Below are positions 1-64,000 of a stretch of 64,000 bases of DNA, piece after piece. The DNA comes from a virus. Position 1 is the stretch's first letter. Each line of letters begins with the position of its first letter. The stretch is taken from positions 10,022 to 74,021 of the IMG/VR virus record IMGVR_UViG_3300010375_000001. One strand, given 5' to 3'. Made by a program: the position numbers and the translations under genes. Below the pieces are notes generated by a model. It had not been told where the DNA came from. It worked only from the letters and a program-made list of their open reading frames with translations, and did not search any database.

Positions 1-1832
1 GGGCTAGGGATGCAGAGGAAGCGATACAGCTGGGCTTCTATGAGAACAACGAGAAGGAGTTCGATAAGAAAATGGTGGAGGACCTGTTCGATTGCGGAAT
101 AGCGGGCTACCGGGAATGGCTCGGCGATGATAACAAGCCGAAGTTTCGAAACATCAATCCCGAAGCGGTCATTACCAATTACTGCCGCTACGCCGACTTC
201 CGGGACCTGAAGCACGCCGGCGAAATCATCGACGTGCTGCTTGTCGATCTGGCCACCTTAACCGATAAAGAGGGCAACATGGTCTTTAACGATGATCAGA
301 TTAAGGATATGGCCAACAACGTCGCTGGCAAATGGAGCAACCCGGCGATGGTCGGACGGAGTACGAACTACTTCAAGGGATATGATAAGTTCAAGGTCAA
401 GGTCCTGGATATTGAATTCTTTTCTTACAATGAACTGAATTTCGAGAGTAATATCAACCGGAGGGGCAATATCATTTTTTCCAATGCTCCCTGGGATAAG
501 GAAAACAATGTTAAGAACAAGTATATCCGCAAGAAGATCAAGGTCGTCTACTGTTGCAAGTGGATTATCGGCACCGATTACGCCTACGATTTCCATCTCA
601 AGGAAGATATGAAAAGAGCCGTAGAACCGAAGAAGAAAGCCGATACCAGCTTGAGCTTCCGGTTCTATGCCCTCAACTTCTACGAAATGCGGGCTACAGG
701 CATGATGGAGCGCTTGATGCCATTGGTGGATGATTACCAGCTGACCATTTACCACATCCAGAACTTCAAGAACCGGATGATCCCCAACGGCTGGTGGATC
801 GACCTGGATGCGCTGGAGAATGTGGCACTCAACAAGGGGGGCGAGAACATGAAGCCGATGGACCTGCTCGATATGTTCATGACTACGGGCGTCCTGGTGG
901 GGCGCTCCCAAGGAGTCATGGGGGATAACGTCAACTACAAGCCCATCATTCCGATCCAAAATACGCTCGCTACGGAATTGCAGGCGCTGTATAATGATCT
1001 GCAAATGACGATCAACCAGATACAGGCGATGATCGGCCTCAATGATATTACGGATGCCAGCACGCCCAGTCCCAAGCTGTTGAATGGCGTGGCGACGATG
1101 ATGGACCAGGGCACCAATAACTCGCTTTATCCGCTGATGCAGGCCAAGAAGATGCTCAAAGAGAAGCTGGCCAACGATGTGCTCATCCGGATGCAACAGG
1201 GCTTAAGGAAAGGGGGTGTAGCGGGATATGCCCCGGCGTTGAACACCAATACGCTTAAGTTTATCGAGGTCAGTAACGTGCTCTGTCTAAGGGACTATGG
1301 GATTATACTGGAAGAGAAGCCCACCGACGAACAGAAGCAGTTCCTGTATCAGCAGCTGCAATTTGATATTCAAAACGGCTTTCTCGATACCTCCGATGCC
1401 TTCTATATTATGGATACCTATAATATTAAGCAGGCGCAGATGATCCTGTCGTATCGAGCGAAACGCAACAAGCAGCAGATGGAGCAGGCTAAGCAAGCCG
1501 CTGCGGCTCAAACGATCCAGGGACAGCAACAAACGGCGCAGCTCTCGGCCCAGATGGCGCAACAACTGGAGCAACTCAAGCATCAAAACAAGATGGAGGA
1601 GATCGCCTTGCAAGGGCAGTTTACGCTGCAAGATACCCGTCTTAAGATGGGGCTACAGTTGCAGGGGCAAGAGCAGTCCAATCAAGTCGCGATGGCCGGG
1701 CATTTGATTGCCGCACAGACGAAGGAAAATATGCAGAAGCGAGAGAAGGGCATGCCGGAGGAACAGATCCAGCAGGGGGGCGAAAGCGGACCGGGCATGG
1801 AGCAAAACATACCCGAGGAGGCCATGAGCTAA
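1..1832 (+). CDS. Portal protein (5' partial), crAss-like
   Basis: Frame is open from base 3. Large protein with Q-rich coiled-coil C-terminus, directly upstream of scaffold-like and capsid genes. Family assignment by recall and synteny. Confidence 0.8.
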   Translation, partial: ARDAEEAIQLGFYENNEKEFDKKMVEDLFDCGIAGYREWLGDDNKPKFRNINPEAVITNYCRYADFRDLKHAGEIIDVLLVDLATLTDKEGNMVFNDDQIKDMANNVAGKWSNPAMVGRSTNYFKGYDKFKVKVLDIEFFSYNELNFESNINRRGNIIFSNAPWDKENNVKNKYIRKKIKVVYCCKWIIGTDYAYDFHLKEDMKRAVEPKKKADTSLSFRFYALNFYEMRATGMMERLMPLVDDYQLTIYHIQNFKNRMIPNGWWIDLDALENVALNKGGENMKPMDLLDMFMTTGVLVGRSQGVMGDNVNYKPIIPIQNTLATELQALYNDLQMTINQIQAMIGLNDITDASTPSPKLLNGVATMMDQGTNNSLYPLMQAKKMLKEKLANDVLIRMQQGLRKGGVAGYAPALNTNTLKFIEVSNVLCLRDYGIILEEKPTDEQKQFLYQQLQFDIQNGFLDTSDAFYIMDTYNIKQAQMILSYRAKRNKQQMEQAKQAAAAQTIQGQQQTAQLSAQMAQQLEQLKHQNKMEEIALQGQFTLQDTRLKMGLQLQGQEQSNQVAMAGHLIAAQTKENMQKREKGMPEEQIQQGGESGPGMEQNIPEEAMS

Positions 1833-1889
1833 AACATCGCACGATCTGCTTTTTTTTATAATGGGTCTGTATACTCCTGTCTAATTTCG
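1831..1889 (+). promoter_or_regulatory. Putative late promoter (upstream motif + -7-like TAATTTCG)
   Basis: AAAACATCGCACGATCTGCTTTTTTT matches 55967-55992 at 24/26; TAATTTC lies 51 bp after the motif start in both copies. Confidence 0.6.
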
Positions 1890-1917
1890 GGGACCTACAG
1901 CAGGAAAATAACCAATC

Positions 1918-3066
1918 ATGAGTTTTGAGGTTAGAAAGTTTTATGCGGATGAAGCTTCCGCTTACCCCTCTATTTCGTCTGAAGTGCTAGCCGCTATGGC
2001 CACCCAGGGCGTAAAGACGGACGCCGACAGTACCACTGCGGTCCCCGATATCATACTAGCCGAGCCGGTCAAGGCAGAACCGGCAGCGGAGGCGGCCAAG
2101 CCGGCCGCAGAAGCCAAGCCCACCGAGGCGCCTGCTGTAGCAGAACCGGCAGCACCCGCTGCGGTTCCAGCGGTTCCCACACCGTCCGTCACCGAGGCGC
2201 CCGCCGAGATAGGGATAGACTGGAGGGAACAGATTAAGAAAGTTGACGCATCAGATATATTAAAGGAGTTGGGCTATGACGATAAAATGGTCGGCTTCTT
2301 TAACAAATGGCGAACCGATGGAAACATCAGCGAGTATCTAAAGGCCGTCACGGCTGATTTTGATAAGATGACACCGGAACAATTGATGAGATATCAGTTG
2401 GAACAAAGTTATCCAGAATTCAGTCCGGCGGATATAGAAGAACTCTATCAGGCCAAGGTCATCGATGCCTATAAGTTGGACCCTAACACATTTTCTGAGA
2501 TAGAAGTACGTAGGGGCAATCTTATGCTGAAGGCCGACGCCAAAGCGGTTCGGGAAGCGCTTCAAAAGCAGCAGCAGGAATATGTTCTTTCTGCCAAGCC
2601 TCCGGCTCCTGCGGTCGATCATTCGGCACAAGAGGCAGAGGCAAACCGAGAGAAATTGCGTGCTCAATATAGCGGTTACCTCACCGGTAACCAGGCGACA
2701 AAAGATCTCTTAACCAATCGGCGGTTAGTGATGGGAGACGGCGAGGCTGCGTTTAACTACGAAATAGGCGATCCCCAACGACTGCTGACCATCCTGCAAG
2801 AACCGCAGGAATATGCCCGCCACGTCTTTAATGAGGATGGAAGTCCGATCGTTGATAAGCAGCTCTTCATTGCCGCTGCCGCTCTCGATCATGTAGGACT
2901 GGCCAATAAACTGATTAAATATGGGCGAGATCTGGGGGCAAAGGCCCTGGTCGATCAAATTGAGAATGCAAAAAAACCGGCAGGAGAAATCAGCAAGGGC
3001 GATACGATGCCCGCTAGTCCTGCGGAGGCGATGGCCCGCTTCGGCGTGATTACTTCCAACTCTTGA
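1918..3066 (+). CDS. Capsid scaffolding/assembly protein
   Basis: Acidic, A/P/E-rich low-complexity N-terminus; lies between portal and capsid. Confidence 0.6.
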   Translation: MSFEVRKFYADEASAYPSISSEVLAAMATQGVKTDADSTTAVPDIILAEPVKAEPAAEAAKPAAEAKPTEAPAVAEPAAPAAVPAVPTPSVTEAPAEIGIDWREQIKKVDASDILKELGYDDKMVGFFNKWRTDGNISEYLKAVTADFDKMTPEQLMRYQLEQSYPEFSPADIEELYQAKVIDAYKLDPNTFSEIEVRRGNLMLKADAKAVREALQKQQQEYVLSAKPPAPAVDHSAQEAEANREKLRAQYSGYLTGNQATKDLLTNRRLVMGDGEAAFNYEIGDPQRLLTILQEPQEYARHVFNEDGSPIVDKQLFIAAAALDHVGLANKLIKYGRDLGAKALVDQIENAKKPAGEISKGDTMPASPAEAMARFGVITSNS

Positions 3067-3112
3067 TAGCGTCAGCTGCTACTTTATTTTTTCAATTTCA
3101 ACTCTTCCCATC

Positions 3113-4462
3113 ATGGCAGCAGGTCAACAGGGAACGATGAACAAAGCGTTTGTGAGCGCCATCTCGTTCCTGGATCAACGCGATATCAACCCGAATTTAC
3201 TCGATCAGTCTCGCGATGCGGAATTTACCGACATCATGAAGCTCGTCAATCGGTACAAAGAAGCAAAGGTCCCCATCTACAATTATTTTGTCAACAACGA
3301 CGTGTTCGCGGATAGCACCATCGCATCGGTTTCCAGCGGCTACGGAACAGCTATTATGACGGTCGTGCTTACCTCGGCCACTTCCGGTTATGCCCGTCTC
3401 AACGATCTGGCGCGTAGCTCCAACACCAATATGATTGGGCAGCAAGCTCTCGTTACGCTGGTCACCAGCGTATCTGGAGTAGATACCGTGAAGTTGCAAT
3501 CCGTCAACAATCAGCCGCTCTATGCAGTGGCGGGGGATATCCTCTCCTGGTCGTCCAACGCCTTCGGTGAAAATTCCGTGGCGCCGCCTAACCGGAAATA
3601 CGGCGTTACCCGGTACATCAACCAGGTGCAGGTTTTCCGCGAAGTCGATGAGATCACCGATATCCAGAAGGTATCCAAGATCGAAGTCTCCATCCAGGGC
3701 CAGCCGTATTACACGCCCCTCAACCACATCTACAAGCTCAAATCGCTGAATGGGTTTATTTCCGCCCAGATGATTGCCGGCGTGCAGTCCAGCACGCTCT
3801 TCGCCGATTCGAGCCCCTATCTGGCCGATGCGAACGGCAACCCAATCCAGACGACCATGGGGATGGATCAGTACATTACCACGTATGGTGCCACCAATCA
3901 GGTGGCAACCTTGGGAACGGTTGGGTTTTCCGATGTCAATACGATGATCGACACCTTCCTGGCCAACAAGGCGCCTCGGGATCAGATGGGCTTCTGCGGT
4001 AGCCGCGCGAAACGCCCGTTCGATGTTTGGTTGAAGAACCTCGGCTCTTCTGGCGTCACCTCCGTCCGCCTGATCATCGACGGGAAGGAAGTGAACATGG
4101 AAGTCGATAAGTTCAGCTACGGCAATTTCGAGTGGGAGTTCATCTACCTACCCATCTTTGACCACCCGCAGCTCTTCGGTCCGACGATCACCCCGGATAT
4201 CAACGGGTCGATCTATTGGATTCCGAAAGACAAGATCCAGGTCGAAGGTGGCGGGATGGAGCCGCGCATTCAGATTCGTTATCTGCCCAAAGCCATGGCC
4301 GGTGGTAACTCGATGTCAAACGGGATCATCACCGAGTGGCACACAGGTGCCCTTGCTCCGATCCCGACGAACAGCCAGATGGTCTGGCATACGGACTGGT
4401 ATACGGTACAGGGCTTAGAGATGCTCGGTGTGAAACACATGATGAAGTTCCGGGTTCAGTAA
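3113..4462 (+). CDS. Major capsid protein
   Basis: 449 aa, strongly biased codon usage, followed by a hairpin, canonical position after portal and scaffold. Confidence 0.8.
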   Translation: MAAGQQGTMNKAFVSAISFLDQRDINPNLLDQSRDAEFTDIMKLVNRYKEAKVPIYNYFVNNDVFADSTIASVSSGYGTAIMTVVLTSATSGYARLNDLARSSNTNMIGQQALVTLVTSVSGVDTVKLQSVNNQPLYAVAGDILSWSSNAFGENSVAPPNRKYGVTRYINQVQVFREVDEITDIQKVSKIEVSIQGQPYYTPLNHIYKLKSLNGFISAQMIAGVQSSTLFADSSPYLADANGNPIQTTMGMDQYITTYGATNQVATLGTVGFSDVNTMIDTFLANKAPRDQMGFCGSRAKRPFDVWLKNLGSSGVTSVRLIIDGKEVNMEVDKFSYGNFEWEFIYLPIFDHPQLFGPTITPDINGSIYWIPKDKIQVEGGGMEPRIQIRYLPKAMAGGNSMSNGIITEWHTGALAPIPTNSQMVWHTDWYTVQGLEMLGVKHMMKFRVQ

Positions 4463-4469
4463 ACATAGA

Positions 4470-4492
4470 GGGGAGCCCTCCGGGGCTCCCTT
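4470..4492 (+). terminator. Hairpin after capsid gene (terminator or stabiliser)
   Basis: GGGAGCCC-TCCG-GGGCTCCC with a short T tail. Confidence 0.55.
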
Positions 4493-4518
4493 CACTATAG
4501 CCAATAAATATAACCAAT

Positions 4519-5397
4519 ATGTTACAAGCAATTGATCGCTTCAACCAGCTCTCCACAATGATGCGGGAAAGGCTGAACGAGTCCAGAAAAAACGCTGGGC
4601 AGTTTGTCAAATACAAATTCTACATCGGAAACAGAAACCCTGATGGCGAAAAGCGTGCGGCTGGAGAGTTGATTTATCCCATGACCTATACTGTGTCGCC
4701 GGTCACCTATCAGATCATTGATCCTGGCGATAACAAACTCAAGATGATCGGCATGACCGATGGGAAACAGCAGTACGATGGGGAAAAAGAAGGGTGGCAT
4801 TTTCGGCGCGTGCAGGTAATCGAACGGGAGCGCGGTATTAAAACGCTTGATCTGACTATCCCTGAACACATAGAGCAATTTGAATACCTGGAGCTGCACC
4901 CCAAGCTGGAGGGCGGTGTCTTTCGGGATAAGCATACGCCAGCGATGTTCGCACGCGTCGATGAACTCAAGGAAGCCAAAACAAAGTTGAAGACCAGGGA
5001 GCTTCGAAGCACAGCGCTGATGGTATCCACCAAGATGAATGAAGAGGAGGTCCGGGCATTCGCCGCCGCCATGAACTGGAATGAGATGGATGACTTGGAT
5101 ATCCTCCGTGATAAGATGACCCATATCGCCGATACCGATCCGGAATTCTTCCGCAAGTTCGTTGAAGATCCGAAGCAGGAGTATAAGGCCACCACGAAGA
5201 GAGCCATAGATGCCAATATCATCAGCTACGTGCCTACAGAGAACAAATTTATCTGGGCTTCCAACGGCAGCACCATCGCGATGATGGAGCGGGCCGATGG
5301 AGTCAGTTACTTGGAGCAAATGGCAGACTGGTTTATGGCTCACAAAAACGGTCAGGATACCTATAAGAAAATTAAAAGTTTAATCACGGGTAAGTAA
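4519..5397 (+). CDS. Conserved protein downstream of capsid gene (crAss-like head module)
   Basis: 292 aa ORF with A-rich leader; position typical of crAss-like phages. Confidence 0.55.
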   Translation: MLQAIDRFNQLSTMMRERLNESRKNAGQFVKYKFYIGNRNPDGEKRAAGELIYPMTYTVSPVTYQIIDPGDNKLKMIGMTDGKQQYDGEKEGWHFRRVQVIERERGIKTLDLTIPEHIEQFEYLELHPKLEGGVFRDKHTPAMFARVDELKEAKTKLKTRELRSTALMVSTKMNEEEVRAFAAAMNWNEMDDLDILRDKMTHIADTDPEFFRKFVEDPKQEYKATTKRAIDANIISYVPTENKFIWASNGSTIAMMERADGVSYLEQMADWFMAHKNGQDTYKKIKSLITGK

Positions 5398-5454
5398 AGC
5401 AATTGGTTATAGTCCTCCTGGATGTCTTCACGCTGGGAGATCTTATTTCAATAT

Positions 5455-6696
5455 ATGCCGGACCTCAGTCAATACATATCGATCGCTGTAGTGCTGGACA
5501 AGAGTCAGCCAAGCCCCATCCTGAAAGTGGTCGATAACTCGAATTATCCAACCGGCGTTGCGCAAACCATCGCTGGTATCTTATCGGTGACACAGCCGGA
5601 TAACATCACCGTTGCTAATTCCAATTTTTCGGCGCCCGATATCTTTTGGAGTAGCGGAGCACTTGTGCCGGCTATCTTGGAATTGCGTTTGGATACCAGC
5701 CAGACCTTTCAGCGTAGCGGACCAGGGTACACCGTCATCTATACAGTTAGAGCGCCAGGATATAGCGATACGGTGCTGACGAAGACGTTTACTCTTCAGT
5801 ACACGCCATCGACGTTAATCATTACAAACAACTTCGACATCTTCACCCCGCAACTGAGCGTGCAAGATAGCACGACATATACTCAAACCGGCGTGACGTT
5901 CGACTCCGTAACCGATAGCTGGGGAGCGCAGATCATAACGGTAAACGGAACAACGCAAACCATTACCGGCAGTGGTCAGACGTTTGATCTGGCATACCTA
6001 GGCCAATATTACGATGCGCAGTACGATGTAGGGTTGACCGTAACGCCAATCTATACCATTACAGCCAGCTCGTTTGTCACGGTAATCGATCAATTACAAA
6101 CCTCAACGACTTTATATGCCAGGGTGGCACCGACGTTATCCGCATTACAAACGGATTTGGCTAACCTTAAAAGCCAGCTGGACGCGGCAGTCTGCGACTG
6201 CAACTTGTATCAAATATTGTTTGATCGTTATAATCTTGCTTCTGCTATTTATAGTCAGTTGGTGGCTCGCGGACAAAGCGGGTCATTGGCCGGGCTAAAC
6301 CAGTATATTAACCAACTGCTGAAGATCTTCAACAACAATGTAACTCCGACTTATGTCAACACGAATCAGGTTATACCTCCGTATGACTGGGGAACCGGCT
6401 CAGGAACGGTTAACTGGACGGATATTCTTGGCAGACCAAATACCGTTACGGTCGAATGGCTAGTCGCTCCTGCCAATGGTTTTCCTGGACCTGGCGCGAC
6501 CATCTATACAGATAACCGTATGACCGATGTTGCGGCGAGTCGCATTTACGTTTTTCGAAATGGCTTTCCGCAGTTCAACGCCAATCCAACGGATGGGGAT
6601 ACGTACTACACGAAGAATACCGCAGACAACTTCTTAACTTTTTCATCTCCCCTAGGCGCCGGCGAAAAAATCATTGTGCTCATCTTACCGTTATGA
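5455..6696 (+). CDS. Virion structural protein (beta-rich)
   Basis: T/S/V-rich composition; ATG at 5455 preferred over 5422. Confidence 0.55.
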   Translation: MPDLSQYISIAVVLDKSQPSPILKVVDNSNYPTGVAQTIAGILSVTQPDNITVANSNFSAPDIFWSSGALVPAILELRLDTSQTFQRSGPGYTVIYTVRAPGYSDTVLTKTFTLQYTPSTLIITNNFDIFTPQLSVQDSTTYTQTGVTFDSVTDSWGAQIITVNGTTQTITGSGQTFDLAYLGQYYDAQYDVGLTVTPIYTITASSFVTVIDQLQTSTTLYARVAPTLSALQTDLANLKSQLDAAVCDCNLYQILFDRYNLASAIYSQLVARGQSGSLAGLNQYINQLLKIFNNNVTPTYVNTNQVIPPYDWGTGSGTVNWTDILGRPNTVTVEWLVAPANGFPGPGATIYTDNRMTDVAASRIYVFRNGFPQFNANPTDGDTYYTKNTADNFLTFSSPLGAGEKIIVLILPL

Positions 6697-8894
6697 GAAA
6701 GATACTGATATTAATATTGGTTTTGATTGCGGCTTGTGCAAAATCCCAGACCATTCAATATTTGGGTGGGCCGACGACCCAAATCTATGTCCGGGGACAG
6801 TTGCGAGTCGATACGGTGGTCTATCTTCCCCTGAATGATACGACCTTTACTCCATCCCAGCGCGGCGCTGTTGTTTATAAAACCAGTAACAATCAATTGT
6901 ACCTATGGACCGGGTCCAGCTGGTCGCGTATTCTCATCGGGTCAATCGCGTGGGGGGAAATTATCGGCACCCTGTCGAATCAGACAGACCTGATCAGCTT
7001 TCTTTCTGCGACCTATCAACCTAAGACCACTTTCGGATATGGCCTTCATCAGGCGGGCAGCACCGTCACCTATGATTCTGCCCTTATCCGCAAGGTAGAT
7101 ACTCTATATCGACTGAACGACTCCACCATCCAATACGTGCTGAATGGCAACTCTCATACGGTACTGTTACGAGGCACGGCGGCAGGCGGCATCTCCTCAC
7201 TTGTCTTTACCATTCCGACGACACTTTTCAATTCGCCGGTGACGTTCTCCAACTCTGGCGGAGCCTGGACTGGCACGGCTACCCTAGCCAATCAAAACGC
7301 AAACGTTATTCTCGCCGGCCCGTCGGTAGGTTCTCCATCGGCGCCGACCTTCCGATCGTTAACAACGGGAGACCTGCCTATCAATATCCCCAACGGAAAC
7401 TTGCAAAATTCTTCCATTAATGTAGGCTTGAACACGACGGGACTGACGCCTGCTTGGGATGTTTCGAGTGTTGCATTAGGAGGATCGATAAACCTGCAAG
7501 TCCCCTATGCAGACCCTACCCACACGGGATTTCTACAGGCCACCGACTGGGTAAGCTTTCAAAGTCGAATGGTTAATTTCGGTAATGCGCCGGGTTGGCA
7601 AACGGGAACACTGGCCGCTATTCCGGCTGCAACTACATTATTGCCGGGTACTCATTACACGGCTGTAGATAGCGGCACCGTCTATGTAGATACCGGCAGC
7701 GGAGGCACAAGGGGCTGGAAACAAATTTCAGGCGGCAGCGCCGCCATCACTACGGCCAATTCAATTGTCGGGACGGGCAGCTCCGGCAATCCTATTCAAT
7801 TGTCCGGAGATGCCAGTTCGCCCGGAAACAGCAAGTACTACGGAACAAACAGCGGAGGCACAAGGGGATTTTTTTCTTTGCCTTCCAGCGCGTCCGGAGC
7901 CAATCCTACGGGAGTTGTTGGATTGACGGCAGTAAACGGAAGTGCTCCCACCTTTCTTAGATCTGATGGGGCACCGGCCCTGGATGTAGGTATTTCGCCG
8001 ACCTGGACGGGCAGCCACCAGTTTAATCAGCCGATTACTGTCTCCAATAGCGGAACCATGATTATCTCTGGTTCATTTTTTGGAACTAGTAGTGCGGATG
8101 ATATCAGCGTTTATGCAGGTGGTACGGCACGTTGGGCATTTGTGCGGCCTACCGTGGCCCACAACGCAGGATTCACTGTTGCAGGCTCTTCTATAGGTCC
8201 TGGAGATTCAAGCGGATACTTGATTACAACAAGGCAGGTAGCTACCAATTTTCCGGTGGCTATGCTAATTCCAACTACCGCACATAAACGAATGTTCCTT
8301 GACATCGTTCCCTCAGATACTCTTGATTATTTAGGAAACGGGATAGCGACAATCGATATCTGCAATCAGCCGCTCGATAGCAGCAAAAATACTACTGGCG
8401 CCTTGCGACTTGCGGCCCACGCTAACAGTGTTGATGTGGGGTCGTTTGTTGTTGGCATCGCGCCTCTCCCTGATGTACATATCATTTATGGTGTCGGCAA
8501 TACCGTAATTGGCATTGGAAGCGGCGGAACGACCATAGCGGGAAATACTTATATGGCTAGAAGCCTCGGAAGCGGTAGCGCTCCGACGACTACAAGTCTG
8601 GGAACCAATGTAGTTTCCGCCACAGTTACGGGGACAGACCGATTTATGCAGATTGTTATTGTTACCTCCGGCGCAGTCAATGGAGCCCTCTGCACCATTA
8701 CCCTATCTACCACATGGCCCAATACGCCGATACCCGTAATGGTTCCCGCAGATGCAACAACAGGAACCAACGTCGCAGGCACAACAGGTGGCTATTTTGC
8801 CATTGGAGGCGCTTCGACTACGACGTTAACCGTCAATGGAAAGTTCACTAGCGCCGGGACCTACACTTTTAATATTATGATAGGGGGCAATTAA
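6693..8894 (+). CDS. Fibre-like protein with N-terminal signal peptide
   Basis: G/S/T-rich fibre-like segments, internal repeat (SGGTRG twice), N-terminus MRKILILILVLIAACAKSQ. Confidence 0.55.
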   Translation: MRKILILILVLIAACAKSQTIQYLGGPTTQIYVRGQLRVDTVVYLPLNDTTFTPSQRGAVVYKTSNNQLYLWTGSSWSRILIGSIAWGEIIGTLSNQTDLISFLSATYQPKTTFGYGLHQAGSTVTYDSALIRKVDTLYRLNDSTIQYVLNGNSHTVLLRGTAAGGISSLVFTIPTTLFNSPVTFSNSGGAWTGTATLANQNANVILAGPSVGSPSAPTFRSLTTGDLPINIPNGNLQNSSINVGLNTTGLTPAWDVSSVALGGSINLQVPYADPTHTGFLQATDWVSFQSRMVNFGNAPGWQTGTLAAIPAATTLLPGTHYTAVDSGTVYVDTGSGGTRGWKQISGGSAAITTANSIVGTGSSGNPIQLSGDASSPGNSKYYGTNSGGTRGFFSLPSSASGANPTGVVGLTAVNGSAPTFLRSDGAPALDVGISPTWTGSHQFNQPITVSNSGTMIISGSFFGTSSADDISVYAGGTARWAFVRPTVAHNAGFTVAGSSIGPGDSSGYLITTRQVATNFPVAMLIPTTAHKRMFLDIVPSDTLDYLGNGIATIDICNQPLDSSKNTTGALRLAAHANSVDVGSFVVGIAPLPDVHIIYGVGNTVIGIGSGGTTIAGNTYMARSLGSGSAPTTTSLGTNVVSATVTGTDRFMQIVIVTSGAVNGALCTITLSTTWPNTPIPVMVPADATTGTNVAGTTGGYFAIGGASTTTLTVNGKFTSAGTYTFNIMIGGN

Positions 8895-8905
8895 ACTTTT
8901 TCTAT

Positions 8906-10204
8906 ATGGCACTCAAAAAAGTTGGCTTAGGAGAATATAACGCTTTTGTTATCGGGATCGATAACCAGGTGTACGATGGAACTACCGGCACGCCGACAAA
9001 AGTGCCGGGGCAACCAGCAAAGGCGGTCGATGTACAAGGCGGCCTTCATACCCACGGCTTAATCGATGATGCGGGCAATGCCTGGGGTTGGGGCGACAAT
9101 GCAAGCCAGTGGGCCGGACCCGGAACTACGACTCCCATAACCGCTGCCACAAAGTTTGCCAGTGGGGTTAAGCAGATCGTCCCCTATTTCACAGCCGGCG
9201 AAGGCTTTGCCGTCATTAAAGCAGACGGCTCCCTGTGGATGTATGGAAACACGACGCAAGGACTTAGCGGAGATGGTACAGGCGGTTCGGCAACTACCTC
9301 CGTTCCTGTGCGCGTTAAGTTTCCGGCGGGAACGGTCATTATAGATGTATGGATTAACGGATGTGCTTTCGCTTTGGATAGCGTCGGAAACGTCTATAGC
9401 TGGGGGTTTGCCGGAGGTCAAAACGCCGCTGCCGTGCTGGCTCAGGGGACTAACAGCCCCGTATCGAACGTGCCCACTAAAGTGCCTTTGCCTGGGCCGG
9501 CAGTCGCGATCTGCGGCCACCAATGGGCAGTTCATTTCCTTCTGGCCAATGGGCAGCTATACGCCTGCGGGTCCGATTCCCGCTACTACGGTTATGTCCT
9601 TTTCCAATTGCCTGCGCTTCCGAATGCCCCGATCCGGGTCGATACGCTCTATAAATTCCCCGCTGCGATATTGCAAATAAGCGCCAACTACATGACCACC
9701 TACGCCATCCTGGTGGATGGCTCCCTATGGGCATGGGGGGAAAACACTTCGGGAACCGTAGGCAACGGGCAGGAAACGAACATGCTGGCGACCAATCCCC
9801 AGTATTCGGCGCCGTGGTTTAATTCTCCGCAATGGAACTTGCCCACCAATCAAGGGGGTGCCTTATTCCAACAACTGCCTGTTCAAGTAAGTAAAGGGAT
9901 CAAGTTCGTCCATTTGAAACGCGGGACTTGTTATGTGATGTACATGTGGGCTGAAGATGCGAGTGGACAGCTTTATTCGGTAGGCCGCAACAAAAGCTAC
10001 GTATGTTGGAATGGGAAAGGCGGTTCCTCTACGCTGCAAGCCACTCAGCCCAATCTGTGGGATGTGCTGACGTTTACGCCCATCATAAATTATTCATCCG
10101 TTTTTGGAAATGTTCCCGTGCCTACCCCGCCTACACCATGTCCGAGCATATTGAAAGTGATGACTATTGTGACGTGGTCCGATGGACATGTAAGCACTTA
10201 CTAA
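8906..10204 (+). CDS. RCC1-like repeat beta-propeller protein (possible receptor-binding)
   Basis: Repeated DGxLWxWGxN / GxVYSWG motifs. Confidence 0.75.
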   Translation: MALKKVGLGEYNAFVIGIDNQVYDGTTGTPTKVPGQPAKAVDVQGGLHTHGLIDDAGNAWGWGDNASQWAGPGTTTPITAATKFASGVKQIVPYFTAGEGFAVIKADGSLWMYGNTTQGLSGDGTGGSATTSVPVRVKFPAGTVIIDVWINGCAFALDSVGNVYSWGFAGGQNAAAVLAQGTNSPVSNVPTKVPLPGPAVAICGHQWAVHFLLANGQLYACGSDSRYYGYVLFQLPALPNAPIRVDTLYKFPAAILQISANYMTTYAILVDGSLWAWGENTSGTVGNGQETNMLATNPQYSAPWFNSPQWNLPTNQGGALFQQLPVQVSKGIKFVHLKRGTCYVMYMWAEDASGQLYSVGRNKSYVCWNGKGGSSTLQATQPNLWDVLTFTPIINYSSVFGNVPVPTPPTPCPSILKVMTIVTWSDGHVSTY

Positions 10205-10205
10205 A

Positions 10206-10445
10206 ATGGAAAAAGAATGGCTCCAGTACGGGGTACTTGGATTGGTTGTCATAGGCATGGCTTATTATATTCTATATATCGAGCGAGAGCGCTCCAAGGA
10301 GCGAAAGGAATGGCGGGATGTACTCGAAAAGCAGCAGGAGCGTGTGAACGATATTGCGGACGAGAACAATAAGATAATCCGGGAGCACACCAATATTTTG
10401 ATTGGATTAAAAACTCTTCTTGAAAACCGTAGATATGAGCGCTAA
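10206..10445 (+). CDS. Holin-like protein (1 TM + coiled coil)
   Basis: N-terminal TM, charged coiled coil, within lysis cluster. Confidence 0.55.
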   Translation: MEKEWLQYGVLGLVVIGMAYYILYIERERSKERKEWRDVLEKQQERVNDIADENNKIIREHTNILIGLKTLLENRRYER

Positions 10446-10728
10446 TCTATTTGTGTCTGAACTCCTTCTGGTCATGATCGCATCAATGGGATTCATCGTC
10501 TTCTGGCAACTTTATCGATCCAAGGACGGAATGCTCAGGAAAATCATGATGTTCTACTTTCTGACGGAAGTCTTTATGTTTTCCACCTTCGCGATTTACT
10601 GGTGGATGAAGAGTAGGAAGATGATACAGTTTTCAATTGTTTATCTACTGCCCATTTGGTTACTGCCCAAGGTGATTATAAAAATTTTGTTTCTGGACTG
10701 GTTACGTCGAAATCGATCTAATGATTAA
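10435..10728 (+). CDS. Small 3-TM membrane protein (lysis cluster)
   Basis: Three hydrophobic segments. Confidence 0.5.
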   Translation: MSANLFVSELLLVMIASMGFIVFWQLYRSKDGMLRKIMMFYFLTEVFMFSTFAIYWWMKSRKMIQFSIVYLLPIWLLPKVIIKILFLDWLRRNRSND

Positions 10729-10739
10729 AAAGTAATGCT

Positions 10740-11528
10740 ATGCAAAACAACGCGTTCATTGATTTCGTATCGGAGATCTTCCAACGCTTGACTTCGAAGA
10801 CGCCGAAATTTTTCGTTATATGGCAATGGATCAGCGCTACCGTCGCGGCGGTAACGGGGCTCCCCGGCTTCTTGCAGGATATCGGCGTTACGCTGCCCAA
10901 GGCCCTGGCCATTGGTGAAAATAAAATAGTCGCTATCGCCAGTCTCGTGGCTCTTGTCATGGCCAAACTTCCCGTACAACAAACGGTCGTAAATAAGGAT
11001 GCCACTGGCGCTCCATTAACAAAGACCGATCCGGCAAAAACTCCTTTTACGGCGAAAGACCAGATTAAAAAAATGATTGGCATGAAATACGTCTTTCTTC
11101 TGCTCTTGTGCGCCATCTCTTTCAATGTTTCGGCCCAGAGTCCATTCCGTCCTCTAACCAAACTGAATGCGCCGGGCAAGAAGTATTTACATGCTTTGAC
11201 GACTCCTGATTCAACATTAAACACTTGGCGATTTATCGCTGACATTGCCGCCTATGCGGAGCCGGGAAACATACTGATGGCCGGAGTAGGTTATGGCTAC
11301 CAGCATCTGAAATATAATTTTGCTGCCGCAAAATGGAATGCGCAGTGGTCCATCAACGCGGTAGGATTTGCGGGAGGAAGTGTTGCACCGACCACGCCGG
11401 CAAGTATAGTTTCATTCGGGGTTATGGCCGGTATCGATAATAATTTATTTATGGCCGGCCCAATATATAATCCGGGAACAAAACAATTTGGGATTGCCCT
11501 TTCGATCGGCATCTCTTTGAATAACTAA
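10740..11528 (+). CDS. Holin-like N-terminus fused in frame to a signal-peptide-bearing beta-rich domain (internal ATG 11082)
   Basis: Two TMs after TSKTPKFF, then MKYVFLLLLCAISFNVSAQ. Confidence 0.55.
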   Translation: MQNNAFIDFVSEIFQRLTSKTPKFFVIWQWISATVAAVTGLPGFLQDIGVTLPKALAIGENKIVAIASLVALVMAKLPVQQTVVNKDATGAPLTKTDPAKTPFTAKDQIKKMIGMKYVFLLLLCAISFNVSAQSPFRPLTKLNAPGKKYLHALTTPDSTLNTWRFIADIAAYAEPGNILMAGVGYGYQHLKYNFAAAKWNAQWSINAVGFAGGSVAPTTPASIVSFGVMAGIDNNLFMAGPIYNPGTKQFGIALSIGISLNN

Positions 11529-11580
11529 AAATCCCCGCCCGATTGCTCGAACGGGGAATCCCCATATAGATGTCTGTCTC
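11527..11580 (-). ncRNA. Putative small RNA antisense to endolysin leader
   Basis: Minus-strand ATTG-N20-TACATTTG (11616-11585) and an 11-bp terminator whose G-U pairs work only on the minus strand. Confidence 0.5.
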
Positions 11581-11598
11581 GCATCAAATGTACAAAAA

Positions 11599-12063
11599 AT
11601 GCGAGACCTCAACAATATTCCCAGGATTAATTTATTGCACCCGAAGGTTGCCAATCTCTTCCGGCAATTCATTGACGCCGCAGAAGAAAAATTGGGGATA
11701 ACAATATACGTAGTCTCCACGCTGCGCACATTCGAAGAGCAGCAGCTGGAGTATAACAAAGGACGAACCACGCCCGGGGCTATAGTTACGTGGAGTCCTC
11801 CAGGCAGTTCGTACCATAATTATGGATTAGCTGCCGATATCTGCCCATTTAAGAAAGACGCCCATGGCTTAGACTGGGGGTATGACTTCAGCAAGTTGGC
11901 ACCAATTGCTGCCGAGTTCGGTATTACCTGGGGTGGCAACTTCCCTGTTGACAAGAAAGATCCCGATCATTTCGAGAACAAGATGGGCTACAACTGGCGG
12001 GACTTACTCCATAAATACAATGCACATGATTTTATTGCCGGCACAACCTATGTCAATCTATGA
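11599..12063 (+). CDS. Endolysin, peptidase M15 family
   Basis: R..EEQ, SYHNYGLAAD and DPDHFE zinc-peptidase motifs. Confidence 0.88.
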   Translation: MRDLNNIPRINLLHPKVANLFRQFIDAAEEKLGITIYVVSTLRTFEEQQLEYNKGRTTPGAIVTWSPPGSSYHNYGLAADICPFKKDAHGLDWGYDFSKLAPIAAEFGITWGGNFPVDKKDPDHFENKMGYNWRDLLHKYNAHDFIAGTTYVNL

Positions 12064-12569
12064 ATATTTTATCCATCATCATAGGACTCGCAATCGCAAT
12101 ACTCATGGTACAGATAATCATTAATGTGCGCGAGCACTCGCACAGGCATACAAAAACATTCTTGATACTAAAATCTATCCGTTTTCATCACATCAAAATA
12201 GAGGGAATAATTATGTCAGCACAATTGAACGTGAACGAGCTCTTGGTTGGGACGCTCGGTCTCGTAGATCATGCCACACAACAACCGATTACAGCTACGT
12301 TCACCAATGTTTCTGTATCCAGCAGCGACACGAGTATCTTCACTGCATCACTGGATGGCTCCGGCAACGTCGATGTGGATGGCATATCCGCTGGTTCCGG
12401 CACCCTTTCCATTTCGGCGGATGCCACGTATGTCGATCCGGCTACTCAGGCCACGGTGACCTTCACGAAGGTTCTTACCGTCAGCGTAACCGTTTCGCCG
12501 GCTACTACCGCAACTGACCTCGTTGTCACGTTCGGAACGCCGCAACCGATCCCTGGTGGAGGGGTATAA
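12060..12569 (+). CDS. TM + Ig-like domain protein (possible internal start 12213)
   Basis: N-terminal TM; SSSDTSIFTA..G.SAGSGTLSI Ig-like pattern. Confidence 0.5.
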   Translation: MNILSIIIGLAIAILMVQIIINVREHSHRHTKTFLILKSIRFHHIKIEGIIMSAQLNVNELLVGTLGLVDHATQQPITATFTNVSVSSSDTSIFTASLDGSGNVDVDGISAGSGTLSISADATYVDPATQATVTFTKVLTVSVTVSPATTATDLVVTFGTPQPIPGGGV

Positions 12570-12570
12570 A

Positions 12571-12602
12571 TAATAAGGCCCCCTAATCCGGGGGCCTTAT
12601 TA
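12571..12602. terminator. Bidirectional terminator
   Basis: TAATAAGGCCCCC-loop-GGGGGCCTTATTA between convergent genes. Confidence 0.7.
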
Positions 12603-12933
12603 AATCTCGGATGTCGATGGTTGGTGGATATTCCTCCTGGTAAGCGCTTCGACTATACTCCCAGTTGCGTTTTCGTGCCATTTCGTTATTGCACTTGAAG
12701 CACCATAGCTCGACCGTATGTCGATTGTAGTGATCTTCAATGAAACGCCTGATATCGAAACGATCGTAAACATGTTGCACGGTTGGCATGTTTGCTGGAG
12801 GATGGCGTCGTTCGCCACTCATTTTATATCGTTGCATGAGCTGTATACCACAATTCGCGCAGGTATTGTGTTTTTGGACCAACTGTCCTAGATAGAGTCT
12901 ATTTCGCTTTCGGACTCCGTTTTTCGTAGCCAT
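12583..12933 (-). CDS. HNH-like zinc-binding nuclease
   Basis: CANC...PTVQH...WCFKCN pattern. Confidence 0.55.
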   Translation of the reverse strand: MATKNGVRKRNRLYLGQLVQKHNTCANCGIQLMQRYKMSGERRHPPANMPTVQHVYDRFDIRRFIEDHYNRHTVELWCFKCNNEMARKRNWEYSRSAYQEEYPPTIDIRDLIRPPD

Positions 12934-12943
12934 TCCACAATAT

Positions 12944-13011
12944 AAAAAAAACCCGCTGCTTTGCAGCAGCGGGTCGAACTAAAAACAAATGGGCGCTACG
13001 CTCAGATGGTT
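12944..13011 (-). ncRNA. Small RNA antisense to the shared early-gene leader CGAACTAAAAACAA
   Basis: Perfect upstream promoter, seed CAUUUGUUUUUAGUUCG, 9-10 bp terminator stem (12951-12974) and U8 tail. The 5' end is estimated. Confidence 0.7.
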
Positions 13012-13015
13012 TGTA

Positions 13016-13046
13016 CAAAAGTAAGGGTTTCAGGCAAATGTGCAAA
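13016..13046 (-). promoter_or_regulatory. Bacteroidota housekeeping-sigma promoter
   Basis: TTTG (13046-13043)-N19-TACTTTTG (13023-13016), exact consensus. Confidence 0.75.
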
Positions 13047-13054
13047 TTTTTGCC

Positions 13055-14314
13055 CTAAAATTTCTTTGCCCGTGCATTATTAATGGCCAAATTCAAGCCC
13101 AGATCCCGGAGATAGGTCTCGAACTCCGTCACCGACTTATGCCGGCACCAAGCCTGTATTTCGGCTGCTGTGGCACCAGCGCGGAACAGATCGATTACCC
13201 GCTTGTGCTTCCATCCGTAGATCGTATAGTCTTCGTGGATGCCGTTGGGCTTACGCACATGCTCGCGCCAGAACCAAGCAAACCGGCTTTCTGCGTGGCA
13301 TTCGGGGCCGGGTTTGTCTTCCTTACCGAAGATATAGTACTCGCCGGGCGCTTTATCTACCCCCATCTCTCTTAACATCATTTCCAGCTCAGGATCAAGC
13401 GGGATATAGCCCCCTTGACCGCCCTTGGCGCGGAGCGGATCGATGTAGATCTGGCCGTCGGCGAAACGAATATCTTTACATTTCAGCTGTCGCGTTTCTT
13501 CATCGGGCCGGGTCAGGGTATAATACACCGTCATGCAGAACCGGTAGGTGGCTAGTCCGATATCGGATACCTTGTGATGAAGTAGCAAGTGCTTTACTCG
13601 CTCCGCCATGGCATCGTCATAAGCCGTGTGGCGCGTCTTGTCCACGTGAGTAAGCTTCTTCACCTTTTCAGCCGGCGACTCCTTAATCCATTCTTCGTCC
13701 TTTACGAACTTAAAGAGGGTTCTGAGCTTGGTCACCTTATCGTTGTAGGTGCCCTTCTTCCAATCCTTCTCCTCGCGCTTGGTGCGCAACATATCATTCA
13801 GGTCATCCTTGGTGATGTCTTTGATAGAACCTTTGACCCGGTCTCCCAGCCATTCCCCTAGCAGGCGGGTAATCACTTCATAGGATAACCTGCTGGAACT
13901 GCCTTCCGGATGAATCATCAAGAATTTTTTCATAGCAGCTTCGATAGTCACCTTTGGCTTGGTGTCCTTCGTAATAGCCACCATGGGAACATGTTGGCCC
14001 GTCTGCTGGTTGTACTCGTCGATGATATCTTGGAATGGGTTTAACCCATTTTGCAAGAGTAACTTGACTGAATGCAAAAGCTCTTCGGCGCACTGCTCGT
14101 AGTCTTCTTCAGATACCGTATTGAGTTTACCCTTTACCCGGAAGCGGGCCCAGTCCAGCAGCTCGCCCTTTTTATTCAGCCATTCCTTTTTGATCAGGCC
14201 GGGCGGCAGCTTCTGGAAAAGGTCGGGTGGTATCCGGTGATGATACTCAACGTAGTGGCCATTCTTCGCCTCGACGAGGCGCACGCCATAATACCGGTTA
14301 GACTTCTTTGACAC
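13055..14314 (-). CDS. int: Tyrosine integrase
   Basis: Catalytic R (TRPDEE), K, YGWKHKR, CRH and YLR. Start placed at GTG 14314 because upstream sequence looks like attP. Confidence 0.85.
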   Translation of the reverse strand: MSKKSNRYYGVRLVEAKNGHYVEYHHRIPPDLFQKLPPGLIKKEWLNKKGELLDWARFRVKGKLNTVSEEDYEQCAEELLHSVKLLLQNGLNPFQDIIDEYNQQTGQHVPMVAITKDTKPKVTIEAAMKKFLMIHPEGSSSRLSYEVITRLLGEWLGDRVKGSIKDITKDDLNDMLRTKREEKDWKKGTYNDKVTKLRTLFKFVKDEEWIKESPAEKVKKLTHVDKTRHTAYDDAMAERVKHLLLHHKVSDIGLATYRFCMTVYYTLTRPDEETRQLKCKDIRFADGQIYIDPLRAKGGQGGYIPLDPELEMMLREMGVDKAPGEYYIFGKEDKPGPECHAESRFAWFWREHVRKPNGIHEDYTIYGWKHKRVIDLFRAGATAAEIQAWCRHKSVTEFETYLRDLGLNLAINNARAKKF

Positions 14315-14494
14315 TCGTTTGACACTTGGGTTAATTAAAAATACGGAATTTCTGGTAATCAGCGTGTTGCAGGGATTTCCGTTGATCGCCTGCATCAATG
14401 GAACACTTTCGGCCGGGGAGCCGTCATTGATTTTGAGGTGGTTGCGATGAGACATGTTTTGTATTTTTGTAGATTTTTGACACTCGTTTGACAC
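14307..14494. other. Putative attP with arm-type repeats
   Basis: Exact 19-bp direct repeat TTTGACACTCGTTTGACAC at 14307-14325 and 14476-14494; IHF-like AATCAGCGTGTTG at 14357-14369. Confidence 0.65.
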
Positions 14495-14630
14495 CGAGTT
14501 TTGTACAATGATACAACGAACAGCACAATATTACAATAGTTTTTCGTATTTTTGATGGAGACCCGGCAAAGATCAACCCAGTTGAGAGAGCGCCACCCGA
14601 AAGAGTTTCGTTTCTAAACTACATTCTAAA

Positions 14631-14978
14631 ATGAAAATACCGAAGAAAAATATCATTCCTTTGGAGATGAGCGACGCGGACATGAAGCGCTTTTGGGAGA
14701 TGATTCAAAAAGGTGATCCGCGTTGCAGGTTTCAGCCGGGCGATCGAGTGTATAAGGCCAGAAGCATCGAAGAGAACGAATTAACGCCAATAGGAACGAA
14801 GGGTACAGTTATAGGCGCCATGTATATAGATGACACGACTGCGATAGACAAAGATGCCTATTGGATATTTTGGGATGGTAACCCGATGGCCATTACATCT
14901 GTCGGCCGTCGCCTCGAAAAACTAGACGAGCCGCCGCAGAAGCTAAAACCCGGCCTGATGCCGTTTAAGATAAAATAA
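14631..14978 (+). CDS. Hypothetical protein (SH3-like, FQPGDRV)
   Basis: ORF with A-rich leader and upstream TATTTTTG -7 box. Confidence 0.55.
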   Translation: MKIPKKNIIPLEMSDADMKRFWEMIQKGDPRCRFQPGDRVYKARSIEENELTPIGTKGTVIGAMYIDDTTAIDKDAYWIFWDGNPMAITSVGRRLEKLDEPPQKLKPGLMPFKIK

Positions 14979-15004
14979 AGAAGCCCCCAATCGGGGGCTT
15001 CTTT
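14978..15004. terminator. Bidirectional terminator
   Basis: AAGAAGCCCCC-AATC-GGGGCTTCTT between convergent genes. Confidence 0.7.
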
Positions 15005-15245
15005 ATTTTATCTTACCTTTCTTCTGCTGTCGCCCCTTGGCGAAATAATCATTGACTGCCGCTATACAAGATTCAATACACTGCTCGATTTCGCCGCTTG
15101 CGCTTGAATATGGTGAGCTCATGTAACTCACAGGATAACGAATGATCACTAACCACTCGGGCGACCTGAAGCTTGCATGGAAATACATTTCAAGTCCACA
15201 TTGGTGGGCGATGCAAAGTTGAACAAGATCGTTAAGTCTTTTCAT
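15003..15245 (-). CDS. Hypothetical protein
   Basis: ATGA overlap with the macrodomain gene. Confidence 0.5.
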   Translation of the reverse strand: MKRLNDLVQLCIAHQCGLEMYFHASFRSPEWLVIIRYPVSYMSSPYSSASGEIEQCIESCIAAVNDYFAKGRQQKKGKIK

Positions 15246-15694
15246 TTGATGGGGGGATATACGTAAATCTCCGCCTCCAAATCTTTCAGCCAGTATTCTA
15301 TGAACGATTTTACCCGTTCCCAATCCAACCCTCCGTTGCCGCAACCCAAGGCGGGTATCGCAATAGAAGGGGTGTCTTTGGCAATAATCGTCTTTTTTAA
15401 CGCGTTCAAGCCGCTGGCAATATAGTTGTATTCAGATGGATTCCTCCAGTGCCGTTTCGTCGGAAAGTTTATGATCAGCCGCTTGCCGTGTAGATCAGCC
15501 TCCTCGTAGCAAAACAGTTTACCGATGCCGATATGACCGCGCTCGCAGGCCTTCGCGTACGCGTCAAAATTGGCCGGATACCGCTCCTTGATCGCCAACG
15601 CCAAGCCTTTTCCCATCACGCCAACCAGGTTGACGGGGTTCACGATGGCATAGGCTTTCGTGTCGAGGATGTTACCGGTGCAGTAGGTGATCAT
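15242..15694 (-). CDS. Macrodomain ADP-ribose hydrolase (DarG/TARG1-like)
   Basis: GNIL, IVNPVNLVGVMGKGLA, INFPTKRHW, SIAIPALGCGNGGLDW. Confidence 0.9.
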   Translation of the reverse strand: MITYCTGNILDTKAYAIVNPVNLVGVMGKGLALAIKERYPANFDAYAKACERGHIGIGKLFCYEEADLHGKRLIINFPTKRHWRNPSEYNYIASGLNALKKTIIAKDTPSIAIPALGCGNGGLDWERVKSFIEYWLKDLEAEIYVYPPIK

Positions 15695-15717
15695 GGTTAG
15701 CTTATATAATCCTTTTG

Positions 15718-15788
15718 TTGTCTGTGGGGGACTCGAACTCCCATCTACTGACCTAATGCCAGCATACTACCAATTATACTAACAGACA
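15718..15788 (-). tRNA. tRNA-like gene with 5-nt anticodon loop (probably non-decoding)
   Basis: TGTCTGT/ACAGACA acceptor, D loop AATTGGTA, CTGGC-ATTAG-GTCAG, T loop TTCGAGT. Confidence 0.7.
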
Positions 15789-15791
15789 GAC

Positions 15792-15863
15792 CAACCGAGA
15801 CGGGATTCGCACCCGCAACCTCCGGCGAAACGCGCGGACTCTAAAAATTAAAGCTACTCGGAT
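15792..15863 (-). tRNA. Degenerate tRNA-like gene
   Basis: ATCCGAG/CTCGGTT acceptor, TAGCTT..AGAG D arm, GCGGG-TGCGAAT-CCCGT T arm, distorted anticodon arm. Confidence 0.55.
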
Positions 15864-15900
15864 TTCTCAACGTCGCACGAACGACCTGAGCTATTTTCGC

Positions 15901-16182
15901 TTACTCCTCCGTCGCAGGCGGCGGTATGTACTCCTGCGGAAACTTTTCTCCAGTCCATAGGATCGGCTTATCAAGAGCCAGCAGCTGGTACTCTAAATCG
16001 GGACGAATATCCTCCAGATATTCACTACCTACGGGATGGCCTCTATCCGCATACGAATGTGGAACAGATTGCCCCTCATCGTAGTAGCAAGTCCTGATTT
16101 CAAAATAAGGATCGGTACGCCCCAATTTCTTGGAGACTTCATCCGTCCGTTCTATAGCCATTAGCCGGTAATTCCAAGTCAT
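15901..16182 (-). CDS. Hypothetical phage protein (MTWNYR start)
   Basis: ORF in operon with A-rich leader. Confidence 0.6.
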   Translation of the reverse strand: MTWNYRLMAIERTDEVSKKLGRTDPYFEIRTCYYDEGQSVPHSYADRGHPVGSEYLEDIRPDLEYQLLALDKPILWTGEKFPQEYIPPPATEE

Positions 16183-16193
16183 AAATTTGGTTT

Positions 16194-16281
16194 AAAAGAA
16201 GGGGGGCCCAGGACGGCCCCTTTGCCATAGGCTCGTCCCACCGCTGCTATGCCAGTCCCTTCGATGCGGCTGGCCCCCCTT
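16194..16281 (-). promoter_or_regulatory. Terminator/antiterminator-like structured element
   Basis: GGGGCC-GTCCTG-GGCCCC + TTCTTTT competes with a 10-bp long-range helix 16199-16208/16272-16281. Confidence 0.45.
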
Positions 16282-16286
16282 TGGAA

Positions 16287-16637
16287 TCATTTAGGCTCAC
16301 CTCGTTCCCTCAACGTGGAGTCGACATTATCGATAGAGTTGCGGCGTTTTGGCTCAGGGCCATCCTGCTCTTTTTCGTCTTCCATTCGCCAGACACGCAC
16401 GCCTTTAACGCCATCCTTTTCGGCGTCCTTCGAAAAAAAGCGCCAAAAGCGATATCTTCCGGCTAAGCTTTTGCGAAAATTTGTAATGGCGGTTTTCGCC
16501 TTTGACTCCGTTTTGCCAGCGTAGAACGCACATCTGCCGATGGGGATCAGATGGAGATCCCAACCCCCGGTGGTTCTCTTGTACGCTTCTTCTGGAATCG
16601 GAATGTCCGCCTCGATTTCGATTTCCTTTTTACTCAT
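16287..16637 (-). CDS. Hypothetical DNA-binding-like protein
   Basis: IEADIPIP...GVRVWR phage-type motif. Confidence 0.55.
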   Translation of the reverse strand: MSKKEIEIEADIPIPEEAYKRTTGGWDLHLIPIGRCAFYAGKTESKAKTAITNFRKSLAGRYRFWRFFSKDAEKDGVKGVRVWRMEDEKEQDGPEPKRRNSIDNVDSTLRERGEPK

Positions 16638-16648
16638 ATAATTGTTAT

Positions 16649-17497
16649 TTAAGCTCTTCCTTTTTCATGTGGATACAGCGTGGCGACGATGTCGGATTGC
16701 CAGAATTCCTTGGTGTCTACATCCATGATCGTCAGCTTGCCTCTCCCGCCTGCGCCAGTATCGATGTTATACACGTTACCTGAATACATAGGAGTGGTTA
16801 CCACCGCCCCCATCGGAATTATAATACCCCCCTGAGTGAGAATATCCTTTGTCCGGTACAGCGTTGAAGCGGTATGTCCGATGAAGATCGTATCGAAGTC
16901 GTCCACCGTTTGAAGCTTGATTCCCGGCCGACAACTCATCGCCTGCTTCCACAAATCACGATCCCAATAGAAGTCAGATGGATTATCATAACGGCATTCT
17001 TCAACAGACTTCCACCGATCGAAACCAGCGTGTACGAAGAAATAATTGCGCTCCTCATCGTGGTAGTACAGCTGTTGCTCCATAAAGAACCTACGGTGTT
17101 CGTCTGGGATATCTCCCGGATTGAGCGTCAAGCTGTATTTGAAAACAGCGCGTTCCCCTTCGTCGTCAAAATCCCAGCGATGTTCCTGTACTTTTCCTAT
17201 GCCTTCGGCGTATGACACCACTGTACCATCCCCCCCTTGCTTCCACGCGCCGAGCGGATCAGGGTGAACTCCGGTCTTCAGCCACCGATGAAACCACTCA
17301 TCGTGGTTGCCAATGATGTCTATGCGATTGTCTATCGTCAACAGCTCGTCTACACACTCCTTGACATGTTCCCATCCGTCGCAGATATCCCCCAAAGTAA
17401 TGAGCCGATGCCGATGCTTGTCGAAGTTGCTCCTTTCCAGACACTGCACTAAGGCCTTGTGCGCACCATGAATATCGCCTATAACAAATGTTCTCAT
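16649..17497 (-). CDS. Calcineurin-like metallophosphoesterase (lambda-phosphatase type)
   Basis: GDIHG, GDICD, GNHD, FVHAG, IGHT, IDTGA. Confidence 0.9.
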   Translation of the reverse strand: MRTFVIGDIHGAHKALVQCLERSNFDKHRHRLITLGDICDGWEHVKECVDELLTIDNRIDIIGNHDEWFHRWLKTGVHPDPLGAWKQGGDGTVVSYAEGIGKVQEHRWDFDDEGERAVFKYSLTLNPGDIPDEHRRFFMEQQLYYHDEERNYFFVHAGFDRWKSVEECRYDNPSDFYWDRDLWKQAMSCRPGIKLQTVDDFDTIFIGHTASTLYRTKDILTQGGIIIPMGAVVTTPMYSGNVYNIDTGAGGRGKLTIMDVDTKEFWQSDIVATLYPHEKGRA

Positions 17498-17862
17498 TTT
17501 TCGTCACCAAATTTAACGCTAAAGCCCAACTGTTCCAAAAGATGGATTACATCTTTTTCTTTGTACACAATCTCGTCGTCAGTGCAATTATCACCATGAT
17601 GATGGATTTGAAATAGGATGCTGCCCATTCGCGTTCGACTGGGGTATTTCTTTAAGGTATCCTCTTCCCACGTCCGGCGGTCAGAACCTATAGGGCCAAA
17701 GTAATGGTCCATCAACAGGTCACTCACGTGCCCCAAGATATGATTGTATTTCGCCGAAGTTTGCTTGGAGGCACGTATCAACACCCTTTGTTGAAGAGAA
17801 ACCCAGACAAATAAAGCAATGGCAATAATCGATATTATGATCGGAAGCGAGTCGATATTCAT
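17494..17862 (-). CDS. Hypothetical membrane-anchored protein
   Basis: N-terminal TM, overlapping operon. Confidence 0.55.
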   Translation of the reverse strand: MNIDSLPIIISIIAIALFVWVSLQQRVLIRASKQTSAKYNHILGHVSDLLMDHYFGPIGSDRRTWEEDTLKKYPSRTRMGSILFQIHHHGDNCTDDEIVYKEKDVIHLLEQLGFSVKFGDEK

Positions 17863-18851
17863 TAAATAGGCTTTTCAATGTCATAACTCTTGAGATCAAC
17901 GGCCAGCTTCTTTTCCAGCCGCACATTACGCCGACAAGCGTTCCAGACGTGGATGATGTACTTCACCCGCTCGTCACCTCGTAACTGCTCTTGATCCGAT
18001 AGCTCTCTACGCATTATCCGCTCCAACGTCTGCCGCAGATAGGCGATGTTACTATCAATAATCTTCGTCATGTGGAGATCTTCACCAGAGGCAAGCTTCG
18101 TAAAAAATACCTCCGCGAAATCGGCGTCTAACCGTTGGAAGATGAACCACAACGCGGCATACATGGTATATGTCACAAAGGGGCCATCATTGTGGATAGC
18201 ACGCGCCTTGGCAATAACCATCGTCAAAGTCTTTAACCGAGTCTTGTTGGACACCCATTTAATCAACGTGGGATTATCCATTTTCTCACCCTTGGGCATC
18301 GTCTTCCCCACTCTGCTGTATTCGTCCAGATACCAGATATTGCGTACCGTCGCCCCCGTCACAAATCTATCTTTTAAAATACCATGATCCTTGAGCACGT
18401 CAGCCGCAGAACGATTCACCCCCTGGTCGAGATAAATGCGAAACCTATCTTCCGGCCCAACGACAATGCTGAATTCAATCTCCAGCGGCGGCTTGCCATT
18501 TTCGAGCCGCTTTTCGTTGGCACAAAGGAAAGCCCATAACCGTTTTTGGCCATCGATGAGCCGAAAAGTGTTGCTAATAATGATTGGCTCGCCCGTCCAA
18601 GGATAATCGTCCGCGTACATGTCCTCGGCATACCGCTTAATATCCTTAAACTTAAATTCCCGATTACCTAAATTCAAGTCAAGAAGATCGGCCACCATGG
18701 CAGCATTCATCCGCAAGCGATGGATATAGCCATCTCTAATCTTTTTAACGCGCGCCACGATATCCGTCGTATGGATGTGCGGTTGCTTGATCTGACCATA
18801 GGATCGCTTATCCTGAATTCTTTCTGGGAAGGCGAGTTCGATATCTGTCAT
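17862..18851 (-). CDS. ParB/Srx-like N-terminal domain protein
   Basis: NR...TGEPII...LIDGQKRL. Confidence 0.65.
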   Translation of the reverse strand: MTDIELAFPERIQDKRSYGQIKQPHIHTTDIVARVKKIRDGYIHRLRMNAAMVADLLDLNLGNREFKFKDIKRYAEDMYADDYPWTGEPIIISNTFRLIDGQKRLWAFLCANEKRLENGKPPLEIEFSIVVGPEDRFRIYLDQGVNRSAADVLKDHGILKDRFVTGATVRNIWYLDEYSRVGKTMPKGEKMDNPTLIKWVSNKTRLKTLTMVIAKARAIHNDGPFVTYTMYAALWFIFQRLDADFAEVFFTKLASGEDLHMTKIIDSNIAYLRQTLERIMRRELSDQEQLRGDERVKYIIHVWNACRRNVRLEKKLAVDLKSYDIEKPI

Positions 18852-18857
18852 GGGTTA

Positions 18858-20024
18858 TTAATTTTCATCGTTGTTGCTATCGGTGGCATTGGCCGACTTC
18901 AGCTCTTGCAATTGCTGCTTGGACTTGTGTTCCTTACGCACGTTCCACAGTTGATAAGTCTTTGGCAGAACAGATACTCCCTCTTTCTCTTCTTCGGTAA
19001 CTTTCGCCGGAGTCACATCCATCTTAAAGGTATATCTTGAGCCCAGCAGCGTCGTATTGACTTTCTCCCCAACCGCCTCTATAGCTGTCTTTCCAAGCGT
19101 GTTGGCTAAAAATTTAAATTTAGGTTTCCCAGGGGATGGCTCCGGCATCTCTTGCACTAAATCAAGAAACAGCTTCTTGTGTTTTTCATGGTTAAACACC
19201 AGATATCCATCGCCATTATGAGTCGTCGCCAATCCATATTCCAATTGGAGATAGATTTTCGGGTTCTGCTGAAAATATTTGCCAAAAGTGATAGTGTAGC
19301 TCGCCGCCGCAACCGTCTTGCCCTTTGCTCTTAAATCGACTCGTTTGATAAGTTTATCCGGAATCTGGACCTCGATAAGAAGGTCGTAATCGATCATCTC
19401 AACAGAGGCGGGAATGACCGGGTCCATCAAGTCGAGAAGTTTAGTATAATCGTCATACGTAAACTCCAGTTTTCTCCGGGGGACAGGCTCGTCGTCACTG
19501 AACGAAGACTCTCCTTCATCATCTGAAAGGAAGGTGACAATCGGCGGCTCTTTCGCCTCTAAAGTTTGCGGGTGAACACCATTGGATTTCGTCATACTTG
19601 GCTCACCTTTAGTATTCACGGAACTCTCAAAATCCGCTACATCGGCAACGGTTTCCACTACCGCAGGCAGAGTAAGTTGAATGGATTTAGCCAACATGTC
19701 CACCTGAGCCAAAAATCTTTTCTGTGAAGTTTCTGTCATTTTCGCAGTACTGGGTAGAGCAATATGAAGCGGGTTCGGGATGTGTTCAGCAATTAACATT
19801 AGTTTCTTCAATAAGTCAAGATATTTTTTTTCCGCTTGCGCCTTTCTTCCCAATTCCACTTCGATCAACGCTTGCAAATAATTTGGCTTTTGGCCATACC
19901 GCAAGCTCATCGTGCCATACTTCTCTGAATGCAAACCGATCCAGTATCGATTATCCTCACTGACGAAGACGTGTCTATACTTTTCACGTTGCAGCTCTTC
20001 TACAAGTTGTTCCTGAAATTTCAT
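18858..20024 (-). CDS. Hypothetical protein
   Basis: 388 aa ORF downstream of repressor. Confidence 0.6.
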   Translation of the reverse strand: MKFQEQLVEELQREKYRHVFVSEDNRYWIGLHSEKYGTMSLRYGQKPNYLQALIEVELGRKAQAEKKYLDLLKKLMLIAEHIPNPLHIALPSTAKMTETSQKRFLAQVDMLAKSIQLTLPAVVETVADVADFESSVNTKGEPSMTKSNGVHPQTLEAKEPPIVTFLSDDEGESSFSDDEPVPRRKLEFTYDDYTKLLDLMDPVIPASVEMIDYDLLIEVQIPDKLIKRVDLRAKGKTVAAASYTITFGKYFQQNPKIYLQLEYGLATTHNGDGYLVFNHEKHKKLFLDLVQEMPEPSPGKPKFKFLANTLGKTAIEAVGEKVNTTLLGSRYTFKMDVTPAKVTEEEKEGVSVLPKTYQLWNVRKEHKSKQQLQELKSANATDSNNDEN

Positions 20025-20149
20025 TATAATAATTTTTCATTCTGTACCGAAAGCGTTATTTTTATCTTCCCACGGTTACTCTCGTCTCCACTTAAATCTC
20101 CCGCTCATGATCAGCCCCTTGCGTAAAAAAAAACGTAAAACAAAATCCG

Positions 20150-20581
20150 CTATAATAAAGGCTTCCACTCGTTTAGCAGCCGTGCAGCTTCCTTTGTCAT
20201 TCGACTGGTTAAATCCTCCAACTCCTGCTTCCCCGAAGTAGTAATGCCCATAATTTTCTTTTGTTCGCTTTTCATATAAGCAATCTCCTCAAACAGCACG
20301 ATGAGCGCTCCCTCAAACCGGCAACTCCTTTCTACGTGATCCCGGAACAATGTTTTTAGATTTGGAATTGAAATATCTTTCGTCCCCGTGAGGATTAAAG
20401 CGAACTTGGTTCGGAATCGCGTTAATACTTTTTTCGGTACCGGCTTGCCTTCTCTTTCATCTTTCAGCAGCATGCTCAGATAATTCCGGTGAATTTCTAT
20501 CTCATCTGCAATCTGAGCTTGGGTCTTACCGGTAGCCACAACTTTGGCGATTCCATCCCCGAAGGGTAGTTTCTTTTTCAT
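20150..20581 (-). CDS. XRE-HTH repressor (CI-like, no peptidase domain)
   Basis: TQAQIADEIEIHRNYLSML; divergent from Cro-like gene. Confidence 0.65.
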   Translation of the reverse strand: MKKKLPFGDGIAKVVATGKTQAQIADEIEIHRNYLSMLLKDEREGKPVPKKVLTRFRTKFALILTGTKDISIPNLKTLFRDHVERSCRFEGALIVLFEEIAYMKSEQKKIMGITTSGKQELEDLTSRMTKEAARLLNEWKPLL

Positions 20582-20653
20582 TCCATTAATGTTTCGTGAT
20601 TATTGTTTACTTTTTTTCAGCGCTAAAGCGGGAATCCTTGCGCTATCTCTAAA

Positions 20654-20697
20654 TATAAATTTTTATACTGTCGGTATAAAATTTTATACTAGGTTTG
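20654..20697. promoter_or_regulatory. Switch operator palindromes plus rightward -7 box
   Basis: TTTTATAC-N5-GTATAAAA (20661-20681), GTATAAAATTTTATAC (20674-20689), TAGGTTTG (20690-20697). Confidence 0.6.
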
Positions 20698-20747
20698 TAC
20701 TATCCCCTGCAATATAGACTGTACAACGAACAGTACAAAATTTTTTC

Positions 20748-21008
20748 ATGAAAACTTTCAAAAGTCGGCATGAGCACCTGTCTGCCGAAGAGATGCGTAT
20801 TCTCCAGGCTATCAACCAGGGGTATGGCAACTTCACGGGCAATGCTATGGAGGTGGGACTACACAAAAACACTTATCGATACATCCTTCGACGAGGGTCG
20901 GGTAGGCGTGAGAACATCCAGAAAATCAGAGCAGTATTGTTAAAGCATCCTCAATATGAAAGTGATCCATCTGAACAGAGCCAAGATCCAGCAGGATCGG
21001 AAAGTTGA
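20748..21008 (+). CDS. Cro-like small HTH protein
   Basis: AMEVGLHKNTYRYIL; divergent from the repressor. Confidence 0.55.
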   Translation: MKTFKSRHEHLSAEEMRILQAINQGYGNFTGNAMEVGLHKNTYRYILRRGSGRRENIQKIRAVLLKHPQYESDPSEQSQDPAGSES

Positions 21009-21106
21009 TGAGCTCGCCGACCAGCTGCGGAGCCGATTGAGGGCGCAGGCGAGGCGTCGCGTACAACAATATTTGCAGCCCAACGAACCAATACAACGTA
21101 CAACAT

Positions 21107-21379
21107 ATGGTACAACACACGAGACAATTTGATTTTGCCTGGAACGGGCTGTTCGTTTATTGCACAGCGACCCTTTATCCTGACGGCTCTCTCCAAAAGA
21201 TCGACGTCGATTATGTCATCGAAGGAATAAAAGAGTGGCGATGGTTATTGGAAGAAACGAATAGCCCTGTCGTGCGACTCGTTCGCATGAAAATGATGGC
21301 GCAAATCAAATTGACAGCTGCCAAAATGATTGCTTCGATTATCTCCCCTGCGTTCGATACCTACGAATTTACTTTTTAA
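21107..21379 (+). CDS. Hypothetical protein
   Basis: ORF in rightward operon. Confidence 0.5.
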   Translation: MVQHTRQFDFAWNGLFVYCTATLYPDGSLQKIDVDYVIEGIKEWRWLLEETNSPVVRLVRMKMMAQIKLTAAKMIASIISPAFDTYEFTF

Positions 21380-21395
21380 ATCAATACTCTTCTTT

Positions 21396-22061
21396 ATGTC
21401 TACAGCGCCCGCCATTCAAAGCAATGGTGTCTTAGAAAATCTTGTCCTTGCTGGCGACCTCAGCAAGATGACTGATCAGCAGAAGGTCGTTTATTACAAA
21501 CAATTCTGCGATAGCCTCGGAGTGAACCCGCTGACGCAACCCTTTCGGATCATGAAGTTCCAAGGTAAGGAGATCATGTATGCGACGAAAGATGCGACCG
21601 ATCAACTGCGGAAGCGGGATGGCATTAGCATCACCGACGCAACAACCGAGCGGATAGAAGATGTCCTCTTCGTTACCGTGAAGGGAAAGAATAAAGATGG
21701 ACGCACCGATGTCGAGGTCGGTGCTGTGTACGTCGGTGGCCTAAAGGGTGAACCACTCGCCAACGCGCACATGAAGGCGCTGACGAAGAGCAAGCGCCGG
21801 TTGACATTGTCGATCGTAGGGCTGGGCATGCCGGATGAATCGGAAATCGAAACAATCGACGTCAACGCCGTTACGGTGGACTTTCCCGAAGCAGCGAAGC
21901 GCACCGTATCAGAGGGCGCCTTCGGCAGCGCAGTAGAGCGGGTCAAAGCGGGTGAAATTGATTTGATCAATAAGATGCGCACAGAATTCCGCTTAACCGA
22001 TCAGCAGCTGGCCACTCTGGTGAAGCTCGAAGACCAAAACATTATTAAGCATGACGCCTAG
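21396..22061 (+). CDS. Single-strand annealing recombinase (RecT/Bet-like)
   Basis: LGVNPL...MKALTKSKRR...GLGMPDESE pattern. Confidence 0.65.
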   Translation: MSTAPAIQSNGVLENLVLAGDLSKMTDQQKVVYYKQFCDSLGVNPLTQPFRIMKFQGKEIMYATKDATDQLRKRDGISITDATTERIEDVLFVTVKGKNKDGRTDVEVGAVYVGGLKGEPLANAHMKALTKSKRRLTLSIVGLGMPDESEIETIDVNAVTVDFPEAAKRTVSEGAFGSAVERVKAGEIDLINKMRTEFRLTDQQLATLVKLEDQNIIKHDA

Positions 22062-22139
22062 AGAACAAGAGGGCTGCTTTTTTATGTCCATTGCCTTTTT
22101 CGCAGCGGTACTTATCACATTAATCTTACATCTTTTATT

Positions 22140-22349
22140 ATGAACGAAGTATTTGAAATGGAGATCCATGGCCGGGTTATTCGTGGTGACCGCGCTCTCA
22201 TGGACAGATTGATCGAGCACTATACGCCGAGGCTCTATATTATCAAACCAAGTAAAATGAACGACCATGCAGCATTTAGTCAAGCACCGGCCACAGCATT
22301 GCCGGCTGGCGACGGGGGAAGAATTGAAGGGGGAAGTGCCGACCATTGA
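22140..22349 (+). CDS. Hypothetical protein
   Basis: ORF in operon. Confidence 0.4.
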   Translation: MNEVFEMEIHGRVIRGDRALMDRLIEHYTPRLYIIKPSKMNDHAAFSQAPATALPAGDGGRIEGGSADH

Positions 22350-22615
22350 TCAGCGCCTAGAATATCTCTTCGGCCTCGACATCCCGCACGAGCTATCCCA
22401 TAGGGAAAACGTCATGGAGATGATCTTTCCGTCCGACCGGTCACTTCAAACAGGCGACGAGCTTGTCAACGAGTATGACAAGTCTGTGATTGTCACAGAG
22501 ATCTTAGAACGTCGAAAGGCTAGGGGCGACTGGGGGAAGAATCCTTACGATACCGCGCCCGACTTTGTCCGGGTTCAATTCTTTTAAACACACACGTCAC
22601 AAGGTTTCACGTGAA

Positions 22616-23161
22616 ATGTACAATGATACAATGAACAGTACAAAAGATGGATGGAAAGCGCAGTATAAGCGGCTGTATCAAGAGCACCGGAAACGAAACT
22701 ATCCCATGGGTTACCGGGACTTCCCCGACATGGAGCCGAAAATGCCCAGCGAAAAAAAAGCGAACGGCCTAACCCAGCTTATTATTAAGTTCCTGGAGTG
22801 GAGTGGTCACTATGCCAATCGCATCAGCACCCAAGGGCAGGCTAGGATACACAAGATTCCAAAGTATAATCTTTCCTCCGAAACCATTCAATATAGCCAG
22901 TCGGTGCAATGGACGAAAGGAAACACGAAGAAGGGCACTCCGGATATCAGCGCCGTTATTTATGGGATGTCCGTTTGGATAGAGGTCAAGGTAGGCAAAG
23001 ACAAGATGAGTGAGGCCCAAGTAGAACAAAAGCAAAAGCTCCAACAGGCTGGCGCGTATTATTTCGTGGCCCATGACATGCAGAGCTTTTGCGATTGGTA
23101 CTATCAACTTATAGAACCGAAAGACCCAGACAGATATACGACGCTAGAAGGTTACGAATAA
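22616..23161 (+). CDS. VRR-NUC (PD-(D/E)xK) nuclease
   Basis: KGTPDI...WIEVK..KDKMSEAQ; start uncertain. Confidence 0.8.
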   Translation: MYNDTMNSTKDGWKAQYKRLYQEHRKRNYPMGYRDFPDMEPKMPSEKKANGLTQLIIKFLEWSGHYANRISTQGQARIHKIPKYNLSSETIQYSQSVQWTKGNTKKGTPDISAVIYGMSVWIEVKVGKDKMSEAQVEQKQKLQQAGAYYFVAHDMQSFCDWYYQLIEPKDPDRYTTLEGYE

Positions 23162-23188
23162 CATTGACTAACTCATCTCTACATACAT

Positions 23189-25627
23189 ATGCACGATTCT
23201 CTCAGCGCCGTCTGGCAAGAAGTCACCGACTTGCTCGCGGCTGGGGTCTCGATTATCCCCGTCAGAGACAGAGAGCAGGACGGAAAGCCGCCGAAGACGC
23301 CCTACTTCCAATGGAAGCAATTCCAGGAGCGCATCATTCAGCCCGACGAGCTATGGCACGCTATGGAAGTCTACAATACATCAGCCGTCGCTATCGTTTG
23401 CGGGCGGGTCTCTGGCAACTTAGAAGCTATCGATATCGATGTAAAGAATTGGCCCGGCATCGACGCTATATTGTTTGCTCTAATAAAGGACCTATATCCC
23501 GATATCTGGAGCGGTTTCAGAATTCATGCGACGCCTTCTGGTGGCTTCCATTTACTTTACCGAACGGGAAATCCTACTGGAGTTGGAAATCTCAAGCTCG
23601 CAACAAAAGAAGATTGCAAAGAGGCCGGGATTGAAACAAGAGGAGAAGGCGGCTATATTGTAGCTCCGCCGTCATTGGGCTATACGATTTATCAAAATAA
23701 TCCGATTCCTACGATAACTAACGAGCAGCGGGAGAGCCTGATCAATCTCTGTCGCAGCCTAAACCAAAAGATCAAGATTGACAAGCCGGATGGAGTCAAA
23801 TCAGAGGACCACTACTACGATGAAAACCCTTTTGTTCATTATAATGGCAGTGGAGCAGGTGAAACGGTGCTCTTGGACCATGGATGGACGAAAGCAAAAA
23901 GCGGCAACAGTCACTATCACTATTTTACCCGTCCTGGGAAAGCAAAAGGGATTTCCGCAAGCTTCAACCGGCAGACCAGGTTATATTTCATCTTTACTTC
24001 TTCGACGGAATTCGAGCCCGCCACCGGTTACAATCCAGCGACCGTCCTTGCTAAACTTCAGTTCGGTGGGGACAAAAAAGCGGCCTATCAGTACTTGGTC
24101 AGTAATGGCTATGGCAAGATTAAGCCGGGGATCGAAAGAAAGCTCGTTCAGCGCGCTAAGGAGTTGCCTCCTAACGCGAGTCCCGAAGCGAAGGTGCTTT
24201 ATCTGGAGACGCGGTCGCAGCAAGACAGGCAGTACCCACACGGCACCTATTGGGACGTCTCGGACAAAGGGGTGGTCACGATCAACCGGGAAAAGCTTTA
24301 TTATGTCTCGGAAAAGATCGGCTATCGCTTGTACAAAGACCGGCTGGTATTGCAGGAAGGATACAAGGTATCCGAACGATCCGAGCGCGAGTATTACGAT
24401 CATGTTAAGCAGTATATCGGTCGTGATGAGGCGGTACAGAACGCGTTCGAGGCTTTCATTCAGCGCGCCGGCAATTTTACCATCACGAGATTGCCCCTGC
24501 TAGGCGATGACCAGATACTGCGCAGTACAAAAACGGTGGGGTATAAATTCTTTTCAGATGGCTATGTCACGATTTCGGCGACGGATATCACAACCCATTC
24601 CTACGATGATCTCAACGGCCGGCTGATCTGGAAGGCGCAGATCTGTGAGCGACCGTTTACATTGCTGGAGCAGATCGATCCGCAAGGCCTGTATTATGAA
24701 TTCCTGTCCCTGGCGGTAAGTATCTCCAGCTATCTTTGGCGAATCATTGGCTACCTGACACACGAATACAAGGATGAGAGCCAGGCCTATATCATTGTGC
24801 TGATTGAACAATGTCCTGATCCCAAGCAGGGCGGGGGCACCGGGAAGAACCTTTTCGTCAACCTGCTAGGCCATACGACTACGCTCAAAAATGTGTCCGG
24901 CGCCCAGGTGCAGCTGAACGAAAAATTCCTCCAGGTCTGGAACTACGAGCGGGTCTTTGCGATCAATGATATTCCTCGGAAGTTCAACTTTGGCTTCTTA
25001 AAGGAACCAGCTGGAGGATCGGCCACGCTAAAGAAGTTGTTTAAGGATGAACGAACGATACCCGTCCACGAGATGCCCAAGTTTATTCTCTCCAGCAACT
25101 ATTCCTTCGATGCTTCCGATGGCGGCTTGAAGCGCCGAATCATCCCGCTGGAGTTTTCTCCTTTCTTCACGCGCGTAGGCGGCGTGGATGTCCACTTCGG
25201 AAAGCTCTTCCCCTACGAATGGTCAGCCGAGGACTGGCTCCAGTACGATAACATCATCGTCCGGTCGATTCAGCATTACCTCAAAGGCGGCGGGAAGCTC
25301 TTCCCGATGCCGCTTACGGAAGATGGCTGGCTAAAGCAATTCGACATGATCCATATGCAGCTGACGCGAGAGTTTATTCAGCAGCACTGGGACACCTGGC
25401 TGCAACTCCGTTTCGTCAGCAATGAAGTCTTCAAGGAGCACTACGGAAAGTTTTGTGTCGCTAACAACATTAATTTCAAGTTTCAGCTCTCCAGTGCGCG
25501 GATGACCTACGCACTGGAAGACTGGTGTGCGCACTACAAGGTAAAGTTTACCAGAGATCACTCCATCCGGGAGCTATTGGATACCCAACGGGGGCGGCTA
25601 TTCGAATACGAGAAGGCGCCGTTTTAA
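23189..25627 (+). CDS. Bifunctional primase-polymerase fused to SF3/D5-like helicase
   Basis: IDIDVK, TPSGGFH, ETRGEGGYIVAPPS; Walker A GGGTGKN. Confidence 0.88.
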   Translation: MHDSLSAVWQEVTDLLAAGVSIIPVRDREQDGKPPKTPYFQWKQFQERIIQPDELWHAMEVYNTSAVAIVCGRVSGNLEAIDIDVKNWPGIDAILFALIKDLYPDIWSGFRIHATPSGGFHLLYRTGNPTGVGNLKLATKEDCKEAGIETRGEGGYIVAPPSLGYTIYQNNPIPTITNEQRESLINLCRSLNQKIKIDKPDGVKSEDHYYDENPFVHYNGSGAGETVLLDHGWTKAKSGNSHYHYFTRPGKAKGISASFNRQTRLYFIFTSSTEFEPATGYNPATVLAKLQFGGDKKAAYQYLVSNGYGKIKPGIERKLVQRAKELPPNASPEAKVLYLETRSQQDRQYPHGTYWDVSDKGVVTINREKLYYVSEKIGYRLYKDRLVLQEGYKVSERSEREYYDHVKQYIGRDEAVQNAFEAFIQRAGNFTITRLPLLGDDQILRSTKTVGYKFFSDGYVTISATDITTHSYDDLNGRLIWKAQICERPFTLLEQIDPQGLYYEFLSLAVSISSYLWRIIGYLTHEYKDESQAYIIVLIEQCPDPKQGGGTGKNLFVNLLGHTTTLKNVSGAQVQLNEKFLQVWNYERVFAINDIPRKFNFGFLKEPAGGSATLKKLFKDERTIPVHEMPKFILSSNYSFDASDGGLKRRIIPLEFSPFFTRVGGVDVHFGKLFPYEWSAEDWLQYDNIIVRSIQHYLKGGGKLFPMPLTEDGWLKQFDMIHMQLTREFIQQHWDTWLQLRFVSNEVFKEHYGKFCVANNINFKFQLSSARMTYALEDWCAHYKVKFTRDHSIRELLDTQRGRLFEYEKAPF

Positions 25628-25873
25628 AAGAAACGGGCCTACCGAAAAATAAAAAGCCAGCCCAAAAGCTGTCTTTATTACCGACCAGGGACACCCCAAT
25701 CCGCAAATCCAGCCCTCTTCTTTGGCGATCAGGATGCCTTGATCAGGACGTGCGCCACGATCACAGTCCTGGTAGCTGCAACAGGTAAACGGGTGTACGT
25801 AGCCCGATTGCTGATACTCGTTTAGCGCCTTCACCTGCTCAGGTGTAAACGGCGCATGGATTTTAGAGCTCAT
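25598..25873 (-). CDS. Small Cys/His protein
   Basis: HPFTC...C motif; first gene of the convergent operon. Confidence 0.5.
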   Translation of the reverse strand: MSSKIHAPFTPEQVKALNEYQQSGYVHPFTCCSYQDCDRGARPDQGILIAKEEGWICGLGCPWSVIKTAFGLAFYFSVGPFLLKRRLLVFE

Positions 25874-25876
25874 ATA

Positions 25877-26176
25877 TTACCATTTGAATTTTGCACCTCT
25901 TCGCTTTAACTCCATCGTCGGCAACGGCGGCAGCAGTTTGTCCGGCCTTGTCTTAAGGATTACGCATAACTTCAAAATGTCTTCCAACACCGGCCGTTGC
26001 CTACCTGCCTCAATATTGATAATAGAGATGCGAGACATATCCATTAAGTCGGCGAGATCCTCTTGACGTATATGCAGCCGCTTGCGCGCCGCTCGAACAT
26101 TCTTGCCGAACTGCTCGATGACCTTCGGGTATCTCGTTCCGCTACGCATCGGGCTTCTGGTTTGTCTTTTCGCCAA
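25877..26176 (-). CDS. XRE-family HTH regulator
   Basis: RQEDLADLMDMSRISIINIEAG. Confidence 0.85.
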   Translation of the reverse strand: MAKRQTRSPMRSGTRYPKVIEQFGKNVRAARKRLHIRQEDLADLMDMSRISIINIEAGRQRPVLEDILKLCVILKTRPDKLLPPLPTMELKRRGAKFKW

Positions 26177-26591
26177 AGACGAATGTTGTTAATTTTTTCA
26201 TAACCTCTGGATCGAACGCGTATCCCAGTTTTCGTGCGACGAGGACAACCCTTTTGACGGTTTCTTTAGCAACGCCATGGATGTCCCCTTTTCTAATCTT
26301 GTACACCATACTGGGGCTTACGTTCGCCTTTGCAGCGATAGCGATGGCGCTAACCTCTCTTTTGGGTTTAATGATGATTGGCATTCTTTGGTGGCTAAGA
26401 ACAACCTGCCTCATGAGGGTTAGACAATCGTGCTTATATTCCAATGCATCGGCGGCTTCTACTACTTTTGCCAACAAATCAATAGAATAGATTCGCCACC
26501 CACCGCGTAAAATATGGGATATCGTTTGTGATGTGCAGCCAGCTTTCTCGGCTATCATGGCTTGTGTTGTTTTTTGTTTATCCATATGCAT
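26142..26591 (-). CDS. Tandem LacI-like HTH protein
   Basis: IAEKAGCTSQTISHIL and IAAKANVSPSMVYKI. Confidence 0.7.
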   Translation of the reverse strand: MHMDKQKTTQAMIAEKAGCTSQTISHILRGGWRIYSIDLLAKVVEAADALEYKHDCLTLMRQVVLSHQRMPIIIKPKREVSAIAIAAKANVSPSMVYKIRKGDIHGVAKETVKRVVLVARKLGYAFDPEVMKKLTTFVFGEKTNQKPDA

Positions 26592-27052
26592 TAGATTAAT
26601 TTTAAAGCATGTAGCAACGCCCCTTCGCGGGCGAGTTCGTGCGATGACTCAATGCTTCTTTTGGATTTCCAATCTACTTCCGCTGGCAGCACGGAGTGCT
26701 CAACCTCTTCTCCCAATTGAAAAAGACCATATGTCCAAGTACCATTACTATGTGGGTAGGCCGTTGCCTGTATCCCATGCTTCTCCCGCAACCATCGCTC
26801 CAGCAGATCCTGGGTCGGACACGCAATGATGTACTCCGGAAGGTTGCTGTTGGTTGTGGGGTCTTCTTCCCTCGTGCGCGCCATCGACTCCTTAATGGTA
26901 GTCGGGATGCTCAGCGGCAGCGGTCGGGCAAGCAGATCAAGCACTAGCTTGGCCTCTCCATCCTGCACCCGATAGACGTAGGCGCAGGGCTCATCGAATC
27001 CCTTAGCGCGGGCGAGTTTCGCGGTCTCAAACGTAACGAGTTCTTCTTGCAT
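26591..27052 (-). CDS. Conserved Bacteroidota-phage protein
   Basis: LVTFETAKLARAKGFDEPC...PTQDLLERWLREKH. Confidence 0.6.
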   Translation of the reverse strand: MQEELVTFETAKLARAKGFDEPCAYVYRVQDGEAKLVLDLLARPLPLSIPTTIKESMARTREEDPTTNSNLPEYIIACPTQDLLERWLREKHGIQATAYPHSNGTWTYGLFQLGEEVEHSVLPAEVDWKSKRSIESSHELAREGALLHALKLI

Positions 27053-27053
27053 A

Positions 27054-27419
27054 TCAGTTGGGATGAATGGGTGGCAGCGCTTCGCTCCCCTCAATCTTGC
27101 GTGCGAAGTGGGAGGCAAGCGAGAAGCGGGCGAGGATCTTGTCGATACAGCCCGGATGGTTCCGTAAGTAATCGTAAAACCTGCTGATGTTGCATGCGCC
27201 CGACTCCTCATACATTACTTTCAATTCCTTCATGAATAAGCCAAACACGGCCGGAGTGGAACAGGATGCTGTCTCGTAGAAGGCTAGCTCGCCACCGGTA
27301 ACCCCGATGATGTAGGCGCAATAATACGTCAGGCAGTTGTCACATAACCGATCCTTACCGCGATAGCCAAAGAGGGAGAATATCAACTCTAGCGCTAGCC
27401 TATCATCTTGCTCAATCAT
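27054..27419 (-). CDS. Hypothetical protein
   Basis: Overlapping operon gene. Confidence 0.45.
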   Translation of the reverse strand: MIEQDDRLALELIFSLFGYRGKDRLCDNCLTYYCAYIIGVTGGELAFYETASCSTPAVFGLFMKELKVMYEESGACNISRFYDYLRNHPGCIDKILARFSLASHFARKIEGSEALPPIHPN

Positions 27420-28116
27420 GCGAATACTTTTTACCGTGAGGATAGATGCCCAGCCACTTCTTGATCTTGTACACAAGCATATACCACCACCAATATTTCA
27501 ACATCTTTTGCCCTATCTTGTCGTAGACCACCTTGTCGGCCAGATCCCTTGGCGTCAGTTGCCCCTGCTGCTCGCGATCGCTGTAGCGCCAGATGTTCAC
27601 CGCCATCGCGATCGCGGGGACCTGACGCTCGGCGGCATCCAGCTTCGCTTGTGTCGCTTCTGGCAACGCCAACCAGATCGCCCGTTGCTGACCATCGCTC
27701 AATAGTGCGTAATAGTTGAAACAGCTGGAGTTTCGCAAACCTTCATCTTGGTCACCACTCCGCTTAGGGAAAGCCAGCAGCGTTCGTTCGAACTGTTCGA
27801 GCGAGTAAGGATGCGACCGCAACAGCTCGGGCTCAGCCGGAGGTGGCGGGCCTTCCTTCAGCCGCTGCTGCTCAGCCAGGACTAGTTGGATCGCTTCTTC
27901 CGTATACTTGCCAAAGGCCTTCGTGCACTTATACACTTTGGCAAGCTGCGGGAGCGGCAGCTGCTTCATGAGCCGACCGTACTCTTCGTCAGGCAACAAC
28001 TTGAACCGCTCCGAGAGCTCGATCAGCCGTTCCTTCGGCACCTCGGCGTACTGCGGATCTTTGGTGACGAGGCCGATCACCAATAGAAACTCTTCATAGC
28101 TCATCGTTTCTTTCAT
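27412..28116 (-). CDS. Hypothetical protein
   Basis: ATG 28116 preferred. Confidence 0.5.
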   Translation of the reverse strand: MKETMSYEEFLLVIGLVTKDPQYAEVPKERLIELSERFKLLPDEEYGRLMKQLPLPQLAKVYKCTKAFGKYTEEAIQLVLAEQQRLKEGPPPPAEPELLRSHPYSLEQFERTLLAFPKRSGDQDEGLRNSSCFNYYALLSDGQQRAIWLALPEATQAKLDAAERQVPAIAMAVNIWRYSDREQQGQLTPRDLADKVVYDKIGQKMLKYWWWYMLVYKIKKWLGIYPHGKKYSHD

Positions 28117-28127
28117 ATGATGTGAGT

Positions 28128-28337
28128 TTATTTGTCCTCGTGTTCGATAATCCATAGGTCGGTTACCATTTCTTCCTGGTCGCAGTCCATCGCAGCGATT
28201 TGCCAACCAGCTGCCTCCAGCGTAGCTACTAGGCCATCCAATATTCCTTTGCGATCGGTGCCAAATTTCGTGGCCAGCAGCAGGTTGATGAATCCGATTA
28301 CCAGTTTCGTTCCTTCTTTATCGAGTTGGTAGGTCAT
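28128..28337 (-). CDS. Hypothetical protein
   Basis: ORF in operon. Confidence 0.5.
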   Translation of the reverse strand: MTYQLDKEGTKLVIGFINLLLATKFGTDRKGILDGLVATLEAAGWQIAAMDCDQEEMVTDLWIIEHEDK

Positions 28338-28424
28338 AGCTTAATCTCTAGGTGCCGGCCATCCATATCCCAGCGGTAGCGTTGCTGGAGCTCGTGCAGA
28401 TAATGGATCTCGAATGTCAATCAT
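28334..28424 (-). pseudogene. Internally deleted third paralog of the xHELQ family
   Basis: Starts ATGATTGACATT like 28828; a different frame gives IHYLHELQQRYRW..LEIKL. Confidence 0.55.
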
Positions 28425-28828
28425 ATGTTAAGCTTTAGGGGCTTGCCCACCTGCCACCTATACATTTGTTGTAGCTCGTGGACGTAGCGAAGTTTCTTCA
28501 TGAAGCCTGGGTTGTTTTGTCCGAAGGTGATCTCTCCAGCGCCATAGACCTCCTCCCCGATCGTGGTATCGTCTATCCAAAACTTAACAAAGTACGTATT
28601 GGGACCATTCGTTTCGTTATACCGAATGCCGTTAGGGACCAAATCCGGAAACCAACCTATGTCAAGCACGAACCTCGGCAGGAGCGGCAGCGGCTGGATC
28701 AACTCCGAAGCGGCAAAGCACCATCCTTTTCGGGTGAACACCCGCTCCTGGACGACTCCCTCAACCATCATAGGCGCGCCGTCACGGAGTATCCAGCTGC
28801 CATAGGATAATTCGGTAATGTCAATCAT
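28421..28828 (-). CDS. Phage protein with C-terminal YVHELQ motif
   Basis: LRYVHELQQMYRW. Confidence 0.6.
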   Translation of the reverse strand: MIDITELSYGSWILRDGAPMMVEGVVQERVFTRKGWCFAASELIQPLPLLPRFVLDIGWFPDLVPNGIRYNETNGPNTYFVKFWIDDTTIGEEVYGAGEITFGQNNPGFMKKLRYVHELQQMYRWQVGKPLKLNI

Positions 28829-29196
28829 ACCGGTAAGTGTTTTCTGTGCGTCCAATAGTAGATATTCTGTAGTTCGTGCAGGTATTGAATCGGCTGACCG
28901 CCCTTCGCATCCACCCACTTGATTTGGCCGTCTTCATTGAACACAAGCCAGTCGTCACTATACCGCTTGGGAGCGCAAACCGTCATCCCGGCCATGCTTT
29001 CGCCGGCGATCCAGCCCATCTTCTGCATCAGGTCAATCGTCAGGGGGATACCCTCAGTTTCCTCTACCGAGGGGATATGGTTTTCTCCGGACCTGGTTTC
29101 GATCGTCAGATGGATTGGACCGATTAAGACCAGCTTGACCTGCTCCCCTCTATACAGCAGCAGATTCCCATACATTAAATCATCTAAACAGACCAT
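28825..29196 (-). CDS. Phage protein with C-terminal YLHELQ motif
   Basis: GIPLT...IQYLHELQNIYY; paralog of the neighbour. Confidence 0.6.
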   Translation of the reverse strand: MVCLDDLMYGNLLLYRGEQVKLVLIGPIHLTIETRSGENHIPSVEETEGIPLTIDLMQKMGWIAGESMAGMTVCAPKRYSDDWLVFNEDGQIKWVDAKGGQPIQYLHELQNIYYWTHRKHLPV

Positions 29197-29266
29197 AGGA
29201 TTGCACAATGAATGATACAATGAATAGATACAAGAATAGCACAATTTTAACCAACTACCAAGGGTC

Positions 29267-29647
29267 TCAGCTGTCTTTTTCGGGATCGGGGTCTGCGCCC
29301 TCCGATGGCCCTGTGAGCGATTTTAAGCCGAATTGCCGGACTTTCTCCGCCGCCTCGATCTCTATGCCGACCGAGTTGCCGATCGAGCCGTCACGCCGCG
29401 TATAGGTCCGGTAGGTAACCGCCCCCTTCATCTTGACTAGGGACCGGGCGGTCAGCTCCTGGATCTCGTAGCCCTTGGGGTTGGTCCAGGTGCAGCTGAT
29501 CCAAAGCGGCTTGCCAGAGATCTTGCGGCCCTCCCGGTCAAAGGCGACCGGGGTATGGACCGCCGTAAAATTCCAGATCGCCTGATTGCCTTCGATCGTT
29601 AGATGGGGAGCTTCCTTGATCACAGCCGTGACCTGCCAATTATTCAT
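29267..29647 (-). CDS. Single-stranded DNA-binding protein-like (OB fold)
   Basis: NFTAV...WISCTW...VKMKGAVTYRTY, acidic tail. Confidence 0.6.
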   Translation of the reverse strand: MNNWQVTAVIKEAPHLTIEGNQAIWNFTAVHTPVAFDREGRKISGKPLWISCTWTNPKGYEIQELTARSLVKMKGAVTYRTYTRRDGSIGNSVGIEIEAAEKVRQFGLKSLTGPSEGADPDPEKDS

Positions 29648-29689
29648 ATTGGATTTGGTTTTTATGGTTACAGTAATGGATAACCGAAC

Positions 29690-30460
29690 TAACGGTCCCG
29701 GTTACCCACCAAAAAAGGGGGGGTAAAAATAGGCCCAAAAATGCCGATTTTCAACCGGATTTTAGCAATAGTAATCAGAGAGTTAGGAGGGTTTTTTGAT
29801 CGATGGTTGCCTATGCAACCAAAAAAAACAGCGTCTATATATACCGTTAAAGGGGGTTTCTGGAACCCGCGCCCAGACTGGTTTGTTTCAAAATACACAG
29901 GAATGTTTCAAAATCAACATGTTTTGTGACAAAAAACACACATTTTGTTACAAAAAAAACAAGGCAAATCTAACAGTGTTAACCCACGCCCAGCTTGTTT
30001 TAGCTGGCAAACAGTACAAAAGTTGTGACAAAAAAAACAGCCATTCAACGCGAGCAAATAAAAATATTTTTTTTCAAAAAAAAATTGGTCGAATAAGACA
30101 CTACTACTTTTACATATTTATACCTATTGCTTTATTCGTTCCTTTACGCGTTATTGTCGTGTTTTTTTTGAAACAGCTCTTTTTTTTTCATCTATATACT
30201 TCTAATTTAAATCAATAGATGTTCCAAAATAAACAAGAAAAATAAAGGTAGGGAAAGATAAGTGAATGTAAAAGAATTTTTTGGTGTTCCGAAAAAAACA
30301 TGTGTAATTTGTAACAGTGCTTGTTTATTCTGTACATGTTGTATCATCCGTTGTGCGGTCCATTGTGCGATGATACAAAAGGTAACGCTAACAATACAAC
30401 GCACGGTACAATAGGATTTTTTGTAATTTGAGAACAGTACAACAGATAGAACAAAATTTT
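29690..30460. other. AT-rich non-coding region, candidate replication origin
   Basis: Long A/T runs; TTGTKACAAAAAA at 29924, 29945 and 30023; lies between divergent operons. Confidence 0.5.
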
Positions 30461-30464
30461 TTCC

Positions 30465-30743
30465 ATGCAAAATTTGTTACAGCTCTCTTTGACTTTCCGA
30501 AATGACCCCCAAATGCACATGGGGACCCTCCTAAAATGCGAGTGCGGATGGCAGGGACCCCTCAAAGAAGCCACCGAAGTCCTCTATAAGAAGCGCGACG
30601 GCAGTATTGAAGCCTGTCACTATGTCTGCAAACGCAAGGAGTGTATGAAGATATTAGCCGAGGATGCAATCAAAACGCCCATCTCCCTGATCGATCAGGC
30701 CAACCAAACCTGGCTCCCGGCATCGGAGCGCGACGAACCATGA
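30465..30743 (+). CDS. Small zinc-binding protein
   Basis: CECG...C..C. Confidence 0.5.
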   Translation: MQNLLQLSLTFRNDPQMHMGTLLKCECGWQGPLKEATEVLYKKRDGSIEACHYVCKRKECMKILAEDAIKTPISLIDQANQTWLPASERDEP

Positions 30744-31141
30744 CCTACTATATATTGGTATGCGGCTCGACCGAATATAGCGACTACCCCCGCCTCGAAC
30801 GCGTGCTCTCCGACGAGATCCCGCTCGCTCTCCAGCGGTGCCCCACAGGCGAAACCGTGACTATCGCCATCGTCCACGGCGACGCCCCCGGCGCCGATCG
30901 CCTGGCCGACCGCTACGCCAAGAAACACAACCACTTACCCATCCCCTTCCCAGCCAACTGGAAACGCTTCGACCGCAAAGCCGGTCCCATCCGCAACTCC
31001 GAAATGGCCGCGTTCCTGAAGAACAAACTACCCTACGTCTCCGCCATCGCCTTCTGGGATGGCTACACCCCAGGCACCGAAGACATGCTCGAAAAAATCA
31101 GCAAGGTCCTTCGCCTTCCGGTCCGAAGAGAGTACTTTTAA
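30740..31141 (+). CDS. SLOG/YspA-like (DUF2493-type) protein
   Basis: LVCGS...IVHGDAPGADRLA...AGPIRNSEM...AFWDG..GT. Confidence 0.8.
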   Translation: MTYYILVCGSTEYSDYPRLERVLSDEIPLALQRCPTGETVTIAIVHGDAPGADRLADRYAKKHNHLPIPFPANWKRFDRKAGPIRNSEMAAFLKNKLPYVSAIAFWDGYTPGTEDMLEKISKVLRLPVRREYF

Positions 31142-31244
31142 CGGCACAATAAACAATACAACAGATGGAACAATCAATGGAACTAAAAATTACGGCGGGC
31201 GGATCGATGCTCTTTGAGCGAATAAGCCATCAACGAACTAGTGT

Positions 31245-31499
31245 ATGGGTCAGCACCTGCAAATAACGCATGCCGGCGTAGAGCTCACCCTTGGTGAAGC
31301 CAAGTTCTTGCGATTGGTCTGTACGCAGATGACGTATTACCAAATGGCTTATTTCTTGGGCAAGAGTCCGCACACGATCGATGGCTATCGTGATCACTTG
31401 TTCCATAAGCTGAACGTGCGTAGAAGATCCGGCCTGATCATGTGGGCTATTAAGACAGGTTACTTGCAAACGAAACACGGTATAATAAAAGGATTATGA
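31245..31499 (+). CDS. LuxR-type HTH protein
   Basis: LT..E...SPHTIDGYRDHLFHKLNV. Confidence 0.8.
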   Translation: MGQHLQITHAGVELTLGEAKFLRLVCTQMTYYQMAYFLGKSPHTIDGYRDHLFHKLNVRRRSGLIMWAIKTGYLQTKHGIIKGL

Positions 31500-31765
31500 C
31501 GATTAGAGAAGTGCTCGACCGGTATTGGGAGGGGGAGATCAACCTGGAAGCAGCGTTCACGCTGCTGGCTGAAGAGGGGTTTTGCCCTGCATTAATCAAT
31601 GATGATTATGGACTCTGGGCGGTAGAATTAGGATCGGGGTATCAACAAGTGCCGAACATCCCTGGTGAGCCATCCACTATTACTACAACGTTCTTTATCG
31701 AGAAGGAGTACTGGCAGAAGACGATTACCGACGCTTTTGTTTACGCATTAAGACAGGCATTATGA
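31496..31765 (+). CDS. Hypothetical protein
   Basis: Overlapping operon. Confidence 0.55.
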   Translation: MTIREVLDRYWEGEINLEAAFTLLAEEGFCPALINDDYGLWAVELGSGYQQVPNIPGEPSTITTTFFIEKEYWQKTITDAFVYALRQAL

Positions 31766-32067
31766 ATAAGGTAAAATTTACGCTGTCCGCCACGTTATTG
31801 ACGACGCCTGATTTTAAACAAGGCACCATCGAAATCGATATCAAATCTGACAGCGCAGAAGTCGAGGAGAAGATAGGTAATGATGCGGAATTTGCCATCA
31901 TGGCAGCTATCAATGTCTTAGCGGCAGCGATGGCCTCCGTGATCCAACAGGGAGCATCTAATGGCATGGACGCTAAGGATGCGTTGAAACTAAAATCCTT
32001 TAAAACGATTTCCGTGTTCGTTGACATGCACACCAAAACCGCTTGGATGAAAAGATCAAAATCATGA
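31762..32067 (+). CDS. Hypothetical protein
   Basis: Overlapping operon. Confidence 0.55.
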   Translation: MNKVKFTLSATLLTTPDFKQGTIEIDIKSDSAEVEEKIGNDAEFAIMAAINVLAAAMASVIQQGASNGMDAKDALKLKSFKTISVFVDMHTKTAWMKRSKS

Positions 32068-32432
32068 TACGACTACCACTCATCTGGTTGCTCCTGGCTG
32101 TCTGCGCTCCGCCAGCATCGAAGTACCACGCATTCCAGGTCTTTGAAGGCAAAGGCTTCGTTAACCTGACGGACGTTACCTATCGCGAATGCAGCGTGGA
32201 AGTAACCTTCGCGAGCGATAAATTTACGCTGGGTAGCCAGGCGTATCACATAGACTATACCGAGAAGTTCGGCGATTCCAACTTGTCATACTTCGGCCAT
32301 CGGATGGTAAAGGGCGAACGCGTACAGTGTTCGTTCATCCCATTGCCACCGGAGCAGAATAAGCCATGGACGCTGCTCTTTACATGGCAAGATAGCCTTA
32401 AAGCCTTTCACGCAAATGTTATAACACCATGA
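32064..32432 (+). CDS. Secreted protein / lipoprotein
   Basis: MIRLPLIWLLLAVC signal peptide. Confidence 0.5.
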   Translation: MIRLPLIWLLLAVCAPPASKYHAFQVFEGKGFVNLTDVTYRECSVEVTFASDKFTLGSQAYHIDYTEKFGDSNLSYFGHRMVKGERVQCSFIPLPPEQNKPWTLLFTWQDSLKAFHANVITP

Positions 32433-32815
32433 AGCTTACATCCAATAAAGCATGTAAGGAGGCACTGGCCTGGGTAGAAGAAAACTTTCAGAGCCAGCCA
32501 GGGGAACCCGGTTATGAACAGCTGGATATGTTCGCGAATGCTATAGTAGAATGGGAGAATAAACATTATCCGATAGAATGGCCCAAGGTGAAGATATCAT
32601 CGATCATCAGTCGGAACAGAGACGCGAAGCTACGGCATGAACTGGGGTTGCGCCCGGAGCGGCAATGGCAGCGTATGAAAAGGCGTCGTAGCAAGAGTTG
32701 GTTGGTGCGAACGATGACGGTTGCGTGGCATTTCAAGCTGTATGGTTTCTGGGAAAGGAAGACAAAGTTTATATTTTCGCAAGATCCTAATGAGTATATT
32801 AACAACAACATATGA
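32429..32815 (+). CDS. Protein with HigA-antitoxin-like N-terminus
   Basis: LDMFANAIVEWENKHYPI resembles the HigA N-terminal motif. Confidence 0.45.
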   Translation: MKLTSNKACKEALAWVEENFQSQPGEPGYEQLDMFANAIVEWENKHYPIEWPKVKISSIISRNRDAKLRHELGLRPERQWQRMKRRRSKSWLVRTMTVAWHFKLYGFWERKTKFIFSQDPNEYINNNI

Positions 32816-33307
32816 GGACATCAGCCATCATCAGAAGGAATAGAGCTGACCACGCCGGCATCGACTTAAAGGGCGATGCCAGATTTATGCGATATAGAAA
32901 GAAAATCTTCAGTAAACATAAAGAGTGGATTTTATGGCGAAGACGATATGCGTTCAAGCGAGCATGGTATAAATCTCTATACGAGCGCCGCCGTCTACCC
33001 ATGTGATAATATCTTGGAAAGCCGGGGCCAACGCGCTGGGGGAAAACGCGTTAGTTTTGACCGGGTGGGGTCGGATTTTTCGATTTGGGGGGAATTCCTT
33101 ACCTTTGATTGAGGCGCGGGATCGGTGTGATTTTGGGTTATAATTATTGTTATGTTAAATAGACCTTGACCGAGGCCGTTAGCCCCCTCCCCTACCCCAC
33201 CGAATTCGCTAAAAATCCCAAGAAATTCAGGCTTACACAAAATAGTTGTTATTCTCCTGTTTTGTACTGTTTGTTGTACAATTCATATTACAAATCTTTG
33301 TAACACA

Positions 33308-33676
33308 ATGTCGCCAATCGATTATGCTGCATTCACCGTGCAAGCTATAAGGGACCGCAACGGCGGCTTGATTCGTCTTAGTTTCACTCAGCTGGACATG
33401 GAGGTGTTGCATGCATTGATGCGGTTCGGTCGCGGCATGCGCATAGCGGAGATAGCGCGCGAGACGCGTGGGTTTGTGCATCGCAATACTCTCCTTTGGT
33501 CATTGGACCGGTTGATAAAAGATAAGCACGTTGTTAAGACAGGGCTTAATCAACGGCGTTATGTATACTACTCCATCACTCTCGAGGGTCGCGCTGTCTT
33601 GGACGATCTTAACGCGCGGATCATTGCCTTAGCGCATGCGGCGATGGGTGTACCGATACCAGAAGATAACAAGTAA
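33308..33676 (+). CDS. Winged-helix (MarR/PadR-like) regulator
   Basis: SLDRLIKDKHV...YYSITLEGR. Confidence 0.7.
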   Translation: MSPIDYAAFTVQAIRDRNGGLIRLSFTQLDMEVLHALMRFGRGMRIAEIARETRGFVHRNTLLWSLDRLIKDKHVVKTGLNQRRYVYYSITLEGRAVLDDLNARIIALAHAAMGVPIPEDNK

Positions 33677-33998
33677 CACTAGTGTCATAGGGGTTAATAA
33701 CAGATGCCTACCAAGTTGGTAGGCATCGTTGTTTATACACATGAGAAGAGCGACGAAACAAAAATGTCCAGCGGCATCGGCTGGACATGCTCTAATCAAA
33801 AGACCATAACCAGTAAACCTTATCCTATGAGGGACAAGTTAAGAATTTCCTCCATTCCACCCAATTTTTTTTGTACAATCTGTTGTACATTGTGTTGTGC
33901 TATGCGAATAGGGATAACGTATAGTATACCAAGGTTTTGCATGGGTTTCTCAAGTTTTTTGGCTCTCATGGTTTCTGGGTAATTATTATATTTTCTTG

Positions 33999-34049
33999 GG
34001 TGAACACCCGGTGAACACTTGTTCACCCGGATTATTTAGCATAGCTTTG
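33999..34049 (+). promoter_or_regulatory. Early-operon promoter with overlapping palindromic operator
   Basis: CTTG-N20-TAGCTTTG; GGTGAACA-CT-TGTTCACC (34010-34027) plus an extra half-site at 33999. Confidence 0.65.
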
Positions 34050-34279
34050 TCTTCAGAAGCGGGATCAATCCCGCACCTACTGGAATTTCAGCTGGTATCT
34101 CCTTTGTGTGTACATCCGATAGCTCACCACGTTCATCGCTTGCATGTCTATGCTGTTTATGCGATATAGGGTATAACACCCCGCCAACGTGGAAGAGGGT
34201 CGGACCTCTTCAGCGTGCTGCAACCAACGGGCCGAACGTGTGGGATAAGGTGTACGGCATAGCACAGATTAACGGGGAT

Positions 34280-34343
34280 CACTCTTTACAAGCTCTACCG
34301 ACGAACCGCGTAGCTTGCACAAGGGGCGAGCCCTTGAAGAGTG
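34280..34343 (+). ncRNA. tRNA-mimic element 1
   Basis: CACTCTT/AAGAGTG + CAAGG-GGCGAGC-CCTTG. Confidence 0.6.
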
Positions 34344-34358
34344 CTAAAATTGACAACT

Positions 34359-34769
34359 ATGTTTACTCAACAAGAAAGGGACCTCATGCAGGCGGCTATA
34401 GCCTCACATCTACTTTACTTATACGATACTCGGGCTATGACTTTAGAACAAAAAGAAGCGGAACGTGATAAGGTGAGAGCGCTATCAGCAAAGATTGACG
34501 CAACCGCTAATAAGGGACCATATAAGCCGATTACGTTAGTCCTAGACCACATCGGATGCCTTCATATGTTTGCGGGCGATGTTCATCCAACTGGCCGGGA
34601 TCATCCGAAGGTTAATGGCCGCGAAGCGGTAACGTTTATCCAGCGGCAAGAGGACATTGAGGGTATAATGGAGTATCTAACAGATGACGAACAAGAGAAT
34701 TTAAGCGGTGGTAATCCGGTTCGTACAACGTACGTTCCGGATTACTATATCATTCCCGTTCAATCCTAA
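34359..34769 (+). CDS. Early hypothetical protein
   Basis: ATG after A-rich leader. Confidence 0.6.
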   Translation: MFTQQERDLMQAAIASHLLYLYDTRAMTLEQKEAERDKVRALSAKIDATANKGPYKPITLVLDHIGCLHMFAGDVHPTGRDHPKVNGREAVTFIQRQEDIEGIMEYLTDDEQENLSGGNPVRTTYVPDYYIIPVQS

Positions 34770-34818
34770 CCCCTCATTGCATAACGGCAATCTGCGTAGT
34801 TCGAGACTGCGCAGGGGT
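34769..34818 (+). ncRNA. tRNA-mimic element 2
   Basis: ACCCCT/AGGGGT + GCGTAG-TTCGAGA-CTGCGC; internal ATTGC/GCAAT hairpin. Confidence 0.65.
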
Positions 34819-34833
34819 GCTAAACTTACACAC

Positions 34834-35112
34834 ATGAAAAAGATAGACGGAACTTCCCCTAAGCGTAATAGGTTTACCAACCTTGAACAGGTCGCGCGGT
34901 TGCTTCTCAAAAGACTGATATCTTTCACCTATACACCTGCTTGTATTGTAGTCACTGATTCGGATAAGAGCGAAATGGCGTTTTACACAGCCACCTATGA
35001 TTTTGAAACCAAAGAAGTAGTATTAATGATGGGTGCAAGCTATATAGCGGAAAAGCATTACATAGAAATCAAGCATAGTGATGCGGTATTATACATTGAA
35101 CGCGCGAAGTAA
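34834..35112 (+). CDS. Early hypothetical protein
   Basis: ATG after A-rich leader. Confidence 0.55.
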   Translation: MKKIDGTSPKRNRFTNLEQVARLLLKRLISFTYTPACIVVTDSDKSEMAFYTATYDFETKEVVLMMGASYIAEKHYIEIKHSDAVLYIERAK

Positions 35113-35192
35113 GTCATTTCAGGGCTTCGATACTTAACACAGGGACCGCATGTCTATGCGGTCCTTTACTATTATAAACAACATTTAAATAT

Positions 35193-35315
35193 ATGGACGC
35201 ACTAAATGAGTTTATCCTAATCATCGCATCGGTTGCCGGGTTGGGCACGCTGATCTTTATGTATGGCTTCTTTAAGGACTGCGAAGAGTCTGACAACACT
35301 TCCCCGCGTGGTTAA
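35193..35315 (+). CDS. 40-aa single-TM microprotein (not in ORF track)
   Basis: MDALNEFILIIASVAGLGTLIFMYGFFKDCEESDNTSPRG. Confidence 0.55.
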   Translation: MDALNEFILIIASVAGLGTLIFMYGFFKDCEESDNTSPRG

Positions 35316-35350
35316 AGGCCACCGTTAGCGGTCAGCGCGCTAACGGGGAG
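35300..35350 (+). ncRNA. tRNA-mimic element 3
   Basis: TCCCCG/CGGGGA, D-like GTGG-TTAAAGG-CCAC, TTAGCG-GTCAGCG-CGCTAA. Confidence 0.55.
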
Positions 35351-35391
35351 CACTGCCTTACGGCAAGAATTCGAACTAAAAACAGATCATT

Positions 35392-35607
35392 ATGAAACAC
35401 TTCTTTCAAGTGGACAATGACCACGTAGATCGTGTTCGGGAGATTGCGATGAAAAGCGCGCTACACATTGGAATCAGTAAGGAATGGGATACAAAGACGG
35501 ATATGTATGTTACTAGTCTTCCCAATGAAGCCGATACGCTGATTAAGAGGCTTAAACGAAATGGCATTAGCGCGCGCATTTATAAGCGCATCGACTACGC
35601 GAACTAA
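35392..35607 (+). CDS. Early hypothetical protein
   Basis: Preceded by CGAACTAAAAACA. Confidence 0.6.
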   Translation: MKHFFQVDNDHVDRVREIAMKSALHIGISKEWDTKTDMYVTSLPNEADTLIKRLKRNGISARIYKRIDYAN

Positions 35608-35617
35608 AAACAACTAT

Positions 35618-35839
35618 ATGACAAAAGTTAAAACGAACGAGCAGCGCTTTCGCGCGCTGCTCAACGATTTGGGACCGTTTGGCGCGGCTATACTACGGGA
35701 GCGCATGATGAACATGGTACAGTATAATCGCGATGCCATTGAGAAAGACCCGGAGTCTTTCAACAATCCGCTCTTCAACCACACACACTATTCGGCATTG
35801 TGTGACAAGATTGAAAAGCACCTGGGTTTCGAAGAGTAA
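35618..35839 (+). CDS. Early hypothetical protein
   Basis: Preceded by CGAACTAAAAACAA. Confidence 0.6.
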   Translation: MTKVKTNEQRFRALLNDLGPFGAAILRERMMNMVQYNRDAIEKDPESFNNPLFNHTHYSALCDKIEKHLGFEE

Positions 35840-35846
35840 CCCGGCC

Positions 35847-35889
35847 ATCCCTTGGGTCAGGCCTATGCTGTTCGAATCAGCGAAGGGAG
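35847..35889 (+). ncRNA. tRNA-mimic element 4
   Basis: TCCCTT/AAGGGA + TGCTG-TTCGAAT-CAGCG. Confidence 0.7.
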
Positions 35890-35908
35890 CGAACTAAAAA
35901 CAAGATGT

Positions 35909-36001
35909 ATGTCCGATTTATTCATGTGGTTGCTGTTAGTCGGCTTCTATGCCGTGCTGATGCAGTTTCCCGGTTATAAACCTAAAAGACGTAAGGTATG
36001 A
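35909..36001 (+). CDS. 30-aa TM microprotein (not in ORF track)
   Basis: MSDLFMWLLLVGFYAVLMQFPGYKPKRRKV after the shared leader. Confidence 0.5.
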   Translation: MSDLFMWLLLVGFYAVLMQFPGYKPKRRKV

Positions 36002-36156
36002 GCTTGTATGTAGTGGAACTGGTAAACGGTGATATCGTTACCGTTTACGCGGATAGTGAGCAGGATGCAGCAGAGCAAGTGTAGGACACGGACCGCGTAG
36101 GCGGCGCAATGGACCGGTTAATGCCGGTCCTTTCTTTGTAACTAATATCTATTTAT

Positions 36157-36429
36157 ATGGAGAAGATTCTACTGATCGATGCGAACAGGGGTATTTATAT
36201 CCCGCAGGAGTTTGCCAAGGCTTACGGGGAGCAATTCACCGGAACTTCATTAGAAGAGGATATAGCGATACTTCTGGAAGGTCCCGACCATGCTGAATAC
36301 AATGAGGCAATGGACGAAATTCTCCTGAAGGGAGGGCTAATATTAGATGGGAAAAAGTACAGGATTGACCAGGACGGTGACTTATGGGCGGTCCCTGAAG
36401 GGTATGAAGAACCGGAAGAGGCCTCGTAA
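36157..36429 (+). CDS. Early acidic protein
   Basis: RGIYIPQEFA...QDGDLWA. Confidence 0.65.
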   Translation: MEKILLIDANRGIYIPQEFAKAYGEQFTGTSLEEDIAILLEGPDHAEYNEAMDEILLKGGLILDGKKYRIDQDGDLWAVPEGYEEPEEAS

Positions 36430-36495
36430 CCACCATCCCCGATCCCGTTTTGGACATTCAACGCATTTTAGAATATTAACGGAAAATCAATCAAC

Positions 36496-36684
36496 ATGAA
36501 AGTAATAACTATTACGGGGAACGTTCCCGGCAAGGTGATTTTTAACTTAGAAGGTTTAACACAATTGCAAATAGCGTCCCTCTATAATGCATTAGAGGAT
36601 GCTATTGCAAAAGAGCTATTCCATAATCCGACAAGGGGCGAATTGCTGAAACAGTTGCATGAAGCTATCGCCCCTTACTTATAG
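36496..36684 (+). CDS. Early hypothetical protein
   Basis: A-rich leader; stop abuts the hammerhead. Confidence 0.55.
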   Translation: MKVITITGNVPGKVIFNLEGLTQLQIASLYNALEDAIAKELFHNPTRGELLKQLHEAIAPYL

Positions 36685-36733
36685 GTTAACTGACGAGTCT
36701 TGAATAGACGAAAGGGGGCAACCCCTCTTAACC
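36684..36733 (+). ncRNA. Type I hammerhead ribozyme
   Basis: GGTTAA-CTGACGA-GTCT(TGAAT)AGAC-GAAA-GGGG(GCAA)CCCC-TC^TTAACC; complete core; predicted cut after C36727. Confidence 0.9.
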
Positions 36734-36771
36734 AAAAGACAGCCGCAGTCTATAACAGGCGGGCCAATGTT

Positions 36772-37431
36772 ATGAACAAGAAAAATTACCGGACCGTACG
36801 GACCAAGGTGTATCAATTTGATGCGCTGAGCGATAAGGCGAAGAAAAAAGCCATAGAGCAATGCCGCTACTTCAATGTTGATGGCGAGTGGTGGGAGTTT
36901 ATCTACGATGATTTCAAGCGGATTTGCGAAACCGTTGGCGTCGACGTTGATTTAAAGAAAACCCACTTCCGTTTCTCAAGTCAGGGGGACGGGGCTGCGT
37001 TTACAGCGGATGTTGATTTGTTCAAGCTGATCGACGGCATTAACGGGGAGGCATGGCGGCAAGAGGCGCCCAACTTGGACAAGGAAAATAACTTTACTCC
37101 TCCTCATTGCAGCGTAGATCGGCGGGTATTGGATTTGATCAAACGGGACTGGATTAGTTTCACGGTGAACCTTGAAGCGAAGGACCGGCCTTATCATACA
37201 AAGGCAGATATCGAGTACGATTACACTCAGGATTCGTGCGGGTCCTATGAGAACATTGAGAACCAGCTGGACTTATTATACCTATGGGTCAAAGACGTTG
37301 TCATCGAATTGAACCATTTGCTATATCGCATCCTAAAACGTGAATACGAATGGCGGACGAGCGATGAAGCGGTCATTGAAACGATCAAGGCCAACGAATA
37401 TGAGTTTCTGGCTGATGGCAAACGCTTTTAA
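36772..37431 (+). CDS. Conserved early phage protein
   Basis: VYQFDALSDKAK...SQGDGA...EYEWRTSDEAV; the track's start at 36700 lies inside the ribozyme. Confidence 0.65.
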   Translation: MNKKNYRTVRTKVYQFDALSDKAKKKAIEQCRYFNVDGEWWEFIYDDFKRICETVGVDVDLKKTHFRFSSQGDGAAFTADVDLFKLIDGINGEAWRQEAPNLDKENNFTPPHCSVDRRVLDLIKRDWISFTVNLEAKDRPYHTKADIEYDYTQDSCGSYENIENQLDLLYLWVKDVVIELNHLLYRILKREYEWRTSDEAVIETIKANEYEFLADGKRF

Positions 37432-37473
37432 CCCTACATGGTGCAACGCCCCGGATCGTCGCCGGGGTAGGTT
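37431..37473 (+). ncRNA. tRNA-mimic element 5
   Basis: ACCCTAC/GTAGGTT (6/7) + CCCGG-ATCGTCG-CCGGG. Confidence 0.7.
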
Positions 37474-37491
37474 CGAACTAAAAACAAGTGT

Positions 37492-37821
37492 ATGGAAACT
37501 CTACCGATGATCCCGAAGGATCAACTTATTTGCAAGAGTCATGCGGCATCGATGCTCATGATCTTTACGGAACGGCATTTCAAGGACCTCGTTTTGCACA
37601 TTTATGAACGGGCTAAGAAGAACCAGGAACGATGGCTTTATTACAACCTTGTGAATATCCTTCTTTACAGGGTGACGAACGAATGGGTCGATCAAATGGA
37701 GGCCGTTGAAATGGATGCTACCCTTATCCGCGAAATGTCCGTCAGCGATCAGGAGGAGTACGTAAGAGTGTATGAAAACAGGTATTCGCATTGGTTGCGA
37801 TATGGTGTCTTAATGCCATAA
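37492..37821 (+). CDS. Early hypothetical protein
   Basis: Shared leader. Confidence 0.6.
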   Translation: METLPMIPKDQLICKSHAASMLMIFTERHFKDLVLHIYERAKKNQERWLYYNLVNILLYRVTNEWVDQMEAVEMDATLIREMSVSDQEEYVRVYENRYSHWLRYGVLMP

Positions 37822-37863
37822 CCACGCTTGGAGCTTGCAAGGGATCGTTTCCCTTGCGTGGTT
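37820..37863 (+). ncRNA. tRNA-mimic element 6
   Basis: AACCACGC/GCGTGGTT + AAGGG-ATCGTTT-CCCTT; linker TTGGAGC. Confidence 0.75.
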
Positions 37864-37881
37864 CGAACTAAAAACAAGTGT

Positions 37882-38004
37882 ATGAAAAAGCAAAATGCTA
37901 CAGGTGTAAGCCTGTTTATCTTCACGGCGGTTGTTATGATCGGGTTTGCCCTGACTATTTATTCCATCAACGCTGCGTTGTGGGTGTATTCCCCGGGCCG
38001 GTAG
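37882..38004 (+). CDS. 40-aa TM microprotein (not in ORF track)
   Basis: MKKQNATGVSLFIFTAVVMIGFALTIYSINAALWVYSPGR after the shared leader. Confidence 0.6.
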   Translation: MKKQNATGVSLFIFTAVVMIGFALTIYSINAALWVYSPGR

Positions 38005-38088
38005 AGCGACTTCTACGATCGTTTAGTTTTATCCATGCGACCTCAATCGGTCGCTTTAAAGGACCGGGTTTCTACCCGGTCCACATTT

Positions 38089-38134
38089 TCCCTACGGATC
38101 ATAACGATGCCGTGCTATTCGATTAGGATAGGGA
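38089..38134 (+). ncRNA. tRNA-mimic element 7 (imperfect)
   Basis: TCCCTA/TAGGGA + CTA-TTCGAT-TAG. Confidence 0.5.
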
Positions 38135-38154
38135 CCGAACTAAAAACACATAAT

Positions 38155-38802
38155 ATGACACCCGAACAGTTCGAAAAGTACATTAGCATTAAGCTACAGG
38201 AAAGTAAGCTAACTCAAAAGCGACTCGAAGAAAATTGCGCATTATTTGTTGATGTGACAAAGATTGCCCTTGAGATAATGCTACACGCTGGCATATCAAA
38301 ACTTCACGCGCTAACGGCAATGTATGGTCCCTTTATGGATTCTAAGTGTGAAGGCGAGGTGAATTTTTGGTGGACAGGATACATCCAAATGTATGACAGC
38401 TGTAAAATCCGCTATTCTATTGAGCTTGCCCGGCAATGGGTTAACGGCAACCAATGGTGCGAGGTGGGCATGAAGTACCCGACCTTTGATAAGGCGAAGT
38501 TCGTAAAGCGCTTTAAGCTCCAATATGTCGGACTGTATCCGGCTGATGGCGTTGAGTATGAGGTTTGGGAGAATCCGGGCCGGACCATGATGTGGTCATG
38601 TAGTCCAGGGAGCTTCGGTAAGGGAGGATACGCGGGCCTTGTCTTCGATACGTTTGATAGCGCGTATCAGTTCGTACAGTGGTTTATGTCTTCGCCTACT
38701 CACTATGTGAAAGACATCGATGTCTTTCACAATGGACTGGGCGGCCTCGGTGTTGAGCAGTACAAAACCATCCGCGAACGAGGTTCAGTAAGTGCAAGCT
38801 AA
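38155..38802 (+). CDS. Early hypothetical protein
   Basis: Shared leader. Confidence 0.6.
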   Translation: MTPEQFEKYISIKLQESKLTQKRLEENCALFVDVTKIALEIMLHAGISKLHALTAMYGPFMDSKCEGEVNFWWTGYIQMYDSCKIRYSIELARQWVNGNQWCEVGMKYPTFDKAKFVKRFKLQYVGLYPADGVEYEVWENPGRTMMWSCSPGSFGKGGYAGLVFDTFDSAYQFVQWFMSSPTHYVKDIDVFHNGLGGLGVEQYKTIRERGSVSAS

Positions 38803-38809
38803 CCACCCA

Positions 38810-38863
38810 CAGCGGGACCGTGGTCCTTCGGGATCGGCGAGGCATTCGAAGTGCCGCCCGCTG
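38810..38863 (+). ncRNA. tRNA-mimic element 8
   Basis: CAGCGGG/CCCGCTG + GGCA-TTCGAAG-TGCC; internal UUCG hairpin. Confidence 0.65.
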
Positions 38864-38884
38864 CTAATCAAAAACAAGTACATT

Positions 38885-39211
38885 ATGGTGGATGCGTCAA
38901 ACTTTTATATTAGGACTGATTGCACGTGGTCTTATCTATACTATGGCAATAGAGCCTATGATCTTTTTTCAGAACTGAAAAACACTTCTGGTATCGAGAT
39001 TGTCCGTCCTTATGCAAGTTCAAGCTATTATGCGGTAGATGCTGCCAAAAATGAAGTATACCGGCTTTCGAACCATTGGGGGCGCGTTGCGTCCTGTTTT
39101 TGGTTTTTAGACAAAGACCTACCGATTTGGCAGCTACGCCAGCGATTGTATGTAATTGCGAAAGCAAATTTTTCTGATTTTATTCAAAAACCACACCCGG
39201 TTGATTATTAA
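38885..39211 (+). CDS. Early protein (RLSNHWGRVASCFW motif)
   Basis: Motif recurrent in Bacteroidota proteins (recall). Confidence 0.6.
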   Translation: MVDASNFYIRTDCTWSYLYYGNRAYDLFSELKNTSGIEIVRPYASSSYYAVDAAKNEVYRLSNHWGRVASCFWFLDKDLPIWQLRQRLYVIAKANFSDFIQKPHPVDY

Positions 39212-39236
39212 CTAAAATTTTCAAAACTCTAAAACT

Positions 39237-39539
39237 ATGGCACACACTAAAGGACGTTGGTCATCGTATGAAGATGCTGTTACCGCTAAAGTAAAGGCAA
39301 GGGGGCGTATCGATGTTTCTCAAGTTGATATCTGCCATATGTACGACGACGATGGCATACCGCGCAGCGAGCAGCGGGATAACAAGAAGCTGATCAAAGC
39401 TGCGCCGGATATGTATAGGGCTTTGCAAGAGATCATTGATGTAATTGAATCAGGTGACCGTAAGGTAATGCGAATCATTCTGCTGAAAGCGTTGATGTAT
39501 GCCAAGGCCGGGCTGCGCAAAGCTCCGAAGCGAAAGTAA
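39237..39539 (+). CDS. Early protein (HTKGRW...LIKAAPDM)
   Basis: Common phage HTPGPW/LIAAAPEL-type family. Confidence 0.65.
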   Translation: MAHTKGRWSSYEDAVTAKVKARGRIDVSQVDICHMYDDDGIPRSEQRDNKKLIKAAPDMYRALQEIIDVIESGDRKVMRIILLKALMYAKAGLRKAPKRK

Positions 39540-39543
39540 CTAA

Positions 39544-39589
39544 TAGCGGGCCGCACTACAGGTGCAGACATTCGCCATGTCACCCGCTG
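39544..39589 (+). ncRNA. tRNA-mimic element 9
   Basis: TAGCGGG/CCCGCTG + GACA-TTCGCCA-TGTC; D-like GCAC/GTGC. Confidence 0.65.
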
Positions 39590-39608
39590 CGAACTAAAAA
39601 CTAGTAAG

Positions 39609-39875
39609 ATGAAATCAACGCTTAGATTGAAAGTGTCTATCAAGGTAGGCACGGCAAAGGCGATGGAAAAATGGTATCGCGATTTATTCCATGCCTGTGA
39701 CAAAAAGAGGATTGATGTCGTCCGGGAGCTGGTAACGATGGAGGAGAACCAGCGGCGGGCCGGTGATTGGAATTGGGGGGCCGAATGTTTCGATGCCGAG
39801 TTCATTACGGAGAAAGACGATCTATTGCATCGGGCATTCCTGTTAGTGGAGGCCGCGAAGATGGGCAAGCAATAG
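39609..39875 (+). CDS. Early hypothetical protein
   Basis: Shared leader. Confidence 0.6.
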   Translation: MKSTLRLKVSIKVGTAKAMEKWYRDLFHACDKKRIDVVRELVTMEENQRRAGDWNWGAECFDAEFITEKDDLLHRAFLLVEAAKMGKQ

Positions 39876-39900
39876 CCCATTTTTAATCCCTACCCCCGTA

Positions 39901-39945
39901 CAGCGCGCTGACTTCGGTGTCTACCCTTCGATGCGGGGCGCGCTG
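39901..39945 (+). ncRNA. tRNA-mimic element 10
   Basis: CAGCGCGC/GCGCGCTG + CCC-TTCGATGC-GGG. Confidence 0.55.
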
Positions 39946-39961
39946 GCTAAAACACAACTAT

Positions 39962-40318
39962 ATGAGTTACGATCTTAAACTGAAAGACCCGCTAACAGGC
40001 GAAACCATCCTGTTAGCGGAGGACCATCACATAACAGGTGGTACATACGCACTTGGTGGAACAAAAGAAGCGTGGATTAATATTACTTATAACTACGGTG
40101 GTATTTTTCGTCAGGTGCTTGGAGAAAATGGTATCCGAACGATTTACGGCATGACCGGTGCGGAAGCGCTGCCGCTCTTGGAAAAGGCCATCTATCAGCT
40201 AAAGAGTGATATGACGGACAACTACTGGGATGCGACTGAAGGTAATGCCAAGAAAGCGCTGCTAAATGTAGCTGCTTTATCCGCTCTTGCTCCCCAAGGG
40301 ATATGGAGCGGAGACTAA
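39962..40318 (+). CDS. Conserved phage protein (NITYNY motif)
   Basis: GGTYALGGT.EAWINITYNY...YWDATEGNAK. Confidence 0.7.
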   Translation: MSYDLKLKDPLTGETILLAEDHHITGGTYALGGTKEAWINITYNYGGIFRQVLGENGIRTIYGMTGAEALPLLEKAIYQLKSDMTDNYWDATEGNAKKALLNVAALSALAPQGIWSGD

Positions 40319-40356
40319 CCGCCTGACGGCGAAATTTTATAACTAAACTTACCCCA

Positions 40357-40572
40357 ATGAACAAGAAAGATGGAAGGCCTTTCTATGAGGCCTGTTATGA
40401 TGGTATGATGTCAACGGTAATCGAAATAACGGCGGATGATGTAAAATATGAATATCATACGGTGGACAACTATGAGTTTTTTTGGAGCCGAGCCAAAGCG
40501 GTGAGAGCATTGCGGGCAAGACTGCGCCGGGAGATTCGTGATCTTAAGTATTGCTTAAAGCATCTTCATTAA
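40357..40572 (+). CDS. Early hypothetical protein
   Basis: A-rich leader. Confidence 0.5.
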   Translation: MNKKDGRPFYEACYDGMMSTVIEITADDVKYEYHTVDNYEFFWSRAKAVRALRARLRREIRDLKYCLKHLH

Positions 40573-40594
40573 TTAGTAAACTAAAAACAAGTAT

Positions 40595-40786
40595 ATGAAA
40601 ACATTCGATTGTACAGTAATTTACGCGAGGCCTTCGCATTGGGGAGGCATTGAATCAAAACGCTGGCAATGTCGCATTCATGCAATTGACGAGTCAGCAG
40701 CCGAATCAATTGCTCCATTGTTAGTTGCAGATAAGACCTACCTATATACAATAATGGTAGAGGTTGAAGTAACAGTTATTCTCTAA
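40595..40786 (+). CDS. Early hypothetical protein
   Basis: AACTAAAAACAAG leader. Confidence 0.55.
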   Translation: MKTFDCTVIYARPSHWGGIESKRWQCRIHAIDESAAESIAPLLVADKTYLYTIMVEVEVTVIL

Positions 40787-40835
40787 AACGCCACAGTGGA
40801 CCGCCACGCATGCAGCTCGTGCGCTGCATGGCGTT
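40787..40835 (+). ncRNA. tRNA-mimic element 11
   Basis: AACGCCA/TGGCGTT + TGCAG-CTCGTGCG-CTGCA; D-like GTGG/CCAC. Confidence 0.65.
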
Positions 40836-40854
40836 CGAACCAAATCAGTATATT

Positions 40855-41238
40855 ATGGGTTACGAAACAAGGCTGTACATTGGCCTATTGCATGAGAAGA
40901 TGCTCGCGACTGATCCGGGTCGGTACGTTAGAAAGTTAGCGATGATCGAAATCGATGCTCCTATTTTCACTGGTACTTTCATTGAAGAAAAGGACAAGGA
41001 AGTGCCGGTCTATTTGATTGCCGATGGCGATGCAAACCCGGATGAAATGCTTGCCGATGATAAGTATGGAAGTCAGCTCTATGCGATCAATCCGCAGAAA
41101 ATTCAGGCGAAGCTATTAATCTTTCAAGGACTGAAAGAATATCCGATGGCCTTTGCAGCTGCGCAATTCCTGCGTTCTCTTATCATGGACTACGCGAAGA
41201 CGAGATGGGAACTTGTTTGCGTCTTGTATGGACACTGA
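40855..41238 (+). CDS. Early hypothetical protein
   Basis: ATG after element 11. Confidence 0.6.
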   Translation: MGYETRLYIGLLHEKMLATDPGRYVRKLAMIEIDAPIFTGTFIEEKDKEVPVYLIADGDANPDEMLADDKYGSQLYAINPQKIQAKLLIFQGLKEYPMAFAAAQFLRSLIMDYAKTRWELVCVLYGH

Positions 41239-41239
41239 A

Positions 41240-41287
41240 AACGCCAAGCGGATGGGCCGCGCGCCGGGATCGTGTCCCGGTGGCGTT
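41240..41287 (+). ncRNA. tRNA-mimic element 12
   Basis: AACGCCA/TGGCGTT + CCGGG-ATCGTGT-CCCGG; D-like GCGG/CCGC. Confidence 0.75.
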
Positions 41288-41305
41288 CTAACTAAAAACA
41301 AGTAT

Positions 41306-41557
41306 ATGACTGATCTAAAGTTCGTCGTCCGCTTGGGAGTGATTAACCCCGAAACGGAGGAACTGCAATCCATCGATATTTACATGGATGCGGGTGGTGT
41401 AATGGTTGGATTCGACTCTATACCTATCGCCAATGGGGATAGGCTATATTCCCCCTATGATAAAAAGGAGGTAACGCTGGAAGGCCAGGAGGCCATTAAG
41501 CAGCCGCGCCGCGAGTCGAATGCAAAGAAATATTCATCACTGCTGAAGAAATTATAG
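41306..41557 (+). CDS. Early hypothetical protein
   Basis: AACTAAAAACAAG leader. Confidence 0.6.
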   Translation: MTDLKFVVRLGVINPETEELQSIDIYMDAGGVMVGFDSIPIANGDRLYSPYDKKEVTLEGQEAIKQPRRESNAKKYSSLLKKL

Positions 41558-41598
41558 TAATAACATCAAACGTTTCCGGACCGTAACCGGACCACAAG

Positions 41599-42015
41599 AT
41601 GAAACACACAATAACGTTGCATCGCGTCACAACGGAAGTAATAGAAGTTGAGATTGAGGCAAAAACAATCAAGGCGGCTATACAAAAGGCAGAGAAAACA
41701 GCATTTGCCGAAAACGCTTTTGAAACCAACAAACCGGAAGTCAATAGCATCGACTATTATGTCTGGACAGAGCAGAGGAATCGAATGCCGGAAATACTCA
41801 TTACCGTTGATGGTGGCATCATCGATGAAATTATATCTACCACGCGCAATATCAAAGTCTCAGTTATTGACGACGATGACGAAGGTCGCTCGCCGGGAGA
41901 AAGCAAAATCCCCTATTTCCAAGCGCAACCGGATAGTATCGTTACGTTCGACCATATTAAAGCGATGTTGGAAGAGGCGGAAGACGAGCAACTGAATGAG
42001 CAAGATGAAGAATAG
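41599..42015 (+). CDS. Early acidic protein
   Basis: ORF after a T-arm-only hairpin. Confidence 0.6.
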   Translation: MKHTITLHRVTTEVIEVEIEAKTIKAAIQKAEKTAFAENAFETNKPEVNSIDYYVWTEQRNRMPEILITVDGGIIDEIISTTRNIKVSVIDDDDEGRSPGESKIPYFQAQPDSIVTFDHIKAMLEEAEDEQLNEQDEE

Positions 42016-42022
42016 AAGCTTT

Positions 42023-42066
42023 AACCCTGCTTGGAGCTACGGCCCGGATCGATGCCGGGCGGGGTT
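42023..42066 (+). ncRNA. tRNA-mimic element 13
   Basis: AACCCTG/CGGGGTT + CCCGG-ATCGATG-CCGGG; linker CTTGGAGC. Confidence 0.7.
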
Positions 42067-42084
42067 CTAAAAATGTAGATCATT

Positions 42085-42483
42085 ATGAATACAGTAAAAC
42101 GAACAGAAAAAGGCTGGGCGGGTCATTTCATATGTTCAAGATGGTGTTTATTTCGCCGCCATACACTCCTGGAATATGGTGATATAGCGATTACCGTTAG
42201 CACGGTGGGTAACCATCTTTCATATGATGAGAAAATGCAGGACCTTGGAATTGGACGTTATTTCGAAACGATGGTTTTTCACTCTGAGCCCGTTACGGTG
42301 GACAACCATTGGAAAGATGCGGATGTGAGCAAGCAGATTGCCATTCGTTCCAGGAGCACTATCGGTGAGCCGTGGAAGGAACAGGAGGCCAATGATATGC
42401 ATGAACGAATTGTTCAGGAGTTTGTCGATGACTTGCTGGCCGGGAATCGGTTTGAAATACCTGCCGATGACTACGATGAATAA
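42085..42483 (+). CDS. Conserved phage protein (GWAGHFIC..CLFRRHTL)
   Basis: Motif-rich ORF. Confidence 0.65.
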   Translation: MNTVKRTEKGWAGHFICSRWCLFRRHTLLEYGDIAITVSTVGNHLSYDEKMQDLGIGRYFETMVFHSEPVTVDNHWKDADVSKQIAIRSRSTIGEPWKEQEANDMHERIVQEFVDDLLAGNRFEIPADDYDE

Positions 42484-42736
42484 TAAAAATAAACTGTTTG
42501 ATATGGACCATCGGTGGACCAAAGGAAAATACGCGGCCTACCTCAACAAGGAGTATAGCAAGTGTACTTTGGAGCAAATTCATAGAAAGTTCAGCTATCT
42601 CTATGATTCGGTGGCTGGGGAAAATGCGCTTACGAGGGCGTGGGTGGGAGGCAGGGTGGGCAGTTATGTCGCTGATCATGATCCGGAGGCCTTTAACAAT
42701 TGGTACGAAAAATGGGTTGCACAAAAAAAACGTTAG
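42476..42736 (+). CDS. Early hypothetical protein
   Basis: Overlapping ATG. Confidence 0.5.
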   Translation: MNNKNKLFDMDHRWTKGKYAAYLNKEYSKCTLEQIHRKFSYLYDSVAGENALTRAWVGGRVGSYVADHDPEAFNNWYEKWVAQKKR

Positions 42737-42757
42737 CGGATCGTAACCGCGTGAAAT

Positions 42758-43003
42758 ATGAGAAGTATTAAAGTAGTAGTTACAGTGCTAAAGCTAAACG
42801 CTCAAGTAGCCATCGCCCACCAGTATGATATGGAAGGGTCTCAAGAAGTATCATCGAAACGGAAAATTCGGCGAGCTATTTCGCGATATATAGGCAATTA
42901 TGGAGAGTCCTGTGTGGATGACCGCCAAACAGAGAGTAGCAATGAGGCATGGGCTTTTGCAGAAAAGGCCTATGCTAAATATTTTAATAGTTTTAAACGA
43001 TAA
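42758..43003 (+). CDS. Early hypothetical protein
   Basis: After a T-arm-only hairpin. Confidence 0.5.
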   Translation: MRSIKVVVTVLKLNAQVAIAHQYDMEGSQEVSSKRKIRRAISRYIGNYGESCVDDRQTESSNEAWAFAEKAYAKYFNSFKR

Positions 43004-43006
43004 CAC

Positions 43007-43717
43007 ATGAAACAAAAACTAATCATCGCCATCGCTTTTTTGTTAGGCCTTGGCGTATTACCCGGTTATCTTATTGCGAAGCGCATCGTCTCTATGCGCG
43101 GCAAGAGTGAAGCCGCAGCAAAGCATACTGTCACCGACAACCCGCAGTATAACGAGCAGCTGAAGATATGGGGCGCGTATTGGGGGCCCCGTTCGATTGT
43201 TATGTTGGGTGACTCGCATATGTACAAATGTCACTGGGATGAGTTATTAAGCCGGGACAGCATCGCCAACCAGGGCATTGGCAGCGATATAACGGAAGGA
43301 TATCTGGCCCGTATTGGGTACGTTTTCGATGTGAAGCCCCGGATTTGTTTTATCGAGGGCGGGGGCAATGATATCGAGTATAAGATTGCGCCTGCGGAGA
43401 TCGTGGCCAATATCCAGCGGATCGTGGATACGTTGAAGCCGAAGGGCATTATCTGCGTGCTAACGACCGTTCCGTATGAGCTGAGCACGTTAGCCGGAGC
43501 GCAGCAATACAACGGGGCTATCGACGAGCTGAATGCACGTGTCAGGATGTATGCCTACAAAAACGGGCTGGACTACATCGATCTGAACGGGCTAACGGCA
43601 CGCGACGGAGCGCTCAACCCGGATGAGGCGCAGAATGACGGCGCACATCTCACCGCAGCCGCGTACGTGAATTGGAAGCTGGCAATGGAAAAGATTTTGA
43701 AAAAGTATAAATTGTAA
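43007..43717 (+). CDS. Membrane-anchored SGNH/GDSL esterase
   Basis: LGDSH, NQGIG, GGNDI, DGAH; N-terminal TM. Confidence 0.88.
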   Translation: MKQKLIIAIAFLLGLGVLPGYLIAKRIVSMRGKSEAAAKHTVTDNPQYNEQLKIWGAYWGPRSIVMLGDSHMYKCHWDELLSRDSIANQGIGSDITEGYLARIGYVFDVKPRICFIEGGGNDIEYKIAPAEIVANIQRIVDTLKPKGIICVLTTVPYELSTLAGAQQYNGAIDELNARVRMYAYKNGLDYIDLNGLTARDGALNPDEAQNDGAHLTAAAYVNWKLAMEKILKKYKL

Positions 43718-43719
43718 CA

Positions 43720-43974
43720 ATGGCTATGGTAATTACCCCATATCAGGGGATAAACGATGACTTTCTGGAACACCGGTTTGCGCGATGCATCAATTTATTT
43801 TTCGAAGGCAAACGCGAAGAATCTTTCGATGTCTTTCAACAGATGGATAAAAAAACACACGCTACATTTTTCGTATGCCTGGGCATAGCCATGCAAATGA
43901 ATAGTGAGAAGATGACCGGCATGTCGGCGGGAGAGGCGAATGAACTTTTTAAATATTATTTGGATAAAATTTAA
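43720..43974 (+). CDS. Hypothetical protein
   Basis: ORF in operon. Confidence 0.5.
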   Translation: MAMVITPYQGINDDFLEHRFARCINLFFEGKREESFDVFQQMDKKTHATFFVCLGIAMQMNSEKMTGMSAGEANELFKYYLDKI

Positions 43975-43980
43975 ACGTAA

Positions 43981-44023
43981 ACCGCGTGGTCTGGCCTATC
44001 CGGGATCGTAACCTGGACGCGGG
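43981..44023 (+). ncRNA. tRNA-mimic element 14
   Basis: CCGCGT/ACGCGG + CCGGG-ATCGTAA-CCTGG. Confidence 0.7.
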
Positions 44024-44051
44024 CAATCATTCTATAACCAATTTACCCATT

Positions 44052-45692
44052 ATGGCTACTCGAATTTTACCAACGCCAGACGAATTGGAGCAGGCGTTGC
44101 TTGCCCATATTTTGTCGCCTCCCGTTATCCGGATTGCCGTTATAGCTGCCACGCTTATGATAACCAATCAGGAGTTCCATAAGATATGGATGAGTCGTCA
44201 CACAACGAAGCCACACGATTGGTATATGGAAAAAAGGATGGAGGCAGCAGCTAAGCTGCTATTGGAAGGCAATACCATTGACGAAACAGCCCGCATCCTC
44301 GGTTATGCGAGTGTGGGCGGATTGCTTGTGCCATTCCGTACGCGATTCGGCAAATCGCCTACGGAATATATTGCTGAACATAGAGAGGCAGAGTCTTTAA
44401 TTAAGCATCGGGCCAAGGTAGTGGAAATGTCGAAGGTTGTGGCTATTAATGCGCGGCGCATCCGATGCGAAAAAAACTGGACGCAAGCTAAAGTAGCCAA
44501 AGCATTGGGCGTAGTCGCTAGCAAGTATACGCTACGAGAAAGTGGGGAAATGCTTTTTAGTCGCGAGCAGATCGAACGGCTTGCTAAAGCCTTGGAGGTA
44601 ACATCGGCCGACTTGCTGGAAGGTTTCGAAATTAACCAAAACAATAACCTTCAAATTGATTCTATGGCTGAAATGTCACTAGGCGTTGCGATAGGTAAGA
44701 ACCTACGGCGCATTCGCAAAGAGAAACAACTTACACTTAAAGACCTGGAAGACCTCACCGATATTGAGGCGTACAAACTGGATTATATGGAGGGAGGGGG
44801 GCATAAATTTAATAGGGTAATGATCGAGAAGCTGGCGATGGCTCTTGGTGTACCTCCCTCTGATTTGACGGAAGGGGCCGATCCTTCTCGCGATATCGCC
44901 CAGTTATACGAGACGTATAAAGGGCTATCTGTGGCTGACATTCGCCTTGTCGAAGATAGTGACCAGGAGGCCGACTTTGACCCAGAGCAGTTAGCAAAAG
45001 ATACCAGGAAAATGCTCGCGAGCGAAGAGAAAAGGAGTGTCCGACAAGTTATTCGGCCGGTGCCGAAGGAAACGGAGGAGCCCGACCTGGGCGCGGAAGA
45101 AGAAACGCCAGCACAGGCCAAAGAAGAGCCGGTAGCGCCTCCAGCGGAAACAGCCAGCCAGCCAACCGACCCCGGATCGGCGGCACAACTGTTAATCGAG
45201 TATACCAAGCAAACGCCACACCTTCAGGATATGGTAGAAAAGCTGTACAAGGCACGGCTGACAGATAAGATAACAGACCTGGCGTTATATGTGCAGCGCA
45301 AGCTGCTGCCTACGGTGATAGTAGCGTATGTATCCGATGAGGATAACAAAGTCAAGGCCGTTGAACGGGTTCGAACGATGAGCGAGGCGGAGAAGTTTAC
45401 CTATCTCCAATTTTGCGCACAAGGGTATGACACCTGGAAGGCGGCGTTGTTTCCGGAAGAGGAGCTGTCCCTGGGTGTGCTGATCGCGGCCAACACGGAG
45501 GCGGCGCTGGTGGCGGCGTTCGAGCTGGATAAACGCCGCGCCCTGGCCGACCTGCTACTGCCACTTATCAGATCCTCCTCCAGCCCTAGGGGAGTAGATA
45601 TGGGGCTGCTATCCATGGCGGTAGGAGAGTGGATAGAGGACCTGACCAAGGTACAGCAGGCGATTACGGAATATCTGGAAACAACCAAGTAA
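44052..45692 (+). CDS. AraC-HTH + two XRE-HTH fusion regulator
   Basis: RMEAAAKLL...FGKSPTEY; WTQAKVAKALG; LTLKDLEDLT. Confidence 0.75.
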   Translation: MATRILPTPDELEQALLAHILSPPVIRIAVIAATLMITNQEFHKIWMSRHTTKPHDWYMEKRMEAAAKLLLEGNTIDETARILGYASVGGLLVPFRTRFGKSPTEYIAEHREAESLIKHRAKVVEMSKVVAINARRIRCEKNWTQAKVAKALGVVASKYTLRESGEMLFSREQIERLAKALEVTSADLLEGFEINQNNNLQIDSMAEMSLGVAIGKNLRRIRKEKQLTLKDLEDLTDIEAYKLDYMEGGGHKFNRVMIEKLAMALGVPPSDLTEGADPSRDIAQLYETYKGLSVADIRLVEDSDQEADFDPEQLAKDTRKMLASEEKRSVRQVIRPVPKETEEPDLGAEEETPAQAKEEPVAPPAETASQPTDPGSAAQLLIEYTKQTPHLQDMVEKLYKARLTDKITDLALYVQRKLLPTVIVAYVSDEDNKVKAVERVRTMSEAEKFTYLQFCAQGYDTWKAALFPEEELSLGVLIAANTEAALVAAFELDKRRALADLLLPLIRSSSSPRGVDMGLLSMAVGEWIEDLTKVQQAITEYLETTK

Positions 45693-45703
45693 ACGAATGA
45701 CTC

Positions 45704-46147
45704 ATGAGTAATTATGATGTACTGAAGGGTGCTATTATAAATATGTTTACCCATTGGACGAATGGAAACAAGAATGCTTGCTACCGGGAATATTTTTCTT
45801 TAAATGTTGAGCAGCGGAAGATCATAGAGGAAACGCTAAGAAAAGGCTCCCGAGTATATCCAAGCCGAGCCCAGCGCAAGGATGCGCAGCAAATATTGTC
45901 AATGATAAAAAAGAACACTGATAAGGAGGCTCAATTGCTGACACACACGCTAAAGGAGCTTATGCAGTATTGGTTCTTAAGCAGTAGGGAGATATTTTAT
46001 AGCCACTATCTTGCGTTGGGGGAATTCGAAAAGCGTACAATAATAGAAGCCATTGAGGAGGTATTTGGTACAGATGAAAACGCGGAATTCAGACAGGCGG
46101 CGATAGACATACCGAAGTATATCAAGGAGAGGGCTTCGGGATTGTAA
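45704..46147 (+). CDS. Hypothetical protein (internal duplication)
   Basis: Two similar halves (W..G.K...Y..Y.SL..E.RKII.E). Confidence 0.55.
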   Translation: MSNYDVLKGAIINMFTHWTNGNKNACYREYFSLNVEQRKIIEETLRKGSRVYPSRAQRKDAQQILSMIKKNTDKEAQLLTHTLKELMQYWFLSSREIFYSHYLALGEFEKRTIIEAIEEVFGTDENAEFRQAAIDIPKYIKERASGL

Positions 46148-46173
46148 ACCAAGTAATTTTTAAAAACCAGCAA

Positions 46174-46812
46174 TTGATGGATCAATTAAAAAATGTTAGT
46201 AACGAAATTCCAGAGCGTTTCCCCTTTGAAAAGAGGAACTGGAAAGATTTAGATATGGATAAAATGATGGTCGAATATCAAGAAAAAGAACGATTACAGG
46301 CTCTCGGTATGTACGCCCATGTGAATTGGCAATGGGTAAGGCCGTTGGCCAAGTGGCTGGGCGAGCGAAGGGTATTAGAGGTTATGGCTGGCGCTGGATG
46401 GTTGGCAAAGGCGCTCAGGGAATGCGGCATATCGGTGGTTGCAACCGACGACTTTTCCTGGGGTGAGAAGAAAGGCTGGCAACTACAGACGGAAGTGGAA
46501 CAGCTAGAGGCATCTGCTGCCATTCTTAAATACGGGGAAGAGTGTGATATTCTTCTTATCTCTTGGCCTTGGATGGATGCTGATGCATACAACGCTCTCA
46601 CTAAATGGAACGAAGTCCATCCCGATGGATTAATCATCTATATAGGGGAGTATGGAGGAGGATGTACAGCCGATGATGACTTTCACGACCATTTTGAGAT
46701 GGTGAACGACAGCGGATTCGGAGAAGTGCAGGCTATCTATCGGCATTGGGATGGAATGCACGACCGCATTTACTTGGGAAAGTATTCATCTTTAAACGTT
46801 AGCGGATCGTAA
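46174..46812 (+). CDS. SAM-dependent methyltransferase-like protein
   Basis: VLEVMAGAGW, LLISWP, YIGE.GGCTA. Confidence 0.7.
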   Translation: MMDQLKNVSNEIPERFPFEKRNWKDLDMDKMMVEYQEKERLQALGMYAHVNWQWVRPLAKWLGERRVLEVMAGAGWLAKALRECGISVVATDDFSWGEKKGWQLQTEVEQLEASAAILKYGEECDILLISWPWMDADAYNALTKWNEVHPDGLIIYIGEYGGGCTADDDFHDHFEMVNDSGFGEVQAIYRHWDGMHDRIYLGKYSSLNVSGS

Positions 46813-46825
46813 CCGCGTATAGCTT

Positions 46826-47269
46826 ATGAGATCAATTTTAGTTTTTGCATTCAGCGCTATTCTGGTTGGGTCAGCGAATCTACCCCATCATCTTCAGGCC
46901 ACTAAGCGGATCGATTGTGTAGCCGACGATACGAGTGCGCGGCACGGTCACGATGTCGAGACAGAAAGTTCGTTAACCATTCTTATTGATCCAGCTGAAA
47001 AGCATCTTCGCTTGGCCGATAGCAGCTATAGGATTGATAGTGTCGTCCATCCTGGAAATGACTATTGGGTGTTGTTTACGAAGAAAGATCCAGCCGCGCC
47101 AACTAGTAAGGGCGACACGTTGGATTGGCGCTTTGATATCCGAACCGTTCCAACGAATCCGGGACACTTCCAGGTTGTTGTCAGAGGGGCGCACTGGATA
47201 ATCTTCAATGGCGAAAGCGTGTACAACACAGGTATCCTATATTACTTCGACTGCGTATCGAAAGATTAA
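46826..47269 (+). CDS. Secreted hypothetical protein
   Basis: Signal peptide. Confidence 0.55.
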   Translation: MRSILVFAFSAILVGSANLPHHLQATKRIDCVADDTSARHGHDVETESSLTILIDPAEKHLRLADSSYRIDSVVHPGNDYWVLFTKKDPAAPTSKGDTLDWRFDIRTVPTNPGHFQVVVRGAHWIIFNGESVYNTGILYYFDCVSKD

Positions 47270-47304
47270 TCTTAACGTTTCCGGACCGCAACCGGATCAA
47301 CAAT

Positions 47305-47799
47305 ATGCAATATGATAAGATGCTTGTTGGACAAGTAAAAATCTGCAATGATTTGCTGGAAGCAATGGGTCGAAAAGAGCGACTAAAATTAAGCGATGAC
47401 AAGAAGGGCAAATACGTAGTCATTGGCTATGACCAGCGAGGCAACGAAGTCCAAGCCGTAGGTGGTACAAGGAACGAGATGGAAGCATACCTGGGCGGCT
47501 TTACAGCGTGCGCCTCTATGTTTAAGGATGTGCGCTTTTTTCTATCGGAGGAAGATTTAGAGAAAATGGGGTTCACTGAAGTGAGCCAGTATTACGAGCG
47601 AATTGCTACTGAAAACGTCCATGATCCAGAGGTGGAGGGCGAGGCGGAAAAATCTTCGGAAAGAGTGCGGGGGCTATTTCAGGCTATGGACCTGGAGCAG
47701 CAAAGCGACTGCTTGCTCTATCTGTTCGATAGGGCCGATAAAACATCTGATATAATGTATCGCAGTGCTTTGGCGTGTTGCATTACGCACTTATATTAA
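47305..47799 (+). CDS. Hypothetical protein
   Basis: After a T-arm-only hairpin. Confidence 0.55.
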   Translation: MQYDKMLVGQVKICNDLLEAMGRKERLKLSDDKKGKYVVIGYDQRGNEVQAVGGTRNEMEAYLGGFTACASMFKDVRFFLSEEDLEKMGFTEVSQYYERIATENVHDPEVEGEAEKSSERVRGLFQAMDLEQQSDCLLYLFDRADKTSDIMYRSALACCITHLY

Positions 47800-47816
47800 C
47801 ATTAAACGTTGCCGAT

Positions 47817-48104
47817 ATGCCAGAAGAATCAAAAGAAGAGTTCATTCAAAAGCACATCCAAAATATCTTTTTCATGCGAGCGTTATACGGACATGTTAAT
47901 GCCTACGCCGGCTCGTTTGCTAACGATGAAAACGCGCTGAAGTTGGAAAATGGAGAACTGGTAAGCCCGTTAAATGTAAAGTTGGGTGTAGAATGGCAGC
48001 TGCGATCATTTAAATTTAAAGTTATCGAACATCTTCAGCGCGTTAAAGCACCTTCAGATCTGATAATAGAGCTTTACGATTGGATGTTCAAAGACGATGT
48101 TTAA
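47817..48104 (+). CDS. Hypothetical protein
   Basis: ATG 47817. Confidence 0.5.
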   Translation: MPEESKEEFIQKHIQNIFFMRALYGHVNAYAGSFANDENALKLENGELVSPLNVKLGVEWQLRSFKFKVIEHLQRVKAPSDLIIELYDWMFKDDV

Positions 48105-48140
48105 CACAGGCAAGCCCTGAGAAACCAATAATCCTAAACC

Positions 48141-48186
48141 CACGGCAACGGCGTAGGCCGCATAGGAATCGCGATCCTATGCCGTG
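48141..48186 (+). ncRNA. tRNA-mimic element 15
   Basis: CACGGCA/TGCCGTG + TAGGA-ATCGCGA-TCCTA; D-like CGGC/GCCG. Confidence 0.75.
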
Positions 48187-48207
48187 CGAACTAAAAACAA
48201 GGAAACG

Positions 48208-48342
48208 ATGAAACCAAAAAAAGGAAACGACATGAAGCGCGATGTGGCTAAATGGTGGTTTATTGCGTTTATCGCTGCGATTATTGGCACCATAGCAATG
48301 GTATTTTTCTTTATCAGCATTCTTAAGGAGCACACGCATTAG
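48208..48342 (+). CDS. 44-aa TM microprotein (not in ORF track)
   Basis: MKPKKGNDMKRDVAKWWFIAFIAAIIGTIAMVFFFISILKEHTH after the shared leader. Confidence 0.6.
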   Translation: MKPKKGNDMKRDVAKWWFIAFIAAIIGTIAMVFFFISILKEHTH

Positions 48343-48346
48343 TCTT

Positions 48347-48374
48347 GTCAGCCCCTGCGGGGGCTGACTTTTTT
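48347..48374 (+). terminator. Intrinsic terminator closing the punctuated early operon
   Basis: GTCAGCCCC-TGCG-GGGGCTGAC-TTTTTT. Confidence 0.8.
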
Positions 48375-48402
48375 GAAAACACTTAACACTAAATATTTCA
48401 TC

Positions 48403-48648
48403 ATGGTAAAAAGTAAGACAAGAAAGCCCATCAATCCTCGTTCGGCTGAAGCGCTGGCGCAGAAGGGGCTCACGGTTATCAAGCTGGAAGTATCGTCGGA
48501 ATCATTGGATAGCTTAGATGGTATCCGCCAGCAGTTGCCGGGATACAAGGAAATGCATCCGCGAAAGTTTTTAAAGACGGTAATAAACGAATTAGGGTCT
48601 CATCCTCAAATAGAAGGCATCATCAAGGCACTTCTTGGCGTCAAGTAG
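48403..48648 (+). CDS. Small DNA-binding-like protein
   Basis: Basic N-terminus. Confidence 0.5.
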   Translation: MVKSKTRKPINPRSAEALAQKGLTVIKLEVSSESLDSLDGIRQQLPGYKEMHPRKFLKTVINELGSHPQIEGIIKALLGVK

Positions 48649-48678
48649 TCGCGTAATTAATCACAGTAAACAATAATC

Positions 48679-48984
48679 ATGAAAGCAGAACAGGTAGAAA
48701 AGGCAGCAGCCGTCCTGAACGCTCTGGACAATCCCATTCGTAGGCAAATGGTGGATATTTTAATCAAGAACGACACGAGGCCATCCATACTGCGCAAGCA
48801 AATAAAGATGAGCCGGGCGCGGATCGATTACCACATCGGTTTCCTTTTTAAAACGAAGGTAGTGTACCGTCGTAAGGGTAGGGGGACCGAACAGAAGGGC
48901 GGTGGCCAGATCTCCTTCTATTGTATCAACCAACAACAGATGAGGCGCATCGAGAAGGCCGTCGAGTGGTTAACAAAGGAATAA
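48679..48984 (+). CDS. ArsR-like winged HTH regulator
   Basis: LNALDNPIRRQMVDIL...HIGFL. Confidence 0.75.
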   Translation: MKAEQVEKAAAVLNALDNPIRRQMVDILIKNDTRPSILRKQIKMSRARIDYHIGFLFKTKVVYRRKGRGTEQKGGGQISFYCINQQQMRRIEKAVEWLTKE

Positions 48985-48988
48985 TAGC

Positions 48989-49020
48989 AAGGCCCGGGTG
49001 ACCCCTGGGCCTTTTTTGTT
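48989..49020. terminator. Terminator between convergent operons
   Basis: AAGGCCCGGG...CCTGGGCCTTTTTT. Confidence 0.7.
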
Positions 49021-49631
49021 TATGCTTCGGCGAATCCATTGAACACATCAGCCTTCAGGATTTCGCTGTTGTAGTCAACCTTCTTTCGGTTATTGGCGCT
49101 CCAGGACTCCCGCTGCAAGGCAGCGAAGGGATAACAAATGCGAAATAGTCCACGCCCATCTTGGGCGATATCGATGTGGCCGGCAGGGGATTGGAGAAAC
49201 GTATCAAAGTAATTCCGATGCATGATATAACAGTGGAGACCGGCGAGTCGATCAGTTTTATAGACCGTTGCCGGCCCTCGAAGGGATTTACGAAACGAGG
49301 CGTGTCGGCGTAGCTCTTCAAGCTGGCGATAGTCGCCGGCAGAATAGATGTCGTATTCTGTCGGGATATGTCGCAGAAAGTAATCCCAGGCACCCTTACC
49401 TGGAAACCAGACATCGGATTCCATCACGCAGACTTCATCCAGCTCCATCTCTTGGGCTTGCCGGATCACGTTCTTGTGCGACATAGCGATGCAGTCGGCC
49501 ACGACCTCGCAGCCGGAGGTAATAGCTGGCCAGATGCCGTACTCAGTGATACCCTGGCGCTGGAGCTCGCGCTCGCAGAGGATGAGCTCGGCATCATCGC
49601 GACGTAGGTCGTGTATGACGAAGACTCTCAT
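49020..49631 (-). CDS. GT25-like glycosyltransferase
   Basis: CIAMSHKNVI...VCVMESDV...GLHCYIM. Confidence 0.65.
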   Translation of the reverse strand: MRVFVIHDLRRDDAELILCERELQRQGITEYGIWPAITSGCEVVADCIAMSHKNVIRQAQEMELDEVCVMESDVWFPGKGAWDYFLRHIPTEYDIYSAGDYRQLEELRRHASFRKSLRGPATVYKTDRLAGLHCYIMHRNYFDTFLQSPAGHIDIAQDGRGLFRICYPFAALQRESWSANNRKKVDYNSEILKADVFNGFAEA

Positions 49632-50209
49632 GCCTTTGGTATTACAAAGTACGCCGTCTTCCAACAATTCCCATGGTGATCGGTATGGTCTTCCTGCGGA
49701 AAGATATATCCTTCATAGTCCCGGACAAGATCTTCGCAGGCCGGGCATAAGAAACCGTCCTGGTGCCAGTTATCTACGATCAGGATGCCGCCTTTTTGCA
49801 AGAGGATATCAATGGCGTATCGCATACATTCATATCGAAAGATACCATCTACAATGACGATGTCATAAGTCAATTCACCGACAAACTCCATCGGCGCTTC
49901 GACATATTGTCTCTCTTTCGTTCTATCCCCCTCATTCACTTCCTTCAAGAGCACAAGGCCATTAGATAACTGATGCTCCGCGCACTCTGCCTTAATCTCC
50001 ATGTAAAACTCCCACTTGGTTTCAATCGTTACGACGATCTCACACTTTTTCCGAAGCCAAGCTGTCGATCTTCCTCCCCCATATTCGACCACTCTCATAT
50101 TGCTTAAATCCCAACGTTCCAATACTTGTAGAAACGGATGGGTCAGCCACGGATAACAAAGACCGTTTGATGGGTCTATCTTCTGCCAATCGACAAGTTC
50201 TTTATTCAT
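49628..50209 (-). CDS. SAM-dependent (sugar O-)methyltransferase
   Basis: VVEYGGGRSTAW, YDIVIVDG, GGILIVDN. Confidence 0.8.
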   Translation of the reverse strand: MNKELVDWQKIDPSNGLCYPWLTHPFLQVLERWDLSNMRVVEYGGGRSTAWLRKKCEIVVTIETKWEFYMEIKAECAEHQLSNGLVLLKEVNEGDRTKERQYVEAPMEFVGELTYDIVIVDGIFRYECMRYAIDILLQKGGILIVDNWHQDGFLCPACEDLVRDYEGYIFPQEDHTDHHGNCWKTAYFVIPKA

Positions 50210-51021
50210 GAAAGGGCAATATATTTATTATAATACTCCGCCATCCATTCCAGGTCGTCGCCAGGATACATTGTTTTGAAGAGCTTCACGATCTTATCAA
50301 AGTTTTCCGGCAGATAGCCCGGACGCGGCAGATGCGCATCGATGATATCGGTTGGGATCGGGGCGGGCCAGCCATCGCGATCCGCGCGGAGGGTCGCGAA
50401 TTGTGTACCCGGCTTGGCTCTATTATGGAATAAGATCGGCGCAGCTTCGTCACCATTCATGGCATACTCAATAATCCTGTTGTGCGCCTCCTCCTGATCT
50501 TTGCTCCAGTAGTTGCCACGGAAGTTATCGGCTTCGATGCCCTTTAACAGATCGTCAACGCACTGCTGAACAGTGCGGCCTTCTATCTTCATCGCGCTGC
50601 GCCACTCCCTCGCTGAGGCGATGATGTAGCACATCGGCAGTTGACCATCCGGCACAAGATCGTGACCGATAACATGAAATACTTTATCGTTATGTGACAA
50701 GTCGCGAAAGATGGGCGAGAAGACGCACATATCGGCATCGCTCGTAACGAGAATTTCGTTGTCTGGGATGAACTTGAGCGCAGCGCCATAAAGCCTGGAG
50801 CACTGGGCGTATGTAGCAGCCTTGGGTCTCGGCGCCTCGATGTATACGCGGGGGCTATCGTCCAAGTATCTGGATACAAGTTCCATCTTTTCCAGATGGA
50901 GGACATCCGGCATCGTCCAGAAGATAACGCAGCTGACACCCAGCTTCTTCCAGCTGTGCACGGCGAAAGGCAAATTGAATAAGTAAAGATCCGTAGGAGT
51001 GCAAGACAATATTGCCGTCAT
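50206..51021 (-). CDS. Glycosyltransferase-like protein (DxD)
   Basis: AQCSRLY...VTSDADM...PMCY...DAHLPR. Confidence 0.55.
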   Translation of the reverse strand: MTAILSCTPTDLYLFNLPFAVHSWKKLGVSCVIFWTMPDVLHLEKMELVSRYLDDSPRVYIEAPRPKAATYAQCSRLYGAALKFIPDNEILVTSDADMCVFSPIFRDLSHNDKVFHVIGHDLVPDGQLPMCYIIASAREWRSAMKIEGRTVQQCVDDLLKGIEADNFRGNYWSKDQEEAHNRIIEYAMNGDEAAPILFHNRAKPGTQFATLRADRDGWPAPIPTDIIDAHLPRPGYLPENFDKIVKLFKTMYPGDDLEWMAEYYNKYIALS

Positions 51022-51200
51022 AAGGAAAGTTTCGTTTTTCTTACCATTGGTAACCCGGTAATATGATTCCAAATAATCCCTTTATGGATGGAGGAAATTG
51101 TCCAAGCTTTGTCGGAGATTTTATAGTAGCCTTCGTATCCTTCAATATCCTTCCATATTTCTTCGGCTTCAGGCGTCACACTCAAGATCGCTGTCATCAT
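51018..51200 (-). pseudogene. NUMOD4 homing-endonuclease remnant
   Basis: EEIWKDIEGYEGYYKISD with no nuclease domain. Confidence 0.65.
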
Positions 51201-51390
51201 CGGATTGATTATTGGTTATAGTCTTAATTGACTTCTTCAACTTGGCCAGAGCCATCAATGCGCCAACCATATTTCTTAAGGCCGTAGTATCCGGCGCATG
51301 TTTGGTATCAACAAGCGTATACCGAATCTCGTCGTTGGTTTCCTCTACACGAATTACAAACTCATTTGGCTGAAGAATCACCACGGCCAT
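51169..51390 (-). CDS. Hypothetical protein
   Basis: Overlapping operon. Confidence 0.45.
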   Translation of the reverse strand: MAVVILQPNEFVIRVEETNDEIRYTLVDTKHAPDTTALRNMVGALMALAKLKKSIKTITNNQSDDDSDLECDA

Positions 51391-51697
51391 AGTATCGTTT
51401 TTGCTGTTTTAACTGCTCCACCTGCTTATTTAGCTGGGACCACTTATATCTCAACTCTACCAGTTCTTTCTTAAGCGAGTTTATTTGTTCAAAATGATAC
51501 CCGCCATTGCAAGCCGATGCAAAAACAAAATCGAACGCATCCAAATATGCGCCACACCCATCGCATTGGATGGCGCGTTCGTGTTCGTCTACAGTGACGT
51601 GATCGTGCTCGCACCTTCTTTCTTTGCGCTTCGGGCTTAACAGAAGGCCATCTTTTGGCCGATCTTTTAGTGAGATAACTTTGCTTTCAGAGTCCAT
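51362..51697 (-). CDS. Zinc-ribbon + coiled-coil protein
   Basis: CEH...CDGCG. Confidence 0.55.
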   Translation of the reverse strand: MDSESKVISLKDRPKDGLLLSPKRKERRCEHDHVTVDEHERAIQCDGCGAYLDAFDFVFASACNGGYHFEQINSLKKELVELRYKWSQLNKQVEQLKQQKRYYGRGDSSAK

Positions 51698-52370
51698 TTA
51701 TAAAGAAGAGACATTTTCTTGGATCATATCCACCGCCATAGTACGCTACATAGTCAGGCTCATCGATGGCGAGATGGCAGTTATACATAGCCAAAGAGAG
51801 GCATGACTGATCCTGTCGGTGGTGCAGGAATCTTCCATCTTGAGATTCGCCGTTATGCGTACGGGCGCCTTTGTTTAGTCCCTGATCCATGTAGGCCTTC
51901 CACTGGAGGTACAGTTTGCGGGCGTCCGGGTTATTAAAGTTAAGACCCACGATCCCGGAGGCATATTCCGGGAAGGCCTCGATATCATCGCGCTCGATTC
52001 CCAATGCAGCAAGGGCCGCATCGTTGATCGTTTGTGCGAGGTTGTAACCGGACCTAAACATAAAAAATCCTTTTTGATTTACCAAATCAAAAACCTGCAT
52101 TGGGTTTCGGATGGCCCAAAATGATGCATCCAAGTAGATAATTTGAGTATATCCTCTCCACAACGCCCATTCAAACGCCCCTATTTTAAAGTAGTACGGA
52201 CTTTCATTATGTGACATGCATCCTGGGGGGTATGTGTCCCGCCAAAAAATCATATCTCCCGGAAAGCCATGGAAGATGAGAGATTTCTCAAGGCGATCGA
52301 TACCTGATGGATACCATGCCCCGATCCCCACTCCAATTATACATGGTTTATTGTTTCTGTTTATTTCCAT
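51687..52370 (-). CDS. Nucleotide-sugar transferase-like protein (GT-A)
   Basis: SPYYFK...IIYLDAS...HRQDQS. Confidence 0.65.
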   Translation of the reverse strand: MEINRNNKPCIIGVGIGAWYPSGIDRLEKSLIFHGFPGDMIFWRDTYPPGCMSHNESPYYFKIGAFEWALWRGYTQIIYLDASFWAIRNPMQVFDLVNQKGFFMFRSGYNLAQTINDAALAALGIERDDIEAFPEYASGIVGLNFNNPDARKLYLQWKAYMDQGLNKGARTHNGESQDGRFLHHRQDQSCLSLAMYNCHLAIDEPDYVAYYGGGYDPRKCLFFINGL

Positions 52371-52438
52371 CCGTGATTTTTTTATATGATTGTCCTCTTT
52401 TAATAAGGCCAATAACTGTATGAGAAACATTAAACCGC

Positions 52439-53038
52439 TTAGCGATCGAACGATGGGTGCCTGTCATCAATATTGTATTTTACGTAATAATAAAGTTGCG
52501 CGGGGATATGGACCTCGCTTTTGAGTAGCGGCTTGATCGCCCGCGCAAAGGCGTGATCTTCGCCAAAAGAGATGGGAGGAATAGTTGCCTGCCGGCAGAT
52601 CGAAGTGAGGATGGGCGTTTTAAAGAAGGGGGTTCGAACATAGTCGAAGCCGTCCTGGTTGTTGCCCCAATCGGCATACTTCAGACTGAAGTTAGATCGT
52701 TGTTCAGCGCCATCGATCAGGCAGCGCTCTTCGAAGGTGATGCAATGAGAGCCCGTTCCAGCGGCTGTACAGATGGCCCGGAGAGAAGTGTTAGCAACAT
52801 CGTCGTCGTCGTCGATCTGCCAGCTGTAGAGCCCGGAGGCTCTCCTGTACAGCTCGGCGCGCTTTTCGCCGATGGACACTTCGCGGTTATCGGATAGAAA
52901 GATGATCTCGATCTTTTCCTCCAGCCCGTCCAGGTCGATCAACCGATGAAGGTAGTCAACCAGTCGCTCCAGCTTCTGCCGTCTTTCCCTGATCGTCGGG
53001 ATAAGAATGCTTAACAAAGGTATATTGTCCGTTGTCAT
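52439..53038 (-). CDS. GT2 glycosyltransferase
   Basis: LSILIPT...IGEKR...IDDDD...GED. Confidence 0.85.
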   Translation of the reverse strand: MTTDNIPLLSILIPTIRERRQKLERLVDYLHRLIDLDGLEEKIEIIFLSDNREVSIGEKRAELYRRASGLYSWQIDDDDDVANTSLRAICTAAGTGSHCITFEERCLIDGAEQRSNFSLKYADWGNNQDGFDYVRTPFFKTPILTSICRQATIPPISFGEDHAFARAIKPLLKSEVHIPAQLYYYVKYNIDDRHPSFDR

Positions 53039-53705
53039 CTAAAAAGAATTTGTTATTGGCACGATAATGGTAAAGCTTTTCATCGTGATCCCACATGCCC
53101 TGTTGGCGCGTGTACTGCTCATCCCAGGGAACATGTCCATAGGCTGGGTGGAAATGATCGAAGAGCTGCGTGCCCAGGTAGAAGTAGCGGCCGCGCAGCT
53201 TGGCCGCCTCTTGGGCCTCGTTATCGCAGAAGACCGACCAATACTCCGGATAATAGATGAACCTATCCCGCTCGAAGTAGGCGCGATCCATCACTGACAT
53301 AGTGGAAAGCATGTTTCTCGCGGTGGAGTCGGGATAATGCAGGAAGACGTCTGGCCCGTTGCAGCGGACGCCTTCCCGTATTAAGTGATCCCAGCCGTAG
53401 ACAGTGAAGCGCATGTCGTCGGAGAAGTTGACCAGGATATCCCAATTGACCAATGGGATATCGCGGTTGATCGCATCGATCTTCGATTTGGAATATCCAT
53501 AAGCTAATTGGAAATGAGGGATTCGTTCCACTTTATCGCGTAGAATATGGTCATACTCTTCAAAAAGGGGATCGTCCAGATCAATACAGAAGGACAAGAG
53601 AAGATCCGTGGGACTATTGGCCAATTGTAAAATACTATCAAGCCCTTCGGCGAAGCGTTTTGGCCTCGATCGGCTCGCGTACTTAACCAGGATGCGCGGC
53701 TCCAT
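52956..53705 (-). CDS. GT2-like glycosyltransferase
   Basis: SRSRP...SKIDAIN...FSDDM...CDNE...HFHP. Confidence 0.7.
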   Translation of the reverse strand: MEPRILVKYASRSRPKRFAEGLDSILQLANSPTDLLLSFCIDLDDPLFEEYDHILRDKVERIPHFQLAYGYSKSKIDAINRDIPLVNWDILVNFSDDMRFTVYGWDHLIREGVRCNGPDVFLHYPDSTARNMLSTMSVMDRAYFERDRFIYYPEYWSVFCDNEAQEAAKLRGRYFYLGTQLFDHFHPAYGHVPWDEQYTRQQGMWDHDEKLYHYRANNKFFLDDNGQYTFVKHSYPDDQGKTAEAGATG

Positions 53706-54076
53706 TACATGGTGATTTCAAACTTGCTCTTGTGATTTTCCTGCGGTATATCCAATGAAGGCGGGGCCGGATCGGGCAGCACTTCGTCGGCGACGGGTTT
53801 GCGAGGCACGAGCGACGCTATCTCTGCCGGACGAAAGCCTTTCAGAAAATTGGCGATCTTTCCAGCGTGGTGCAGCAGTTCATCCAAGGGGATAGACTTG
53901 CCGGCATGCAGCGAAATGGCGGTGGCCAGCGCCTCTCTGTAAATGAATTCGTTATCATCGGATGTAATCGGTTCGTTGAAAAAGGATTCATCGACCTTTA
54001 GCTTGGCCGAAGTTCTTTTTCGAGTGCCGGCTTTTTTCTTGGCAGGCTTTCTGCTGCCTTTAATTCCTCTTGGCAT
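53705..54076 (-). CDS. Hypothetical protein, basic N-terminus
   Basis: ORF in operon. Confidence 0.5.
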   Translation of the reverse strand: MPRGIKGSRKPAKKKAGTRKRTSAKLKVDESFFNEPITSDDNEFIYREALATAISLHAGKSIPLDELLHHAGKIANFLKGFRPAEIASLVPRKPVADEVLPDPAPPSLDIPQENHKSKFEITM

Positions 54077-54094
54077 TTTTATTGATTATAGTGG

Positions 54095-54373
54095 TTATAC
54101 AATAGCCCATACATCACCCTGCTCGCGCGGGGTAGGGCCGTTTAGAATTTTATATTTCACTCCATCGAATTCCTTCTCTACTCCCGCGTTTCGCGGGTAC
54201 AAAATCTTCTCCCCAATTTTTAACAGCGGTTCGACATCTTTGGCTACCAGGATGACTGTGCCCTCCTCCAGAGAGGACTGCACAGATTCAGGGATGATAA
54301 TGCCTCTGATGTTTTTTTCCTTTAACGGGTCTGGCTGAACGACGATCTTGCAACCCAATGGCTGGATGTTCAT
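54095..54373 (-). CDS. GroES-like co-chaperonin
   Basis: IQPLGCKIVV...GIIIPES...GTVILV...GEKILY. Confidence 0.85.
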   Translation of the reverse strand: MNIQPLGCKIVVQPDPLKEKNIRGIIIPESVQSSLEEGTVILVAKDVEPLLKIGEKILYPRNAGVEKEFDGVKYKILNGPTPREQGDVWAIV

Positions 54374-54768
54374 AGCATATTAACGCGCTGGCGCTTTAGG
54401 TTCAGTATGTAATTGTTTATAAGAATACATTTGCGATAGATGCGCAGATCGACATCGAGCGCTGCTGCTTGATCGTAGATGCGTTTGCCTTCTTTCTTCC
54501 GTCGCTCATACTTCTCTTTTCCCATATCGTTATACGAATGATATTTGGCCAGCAGGTTGTTGAATTCTCGCAAATCCATCTGAACGTAGCGAAGAATATC
54601 GCTGACGCGGTGACCGCAGCCGATGGCGATGCCGATAAAAATCATTCGGGCGCCGCTCTTCAACCTTCGATCGAGGTAGTCGATGCCCGTCTCTAAGAAC
54701 TTCCCATCTGGATTGATGACAAAGTTGGCGCGTACGGCTTGTTCAATATCGGGAAGGGAGGCTTTCAT
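54370..54768 (-). CDS. Hypothetical protein
   Basis: Overlapping operon. Confidence 0.55.
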   Translation of the reverse strand: MKASLPDIEQAVRANFVINPDGKFLETGIDYLDRRLKSGARMIFIGIAIGCGHRVSDILRYVQMDLREFNNLLAKYHSYNDMGKEKYERRKKEGKRIYDQAAALDVDLRIYRKCILINNYILNLKRQRVNML

Positions 54769-55247
54769 CTGAGCGAGGCAACTTTGCTGGCGAGCGGCTG
54801 AAGATTAGCTGTTCCCGCGCCTGGGCCCGCAGTCGTGTCCCGCTTGCTTACGATTCTATTCATCATATCGGGAGAGGAATTAAGTCCCGCTACAGGACCC
54901 TTGTCCAAGTTTCCCAAACGGGAAAGCAGCGCGTGTGTTTCCGGGTCACTGCTTCCCATATCATAAAAAGTTTGTATTCGCTTTTCCGGGGATAATCCGA
55001 TGACATCCCTCCGCTGATTAAACGCCATGGCGTGGGTTATCATCTTCTGAGCGGTCGCGTCGCCTAATGCATAGCGGAGATAAGAAAGACCGCCTCGAAG
55101 ATCGGGATCTTTCAAATCGGTGAGGCGTTTGCCGACGAGTCCGGTTAGTACGTCACGGACGTACAAACTTTTTTCGGGAGACAGGTTGCGATTGGGGGGA
55201 TCGCCGCCGCCACCCAGTAGGGAAGCGAGGGGAGAGGTAGCAACCAT
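54765..55247 (-). CDS. Hypothetical protein
   Basis: First gene after a minus-strand TACTTTTG box. Confidence 0.55.
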   Translation of the reverse strand: MVATSPLASLLGGGGDPPNRNLSPEKSLYVRDVLTGLVGKRLTDLKDPDLRGGLSYLRYALGDATAQKMITHAMAFNQRRDVIGLSPEKRIQTFYDMGSSDPETHALLSRLGNLDKGPVAGLNSSPDMMNRIVSKRDTTAGPGAGTANLQPLASKVASLR

Positions 55248-55264
55248 ATGAAGAATGTGTGAAA

Positions 55265-55313
55265 CAAAAGTAAGTATAAAAATTTATATGCATTGTATAA
55301 ATTTTTATATTCG
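55265..55313. promoter_or_regulatory. Divergent promoter region with a copy of the switch operator
   Basis: Minus TACTTTTG (55272-55265); TTTATAT-N5-GTATAAA (55283-55301); plus TATATTCG. Confidence 0.55.
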
Positions 55314-55323
55314 CAAAGTAATC

Positions 55324-55980
55324 ATGAAAAATATTCCCACTGCGCCGATCAACGTCGTCTACGTTAAAATCCAAAAGAAAGTGTACGATTCCGTTCGCTT
55401 TCCATCCGGCACCATAATATATAAGGATACTTCTTTCCATCCGGAAGAGTCCAGCATGTGCGAGGCGACGGTTGTCAGCGTGTGTCCTTTGATTCAGGAC
55501 CGGTTCGACTATGCCGGCATGCGCGCCGATATGCTTCAACCAGGGGATACGATCCTGATCCGGTACGATGTGGTGTTTCATTATTCCCACCAACCCGAAC
55601 GCGATACGCCGATCTGGAAGAACATTATAGTATGGAATGGGGAGGAGTACTGGCGGGTGGATATCCAGCAGATTTTTGGCATCCTGCGAAAGGGGTATGT
55701 TGAAATGATCAACGGGTATGTCATGTGCGACCCCTGCACCATTCGGGCTGACTTTGGTTCCTTTGGCGTTCCCAGGGGTTTCGAATACAAGTTGTCCAAT
55801 GAGCTCTATAAGATTCGGTATGTCGGCGAGCCGCTGCCGCAGGAACCCAAGCTGGAGGTTACAGCCGGCGACATCATTCATATTCGGCCGGGGCTCGCCC
55901 AGAACTATCAAACCGACTGGGGTGACTTCTCCATTATAAAACAATCCCACATTCTCGCACGCGAGCAAAACATCGCATAA
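55324..55980 (+). CDS. Tandem GroES-like domain protein
   Basis: SGTIIY...ATVVSV...QPGDTILI, repeated as VTAGDIIHI. Confidence 0.55.
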   Translation: MKNIPTAPINVVYVKIQKKVYDSVRFPSGTIIYKDTSFHPEESSMCEATVVSVCPLIQDRFDYAGMRADMLQPGDTILIRYDVVFHYSHQPERDTPIWKNIIVWNGEEYWRVDIQQIFGILRKGYVEMINGYVMCDPCTIRADFGSFGVPRGFEYKLSNELYKIRYVGEPLPQEPKLEVTAGDIIHIRPGLAQNYQTDWGDFSIIKQSHILAREQNIA

Positions 55981-56025
55981 TCTGCTTTTTTTCCCCCTGC
56001 TTTCCAATGCATCCGTATAATTTCA
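55967..56025 (+). promoter_or_regulatory. Putative late promoter (second copy)
   Basis: See 1831-1889. Confidence 0.6.
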
Positions 56026-56028
56026 TAT

Positions 56029-56712
56029 ATGGACTTGCAGACGGCGTACAACTACCTCAATTTCGAGGTGAACAAAGTTTTCCTAACCTACTATAGTCCT
56101 GGCGAATTCGACCTGATCGTTGATCGGGCGCAAATGAGCTTGTTCAACGATTACTACGATGAGTTTGGGGCAAGTCAACGGCTGAACGATGCGTTGGCGC
56201 CGTTCAAGAATTCTTTTCAGTTTACCCAGAGCACTAGTCCCGGAGGGCTGATCAGCGTGCCGGATGATTACCAACATCAGTTATCCGTGTATACGATTGT
56301 GCAGAATTCAATTACTGGCTTGCCGCAAAACAGGCCAGTACCGATATTAAATGAGGATGAAAAGGTAGCCAGAGACAATAGCCAAATTTATCCACCCACC
56401 ACGACTGATCCGTACGGGATGATCGTCAAAGACTGGAATGTACAACTGTTCCCGGCCGTTCCCCAGGCCGGGGTCATCTATTATCTGAGCAGGCCACCCG
56501 CCCCGAAGTTTGTTTATACGATCGTCAGCGGCAGAGTCCCGCTATACGATCCTGTTAATAGCGTACAGTTGGCATGGGCAGATAAAGATATTGCGTCCAT
56601 CTTGGTGAAGGCCCTTAGTATGATCGGTATCAACTCGCGCGAACAGGATGTCATTCAGTATGCTGAGACAAAGAGCCAGGAGAATTTGGGTAGGAGTCCT
56701 GATAAATTATAG
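56029..56712 (+). CDS. Tail ring/adaptor protein
   Basis: Size, YLSRPPAP motif and synteny with crAss-like tail ring genes. Confidence 0.55.
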   Translation: MDLQTAYNYLNFEVNKVFLTYYSPGEFDLIVDRAQMSLFNDYYDEFGASQRLNDALAPFKNSFQFTQSTSPGGLISVPDDYQHQLSVYTIVQNSITGLPQNRPVPILNEDEKVARDNSQIYPPTTTDPYGMIVKDWNVQLFPAVPQAGVIYYLSRPPAPKFVYTIVSGRVPLYDPVNSVQLAWADKDIASILVKALSMIGINSREQDVIQYAETKSQENLGRSPDKL

Positions 56713-56714
56713 GT

Positions 56715-57380
56715 ATGGCAACAACTAAAATGAGGCTCGCAGAAGAAATTCTGCTCTTGCTTTCGGGTGGTCGTATAGGTGTTGCTACCAAATACCATAT
56801 CCGGGAGATTGTTTTAAGCGTCTGCCAGGTAGCTAACCAGGTGCTCAAGATGGAGTATTTCGGTAACCTGACGCCGTTGCAGGAGTTCATACCCAATGGG
56901 GCGATGATTGCGACGTACGAAAACAACCTGGTGGTGCCCTGGAGCAATACCAGTAAGACGACTCTGCCGGCGATGGCGATCCGTCTGCCCAGGAATTTGG
57001 GAGTTTACCAGATCTTCAGCCAACAGGATTATTTCAGCGAGTTTATCCCGCTGGAGCTGGGACAGGCCTCGATTATCCGTTCCCAGGGACTGGTGTCCAA
57101 TCTGAGTGGTTTCATCGGATATGAAGTCAGCGGCCTCGATGTCATCTTCACCCAGGATTTGACCCAACCCAATGTGAATACGTACGTAACCATCCGGCTG
57201 GTGATCTTGGATTTCACCCAGTATTCTGATTACGATCCTCTGCCGCTGCCGCCAGAATATGAATGGCAGATCAAGCAGGAGGTCTATAAGCTGTACATGA
57301 ACGAACAGATACCCGATAAGCTGGTCGATCCGGGAGTGAAGGAAGGTAAAACGCCGCTGGCGCAACAGCAACAAGCATGA
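56715..57380 (+). CDS. Tail ring protein
   Basis: Synteny; DPLPLPPEY C-terminal motif. Confidence 0.5.
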   Translation: MATTKMRLAEEILLLLSGGRIGVATKYHIREIVLSVCQVANQVLKMEYFGNLTPLQEFIPNGAMIATYENNLVVPWSNTSKTTLPAMAIRLPRNLGVYQIFSQQDYFSEFIPLELGQASIIRSQGLVSNLSGFIGYEVSGLDVIFTQDLTQPNVNTYVTIRLVILDFTQYSDYDPLPLPPEYEWQIKQEVYKLYMNEQIPDKLVDPGVKEGKTPLAQQQQA

Positions 57381-58141
57381 CCTATACCAGTCTCGATACA
57401 ATCACTCGTTCCGTTCTTCTGCAAAAAGGATTGCCGCTGCATTGGTACGTCCAGTTTCTGAAGTACGCCGGTGATGCGGTGCGAGAGCTGTCCTTTGATT
57501 CCATGCGGGCGATCAGCACGGTGACGTTGCCGATCGATCAACGAGATTTTGCGGCCAACCTTCCCTGCGACTATATTGATTGGATAAAGGTAGGAGTGCC
57601 GCAGGGACAATTCGTGCAGCCACTGTGGCAACGACAAACGATCAATCGATTGACCAACTATACCAGCACAGGCCAACCGACCAGCTATGGCGATGCGCAG
57701 ACGGTAAATATGGATTTCCCCTTCTGGCCCGGTTACTGGATGTTTCAGAATATCGATGATTTAGGCGAAAACGTGGGGCGACTGTATGGGTACAACACGG
57801 CGTTCAGCAATAACTTTTTCAAGGTGATCCCTGAACGAGGACAGATTCAATTCGCCGAGACGCTGGCCAACAATACGTGCGTACTGGAGTACATCAGCAG
57901 CGGTCAAGCGGTCAGCAACGCAACAAAGATTGATTTGCAGGCACAAGAAGTGATCGAGGCGCGCATGGACTGGAAGTACAAGCTACATGCCGGCCGGAAG
58001 TTCAGCCAAGGCGAAATCGAAGCGGCCTTTGGCCATTATAAGATTGAATTGCGAAGATATCGAGCGCGAAAAGATGATATCACTTGTTGGGATATCAGGC
58101 AAGCCATTTACAAATCGTACATGGGTTCCCCAAAAACGTAG
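57377..58141 (+). CDS. Tail ring protein
   Basis: LPCDYIDW...VLEYISSG. Confidence 0.55.
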   Translation: MTYTSLDTITRSVLLQKGLPLHWYVQFLKYAGDAVRELSFDSMRAISTVTLPIDQRDFAANLPCDYIDWIKVGVPQGQFVQPLWQRQTINRLTNYTSTGQPTSYGDAQTVNMDFPFWPGYWMFQNIDDLGENVGRLYGYNTAFSNNFFKVIPERGQIQFAETLANNTCVLEYISSGQAVSNATKIDLQAQEVIEARMDWKYKLHAGRKFSQGEIEAAFGHYKIELRRYRARKDDITCWDIRQAIYKSYMGSPKT

Positions 58142-58144
58142 ATT

Positions 58145-58558
58145 ATGCTCAGCCCCATTGAAGCAATAGAGCGGGCCGGCAACAGCTCATCTGATGCAAA
58201 AATAGACAAGGCCGTTGTATTATATATTCACGTTGAAGGCGTAAACTACAAGTGTATCGAGTGCGCGTTCTGGAAGAATAAAAAATGCGCCCTGTATGGA
58301 CCATCGGTCGCCATTAAAGAATACGGTGGCTGCAATTTATGGCTCGAAAAAAAAGATGAGCGCGAGCTGCCGTGGATCGGTTCACTTACAAAGAAGGAAA
58401 CAGGGTACATGGAAAATGAAGATGGGTTTTCATGTAAGCGATGCGATGAATTTATTCCGTCAGAGAACAACTGCAAAAAGGTGAATAGAATGTCCGAGGG
58501 CGATGATAGCGGCAAAATATCAAAAGATGGATGTTGCAACCGGTGGGAGAAAAAATAA
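58145..58558 (+). CDS. Tandem Cys4 (HiPIP-like) protein
   Basis: Two CxxC-xn-C-xn-GxCxxW units. Confidence 0.5.
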   Translation: MLSPIEAIERAGNSSSDAKIDKAVVLYIHVEGVNYKCIECAFWKNKKCALYGPSVAIKEYGGCNLWLEKKDERELPWIGSLTKKETGYMENEDGFSCKRCDEFIPSENNCKKVNRMSEGDDSGKISKDGCCNRWEKK

Positions 58559-58625
58559 AAAGCCCCGAGTAGAAACCCAGGGCAACAGATGATTATATTA
58601 TGTACATGTTAAATATAGCTATTTT

Positions 58626-61600
58626 TTGCAAATCGAAAAAAAATATTGGATCGACATGCTGGACGCCGATAGCGCTGACTTTCGCGTGCAGCAGAATGCA
58701 TACATCAATATGCAGGATCTTCGATTTGGCCCCACCAGTGACAAAGGCTTTTCCGAACAGCTGGAGGCGGTGGGGGGAACCCTACTCAAGGCGAATGCCA
58801 ATCTGCCGGCAGGACAAAACTATTGCGTTGGCTATGCGACGGATTACCCCAATCGGCGAGTCGTATTGTTTAATTGGAATGCCAATGGTAACCATGGTAT
58901 TTATTGCTACGATTATGTGCAGGACCGAATCGATCCCGTCTTGCTGACAGCCGATGTTCCAGAAGGGTTGAACTTTGATAAGAACCATCTGATCCACTCA
59001 GCGAGGGTGGAAAATGGTTGCGTGTATTGGACCGACAATTTTAATGAACCTAGACGAATCAATATTACTGCTGGCCTGGAAATGTACTATACGAATGCGA
59101 CGCTGCCGGCCTCTTATATCCTTACGCCGAATTTTCTGCCGAAGGATAACAGCGATCTGTTGAACCTGCATCCGGCTGGCATGACTTGTTTTACGTTCTA
59201 TTATCCGACCAACCCGGTGTTGGCTTATACGGTATTTCCGGGGATGAGCTTTTCGATTAAGGCGGTTGGCACCGATGGACACATCGTCGGGCCGGACCCC
59301 ATCATCATGGCGTGGGGAAATGTTCCAACCGAAGGGGTTGCGCAAGTGATCGTCGATGGGTTAGTGTTTTACTTGCTGGGACGAGGCGTTCGCAATACAG
59401 ACTGGGACGCCGAGGTTGGCAACGGTTTCGTTTCCGTATATCTGCGCAATAGTTGGGATTTTGGCACAGGCGATGGCACCTGGGGAACCACGGCGAGTCT
59501 GGATCTTTACTTAGGATATTATTTGCATGCGGATGGTTCGCTGCCGAACCCATACGTTTCGCCGGTATCGGAGAATATCATTTCTTGGATCAGGCGACAA
59601 CCGGCGCTTCCTCCCACTTTTACGAAAATGACGCAGACGGTGCCGGCGCTCAGCAGCAACCTCGTCGCTCAGGATGCGGTACAATTTTGTTATCGGTACA
59701 TCTATCATGATGGCGAGCTATCGACTTTGTCACCGGATAGCTTGCTGGCAAATTTCAACGCCGATCAGGATACGTTTAACCGAATAGATGTCCAGATTCC
59801 GCTGGGCGAGGCTATTGCTCAGGATGTTCTTCAGATCGATCTTGTTGTCCGATATTTTGTCAGCGGTATCTTCTTTGTCATTCATTCCTGGCGGAAGGGA
59901 TCGACAAGCGATGTGATTGCTATCGATGCCCATAATGCGGGAACTACGCCGCTAAGCTATAGCTTCTATAATGATGTTGCGGGCATTGCTTTGGACGCCG
60001 CCTATTCGGTGAAGCCTTTCGATAGCGTTCCGCTGCTGGCGCAGACCATAGAATCGGCCAAACAGCGGGCCTTTATGGGTAATTATACAATCGGCTACGA
60101 CTCGCCCACAATCAGCTCTTTAGCACTAACAACCGCCGCGATCGTCCTAAACACGGGCTCCGCGACGACTGTCAGCGGTGAATGGTATCTCTTGAAATGG
60201 AAAGATCCTTTCTTCGTTCCTGGGAGCAGCTATGTCGTTGTGACGTTCCATAGGGTATTAGGAACGGAATCGTTTGGAGCTCAATACATCTATACCTATT
60301 CGTCGCCCGTGCCGCCATTTCCGAGTTTTATCAATGCATCGACATTAACTTTCCGGGGAAATTCCGCTTTTACAGCTGCCGCCGCTATCCAGGGAGGTGC
60401 CGTTATTCTACCCTCCTTGACGGATCAGGCGGCAGCTGTTTTGATTAATACGGGAACGGTTATCGGAACCGGCACCGTGCTGGCTACGGTATTTAAATCC
60501 TACGCCAGTTATCAACTGGGTGTCCGCTTTATTGATCGTTATGGGAGAGTTTGCGGCGAGGTCACGAGTCCGGCCTACACGGTGAACACGCCGGACGTGT
60601 TTGCGGGCGGCACCGTAAACTATAACTATGTCAACGGAATTGCCTGGACATTGAGTAACAACGCAGCGGCAATGGAAATCCCCGATTGGGCATGGTACTA
60701 TAGCGTGGATATCACGCTTTGTCTTCGCACTCGTTTTTTCGTTCAGGGGGTAGGATTGGTTATTTATGCGGCCCGGGATAGCAGCAATAATTATACGTTT
60801 ACGACGACAGTCTACTCCAGCAGCCTTGCCGGGGTTGCCATCGATATCTCCGGACTACAAAGCTATGCGCAAGGCTATATTTTTAGCCAGGGGGATTCTG
60901 TTCGTTTGTTCATAAACTTCGCCTATTACAACTTGGCGGTCATCGGCCAGTCGGGGCAATATATAATTTGTCAACTGACGGATGTAGGAAGTCTCTCCGC
61001 CATCTCAGGCCATTATGAAATCTTCACGCCCTACCAGCGGCAAAATAACGAACCGTTTTACGAGGAAGCCGAGATCTTTCCTGTCTCCAGCCCAGGACAA
61101 GCGGATAGGCAATATTCAACGCTTTCCGGCAACATCGGCGGCGATGTCTATGTGTTTAGCCGTGGGGGCTACCTCACCGAGGGAATGAACATTACCGACA
61201 AGCACTATACTAATTGGTTTACCAACGCCGGCCGTCCGAACTTCATCGATTACATTGGCCAAGTCACTCACAGATCGACGATTGCCTGGAGCAATACGTT
61301 CATTGCTGGTGCGCAGAATAATGGGCTGTCCACCTTTGATGCGCTCGATACGCAGGATATCTCCCCAGATTTTGGCCCTATACAGAAGCTCCAGTTGGCC
61401 AGCAAGGTAAGCAAGGTGGGGACAGTTATGCTGGCCATCTGCTCGGGACCAACGACAGCGTCCATATACTTGGGAGAGAACACGCTGATTTCGCAGACTG
61501 GAGATAGCGTCATCGCCCAAGCGAACACGGTTATCGGCAGCATCCATGAATTGAAGGGGGGATTTGGCACGCTCAATCCAGAAAGCGTTGTGGAATTCCG

Positions 61601-62429
61601 AGGGAATATCTACTGGTTCGATGTACAGAACGGCATGATCATTCAATATGCTGATAACGGCTTGTTCCCTGTCAGCAATTATAAGCTAAGTCGGTACTGG
61701 AAGCTGTACTCGGATACCTATAAGATGCTAAGTCAAGCGGCGATCGAGGCGTTGGGAAACCGGCCGTTCGTTTTCGGCGGAGTAGATCCTCATCATGGGG
61801 AAATCTTGTTCAGTGTTCCGAAAGTATTGGCGAGTCCGCCCAATGGATTCTTGCCGGACTATCCTTCTATTCCCTACCCCTTTGATATCTGGGATGGACA
61901 GGGCAAGACGCTAGTGTATAAGCTATATACCGATCCCAATCACTGGCAAGGAGCCTACAGCTTCTCGCCCGATTATCTGTTCTCTTTGGAGAACAACTTG
62001 TTTAGCCTGAAGAATGGCCAGCTGTACCTGCATAACCAGACGAACTATAGTAATTATTATGGTACGCAGGTAAATCCTGCCGTCATGGGTGTGGCCAATC
62101 AGCAGCCGACGAAGCCGAAGGTATGGAATAACTTTTCTGCGGAAGCAGATGTATGTCCGTCGTTGGTCTACTTCATGAGTTTGTATCCCAACGCGCAGGC
62201 CAGCGATTTGCTGGCTACGGACCTCACTGCACTGGAAGGCATTTTTTATGCGCCACTGTATCGCAACAAGTTTGATCCGGCCTTCAATAACCCGCCGCTG
62301 GCGCTGACGGCCGGCGAAAAAATGCGGACGACTGCGTTGTATTACATGGCGCAGTGGACGGGCGGTACGCTCGCGCAAGTGAAGTTTCTGAATTTAGGTT
62401 ACGTCCTCAGTGTAGGGCAAAAAGTATAA
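58626..62429 (+). CDS. Tail muzzle/stabilization protein
   Basis: 1267 aa; YWTDNFNEPRRIN, QFCYRYIY.DGE.STLSP, YG/FGTLNPES motifs typical of crAss-like muzzle proteins; TTG start. Confidence 0.75.
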   Translation: MQIEKKYWIDMLDADSADFRVQQNAYINMQDLRFGPTSDKGFSEQLEAVGGTLLKANANLPAGQNYCVGYATDYPNRRVVLFNWNANGNHGIYCYDYVQDRIDPVLLTADVPEGLNFDKNHLIHSARVENGCVYWTDNFNEPRRINITAGLEMYYTNATLPASYILTPNFLPKDNSDLLNLHPAGMTCFTFYYPTNPVLAYTVFPGMSFSIKAVGTDGHIVGPDPIIMAWGNVPTEGVAQVIVDGLVFYLLGRGVRNTDWDAEVGNGFVSVYLRNSWDFGTGDGTWGTTASLDLYLGYYLHADGSLPNPYVSPVSENIISWIRRQPALPPTFTKMTQTVPALSSNLVAQDAVQFCYRYIYHDGELSTLSPDSLLANFNADQDTFNRIDVQIPLGEAIAQDVLQIDLVVRYFVSGIFFVIHSWRKGSTSDVIAIDAHNAGTTPLSYSFYNDVAGIALDAAYSVKPFDSVPLLAQTIESAKQRAFMGNYTIGYDSPTISSLALTTAAIVLNTGSATTVSGEWYLLKWKDPFFVPGSSYVVVTFHRVLGTESFGAQYIYTYSSPVPPFPSFINASTLTFRGNSAFTAAAAIQGGAVILPSLTDQAAAVLINTGTVIGTGTVLATVFKSYASYQLGVRFIDRYGRVCGEVTSPAYTVNTPDVFAGGTVNYNYVNGIAWTLSNNAAAMEIPDWAWYYSVDITLCLRTRFFVQGVGLVIYAARDSSNNYTFTTTVYSSSLAGVAIDISGLQSYAQGYIFSQGDSVRLFINFAYYNLAVIGQSGQYIICQLTDVGSLSAISGHYEIFTPYQRQNNEPFYEEAEIFPVSSPGQADRQYSTLSGNIGGDVYVFSRGGYLTEGMNITDKHYTNWFTNAGRPNFIDYIGQVTHRSTIAWSNTFIAGAQNNGLSTFDALDTQDISPDFGPIQKLQLASKVSKVGTVMLAICSGPTTASIYLGENTLISQTGDSVIAQANTVIGSIHELKGGFGTLNPESVVEFRGNIYWFDVQNGMIIQYADNGLFPVSNYKLSRYWKLYSDTYKMLSQAAIEALGNRPFVFGGVDPHHGEILFSVPKVLASPPNGFLPDYPSIPYPFDIWDGQGKTLVYKLYTDPNHWQGAYSFSPDYLFSLENNLFSLKNGQLYLHNQTNYSNYYGTQVNPAVMGVANQQPTKPKVWNNFSAEADVCPSLVYFMSLYPNAQASDLLATDLTALEGIFYAPLYRNKFDPAFNNPPLALTAGEKMRTTALYYMAQWTGGTLAQVKFLNLGYVLSVGQKV

Positions 62430-62431
62430 AT

Positions 62432-63157
62432 ATGGACCCATTATCTCTTGCGAGCCTTGGCATAGGTGGTCTTGGCGCCATCGGAGGGATTATCAATTCC
62501 TTTACCAGTGGCAACAAACTGAAGAAGCTCTATAGCCAGGAGCCGCAGTACCAGGTGTCGCCGTATGCGAGCCAGCGGCTGAGTATGGCGCAGAACCTAC
62601 TTAATGCCCGGATGCCCGGTGCGACGTCGATGGAAAGAAACATCTATGGCAACCAGGCCAACCAACTGGCCAACGTCAATCGCAATGCGACGGATTCTTC
62701 GCAGGCCTTGGCGCTCGGATCAGCGGCTCAGGGCCAGACGAACCAGGCTTTTCAGAACTTAGGGACACAGGAGCAGCAAGACTACTATAACAGGCTTCAA
62801 AATCTGAGCGGGGCGCAACAGGGAATGATTCAAGAGGGAGACAAGGTTTATCAAGATCAGGTGCGTCGCTTCCAGGATTTGGCCGGCATCACTGGCGCGA
62901 ACATGCAGAACCGGGCCGGCGCGTTTAACAGCATAGCGAACTTGGGTTTCGGCGGAGCCAACGCGCTTAGCTTTTTGAATATGGGGAAGAGCAATCAAAA
63001 TCCCAATACGTCCATGTTTGGCGCGATGAACGGAGGGGCAAACGGTTATGCTGCTGGAGCGACCGGCAACAATCAAGGTTATTTAAACCCCAATCCCACG
63101 TCCGGCGGGGTGCAGAGCCCTTGGGCCAACCCTTCGGCATGGACGCCTAATTTTTAA
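62432..63157 (+). CDS. Ejection (cargo) protein
   Basis: G/A-rich hydrophobic N-terminus, Q/N-rich helical body. Confidence 0.6.
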   Translation: MDPLSLASLGIGGLGAIGGIINSFTSGNKLKKLYSQEPQYQVSPYASQRLSMAQNLLNARMPGATSMERNIYGNQANQLANVNRNATDSSQALALGSAAQGQTNQAFQNLGTQEQQDYYNRLQNLSGAQQGMIQEGDKVYQDQVRRFQDLAGITGANMQNRAGAFNSIANLGFGGANALSFLNMGKSNQNPNTSMFGAMNGGANGYAAGATGNNQGYLNPNPTSGGVQSPWANPSAWTPNF

Positions 63158-63160
63158 AAT

Positions 63161-64000
63161 ATGGCATTATCAGCTGGCGAATTTGTGTTGCCCTCTTTTG
63201 GAGGTGATCCCAGTCAGGGGCTAAGCAATCTGACCAATCGGCTATATATGCGCCAGATGGGCCAGCAGCGCCTGGCGTTGCAGCAAGAGGCGAAGCGGCA
63301 GCAGTCGGGGCAGTTCCTGGAGCGCTTTCTCGACCCAAAGCAGTATTTATCAGGTACAGCCTATGATCCGATGATCGTCTCCAGTATCAATGAAGCTCTC
63401 CAGAAAGGAGCACAAATGGCTGAGCAGGGTGCGGATATCCCAACGATGCTGATGGGGCTTGGACAGTATACTTCCCGGATCAATGATTACAGCAACAAGG
63501 CGAAGCTGATAAATAAGCAAGTAGATGATGCCATCGCTAAGATACGTGAAACATCACCGAAGGGGTTTGACTTTGCAGCGGTAAAGGATCTTGCCTTAAA
63601 GAAGGCTTTTCATAAAATTGATCCTAAGACCGGTCAGGATACGGGCTTACAAGAGGATATATCTAAAGTAGATCCTAATCAGAATTATGCGTTGCAGACG
63701 ATCGCTGATCACCCCGATCTCGTGACTAACGATGATGCTATAGATGATTTCGCCAAACAAAGTGAACGAGTTAAAACTTTGGTGGATAAACAACGGTATA
63801 CCGGAACAGGGACATTGAATAGAGAGAAGTTGGTCATGTCCGGGCAAAATTGGCTGGAGCCTGACTACGATGAGAAGACAGGGAAGATAAAAGAGCTCGT
63901 ACCAAGGTATGAGCACGCAACAGATGGGGGCGCCCCAATATTGCACACGTTTACTGATGCCAAAGGGAATGAGACTGAGGCACCAGTGCGCTTGCTGGAT
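63161..64000 (+). CDS. Ejection protein (3' partial, not in ORF track)
   Basis: Frame opens at ATG 63161 (MALSAGEFVLP); no stop seen in the part read. Confidence 0.6.
   Translation, partial: MALSAGEFVLPSFGGDPSQGLSNLTNRLYMRQMGQQRLALQQEAKRQQSGQFLERFLDPKQYLSGTAYDPMIVSSINEALQKGAQMAEQGADIPTMLMGLGQYTSRINDYSNKAKLINKQVDDAIAKIRETSPKGFDFAAVKDLALKKAFHKIDPKTGQDTGLQEDISKVDPNQNYALQTIADHPDLVTNDDAIDDFAKQSERVKTLVDKQRYTGTGTLNREKLVMSGQNWLEPDYDEKTGKIKELVPRYEHATDGGAPILHTFTDAKGNETEAPVRLLD

Follow-up and report, generated by a model that had tools for sequence, protein, structure and literature searches.

The integrase-linked locus of a Bacteroidota phage

The window analyzed here, 64,000 nucleotides in length, comprises bases 10022–74021 of one 74,021-bp virus record. 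As this record has a 123-bp terminal overlap, it represents the entire genome of a phage, as opposed to a chromosomal prophage. The phage was recovered from rhizosphere metagenomes, and the sequencing runs examined contain it as identical fragments only, with no variation among them. Its genes include those for a portal protein, structural proteins, an M15 endolysin, a tyrosine integrase and a primase-polymerase, together with a long plus-strand block of small ORFan genes. The portal protein matches Bacteroidota phages exclusively (Cellulophaga, Flavobacterium, Tenacibaculum, Maribacter) and a 77-kb contig that was binned with a Puia sp. (Chitinophagaceae) MAG carries a related capsid gene; these relationships, and the integrase, whose presence points to a temperate life style, suggest a phage of soil Bacteroidota of the temperate type.

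The integrase gene (int; 13055–14494, minus strand, 479 aa) matches Pfam Phage_integrase and PHROG 1, and homologues of the integrase occupy the same slot in two related phages, G001 and G002. Immediately downstream of int and on the same strand lies a short unit composed of a predicted promoter, a sequence complementary to a tag that recurs in the early region (herein referred to as the seed) and an intrinsic terminator. The initial annotation of this DNA had described the unit as a stand-alone small RNA gene of ~68 nt in a prophage. It does not strictly stand alone: it starts 9 nt past the int stop codon, and a 116-aa ORF on the same strand, ORF116, has its ATG 10 nt beyond the end of the unit's U-tract; likewise, the chromosomal prophage gives way to a complete phage contig, but the position of the promoter directly beside int is borne out.

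The predicted promoter (13016–13046, minus strand) is of the Bacteroidota sigma-A type, with a −33 box TTTG (13046–13043), a 19-nt spacer and a −7 box TACTTTTG (13023–13016), exactly as had been claimed. Sequences of the form TTTG-N18-21-TAnnTTTG occur three times in the 74-kb genome, counting both strands and including this one (the reversed control gives 0); TAnnTTTG by itself is not enriched (37 copies, approximately the expected number). Five TAnnTTTG boxes are intergenic, of which one belongs to the unit's promoter and another, at 34042, heads the early block. The portal and capsid relatives are all Bacteroidota phages and one related contig lies in the Puia MAG, so the promoter type fits the host; the unit possesses, at the sequence level, the predicted host-type promoter that characterizes trans-encoded base-pairing small RNAs.

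Overlapping both the −7 box and the predicted start site is the palindrome TTGTACAA (13011–13018), which has five copies in the genome against ~1.1 expected; four of these lie in regulatory gaps (13011, 14501, 33274 and 33871) and the fifth, at 24329, within a coding sequence. The integrase promoter region shows the same TTGTACAA layout (TATCATTGTACAAAAC versus TACTTTTGTACAAACC, with TTG ~20 nt upstream), and the matching position of the palindrome in the two promoters supports the view that the unit's promoter is real and regulated. We consider TTGTACAA to be probably an operator for a phage regulator.

At its other end the unit carries an intrinsic terminator (12944–12975, minus strand), consisting of a hairpin (12975–12950) of nine perfect G+C-rich pairs, or 11 with the closing pairs (seven of the 11 being G-C), a 4-nt loop and a directly following run of eight T (U8 in the RNA, 12951–12944), in agreement with the GC stem and U8 tail first noted. 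A strict scan for such terminators (at least eight perfect pairs, at least seven T in eight) returns four in the whole genome, the int-linked one among them. The 11-pair hairpin and U8 tract are of the kind that ends discrete short small RNAs, and the order of promoter, seed and terminator thus defines a predicted discrete transcript of 63–69 nt (12944–13012, minus strand; start at ~13012/13009, end at 12944), which agrees with the size of ~68 nt originally proposed. Its predicted fold (MFE −25.6 kcal/mol, z = −3.9) comprises a weak 5′ hairpin, a largely single-stranded seed and the terminator. The seed, CAUUUGUUUUUAGUUCG (12975–12991, minus strand), is the exact complement of the plus-strand tag CGAACTAAAAACAAATG; its description as unpaired holds for the U-rich core, which is mostly unpaired in the ensemble, but not for the two ends, both of which are partly occupied by the weak 5′ hairpin. 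Any int mRNA ending at the 12975–12944 terminator would carry the seed in its 3′ UTR.

ORF116 (12583–12933, minus strand) encodes a Cys-rich ORFan of 116 aa with a CxxC ... CxxC pattern, a faint HNH-like PHROG match (E = 0.006) and no homologues among 5.8 billion clustered proteins or in phage records; it is its length and Cys-rich pattern that recommend it as a real gene. Since its ATG follows the U-tract by 10 nt, with no room for another promoter, ORF116, as judged from the sequence, can be transcribed only by read-through of the terminator. The order of promoter, terminator and start codon of a same-strand gene that typifies leaders and attenuators is therefore present with ORF116, but neither an alternative anti-terminator fold nor a ligand-binding domain is found in the unit, the fold of which is limited to the terminator and the weak hairpin at the 5′ end. 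At 12500–13400, Rfam families of riboswitches or leaders have no above-threshold match; searching this interval at E values up to 10 yields only sub-threshold matches on the terminator stretch, with no match to C4 (RF01695), and in the whole 64-kb window a tRNA is the only Rfam match at the gathering threshold.

Other identities considered for the unit were rejected. A tRNA or tRNA fragment (attP core) finds no support, as ARAGORN and Rfam detect no tRNA at 12940–13060, and a 10-nt likeness (GCTCAGATGG) to the D-arm of a tRNA-Met of the related phage G002 lies on the opposite strand and is without model support. The coding frames of the unit are an 11-codon plus-strand frame and an implausible 48-codon minus-strand frame that starts in the −33 box.

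Two further observations concern small features elsewhere in the genome. A second small minus-strand unit (11527–11592) lies within the late plus-strand genes, just upstream of the endolysin start at 11599, with a TACATTTG box (11592–11585), a terminator (11557–11532) and a tail, UUUUUAGUUA, that is also complementary to AACUAAAAA. A tRNA gene at 15717–15788 (minus strand; Rfam tRNA, 45 bits) is assigned by ARAGORN the anticodon UUA, which reads the UAA stop codon, yet 57 of the 104 ORFs end in TAA, which is thus the commonest stop of the genome, and under code 11 the long genes remain intact. Loop position 33 would be A, and the call is therefore uncertain.

Tags in the early leaders and their complementarity to the seed

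The sequence AACTAAAAAC occurs 11 times in the 74,021-bp genome, on the plus strand in every case. Enrichment of the 12-mer over a shuffled background had been named beforehand as a test of the proposal, and the 12-mer passed it, with 12 matches at up to one mismatch against 0.40 expected and no shuffle reaching 12. Ten tags are distal to the int-linked unit and lie within a co-directional block at 35.4–48.2 kb, where an ATG stands 4–7 nt behind each of them and begins an ORF of 30–215 aa; the seed had been said to match eight or more early initiation regions, and every start position then listed is correct. Eight of the plus-strand tags begin with the exact 12-mer CGAACTAAAAAC: 35372–35385 (ATG 35392, 71 aa), 35600–35613 (ATG 35618, 73 aa), 35890–35903 (ATG 35909, 30 aa, hydrophobic), 37474–37487 (ATG 37492, 109 aa), 37864–37877 (ATG 37882, 40 aa, hydrophobic), 38136–38149 (ATG 38155, 215 aa), 39590–39603 (ATG 39609, 88 aa) and 48187–48200 (ATG 48208, 44 aa, hydrophobic). 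The two others contain the partial match AACTAAAAACAAG, starting at 40579 in the tag TAAACTAAAAACAA (40577–40590; ATG 40595, 63 aa) and at 41290 in the tag CTAACTAAAAACAA (41288–41301; ATG 41306, 83 aa). None of the ten encoded proteins has a Pfam match, and the seven that were searched in PHROGs have no match there.

Across the ten sites, conservation forms a sharp block, CGAACTAAAAACAA, in which 14 positions are shared by eight to ten of the ten sites and beyond which the flanks reach at most six of ten; seed complementarity spans exactly this conserved block. Duplexes between the free seed and the ten tags, computed with RNAduplex, have 13–20 pairs and energies of −13.7 to −23.4 kcal/mol, the background over the genome being −6.4 ± 2.7 kcal/mol. 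These duplexes are, however, A/U-rich and of moderate energy, and GC-rich chance sites attain similar values. The free seed alone was used for this comparison; a run that included its G+C-rich flanks was uninformative, being dominated by GC-rich chance sites. The paired stretch extends from approximately −21 to −5 relative to the AUG. At least 18 contiguous pairs can form at 37474 and 18 at 37864, in both cases with one G-U, as the initial annotation had claimed for these two targets. An accessible seed of the kind that defines trans-encoded small RNAs is hence present, with ten targets, 13–20 pairs at each and an enrichment of 12 matches over 0.4.

Seven or eight of the ten tags are preceded by a stable fold, either a stem-loop or a Y shape in which a closing stem bears two hairpins and the second of these often has a UUCGA-like loop; the fold ends 1–3 nt before CGAAC. 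These upstream folds are mutually unrelated in sequence and receive no score from the Rfam tRNA model; we suggest that they may be tRNA-like processing signals. The same kind of fold is also seen on the plus strand before several untagged early genes (34300–48200). At one gene junction in the early block (36684–36733, plus strand) there is a weak match to Hammerhead_1 (21.8 bits against a gathering score of 34; E = 0.27).

The copy of the tag at 12975–12991, when read on the plus strand, has a different setting. It lies between the minus-strand genes int and ORF116 with only an 11-codon frame behind it, and the hairpin beside it is a plain terminator preceded by A8, unlike the folds before the other tags.

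Leaders and integrase-downstream slots of related phages

Two relatives were compared as whole genomes: G001, of 79 kb, and G002, of 77 kb, whose capsids are 84% and 77% identical, respectively. Both possess folds of this type, and their leaders are likewise A-rich, but the motifs are looser or differ (ACTAAAAYA and CAUUAAAYCA in G001; GCTAAAAYTAT and CTCAACAAATTGYAATTAT in G002), and it is these other leaders that are borne by their orthologues of the tagged genes at 35618 and 37492. The sequence CTAAAA after an upstream fold is common to the whole phage group, and this part of the tag is therefore constrained for another reason, probably one connected with translation or processing. What is special to this phage, as far as these genomes indicate, is the tenfold repetition of the exact 14-mer; because the orthologues in G001 and G002 carry other leaders, the tag appears to have been made uniform in this lineage only. 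Nor is it a general start region of the host, as the 4.4-Mb Puia MAG contains seven copies of the tag against four copies of the control. Uniform tags beside fully divergent neighbours would argue for a sequence-specific factor acting in trans rather than for gene conversion or a duplication of recent date.

No homology was seen when the slots behind int in G000, G001 and G002 were aligned, and the unit is not conserved by sequence in either G001 or G002, both of which carry int in the same slot. The G001 slot consists of ~70 nt and a terminator; it lacks a consensus promoter, and its complementarities are only 7–8 nt long. The RNA predicted downstream of its int folds as a hairpin, a single strand and a terminator, and 7-mers in this slot are complementary to 11 of its own 31 early leaders against 2.9 expected, a weak positive (P ~0.01). 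In G002 the slot (locus L141) holds a tRNA gene (41897–41970, minus strand) with a CAU anticodon as read by eye (Met-type).

Searches of IMG/VR for close relatives by the exact tag returned only single chance matches of the 14-mer and one chance match of the 19-mer. By integrase, no close relative was found in viral contigs, one metagenome scan recovered G001 again along with distant integrases only, and the integrase was not found in four further relatives. Phages recruited through the phrog_5162 protein proved to be unrelated, and a repeated AAAGACAA motif in the relative G006, considered as a second case, is an iteron-like cluster. Separately, G002 (IMGVR_UViG_3300003323_001224) carries at 43472–45740, directly beside its integrase gene (locus L141), a CRISPR-like array of 27 repeats of ~36 nt (GTTGTGACTTCCTTTCAAAATTAAGCTTCCTACAAC) with mostly a 66-nt period; its spacers have no 16-mer match to five related genomes.

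A candidate antisense regulator, its alternatives and known systems

We hypothesize that the int-linked unit encodes a trans-antisense regulator of ten early genes, a reading to which we give an even chance of being correct on the strength of its promoter, seed, terminator and targets. From the sequence features, the complementarity and its enrichment, and the predicted fold, we infer transcription, pairing in vivo, repression (including its repressive direction) and timing as follows. A minus-strand RNA of ~65 nt would be made from the 13046–13016 promoter and end at the 12975–12944 hairpin and U8 tract, and the integrase mRNA would carry the same sequence as its 3′ UTR. The single-stranded middle of this RNA would pair in trans with the 14-nt tag CGAACUAAAAACAA at approximately −21 to −5 of the ten start codons. 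Bacteroidota ribosomes rely on an unstructured A-rich leader and not on Shine-Dalgarno pairing, and for this reason a duplex of 13–20 bp on the leader should block 30S loading; mRNA decay may also rise, and the output of all ten early cistrons would fall together. Because the two promoters share the palindromic operator-like site, the RNA would probably be produced alongside Int, when lysogeny is established or maintained, and would constitute an RNA layer that keeps the early lytic genes down. A constitutive consensus promoter would count against this reading, since without regulation it would silence the phage's own early genes in lytic growth as well.

Foremost among the alternatives, and in our judgment unlikely, is that the unit has no function in trans: the hairpin and U8 would be no more than the terminator of int, ORF116 would be expressed from the promoter by leaky termination in the manner of a leader or attenuator, and the tag copy would be a relic of a plus-strand module of hairpin, leader and ATG that stayed behind when recombination introduced the int cassette. 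The position of ORF116 directly behind the U-tract, with no room for a promoter of its own, fits this explanation, and the G001 terminator, which lies at a similar distance after int (68 versus 80 nt) without a consensus promoter, is likewise consistent with a plain integrase terminator. The region from the lysis genes to int does vary among the relatives, which indicates recombination there, yet a relic should decay and 17 of 17 bases of the copy are intact, while the sole difference from the best targets (A for G) is one that retains a G-U pair. Read on the plus strand, the copy resembles the other tags in its order of hairpin, tag and ATG; its hairpin, however, is a plain terminator with an A8 run and not the usual fold that precedes a tag. 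The best promoter match and one of the four strict terminators in the genome would also have to lie antisense around the relic by coincidence, and from our own counts of promoters, boxes and terminators we put the joint chance that, even in intergenic DNA, a consensus promoter stands no more than ~55 nt upstream and a strict terminator no more than ~30 nt downstream at ~1e-4. Finally, the sharp 14-nt conservation of the ten tags is left unexplained.

Pairing could also act in the reverse direction, in that abundant early mRNAs, with as many as ten tags on an operon transcript, would pair with the int 3′ UTR or the ORF116 leader and lead to cleavage, loss of the protective terminator hairpin and a drop in Int during the lytic programme, a scheme reminiscent of the retroregulation of lambda int by sib. 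The seed lies within the int 3′ UTR regardless of the promoter, duplexes of at least 18 bp are possible, and the int 3′ UTR of G001 is complementary to early leaders although its slot lacks a promoter; still, we consider this explanation very improbable, as it gives no account of why a consensus promoter should follow the int stop codon, the pairing yields no long duplex of the RNase III type, and a single tag would do where an exact one is kept in ten leaders. There is similarly only a slight chance that the tag is a protein site (for a repressor or nuclease of the T4 RegA/RegB type or a processing factor) or a leaderless-type promoter element, with the int-side copy a further plus-strand site that, for example, starts or binds an RNA antisense to int: a sharply bounded exact block at a fixed distance from the ATG, the single orientation of 11 of 11 copies and the presence of CTAAAA after a fold in relatives without the antisense unit would all suit such a site, but protein-family searches of the phage genes found no candidate RNA-binding protein or phage RNA polymerase, the int-side copy has neither the usual preceding fold nor a gene behind it, and the minus-strand promoter and terminator become coincidence.

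Returning to the trans-antisense regulator, we also put forward, tentatively and with less than even confidence, a more inclusive proposal, in which the small RNA would form an RNA-only "lysogeny lock": co-regulated with int through the shared operator, it would silence ten cistrons of the early operon by way of identical 14-nt tags at the cistron 5′ ends, the operon may be cut into single messages at the tRNA-like folds, and the design would recur with different tags in other Bacteroidota phages. Gene control in the phages of Bacteroidota has scarcely been studied, and translation in their hosts begins without Shine-Dalgarno pairing; a regulator of this kind would, if true, offer a simple model of how leader sequences control translation in Bacteroidota.

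Several known systems share individual elements of this arrangement. The c4 RNA of P1 and P7 (immI; Rfam C4, RF01695) and the CI RNA of satellite P4 pair in trans with short repeated sites of the phage's own early or anti-immunity transcript and hold lytic functions down in the lysogen. The unit resembles them as a small phage RNA with (here predicted) trans pairing to repeated sites in the early transcripts of its own phage. It differs in that c4 and CI are cut from a longer transcript, address two sites of one mRNA and act partly through transcription termination, whereas the unit has its own predicted promoter, ten separate cistron starts as targets, a Bacteroidota host and a linkage to int, and matches no Rfam family in sequence or structure. 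Short antisense RNAs that aid lysogeny by lowering a lytic or anti-repressor function are also known in lambda (paQ and OOP) and P22 (sar), and paQ is co-activated with the int promoter; all three are cis-antisense and lie opposite a single target, whereas the RNA gene of the unit is 22–35 kb from its ten targets.

Outside phage immunity, GcvB directs a U/G-rich seed against C/A-rich leaders, but is chromosomal and Hfq-dependent, with degenerate targets. In common with GcvB, the unit would use one single-stranded U-rich seed against A/C-rich elements upstream of many start codons; its targets, unlike those of GcvB, repeat one tag exactly within a single phage operon. In T4, the repressor RegA and the endonuclease RegB bring about a global shut-down of early genes through a shared element of the initiation regions; these are proteins, whereas the only visible sequence-specific partner of the tag in the present phage is an RNA.

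A 2025 review of phage small RNAs, in which c4 RNA is discussed and P22 sar cited, contains no example from a phage of Bacteroidota, nor any that is integrase-linked or multi-leader (PMC12197685). It does describe STnc6030 of the Salmonella prophage BTP1, an antisense RNA on a phage mRNA that gives superinfection exclusion (PMC12197685); STnc6030 acts on only one target, a late one located in the tailspike region, whereas the unit is predicted to address a set of early start regions. If our reading is true, the unit would be the first such regulator described for phages of Bacteroidota, none being included in that review (PMC12197685). It is akin in kind to the c4 RNA of P1 and P7 without being a member of that family, and would represent a compact RNA-based module of immunity or lysogeny that is easy to test and reusable as a multi-gene switch.

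What the first reader, a model, noticed from the sequence alone, without database searches (positions are those of the whole stretch)
36684..36733. Hammerhead ribozyme occupying a punctuation slot
It has a complete CUGACGA/GAAA/UC core with three perfect stems and begins at a stop codon, in a junction that lacks a tRNA mimic. Phage hammerheads are known. Its positional equivalence independently supports the idea that the mimics are cleavage signals.
Basis: partly seen in the sequence, partly recalled or inferred. Interest (0 to 1): 0.7.

Follow-up and report, generated by a model that had tools for sequence, protein, structure and literature searches.

The report
Hammerhead ribozyme between phage early genes
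A genuine self-cutting hammerhead RNA sits between two small early genes of an uncultured soil phage, in the kind of gap that elsewhere in the operon holds miniature tRNA look-alikes; other phages mix or swap the two elements at matching junctions, so both probably cut one long message into single-gene pieces.

Summary
Window 36684-36733 (+) is a complete type I hammerhead: consensus core, three perfect stems, cleavage after C36727. A descriptor finds it once in the window and never in 300 shuffles. It belongs to a large phage subfamily (A-GGUUAA...UC^UUAACC-AA, more than 120 IMG/VR contigs) whose three stems covary (98.5% paired, 12 of 15 pairs with double changes). All members tested score below Rfam's cut-off.

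It fills an 87-nt gap between two co-directional early genes, starting on the upstream stop codon.

About 15 anticodon-less mini-tRNAs fill other gaps of the same operon. Similar mini-tRNAs co-occur with this hammerhead subfamily on the same strand in at least 12 other phage contigs (23 model hits in 0.98 Mb against 1 in 1.55 Mb of control loci). Orthologous genes carry a hammerhead in one phage and a mini-tRNA in another (L196/L247; window gene against L057 and L229).

Self-cleavage and any cutting at the mini-tRNAs are inferred, not shown; no RNA data exist.

The ribozyme itself is an ordinary new member of a known kind, and this scan has already noted many phage junction hammerheads on other DNA. 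Its interchange with mini-tRNAs appears undescribed.

The parts
36684..36733 (+). Type I hammerhead ribozyme, whole motif (50 nt)
   Evidence: R1 covariance model scores it at 76.8 bits.
36684..36689 (+). Stem I, 5' strand GGUUAA. Its first G is the last base of the upstream TAG stop. A36683 just upstream is the conserved flanking A.
   Evidence: The 5' flank is A in 97 of 99 subfamily members.
36690..36696 (+). Catalytic core strand C3-U4-G5-A6-C7-G8-A9
36697..36709 (+). Stem II (GUCU/AGAC) with loop UGAAU. G10.1-C11.1 closes the core.
   Evidence: The U-NNAAU-A loop pattern recurs in the subfamily.
36710..36712 (+). Core G12-A13-A14
36713..36726 (+). Stem III (A15.1-GGGG / CCCC-U16.1) closed by GCAA
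   Evidence: Stem III covaries in relatives.
36727..36728 (+). Predicted scissile bond: C17 (36727) then U1.1 (36728)
   Evidence: Follows from the hammerhead numbering rule (cleavage 3' of H17). Not tested.
36728..36733 (+). Stem I, 3' strand UUAACC, followed by the conserved AA (36734-35). It would be the 5' end of the downstream message after cleavage.
   Evidence: The 3' flank is AA in 78 of 99 members.
36496..36684 (+). Upstream ORF (62 aa, no family match). Its TAG overlaps stem I.
   Evidence: That it is a real gene is inferred from its spacing in the gene block only.
36741..36763 (+). Leader segment (AGCCGCA..UAUAACAGGCGGG) conserved with relative L103. It lies between the ribozyme and the start codon.
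36772..37431 (+). Downstream gene (219 aa, phrog_5162, unknown function). The leader after cleavage would be 44 nt.
37430..37473 (+). Mini-tRNA (acceptor-like stem plus T-arm-like hairpin) at the 3' junction of the same gene. It starts in that gene's TAA stop.
34280..48186 (+). Early operon that carries about 15 mini-tRNAs at other junctions (context)

Best explanation
This is an active, cis-cleaving type I hammerhead transcribed as part of the + strand early polycistronic RNA. Once stem I's 3' strand has been made, the RNA folds and cuts itself between C36727 and U36728. The upstream message then ends 43 nt after its stop codon, in two hairpins (stems II and III) with a 2',3'-cyclic phosphate. 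The downstream message for the 219-aa gene begins with 5'-OH-UUAACCAA and has a 44-nt leader. In this phage the hammerhead is one of two interchangeable junction modules. The other is the anticodon-less mini-tRNA, presumably cut by host RNase P and/or RNase Z. Together they divide the operon into gene-sized units. Shown: the motif, its conservation and covariation, its junction geometry, and its co-occurrence and exchange with mini-tRNAs in other phages. Inferred: that it cleaves, that the mimics are cleaved, and what cleavage does to expression.
For: The core is canonical and all three stems are perfect. The descriptor gives 0 hits in 300 shuffles.

Fourteen IMG/VR contigs share the exact 24-nt core plus stem II. 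They carry 5 different stem I and at least 8 different stem III sequences, all paired, while their flanking proteins are unrelated. On the structural alignment, 98.5% of cells are paired, 12 of 15 pairs change on both sides, 0 of 500 shuffles reach this, and slid controls give 30-38%.

The subfamily with the same stem I occurs in more than 120 viral contigs and in 6 genome contigs, among them Pedobacter, Niabella and Paraflavitalea. In 74 of 85 members an upstream ORF stops in or at the 5' part of the ribozyme; 15 of them end in TAG on base 1, as here. In 81 of 85 an ORF starts a median of 16 nt after it.

The mini-tRNA model R2 gives 23 hits in 0.98 Mb of hammerhead loci against 1 in 1.55 Mb of control loci. 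The strict descriptor gives 12 sense and 0 antisense hits.

Mixed arrays exist: L284 runs HH-HH-mini-mini-mini-...-HH, and L274, L193 and L251 are also mixed. Orthologue swaps are seen in L196/L247 and in the window gene against L057 and L229.

Perreault et al. 2011 (PMC3088659) showed that clustered prophage hammerheads cleave native polycistronic RNAs in vitro and in vivo.
Against: There is no RNA evidence of any kind: no RNA run was listed. The Rfam score is below the gathering cut-off. Stem I is only 6 bp, and the tertiary contact needed for fast cleavage at cellular Mg2+ is not identified; it is only suggested by the conserved flanking A/AA and loop II. In a 151-nt context the minimum-free-energy fold is a competing structure, although it is not better than shuffles. 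There is only one hammerhead in this genome. The closest relative of the downstream gene lacks it, so it is dispensable for that gene. A terminator-like hairpin at 36111-36130 leaves the extent of the transcript open. The association with mini-tRNAs could reflect a shared phage lineage or host rather than a shared function. R2 recognises only one of the window's own mimics clearly (37820, 20.8 bits).
Confidence: 0.72

Rival explanations
1. The hammerhead is active but serves the downstream gene specifically rather than general punctuation. It would set the 5' end, and so the stability or translation, of the phrog_5162 message.
For: Homologues of this gene have hammerheads next to them in unrelated phages. 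L057 has one on each side of the gene, L229 has one downstream, and L055 and L176 have one within about 1-1.5 kb. The leader between ribozyme and ATG is conserved with L103.
Against: Only a handful of about 160 loci that encode homologues have a hammerhead, and the closest ones (33-47% identity) have none. The same ribozyme subfamily precedes many unrelated small genes.
Confidence: 0.15
2. The hammerhead and the mini-tRNAs are equivalent only as compact structured spacers. They might act as 3'-end protectors against exonucleases, translational insulators or decoys. On this reading the mini-tRNAs are not cleavage signals, so the hammerhead says nothing about them.
For: Equivalence is shown only by position. 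No 3' CCA follows the mimics, and their first bases are not the usual G1. Many junctions of the operon carry neither element, or only a single hairpin.
Against: The mimics keep precisely the acceptor stem stacked on a T-arm with a 7-nt T-loop-like loop. From general knowledge, this is the part of tRNA that RNase P and RNase Z recognise. The element they alternate with is a dedicated RNA cutter. The distance from element end to ATG is similar for both: about 15-21 nt for most mimics in the window (three lie further, at about 29-41 nt) and a median of 16 nt for the hammerhead subfamily.
Confidence: 0.25
3. The hammerhead is a neutral or selfish insertion, a mobile RNA module or decaying relic with no role for the phage.
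For: It behaves as a discrete indel of about 44-50 nt relative to L103. It is single-copy here. The same module appears in otherwise unrelated phages.
Against: There are no core or stem defects. Purifying selection is visible as compensatory changes across the family. Its placement is strict: sense strand, on the stop codon, a fixed distance before the next ATG.
Confidence: 0.08
4. Chance resemblance to the hammerhead consensus.
For: The Rfam E-value for the whole window is 1.2.
Against: There are 0 descriptor hits in 300 shuffles. The exact 24-mer is found in 14 other contigs, each time with complete covarying stems.
Confidence: 0.01

Closest known systems
Type I hammerhead ribozymes (Rfam RF00163, clan CL00010)
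   Same: The core is identical (CUGANGA, GAA, A15.1-U16.1, C17). There are three helices with stem I open, and G10.1-C11.1 closes stem II. The match covers the full length of the model.
   Different: It scores 21.8 bits, below the gathering score of 34. None of eight further loci carrying members reaches the cut-off either. Stem I is a fixed 6 bp with conserved unpaired A (5') and AA (3') in place of the internal loop of the Schistosoma or satellite type I ribozymes; that comparison rests on my own knowledge.
Clustered hammerheads flanking single genes in prophages (Perreault et al. 2011, PMC3088659)
   Same: It is intergenic, on the sense strand, within blocks of small phage genes. It is proposed to cut long phage transcripts into gene-length messages. 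Relatives of this ribozyme form such clusters: L057 has 2, L228 has 5, and L274 and L284 have 3 each.
   Different: This genome has a single hammerhead, and the neighbouring junctions carry mini-tRNAs instead. The 2011 clusters are not described as sharing their slots with tRNA-like elements.
HHphage of haloviruses HF1/HF2 (described in PMC3088659)
   Same: That hammerhead lies just upstream (13 nt) of the start codon of an early gene, and the mapped 5' end of the transcript coincides with the cleavage site.
   Different: It is an archaeal virus. The ribozyme is a structural variant that needs high Mg2+, and it lies at the head of the transcript rather than between cistrons.
tRNA punctuation of mitochondrial transcripts and 't-elements' of plant mitochondria (my own knowledge, not tested here)
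   Same: tRNAs or tRNA-like stem-loops between cistrons act as RNase P/Z cleavage marks.
   Different: That system is organellar, and its marks are (mostly) functional tRNAs. No self-cleaving ribozyme is known to share the slots there.
Engineered ribozyme-flanked and tRNA-flanked guide-RNA arrays (my own knowledge)
   Same: Hammerheads and tRNAs are used interchangeably to release units from one transcript.
   Different: It is a synthetic design. Here the same interchange appears in natural phage operons.

Membership tests
Hammerhead ribozyme, type I | Conserved core C3 U4 G5 A6 N7 G8 A9 / G12 A13 A14 / A15.1-U16.1 / H17 | tested here: met
   CUGACGA, GAA, A36713-U36726, C36727.
Hammerhead ribozyme, type I | Three helices around the core with no mispair next to the core; stem I open, stems II and III closed | tested here: met
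   stems of 6, 4 and 5 bp, all Watson-Crick.
Hammerhead ribozyme, type I | Helices supported by compensatory changes in homologues | tested here: met
   12 of 15 pairs change on both sides, 98.5% paired, 0 of 500 shuffles; 85 of 99 subfamily members have well-formed stems II and III with many different sequences.
Hammerhead ribozyme, type I | Score at or above Rfam's gathering threshold for RF00163 | tested here: not met
   21.8 bits against 34. This is a curation threshold, not a structural criterion. The whole phage subfamily falls below it.
Hammerhead ribozyme, type I | Tertiary contact between stem I and loop II that gives fast cleavage at cellular Mg2+ | tested here: inconclusive
   flanking A (97 of 99), AA (78 of 99) and the loop II pattern U-NNAAU-A are conserved, which suggests a contact. 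No structure or kinetics are available.
Hammerhead ribozyme, type I | Site-specific self-cleavage giving a 2',3'-cyclic phosphate and a 5'-OH | not testable with these tools
   No RNA run was listed for this DNA.
Gene-flanking hammerhead clusters of phages and prophages (Perreault 2011) | Intergenic, sense strand, within a co-directional phage gene block | tested here: met
Gene-flanking hammerhead clusters of phages and prophages (Perreault 2011) | Several hammerheads close together, bracketing genes | tested here: not met
   This genome has one hammerhead only. The feature is met in relatives of the ribozyme (L057, L193, L228, L274, L284).
tRNA-type punctuation (RNase P/Z marks between cistrons), considered for the operon as a whole | tRNA or tRNA-like fold (acceptor stem stacked on a T-arm) at cistron borders | tested here: met
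   for the window. for other phages (97.5% paired, all 13 pairs change on both sides). The hammerhead itself is not such a fold.
tRNA-type punctuation (RNase P/Z marks between cistrons), considered for the operon as a whole | Endonucleolytic cleavage at the borders of the element | not testable with these tools
   No RNA data are available. Inference only.

The most novel reading that the evidence does not exclude
Hammerheads and anticodon-less mini-tRNAs are two interchangeable punctuation marks of phage polycistronic messages. One cuts itself; the other borrows the host's RNase P/Z. This would be a bacterial-virus counterpart of mitochondrial tRNA punctuation, and it would give bacterial and phage hammerheads a defined job: releasing single-gene mRNAs with short leaders.
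Probability: 0.5. Interest if true: 0.8.

Novelty: new variant of a known kind. Interest (0 to 1): 0.55.

Why it matters
What the many hammerheads of bacteria and phages do has been open since they were found in 2011. In this window one sits in a slot that is otherwise filled by tRNA top-half mimics. Other phages mix the two elements in one operon, or exchange them in front of or behind orthologous genes. If the mimics are RNase P/Z substrates, the two elements define a single function, cutting operon RNA at cistron borders. That function can be tested directly with simple cleavage assays and end-specific RNA-seq.

The work also shows that a large hammerhead subfamily (more than 120 viral contigs) is missed by Rfam's threshold. 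Taken alone, the ribozyme is an ordinary new member of a known class.

Tried and rejected
- **Phage database:** blastn of 35500-38500 against the phage collection gave no match.
- **RNA runs:** no RNA holder was listed. Laying contigs of the source sample showed only the source contig, plus a second 110-nt contig carrying another hammerhead with the same stem I and core but a different stem III.
- **The look-up of encoding contigs:** The contigs of the closer homologues P0002-P0008 (47-57% identity) could therefore not be read.
- **Searches for relatives of this phage:** the 546-aa operon protein gave none. The leader motif YGAACTAAAAACAAGTRTATG gave none in IMG/VR. The exact 24-mer gave none in GTDB genomes.
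- **Function of the 219-aa gene:** Pfam, NCBIfam, PDB sequence search and Foldseek against PDB all gave nothing. Atlas neighbours are unnamed or automatically named 'antitoxin'.
- **Alignments and descriptors:** MAFFT alignments of the mimics (A3, A7-A10) were not structurally consistent and were not used for statistics. The loose mini-tRNA descriptor was too noisy, at about 4-5 hits per 100 kb on either strand. It was replaced by a strict descriptor and by model R2.
- **Trans-acting ribozyme:** the idea that this hammerhead cuts the repeated leader motif in trans was rejected, because stems II and III are closed loops and only stem I is open.
- **L193/L236:** this apparent swap was rejected. 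The hammerhead in L236 lies one small gene further upstream.
- **L118:** a hairpin upstream of its homologue looks like stem III but is more simply read as a terminator.
- **Promoter scan:** no Bacteroidota-type promoter (TTTG..TAnnTTTG) was found near the junction.

Full report
**The motif**

Window 36684-36733 (+) reads stem I GGUUAA, core CUGACGA, stem II GUCU-UGAAU-AGAC, GAA, stem III AGGGG-GCAA-CCCCU, C17 (36727) and stem I UUAACC. Every position of the hammerhead core is consensus. The pairs next to the core (A36689-U36728, G36697-C36709, A36713-U36726) are standard. The 50-mer's minimum-free-energy fold is the hammerhead fold. Rfam's type I model aligns over its full length, but at 21.8 bits against a gathering score of 34. 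That is E = 0.011 for 601 nt and 1.2 for the whole window, so Rfam alone proves nothing. A type I descriptor I wrote finds this single site in the window and none in 300 dinucleotide shuffles. It is the only hammerhead in the 74-kb virus record, which has direct terminal repeats and comes from a rhizosphere metagenome.

**Conservation**

The exact 24 nt of core plus stem II occur in 14 other IMG/VR contigs. Each carries a complete hammerhead, with five different stem I and at least eight different stem III sequences, all paired. The proteins around them are unrelated to this phage's. I built a covariance model from six of them (R1). It also recovered more divergent copies in L057 and L055. On the resulting 14-sequence alignment:
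- 98.5% of cells pair;
- 12 of 15 pairs change on both sides;
- 0 of 500 shuffles reach this, and slid controls give 30-38%.

The alignment is fitted to the model, so these counts lean towards the structure. A second contig from the source sample holds yet another copy, with the same stem I and core but a compensated stem III. None of eight loci tested reaches Rfam's cut-off.

**The subfamily**

It also hit six genome contigs, among them Pedobacter and Niabella MAGs and the Paraflavitalea speifideaquila chromosome. That fits a Bacteroidota host, as do the leaders in the window, which are A-rich and lack a Shine-Dalgarno sequence (my reading). Of 99 distinct copies:
- 85 have good stems II and III with many different sequences;
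- the base before stem I is A in 97;
- the two bases after stem I are AA in 78;
- loop II follows U-NNAAU-A.

This hints at a tertiary contact but does not show one. The geometry is stereotyped. In 74 of 85 copies an ORF of at least 40 aa stops in or at the 5' part of the ribozyme; 15 of them end in TAG on base 1, exactly as here. In 81 of 85 an ORF starts a median of 16 nt after it. In the window's own sequence, stem I, the core and loop II supply stop codons in all three frames within the first 24 nt, so the module terminates whatever reads into it.

**Context in the window**

The ribozyme fills an 87-nt gap between ORF 36496-36684 (62 aa) and the 219-aa gene 36772-37431 (phrog_5162, function unknown). 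Both lie in a + strand block of about 33 small genes. The minus-strand ORF and the TTG-started ORF that overlap the motif are not supported, because homologues of the 219-aa protein begin at the ATG at 36772.

**The 'tRNA mimics'**

I checked these because the interpretation rests on them. About 15 elements lie between 34280 and 48186. Each has:
- a 6-8 bp closing stem;
- a short linker or small hairpin, often containing GG;
- a 4-7 bp hairpin with a 7-nt loop, mostly WUCGNNN, stacked directly on the closing stem.

This is the acceptor/T-arm half of a tRNA without an anticodon arm. Most start at or within a few bases of a stop codon. They usually end 15-21 nt before the next ATG, although three lie further away, at about 29-41 nt. 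A strict descriptor finds 7 in the operon, all on the + strand. Its eighth window hit, at 53444, matches the roughly one hit per window that shuffles give. Loop positions 1 and 5 read U..A or mostly A..U. I noted this covariation by eye.

**Equivalence of the two elements**

- **Geometry in the window.** Both elements begin on the stop codon, and the gaps are of similar size (87 nt against 60-86 nt). The 219-aa gene has the hammerhead at its 5' junction and a mini-tRNA (37430-37473) at its 3' junction.
- **Co-occurrence elsewhere.** A strict mini-tRNA descriptor gives 12 sense and 0 antisense hits in 0.75 Mb of loci fetched by the hammerhead pattern. It gives 0 sense and 1 antisense in 1.9 Mb of control loci, which are phage or mobile-element regions encoding phrog_5162 homologues. 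A covariance model of the mini-tRNA (R2) gives 23 hits in 0.98 Mb against 1 in 1.55 Mb. Their stems covary: 97.5% paired, and all 13 pairs change on both sides. Every mini-tRNA lies on the hammerhead's strand, 0.2-2.3 kb away where I measured it.
- **Mixed arrays.** L284 runs HH-gene-HH-gene-mini-gene-mini-gene-mini-...-HH. L274 has three hammerheads and then a mini-tRNA. L251 has one hammerhead and then four mini-tRNAs. In L197 a 69-aa gene is flanked by a mini-tRNA and a hammerhead.
- **Swaps at orthologous junctions.** A 507-aa gene (55% identity over its full length) is preceded by a hammerhead in L196 and by a mini-tRNA in L247. The window's 219-aa gene is followed by a mini-tRNA, whereas its homologues in L057 and L229 are followed by a hammerhead. 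L057 has a hammerhead on both sides of the gene.

Caveats: the control loci come from different phages, so lineage or host may explain part of the association. R2 recognises only one of the window's own mimics clearly (37820, 20.8 bits; 42023 is marginal). The link between the window's mimics and those of other phages is therefore mainly architectural. The linker CUUGGAGC shared by 37820, 42023 and L193, and the acceptor AACCACG shared by 37820 and L274, bridge the two sets.

**Presence and absence**

The closest relative I could read is L103 (47% identity in the 219-aa protein). It keeps the leader AGCCGCA..UAUAACAGGCGGG before the ATG, but its upstream gene's stop is followed directly by that leader. 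The ribozyme is therefore a discrete module of about 44-50 nt that is present here and absent there. Homologues at 33-42% identity have neither element.

**Mechanism**

This part is inferred.
1. During transcription of the early RNA the ribozyme folds as soon as 36733 is made. The only stronger competitor fold needs sequence up to about 36764, and it is not better than shuffles.
2. It cuts after C36727.
3. The upstream message keeps stems II and III and a cyclic phosphate at its 3' end.
4. The 6-bp stem I melts and frees a downstream message with a 5'-OH and a 44-nt leader.

At the other junctions the mini-tRNAs would be cut by RNase P and/or RNase Z. The tRNA top half is the known recognition unit of those enzymes (my own knowledge). 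That would give leaders of similar length.

**Comparison and novelty**

Hammerheads between phage genes, and the idea that they cut long phage transcripts into gene-length mRNAs, date from Perreault et al. 2011 (PMC3088659). This scan has already noted many such cases on other DNA. The ribozyme is therefore a new member of a known kind. I did not find any description of hammerheads sharing and exchanging junction slots with tRNA-like elements in the paper library. The library is incomplete, so this is not proof of novelty.

**Limits**

The host is not identified. The upstream 62-aa ORF is unverified.

Noticed in passing
window 15717-15788 (-) and 15792-15863 (-): The only tRNA call in the window (Rfam 45.2 bits) is read by ARAGORN as anticodon UUA ('tRNA-Stop'). 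Its anticodon stem can pair so as to leave only a 5-nt loop, or a 7-nt loop with A where U33 should be. A second, weak tRNA-like match (22.7 bits) lies directly upstream.
   Followed up: partly
window 34280-48186 (+): In the T-arm-like loops of the mini-tRNAs, positions 1 and 5 covary: UUCGA in five elements, AUCGU in four. This is reminiscent of the 54-58 pair of a true T-loop.
   Followed up: partly
window 41568-41592, 42728-42752, 46794-46818, 47273-47297 (+): Short junctions without a mini-tRNA carry a lone hairpin (GCGGAUCGUAACCGC or CCGGACCGYAACCGG) with the same kind of loop. Two copies are identical 25-mers.
   Followed up: no
window 36111-36137 (+): A terminator-like hairpin (GGACCGG..CCGGUCC followed by UUUCUUUG) lies about 550 nt upstream of the ribozyme. 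It may divide the operon into transcription units.
   Followed up: no
window 36670-36676 with 36758-36764 (+): Upstream CGCCCCU can pair with downstream AGGCGGG. In a 151-nt fold this competes with the hammerhead fold, but it is not better than shuffles.
   Followed up: partly
L057 9896-9946 and 10558-10610; second paralogue at 11719-12297: In a phage with strong Shine-Dalgarno sites, the phrog_5162 homologue is bracketed by two type I hammerheads. Each starts on a stop codon and ends about 25 nt before the next ATG.
   Followed up: yes
L228 (five copies in 1.7 kb), L234 (four), L191, L199, L249 (three each): These loci hold dense arrays of the GGUUAA-type hammerhead, about one per small gene.
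   Followed up: no
L012 11261-11471 (+): A group I intron (Rfam 102 bits) lies about 4.5 kb from that contig's hammerhead.
   Followed up: no
L107, L110-L114, L117, L121, L125, L136: On many metagenome contigs, some of them 120-890 kb long and so probably chromosomal mobile elements, the phrog_5162 homologue is followed about 4-5 kb later by a homologue (48-58% identity) of window ORF 15245-15766 (-). The two genes lie far apart in this phage.
   Followed up: no
L251 2450-4279 (+): Four consecutive junctions carry mini-tRNAs, three of them followed by CUAAUCAAAAACAA-like leaders. These closely resemble the leader after the window's mimic at 38810-38863.
   Followed up: partly
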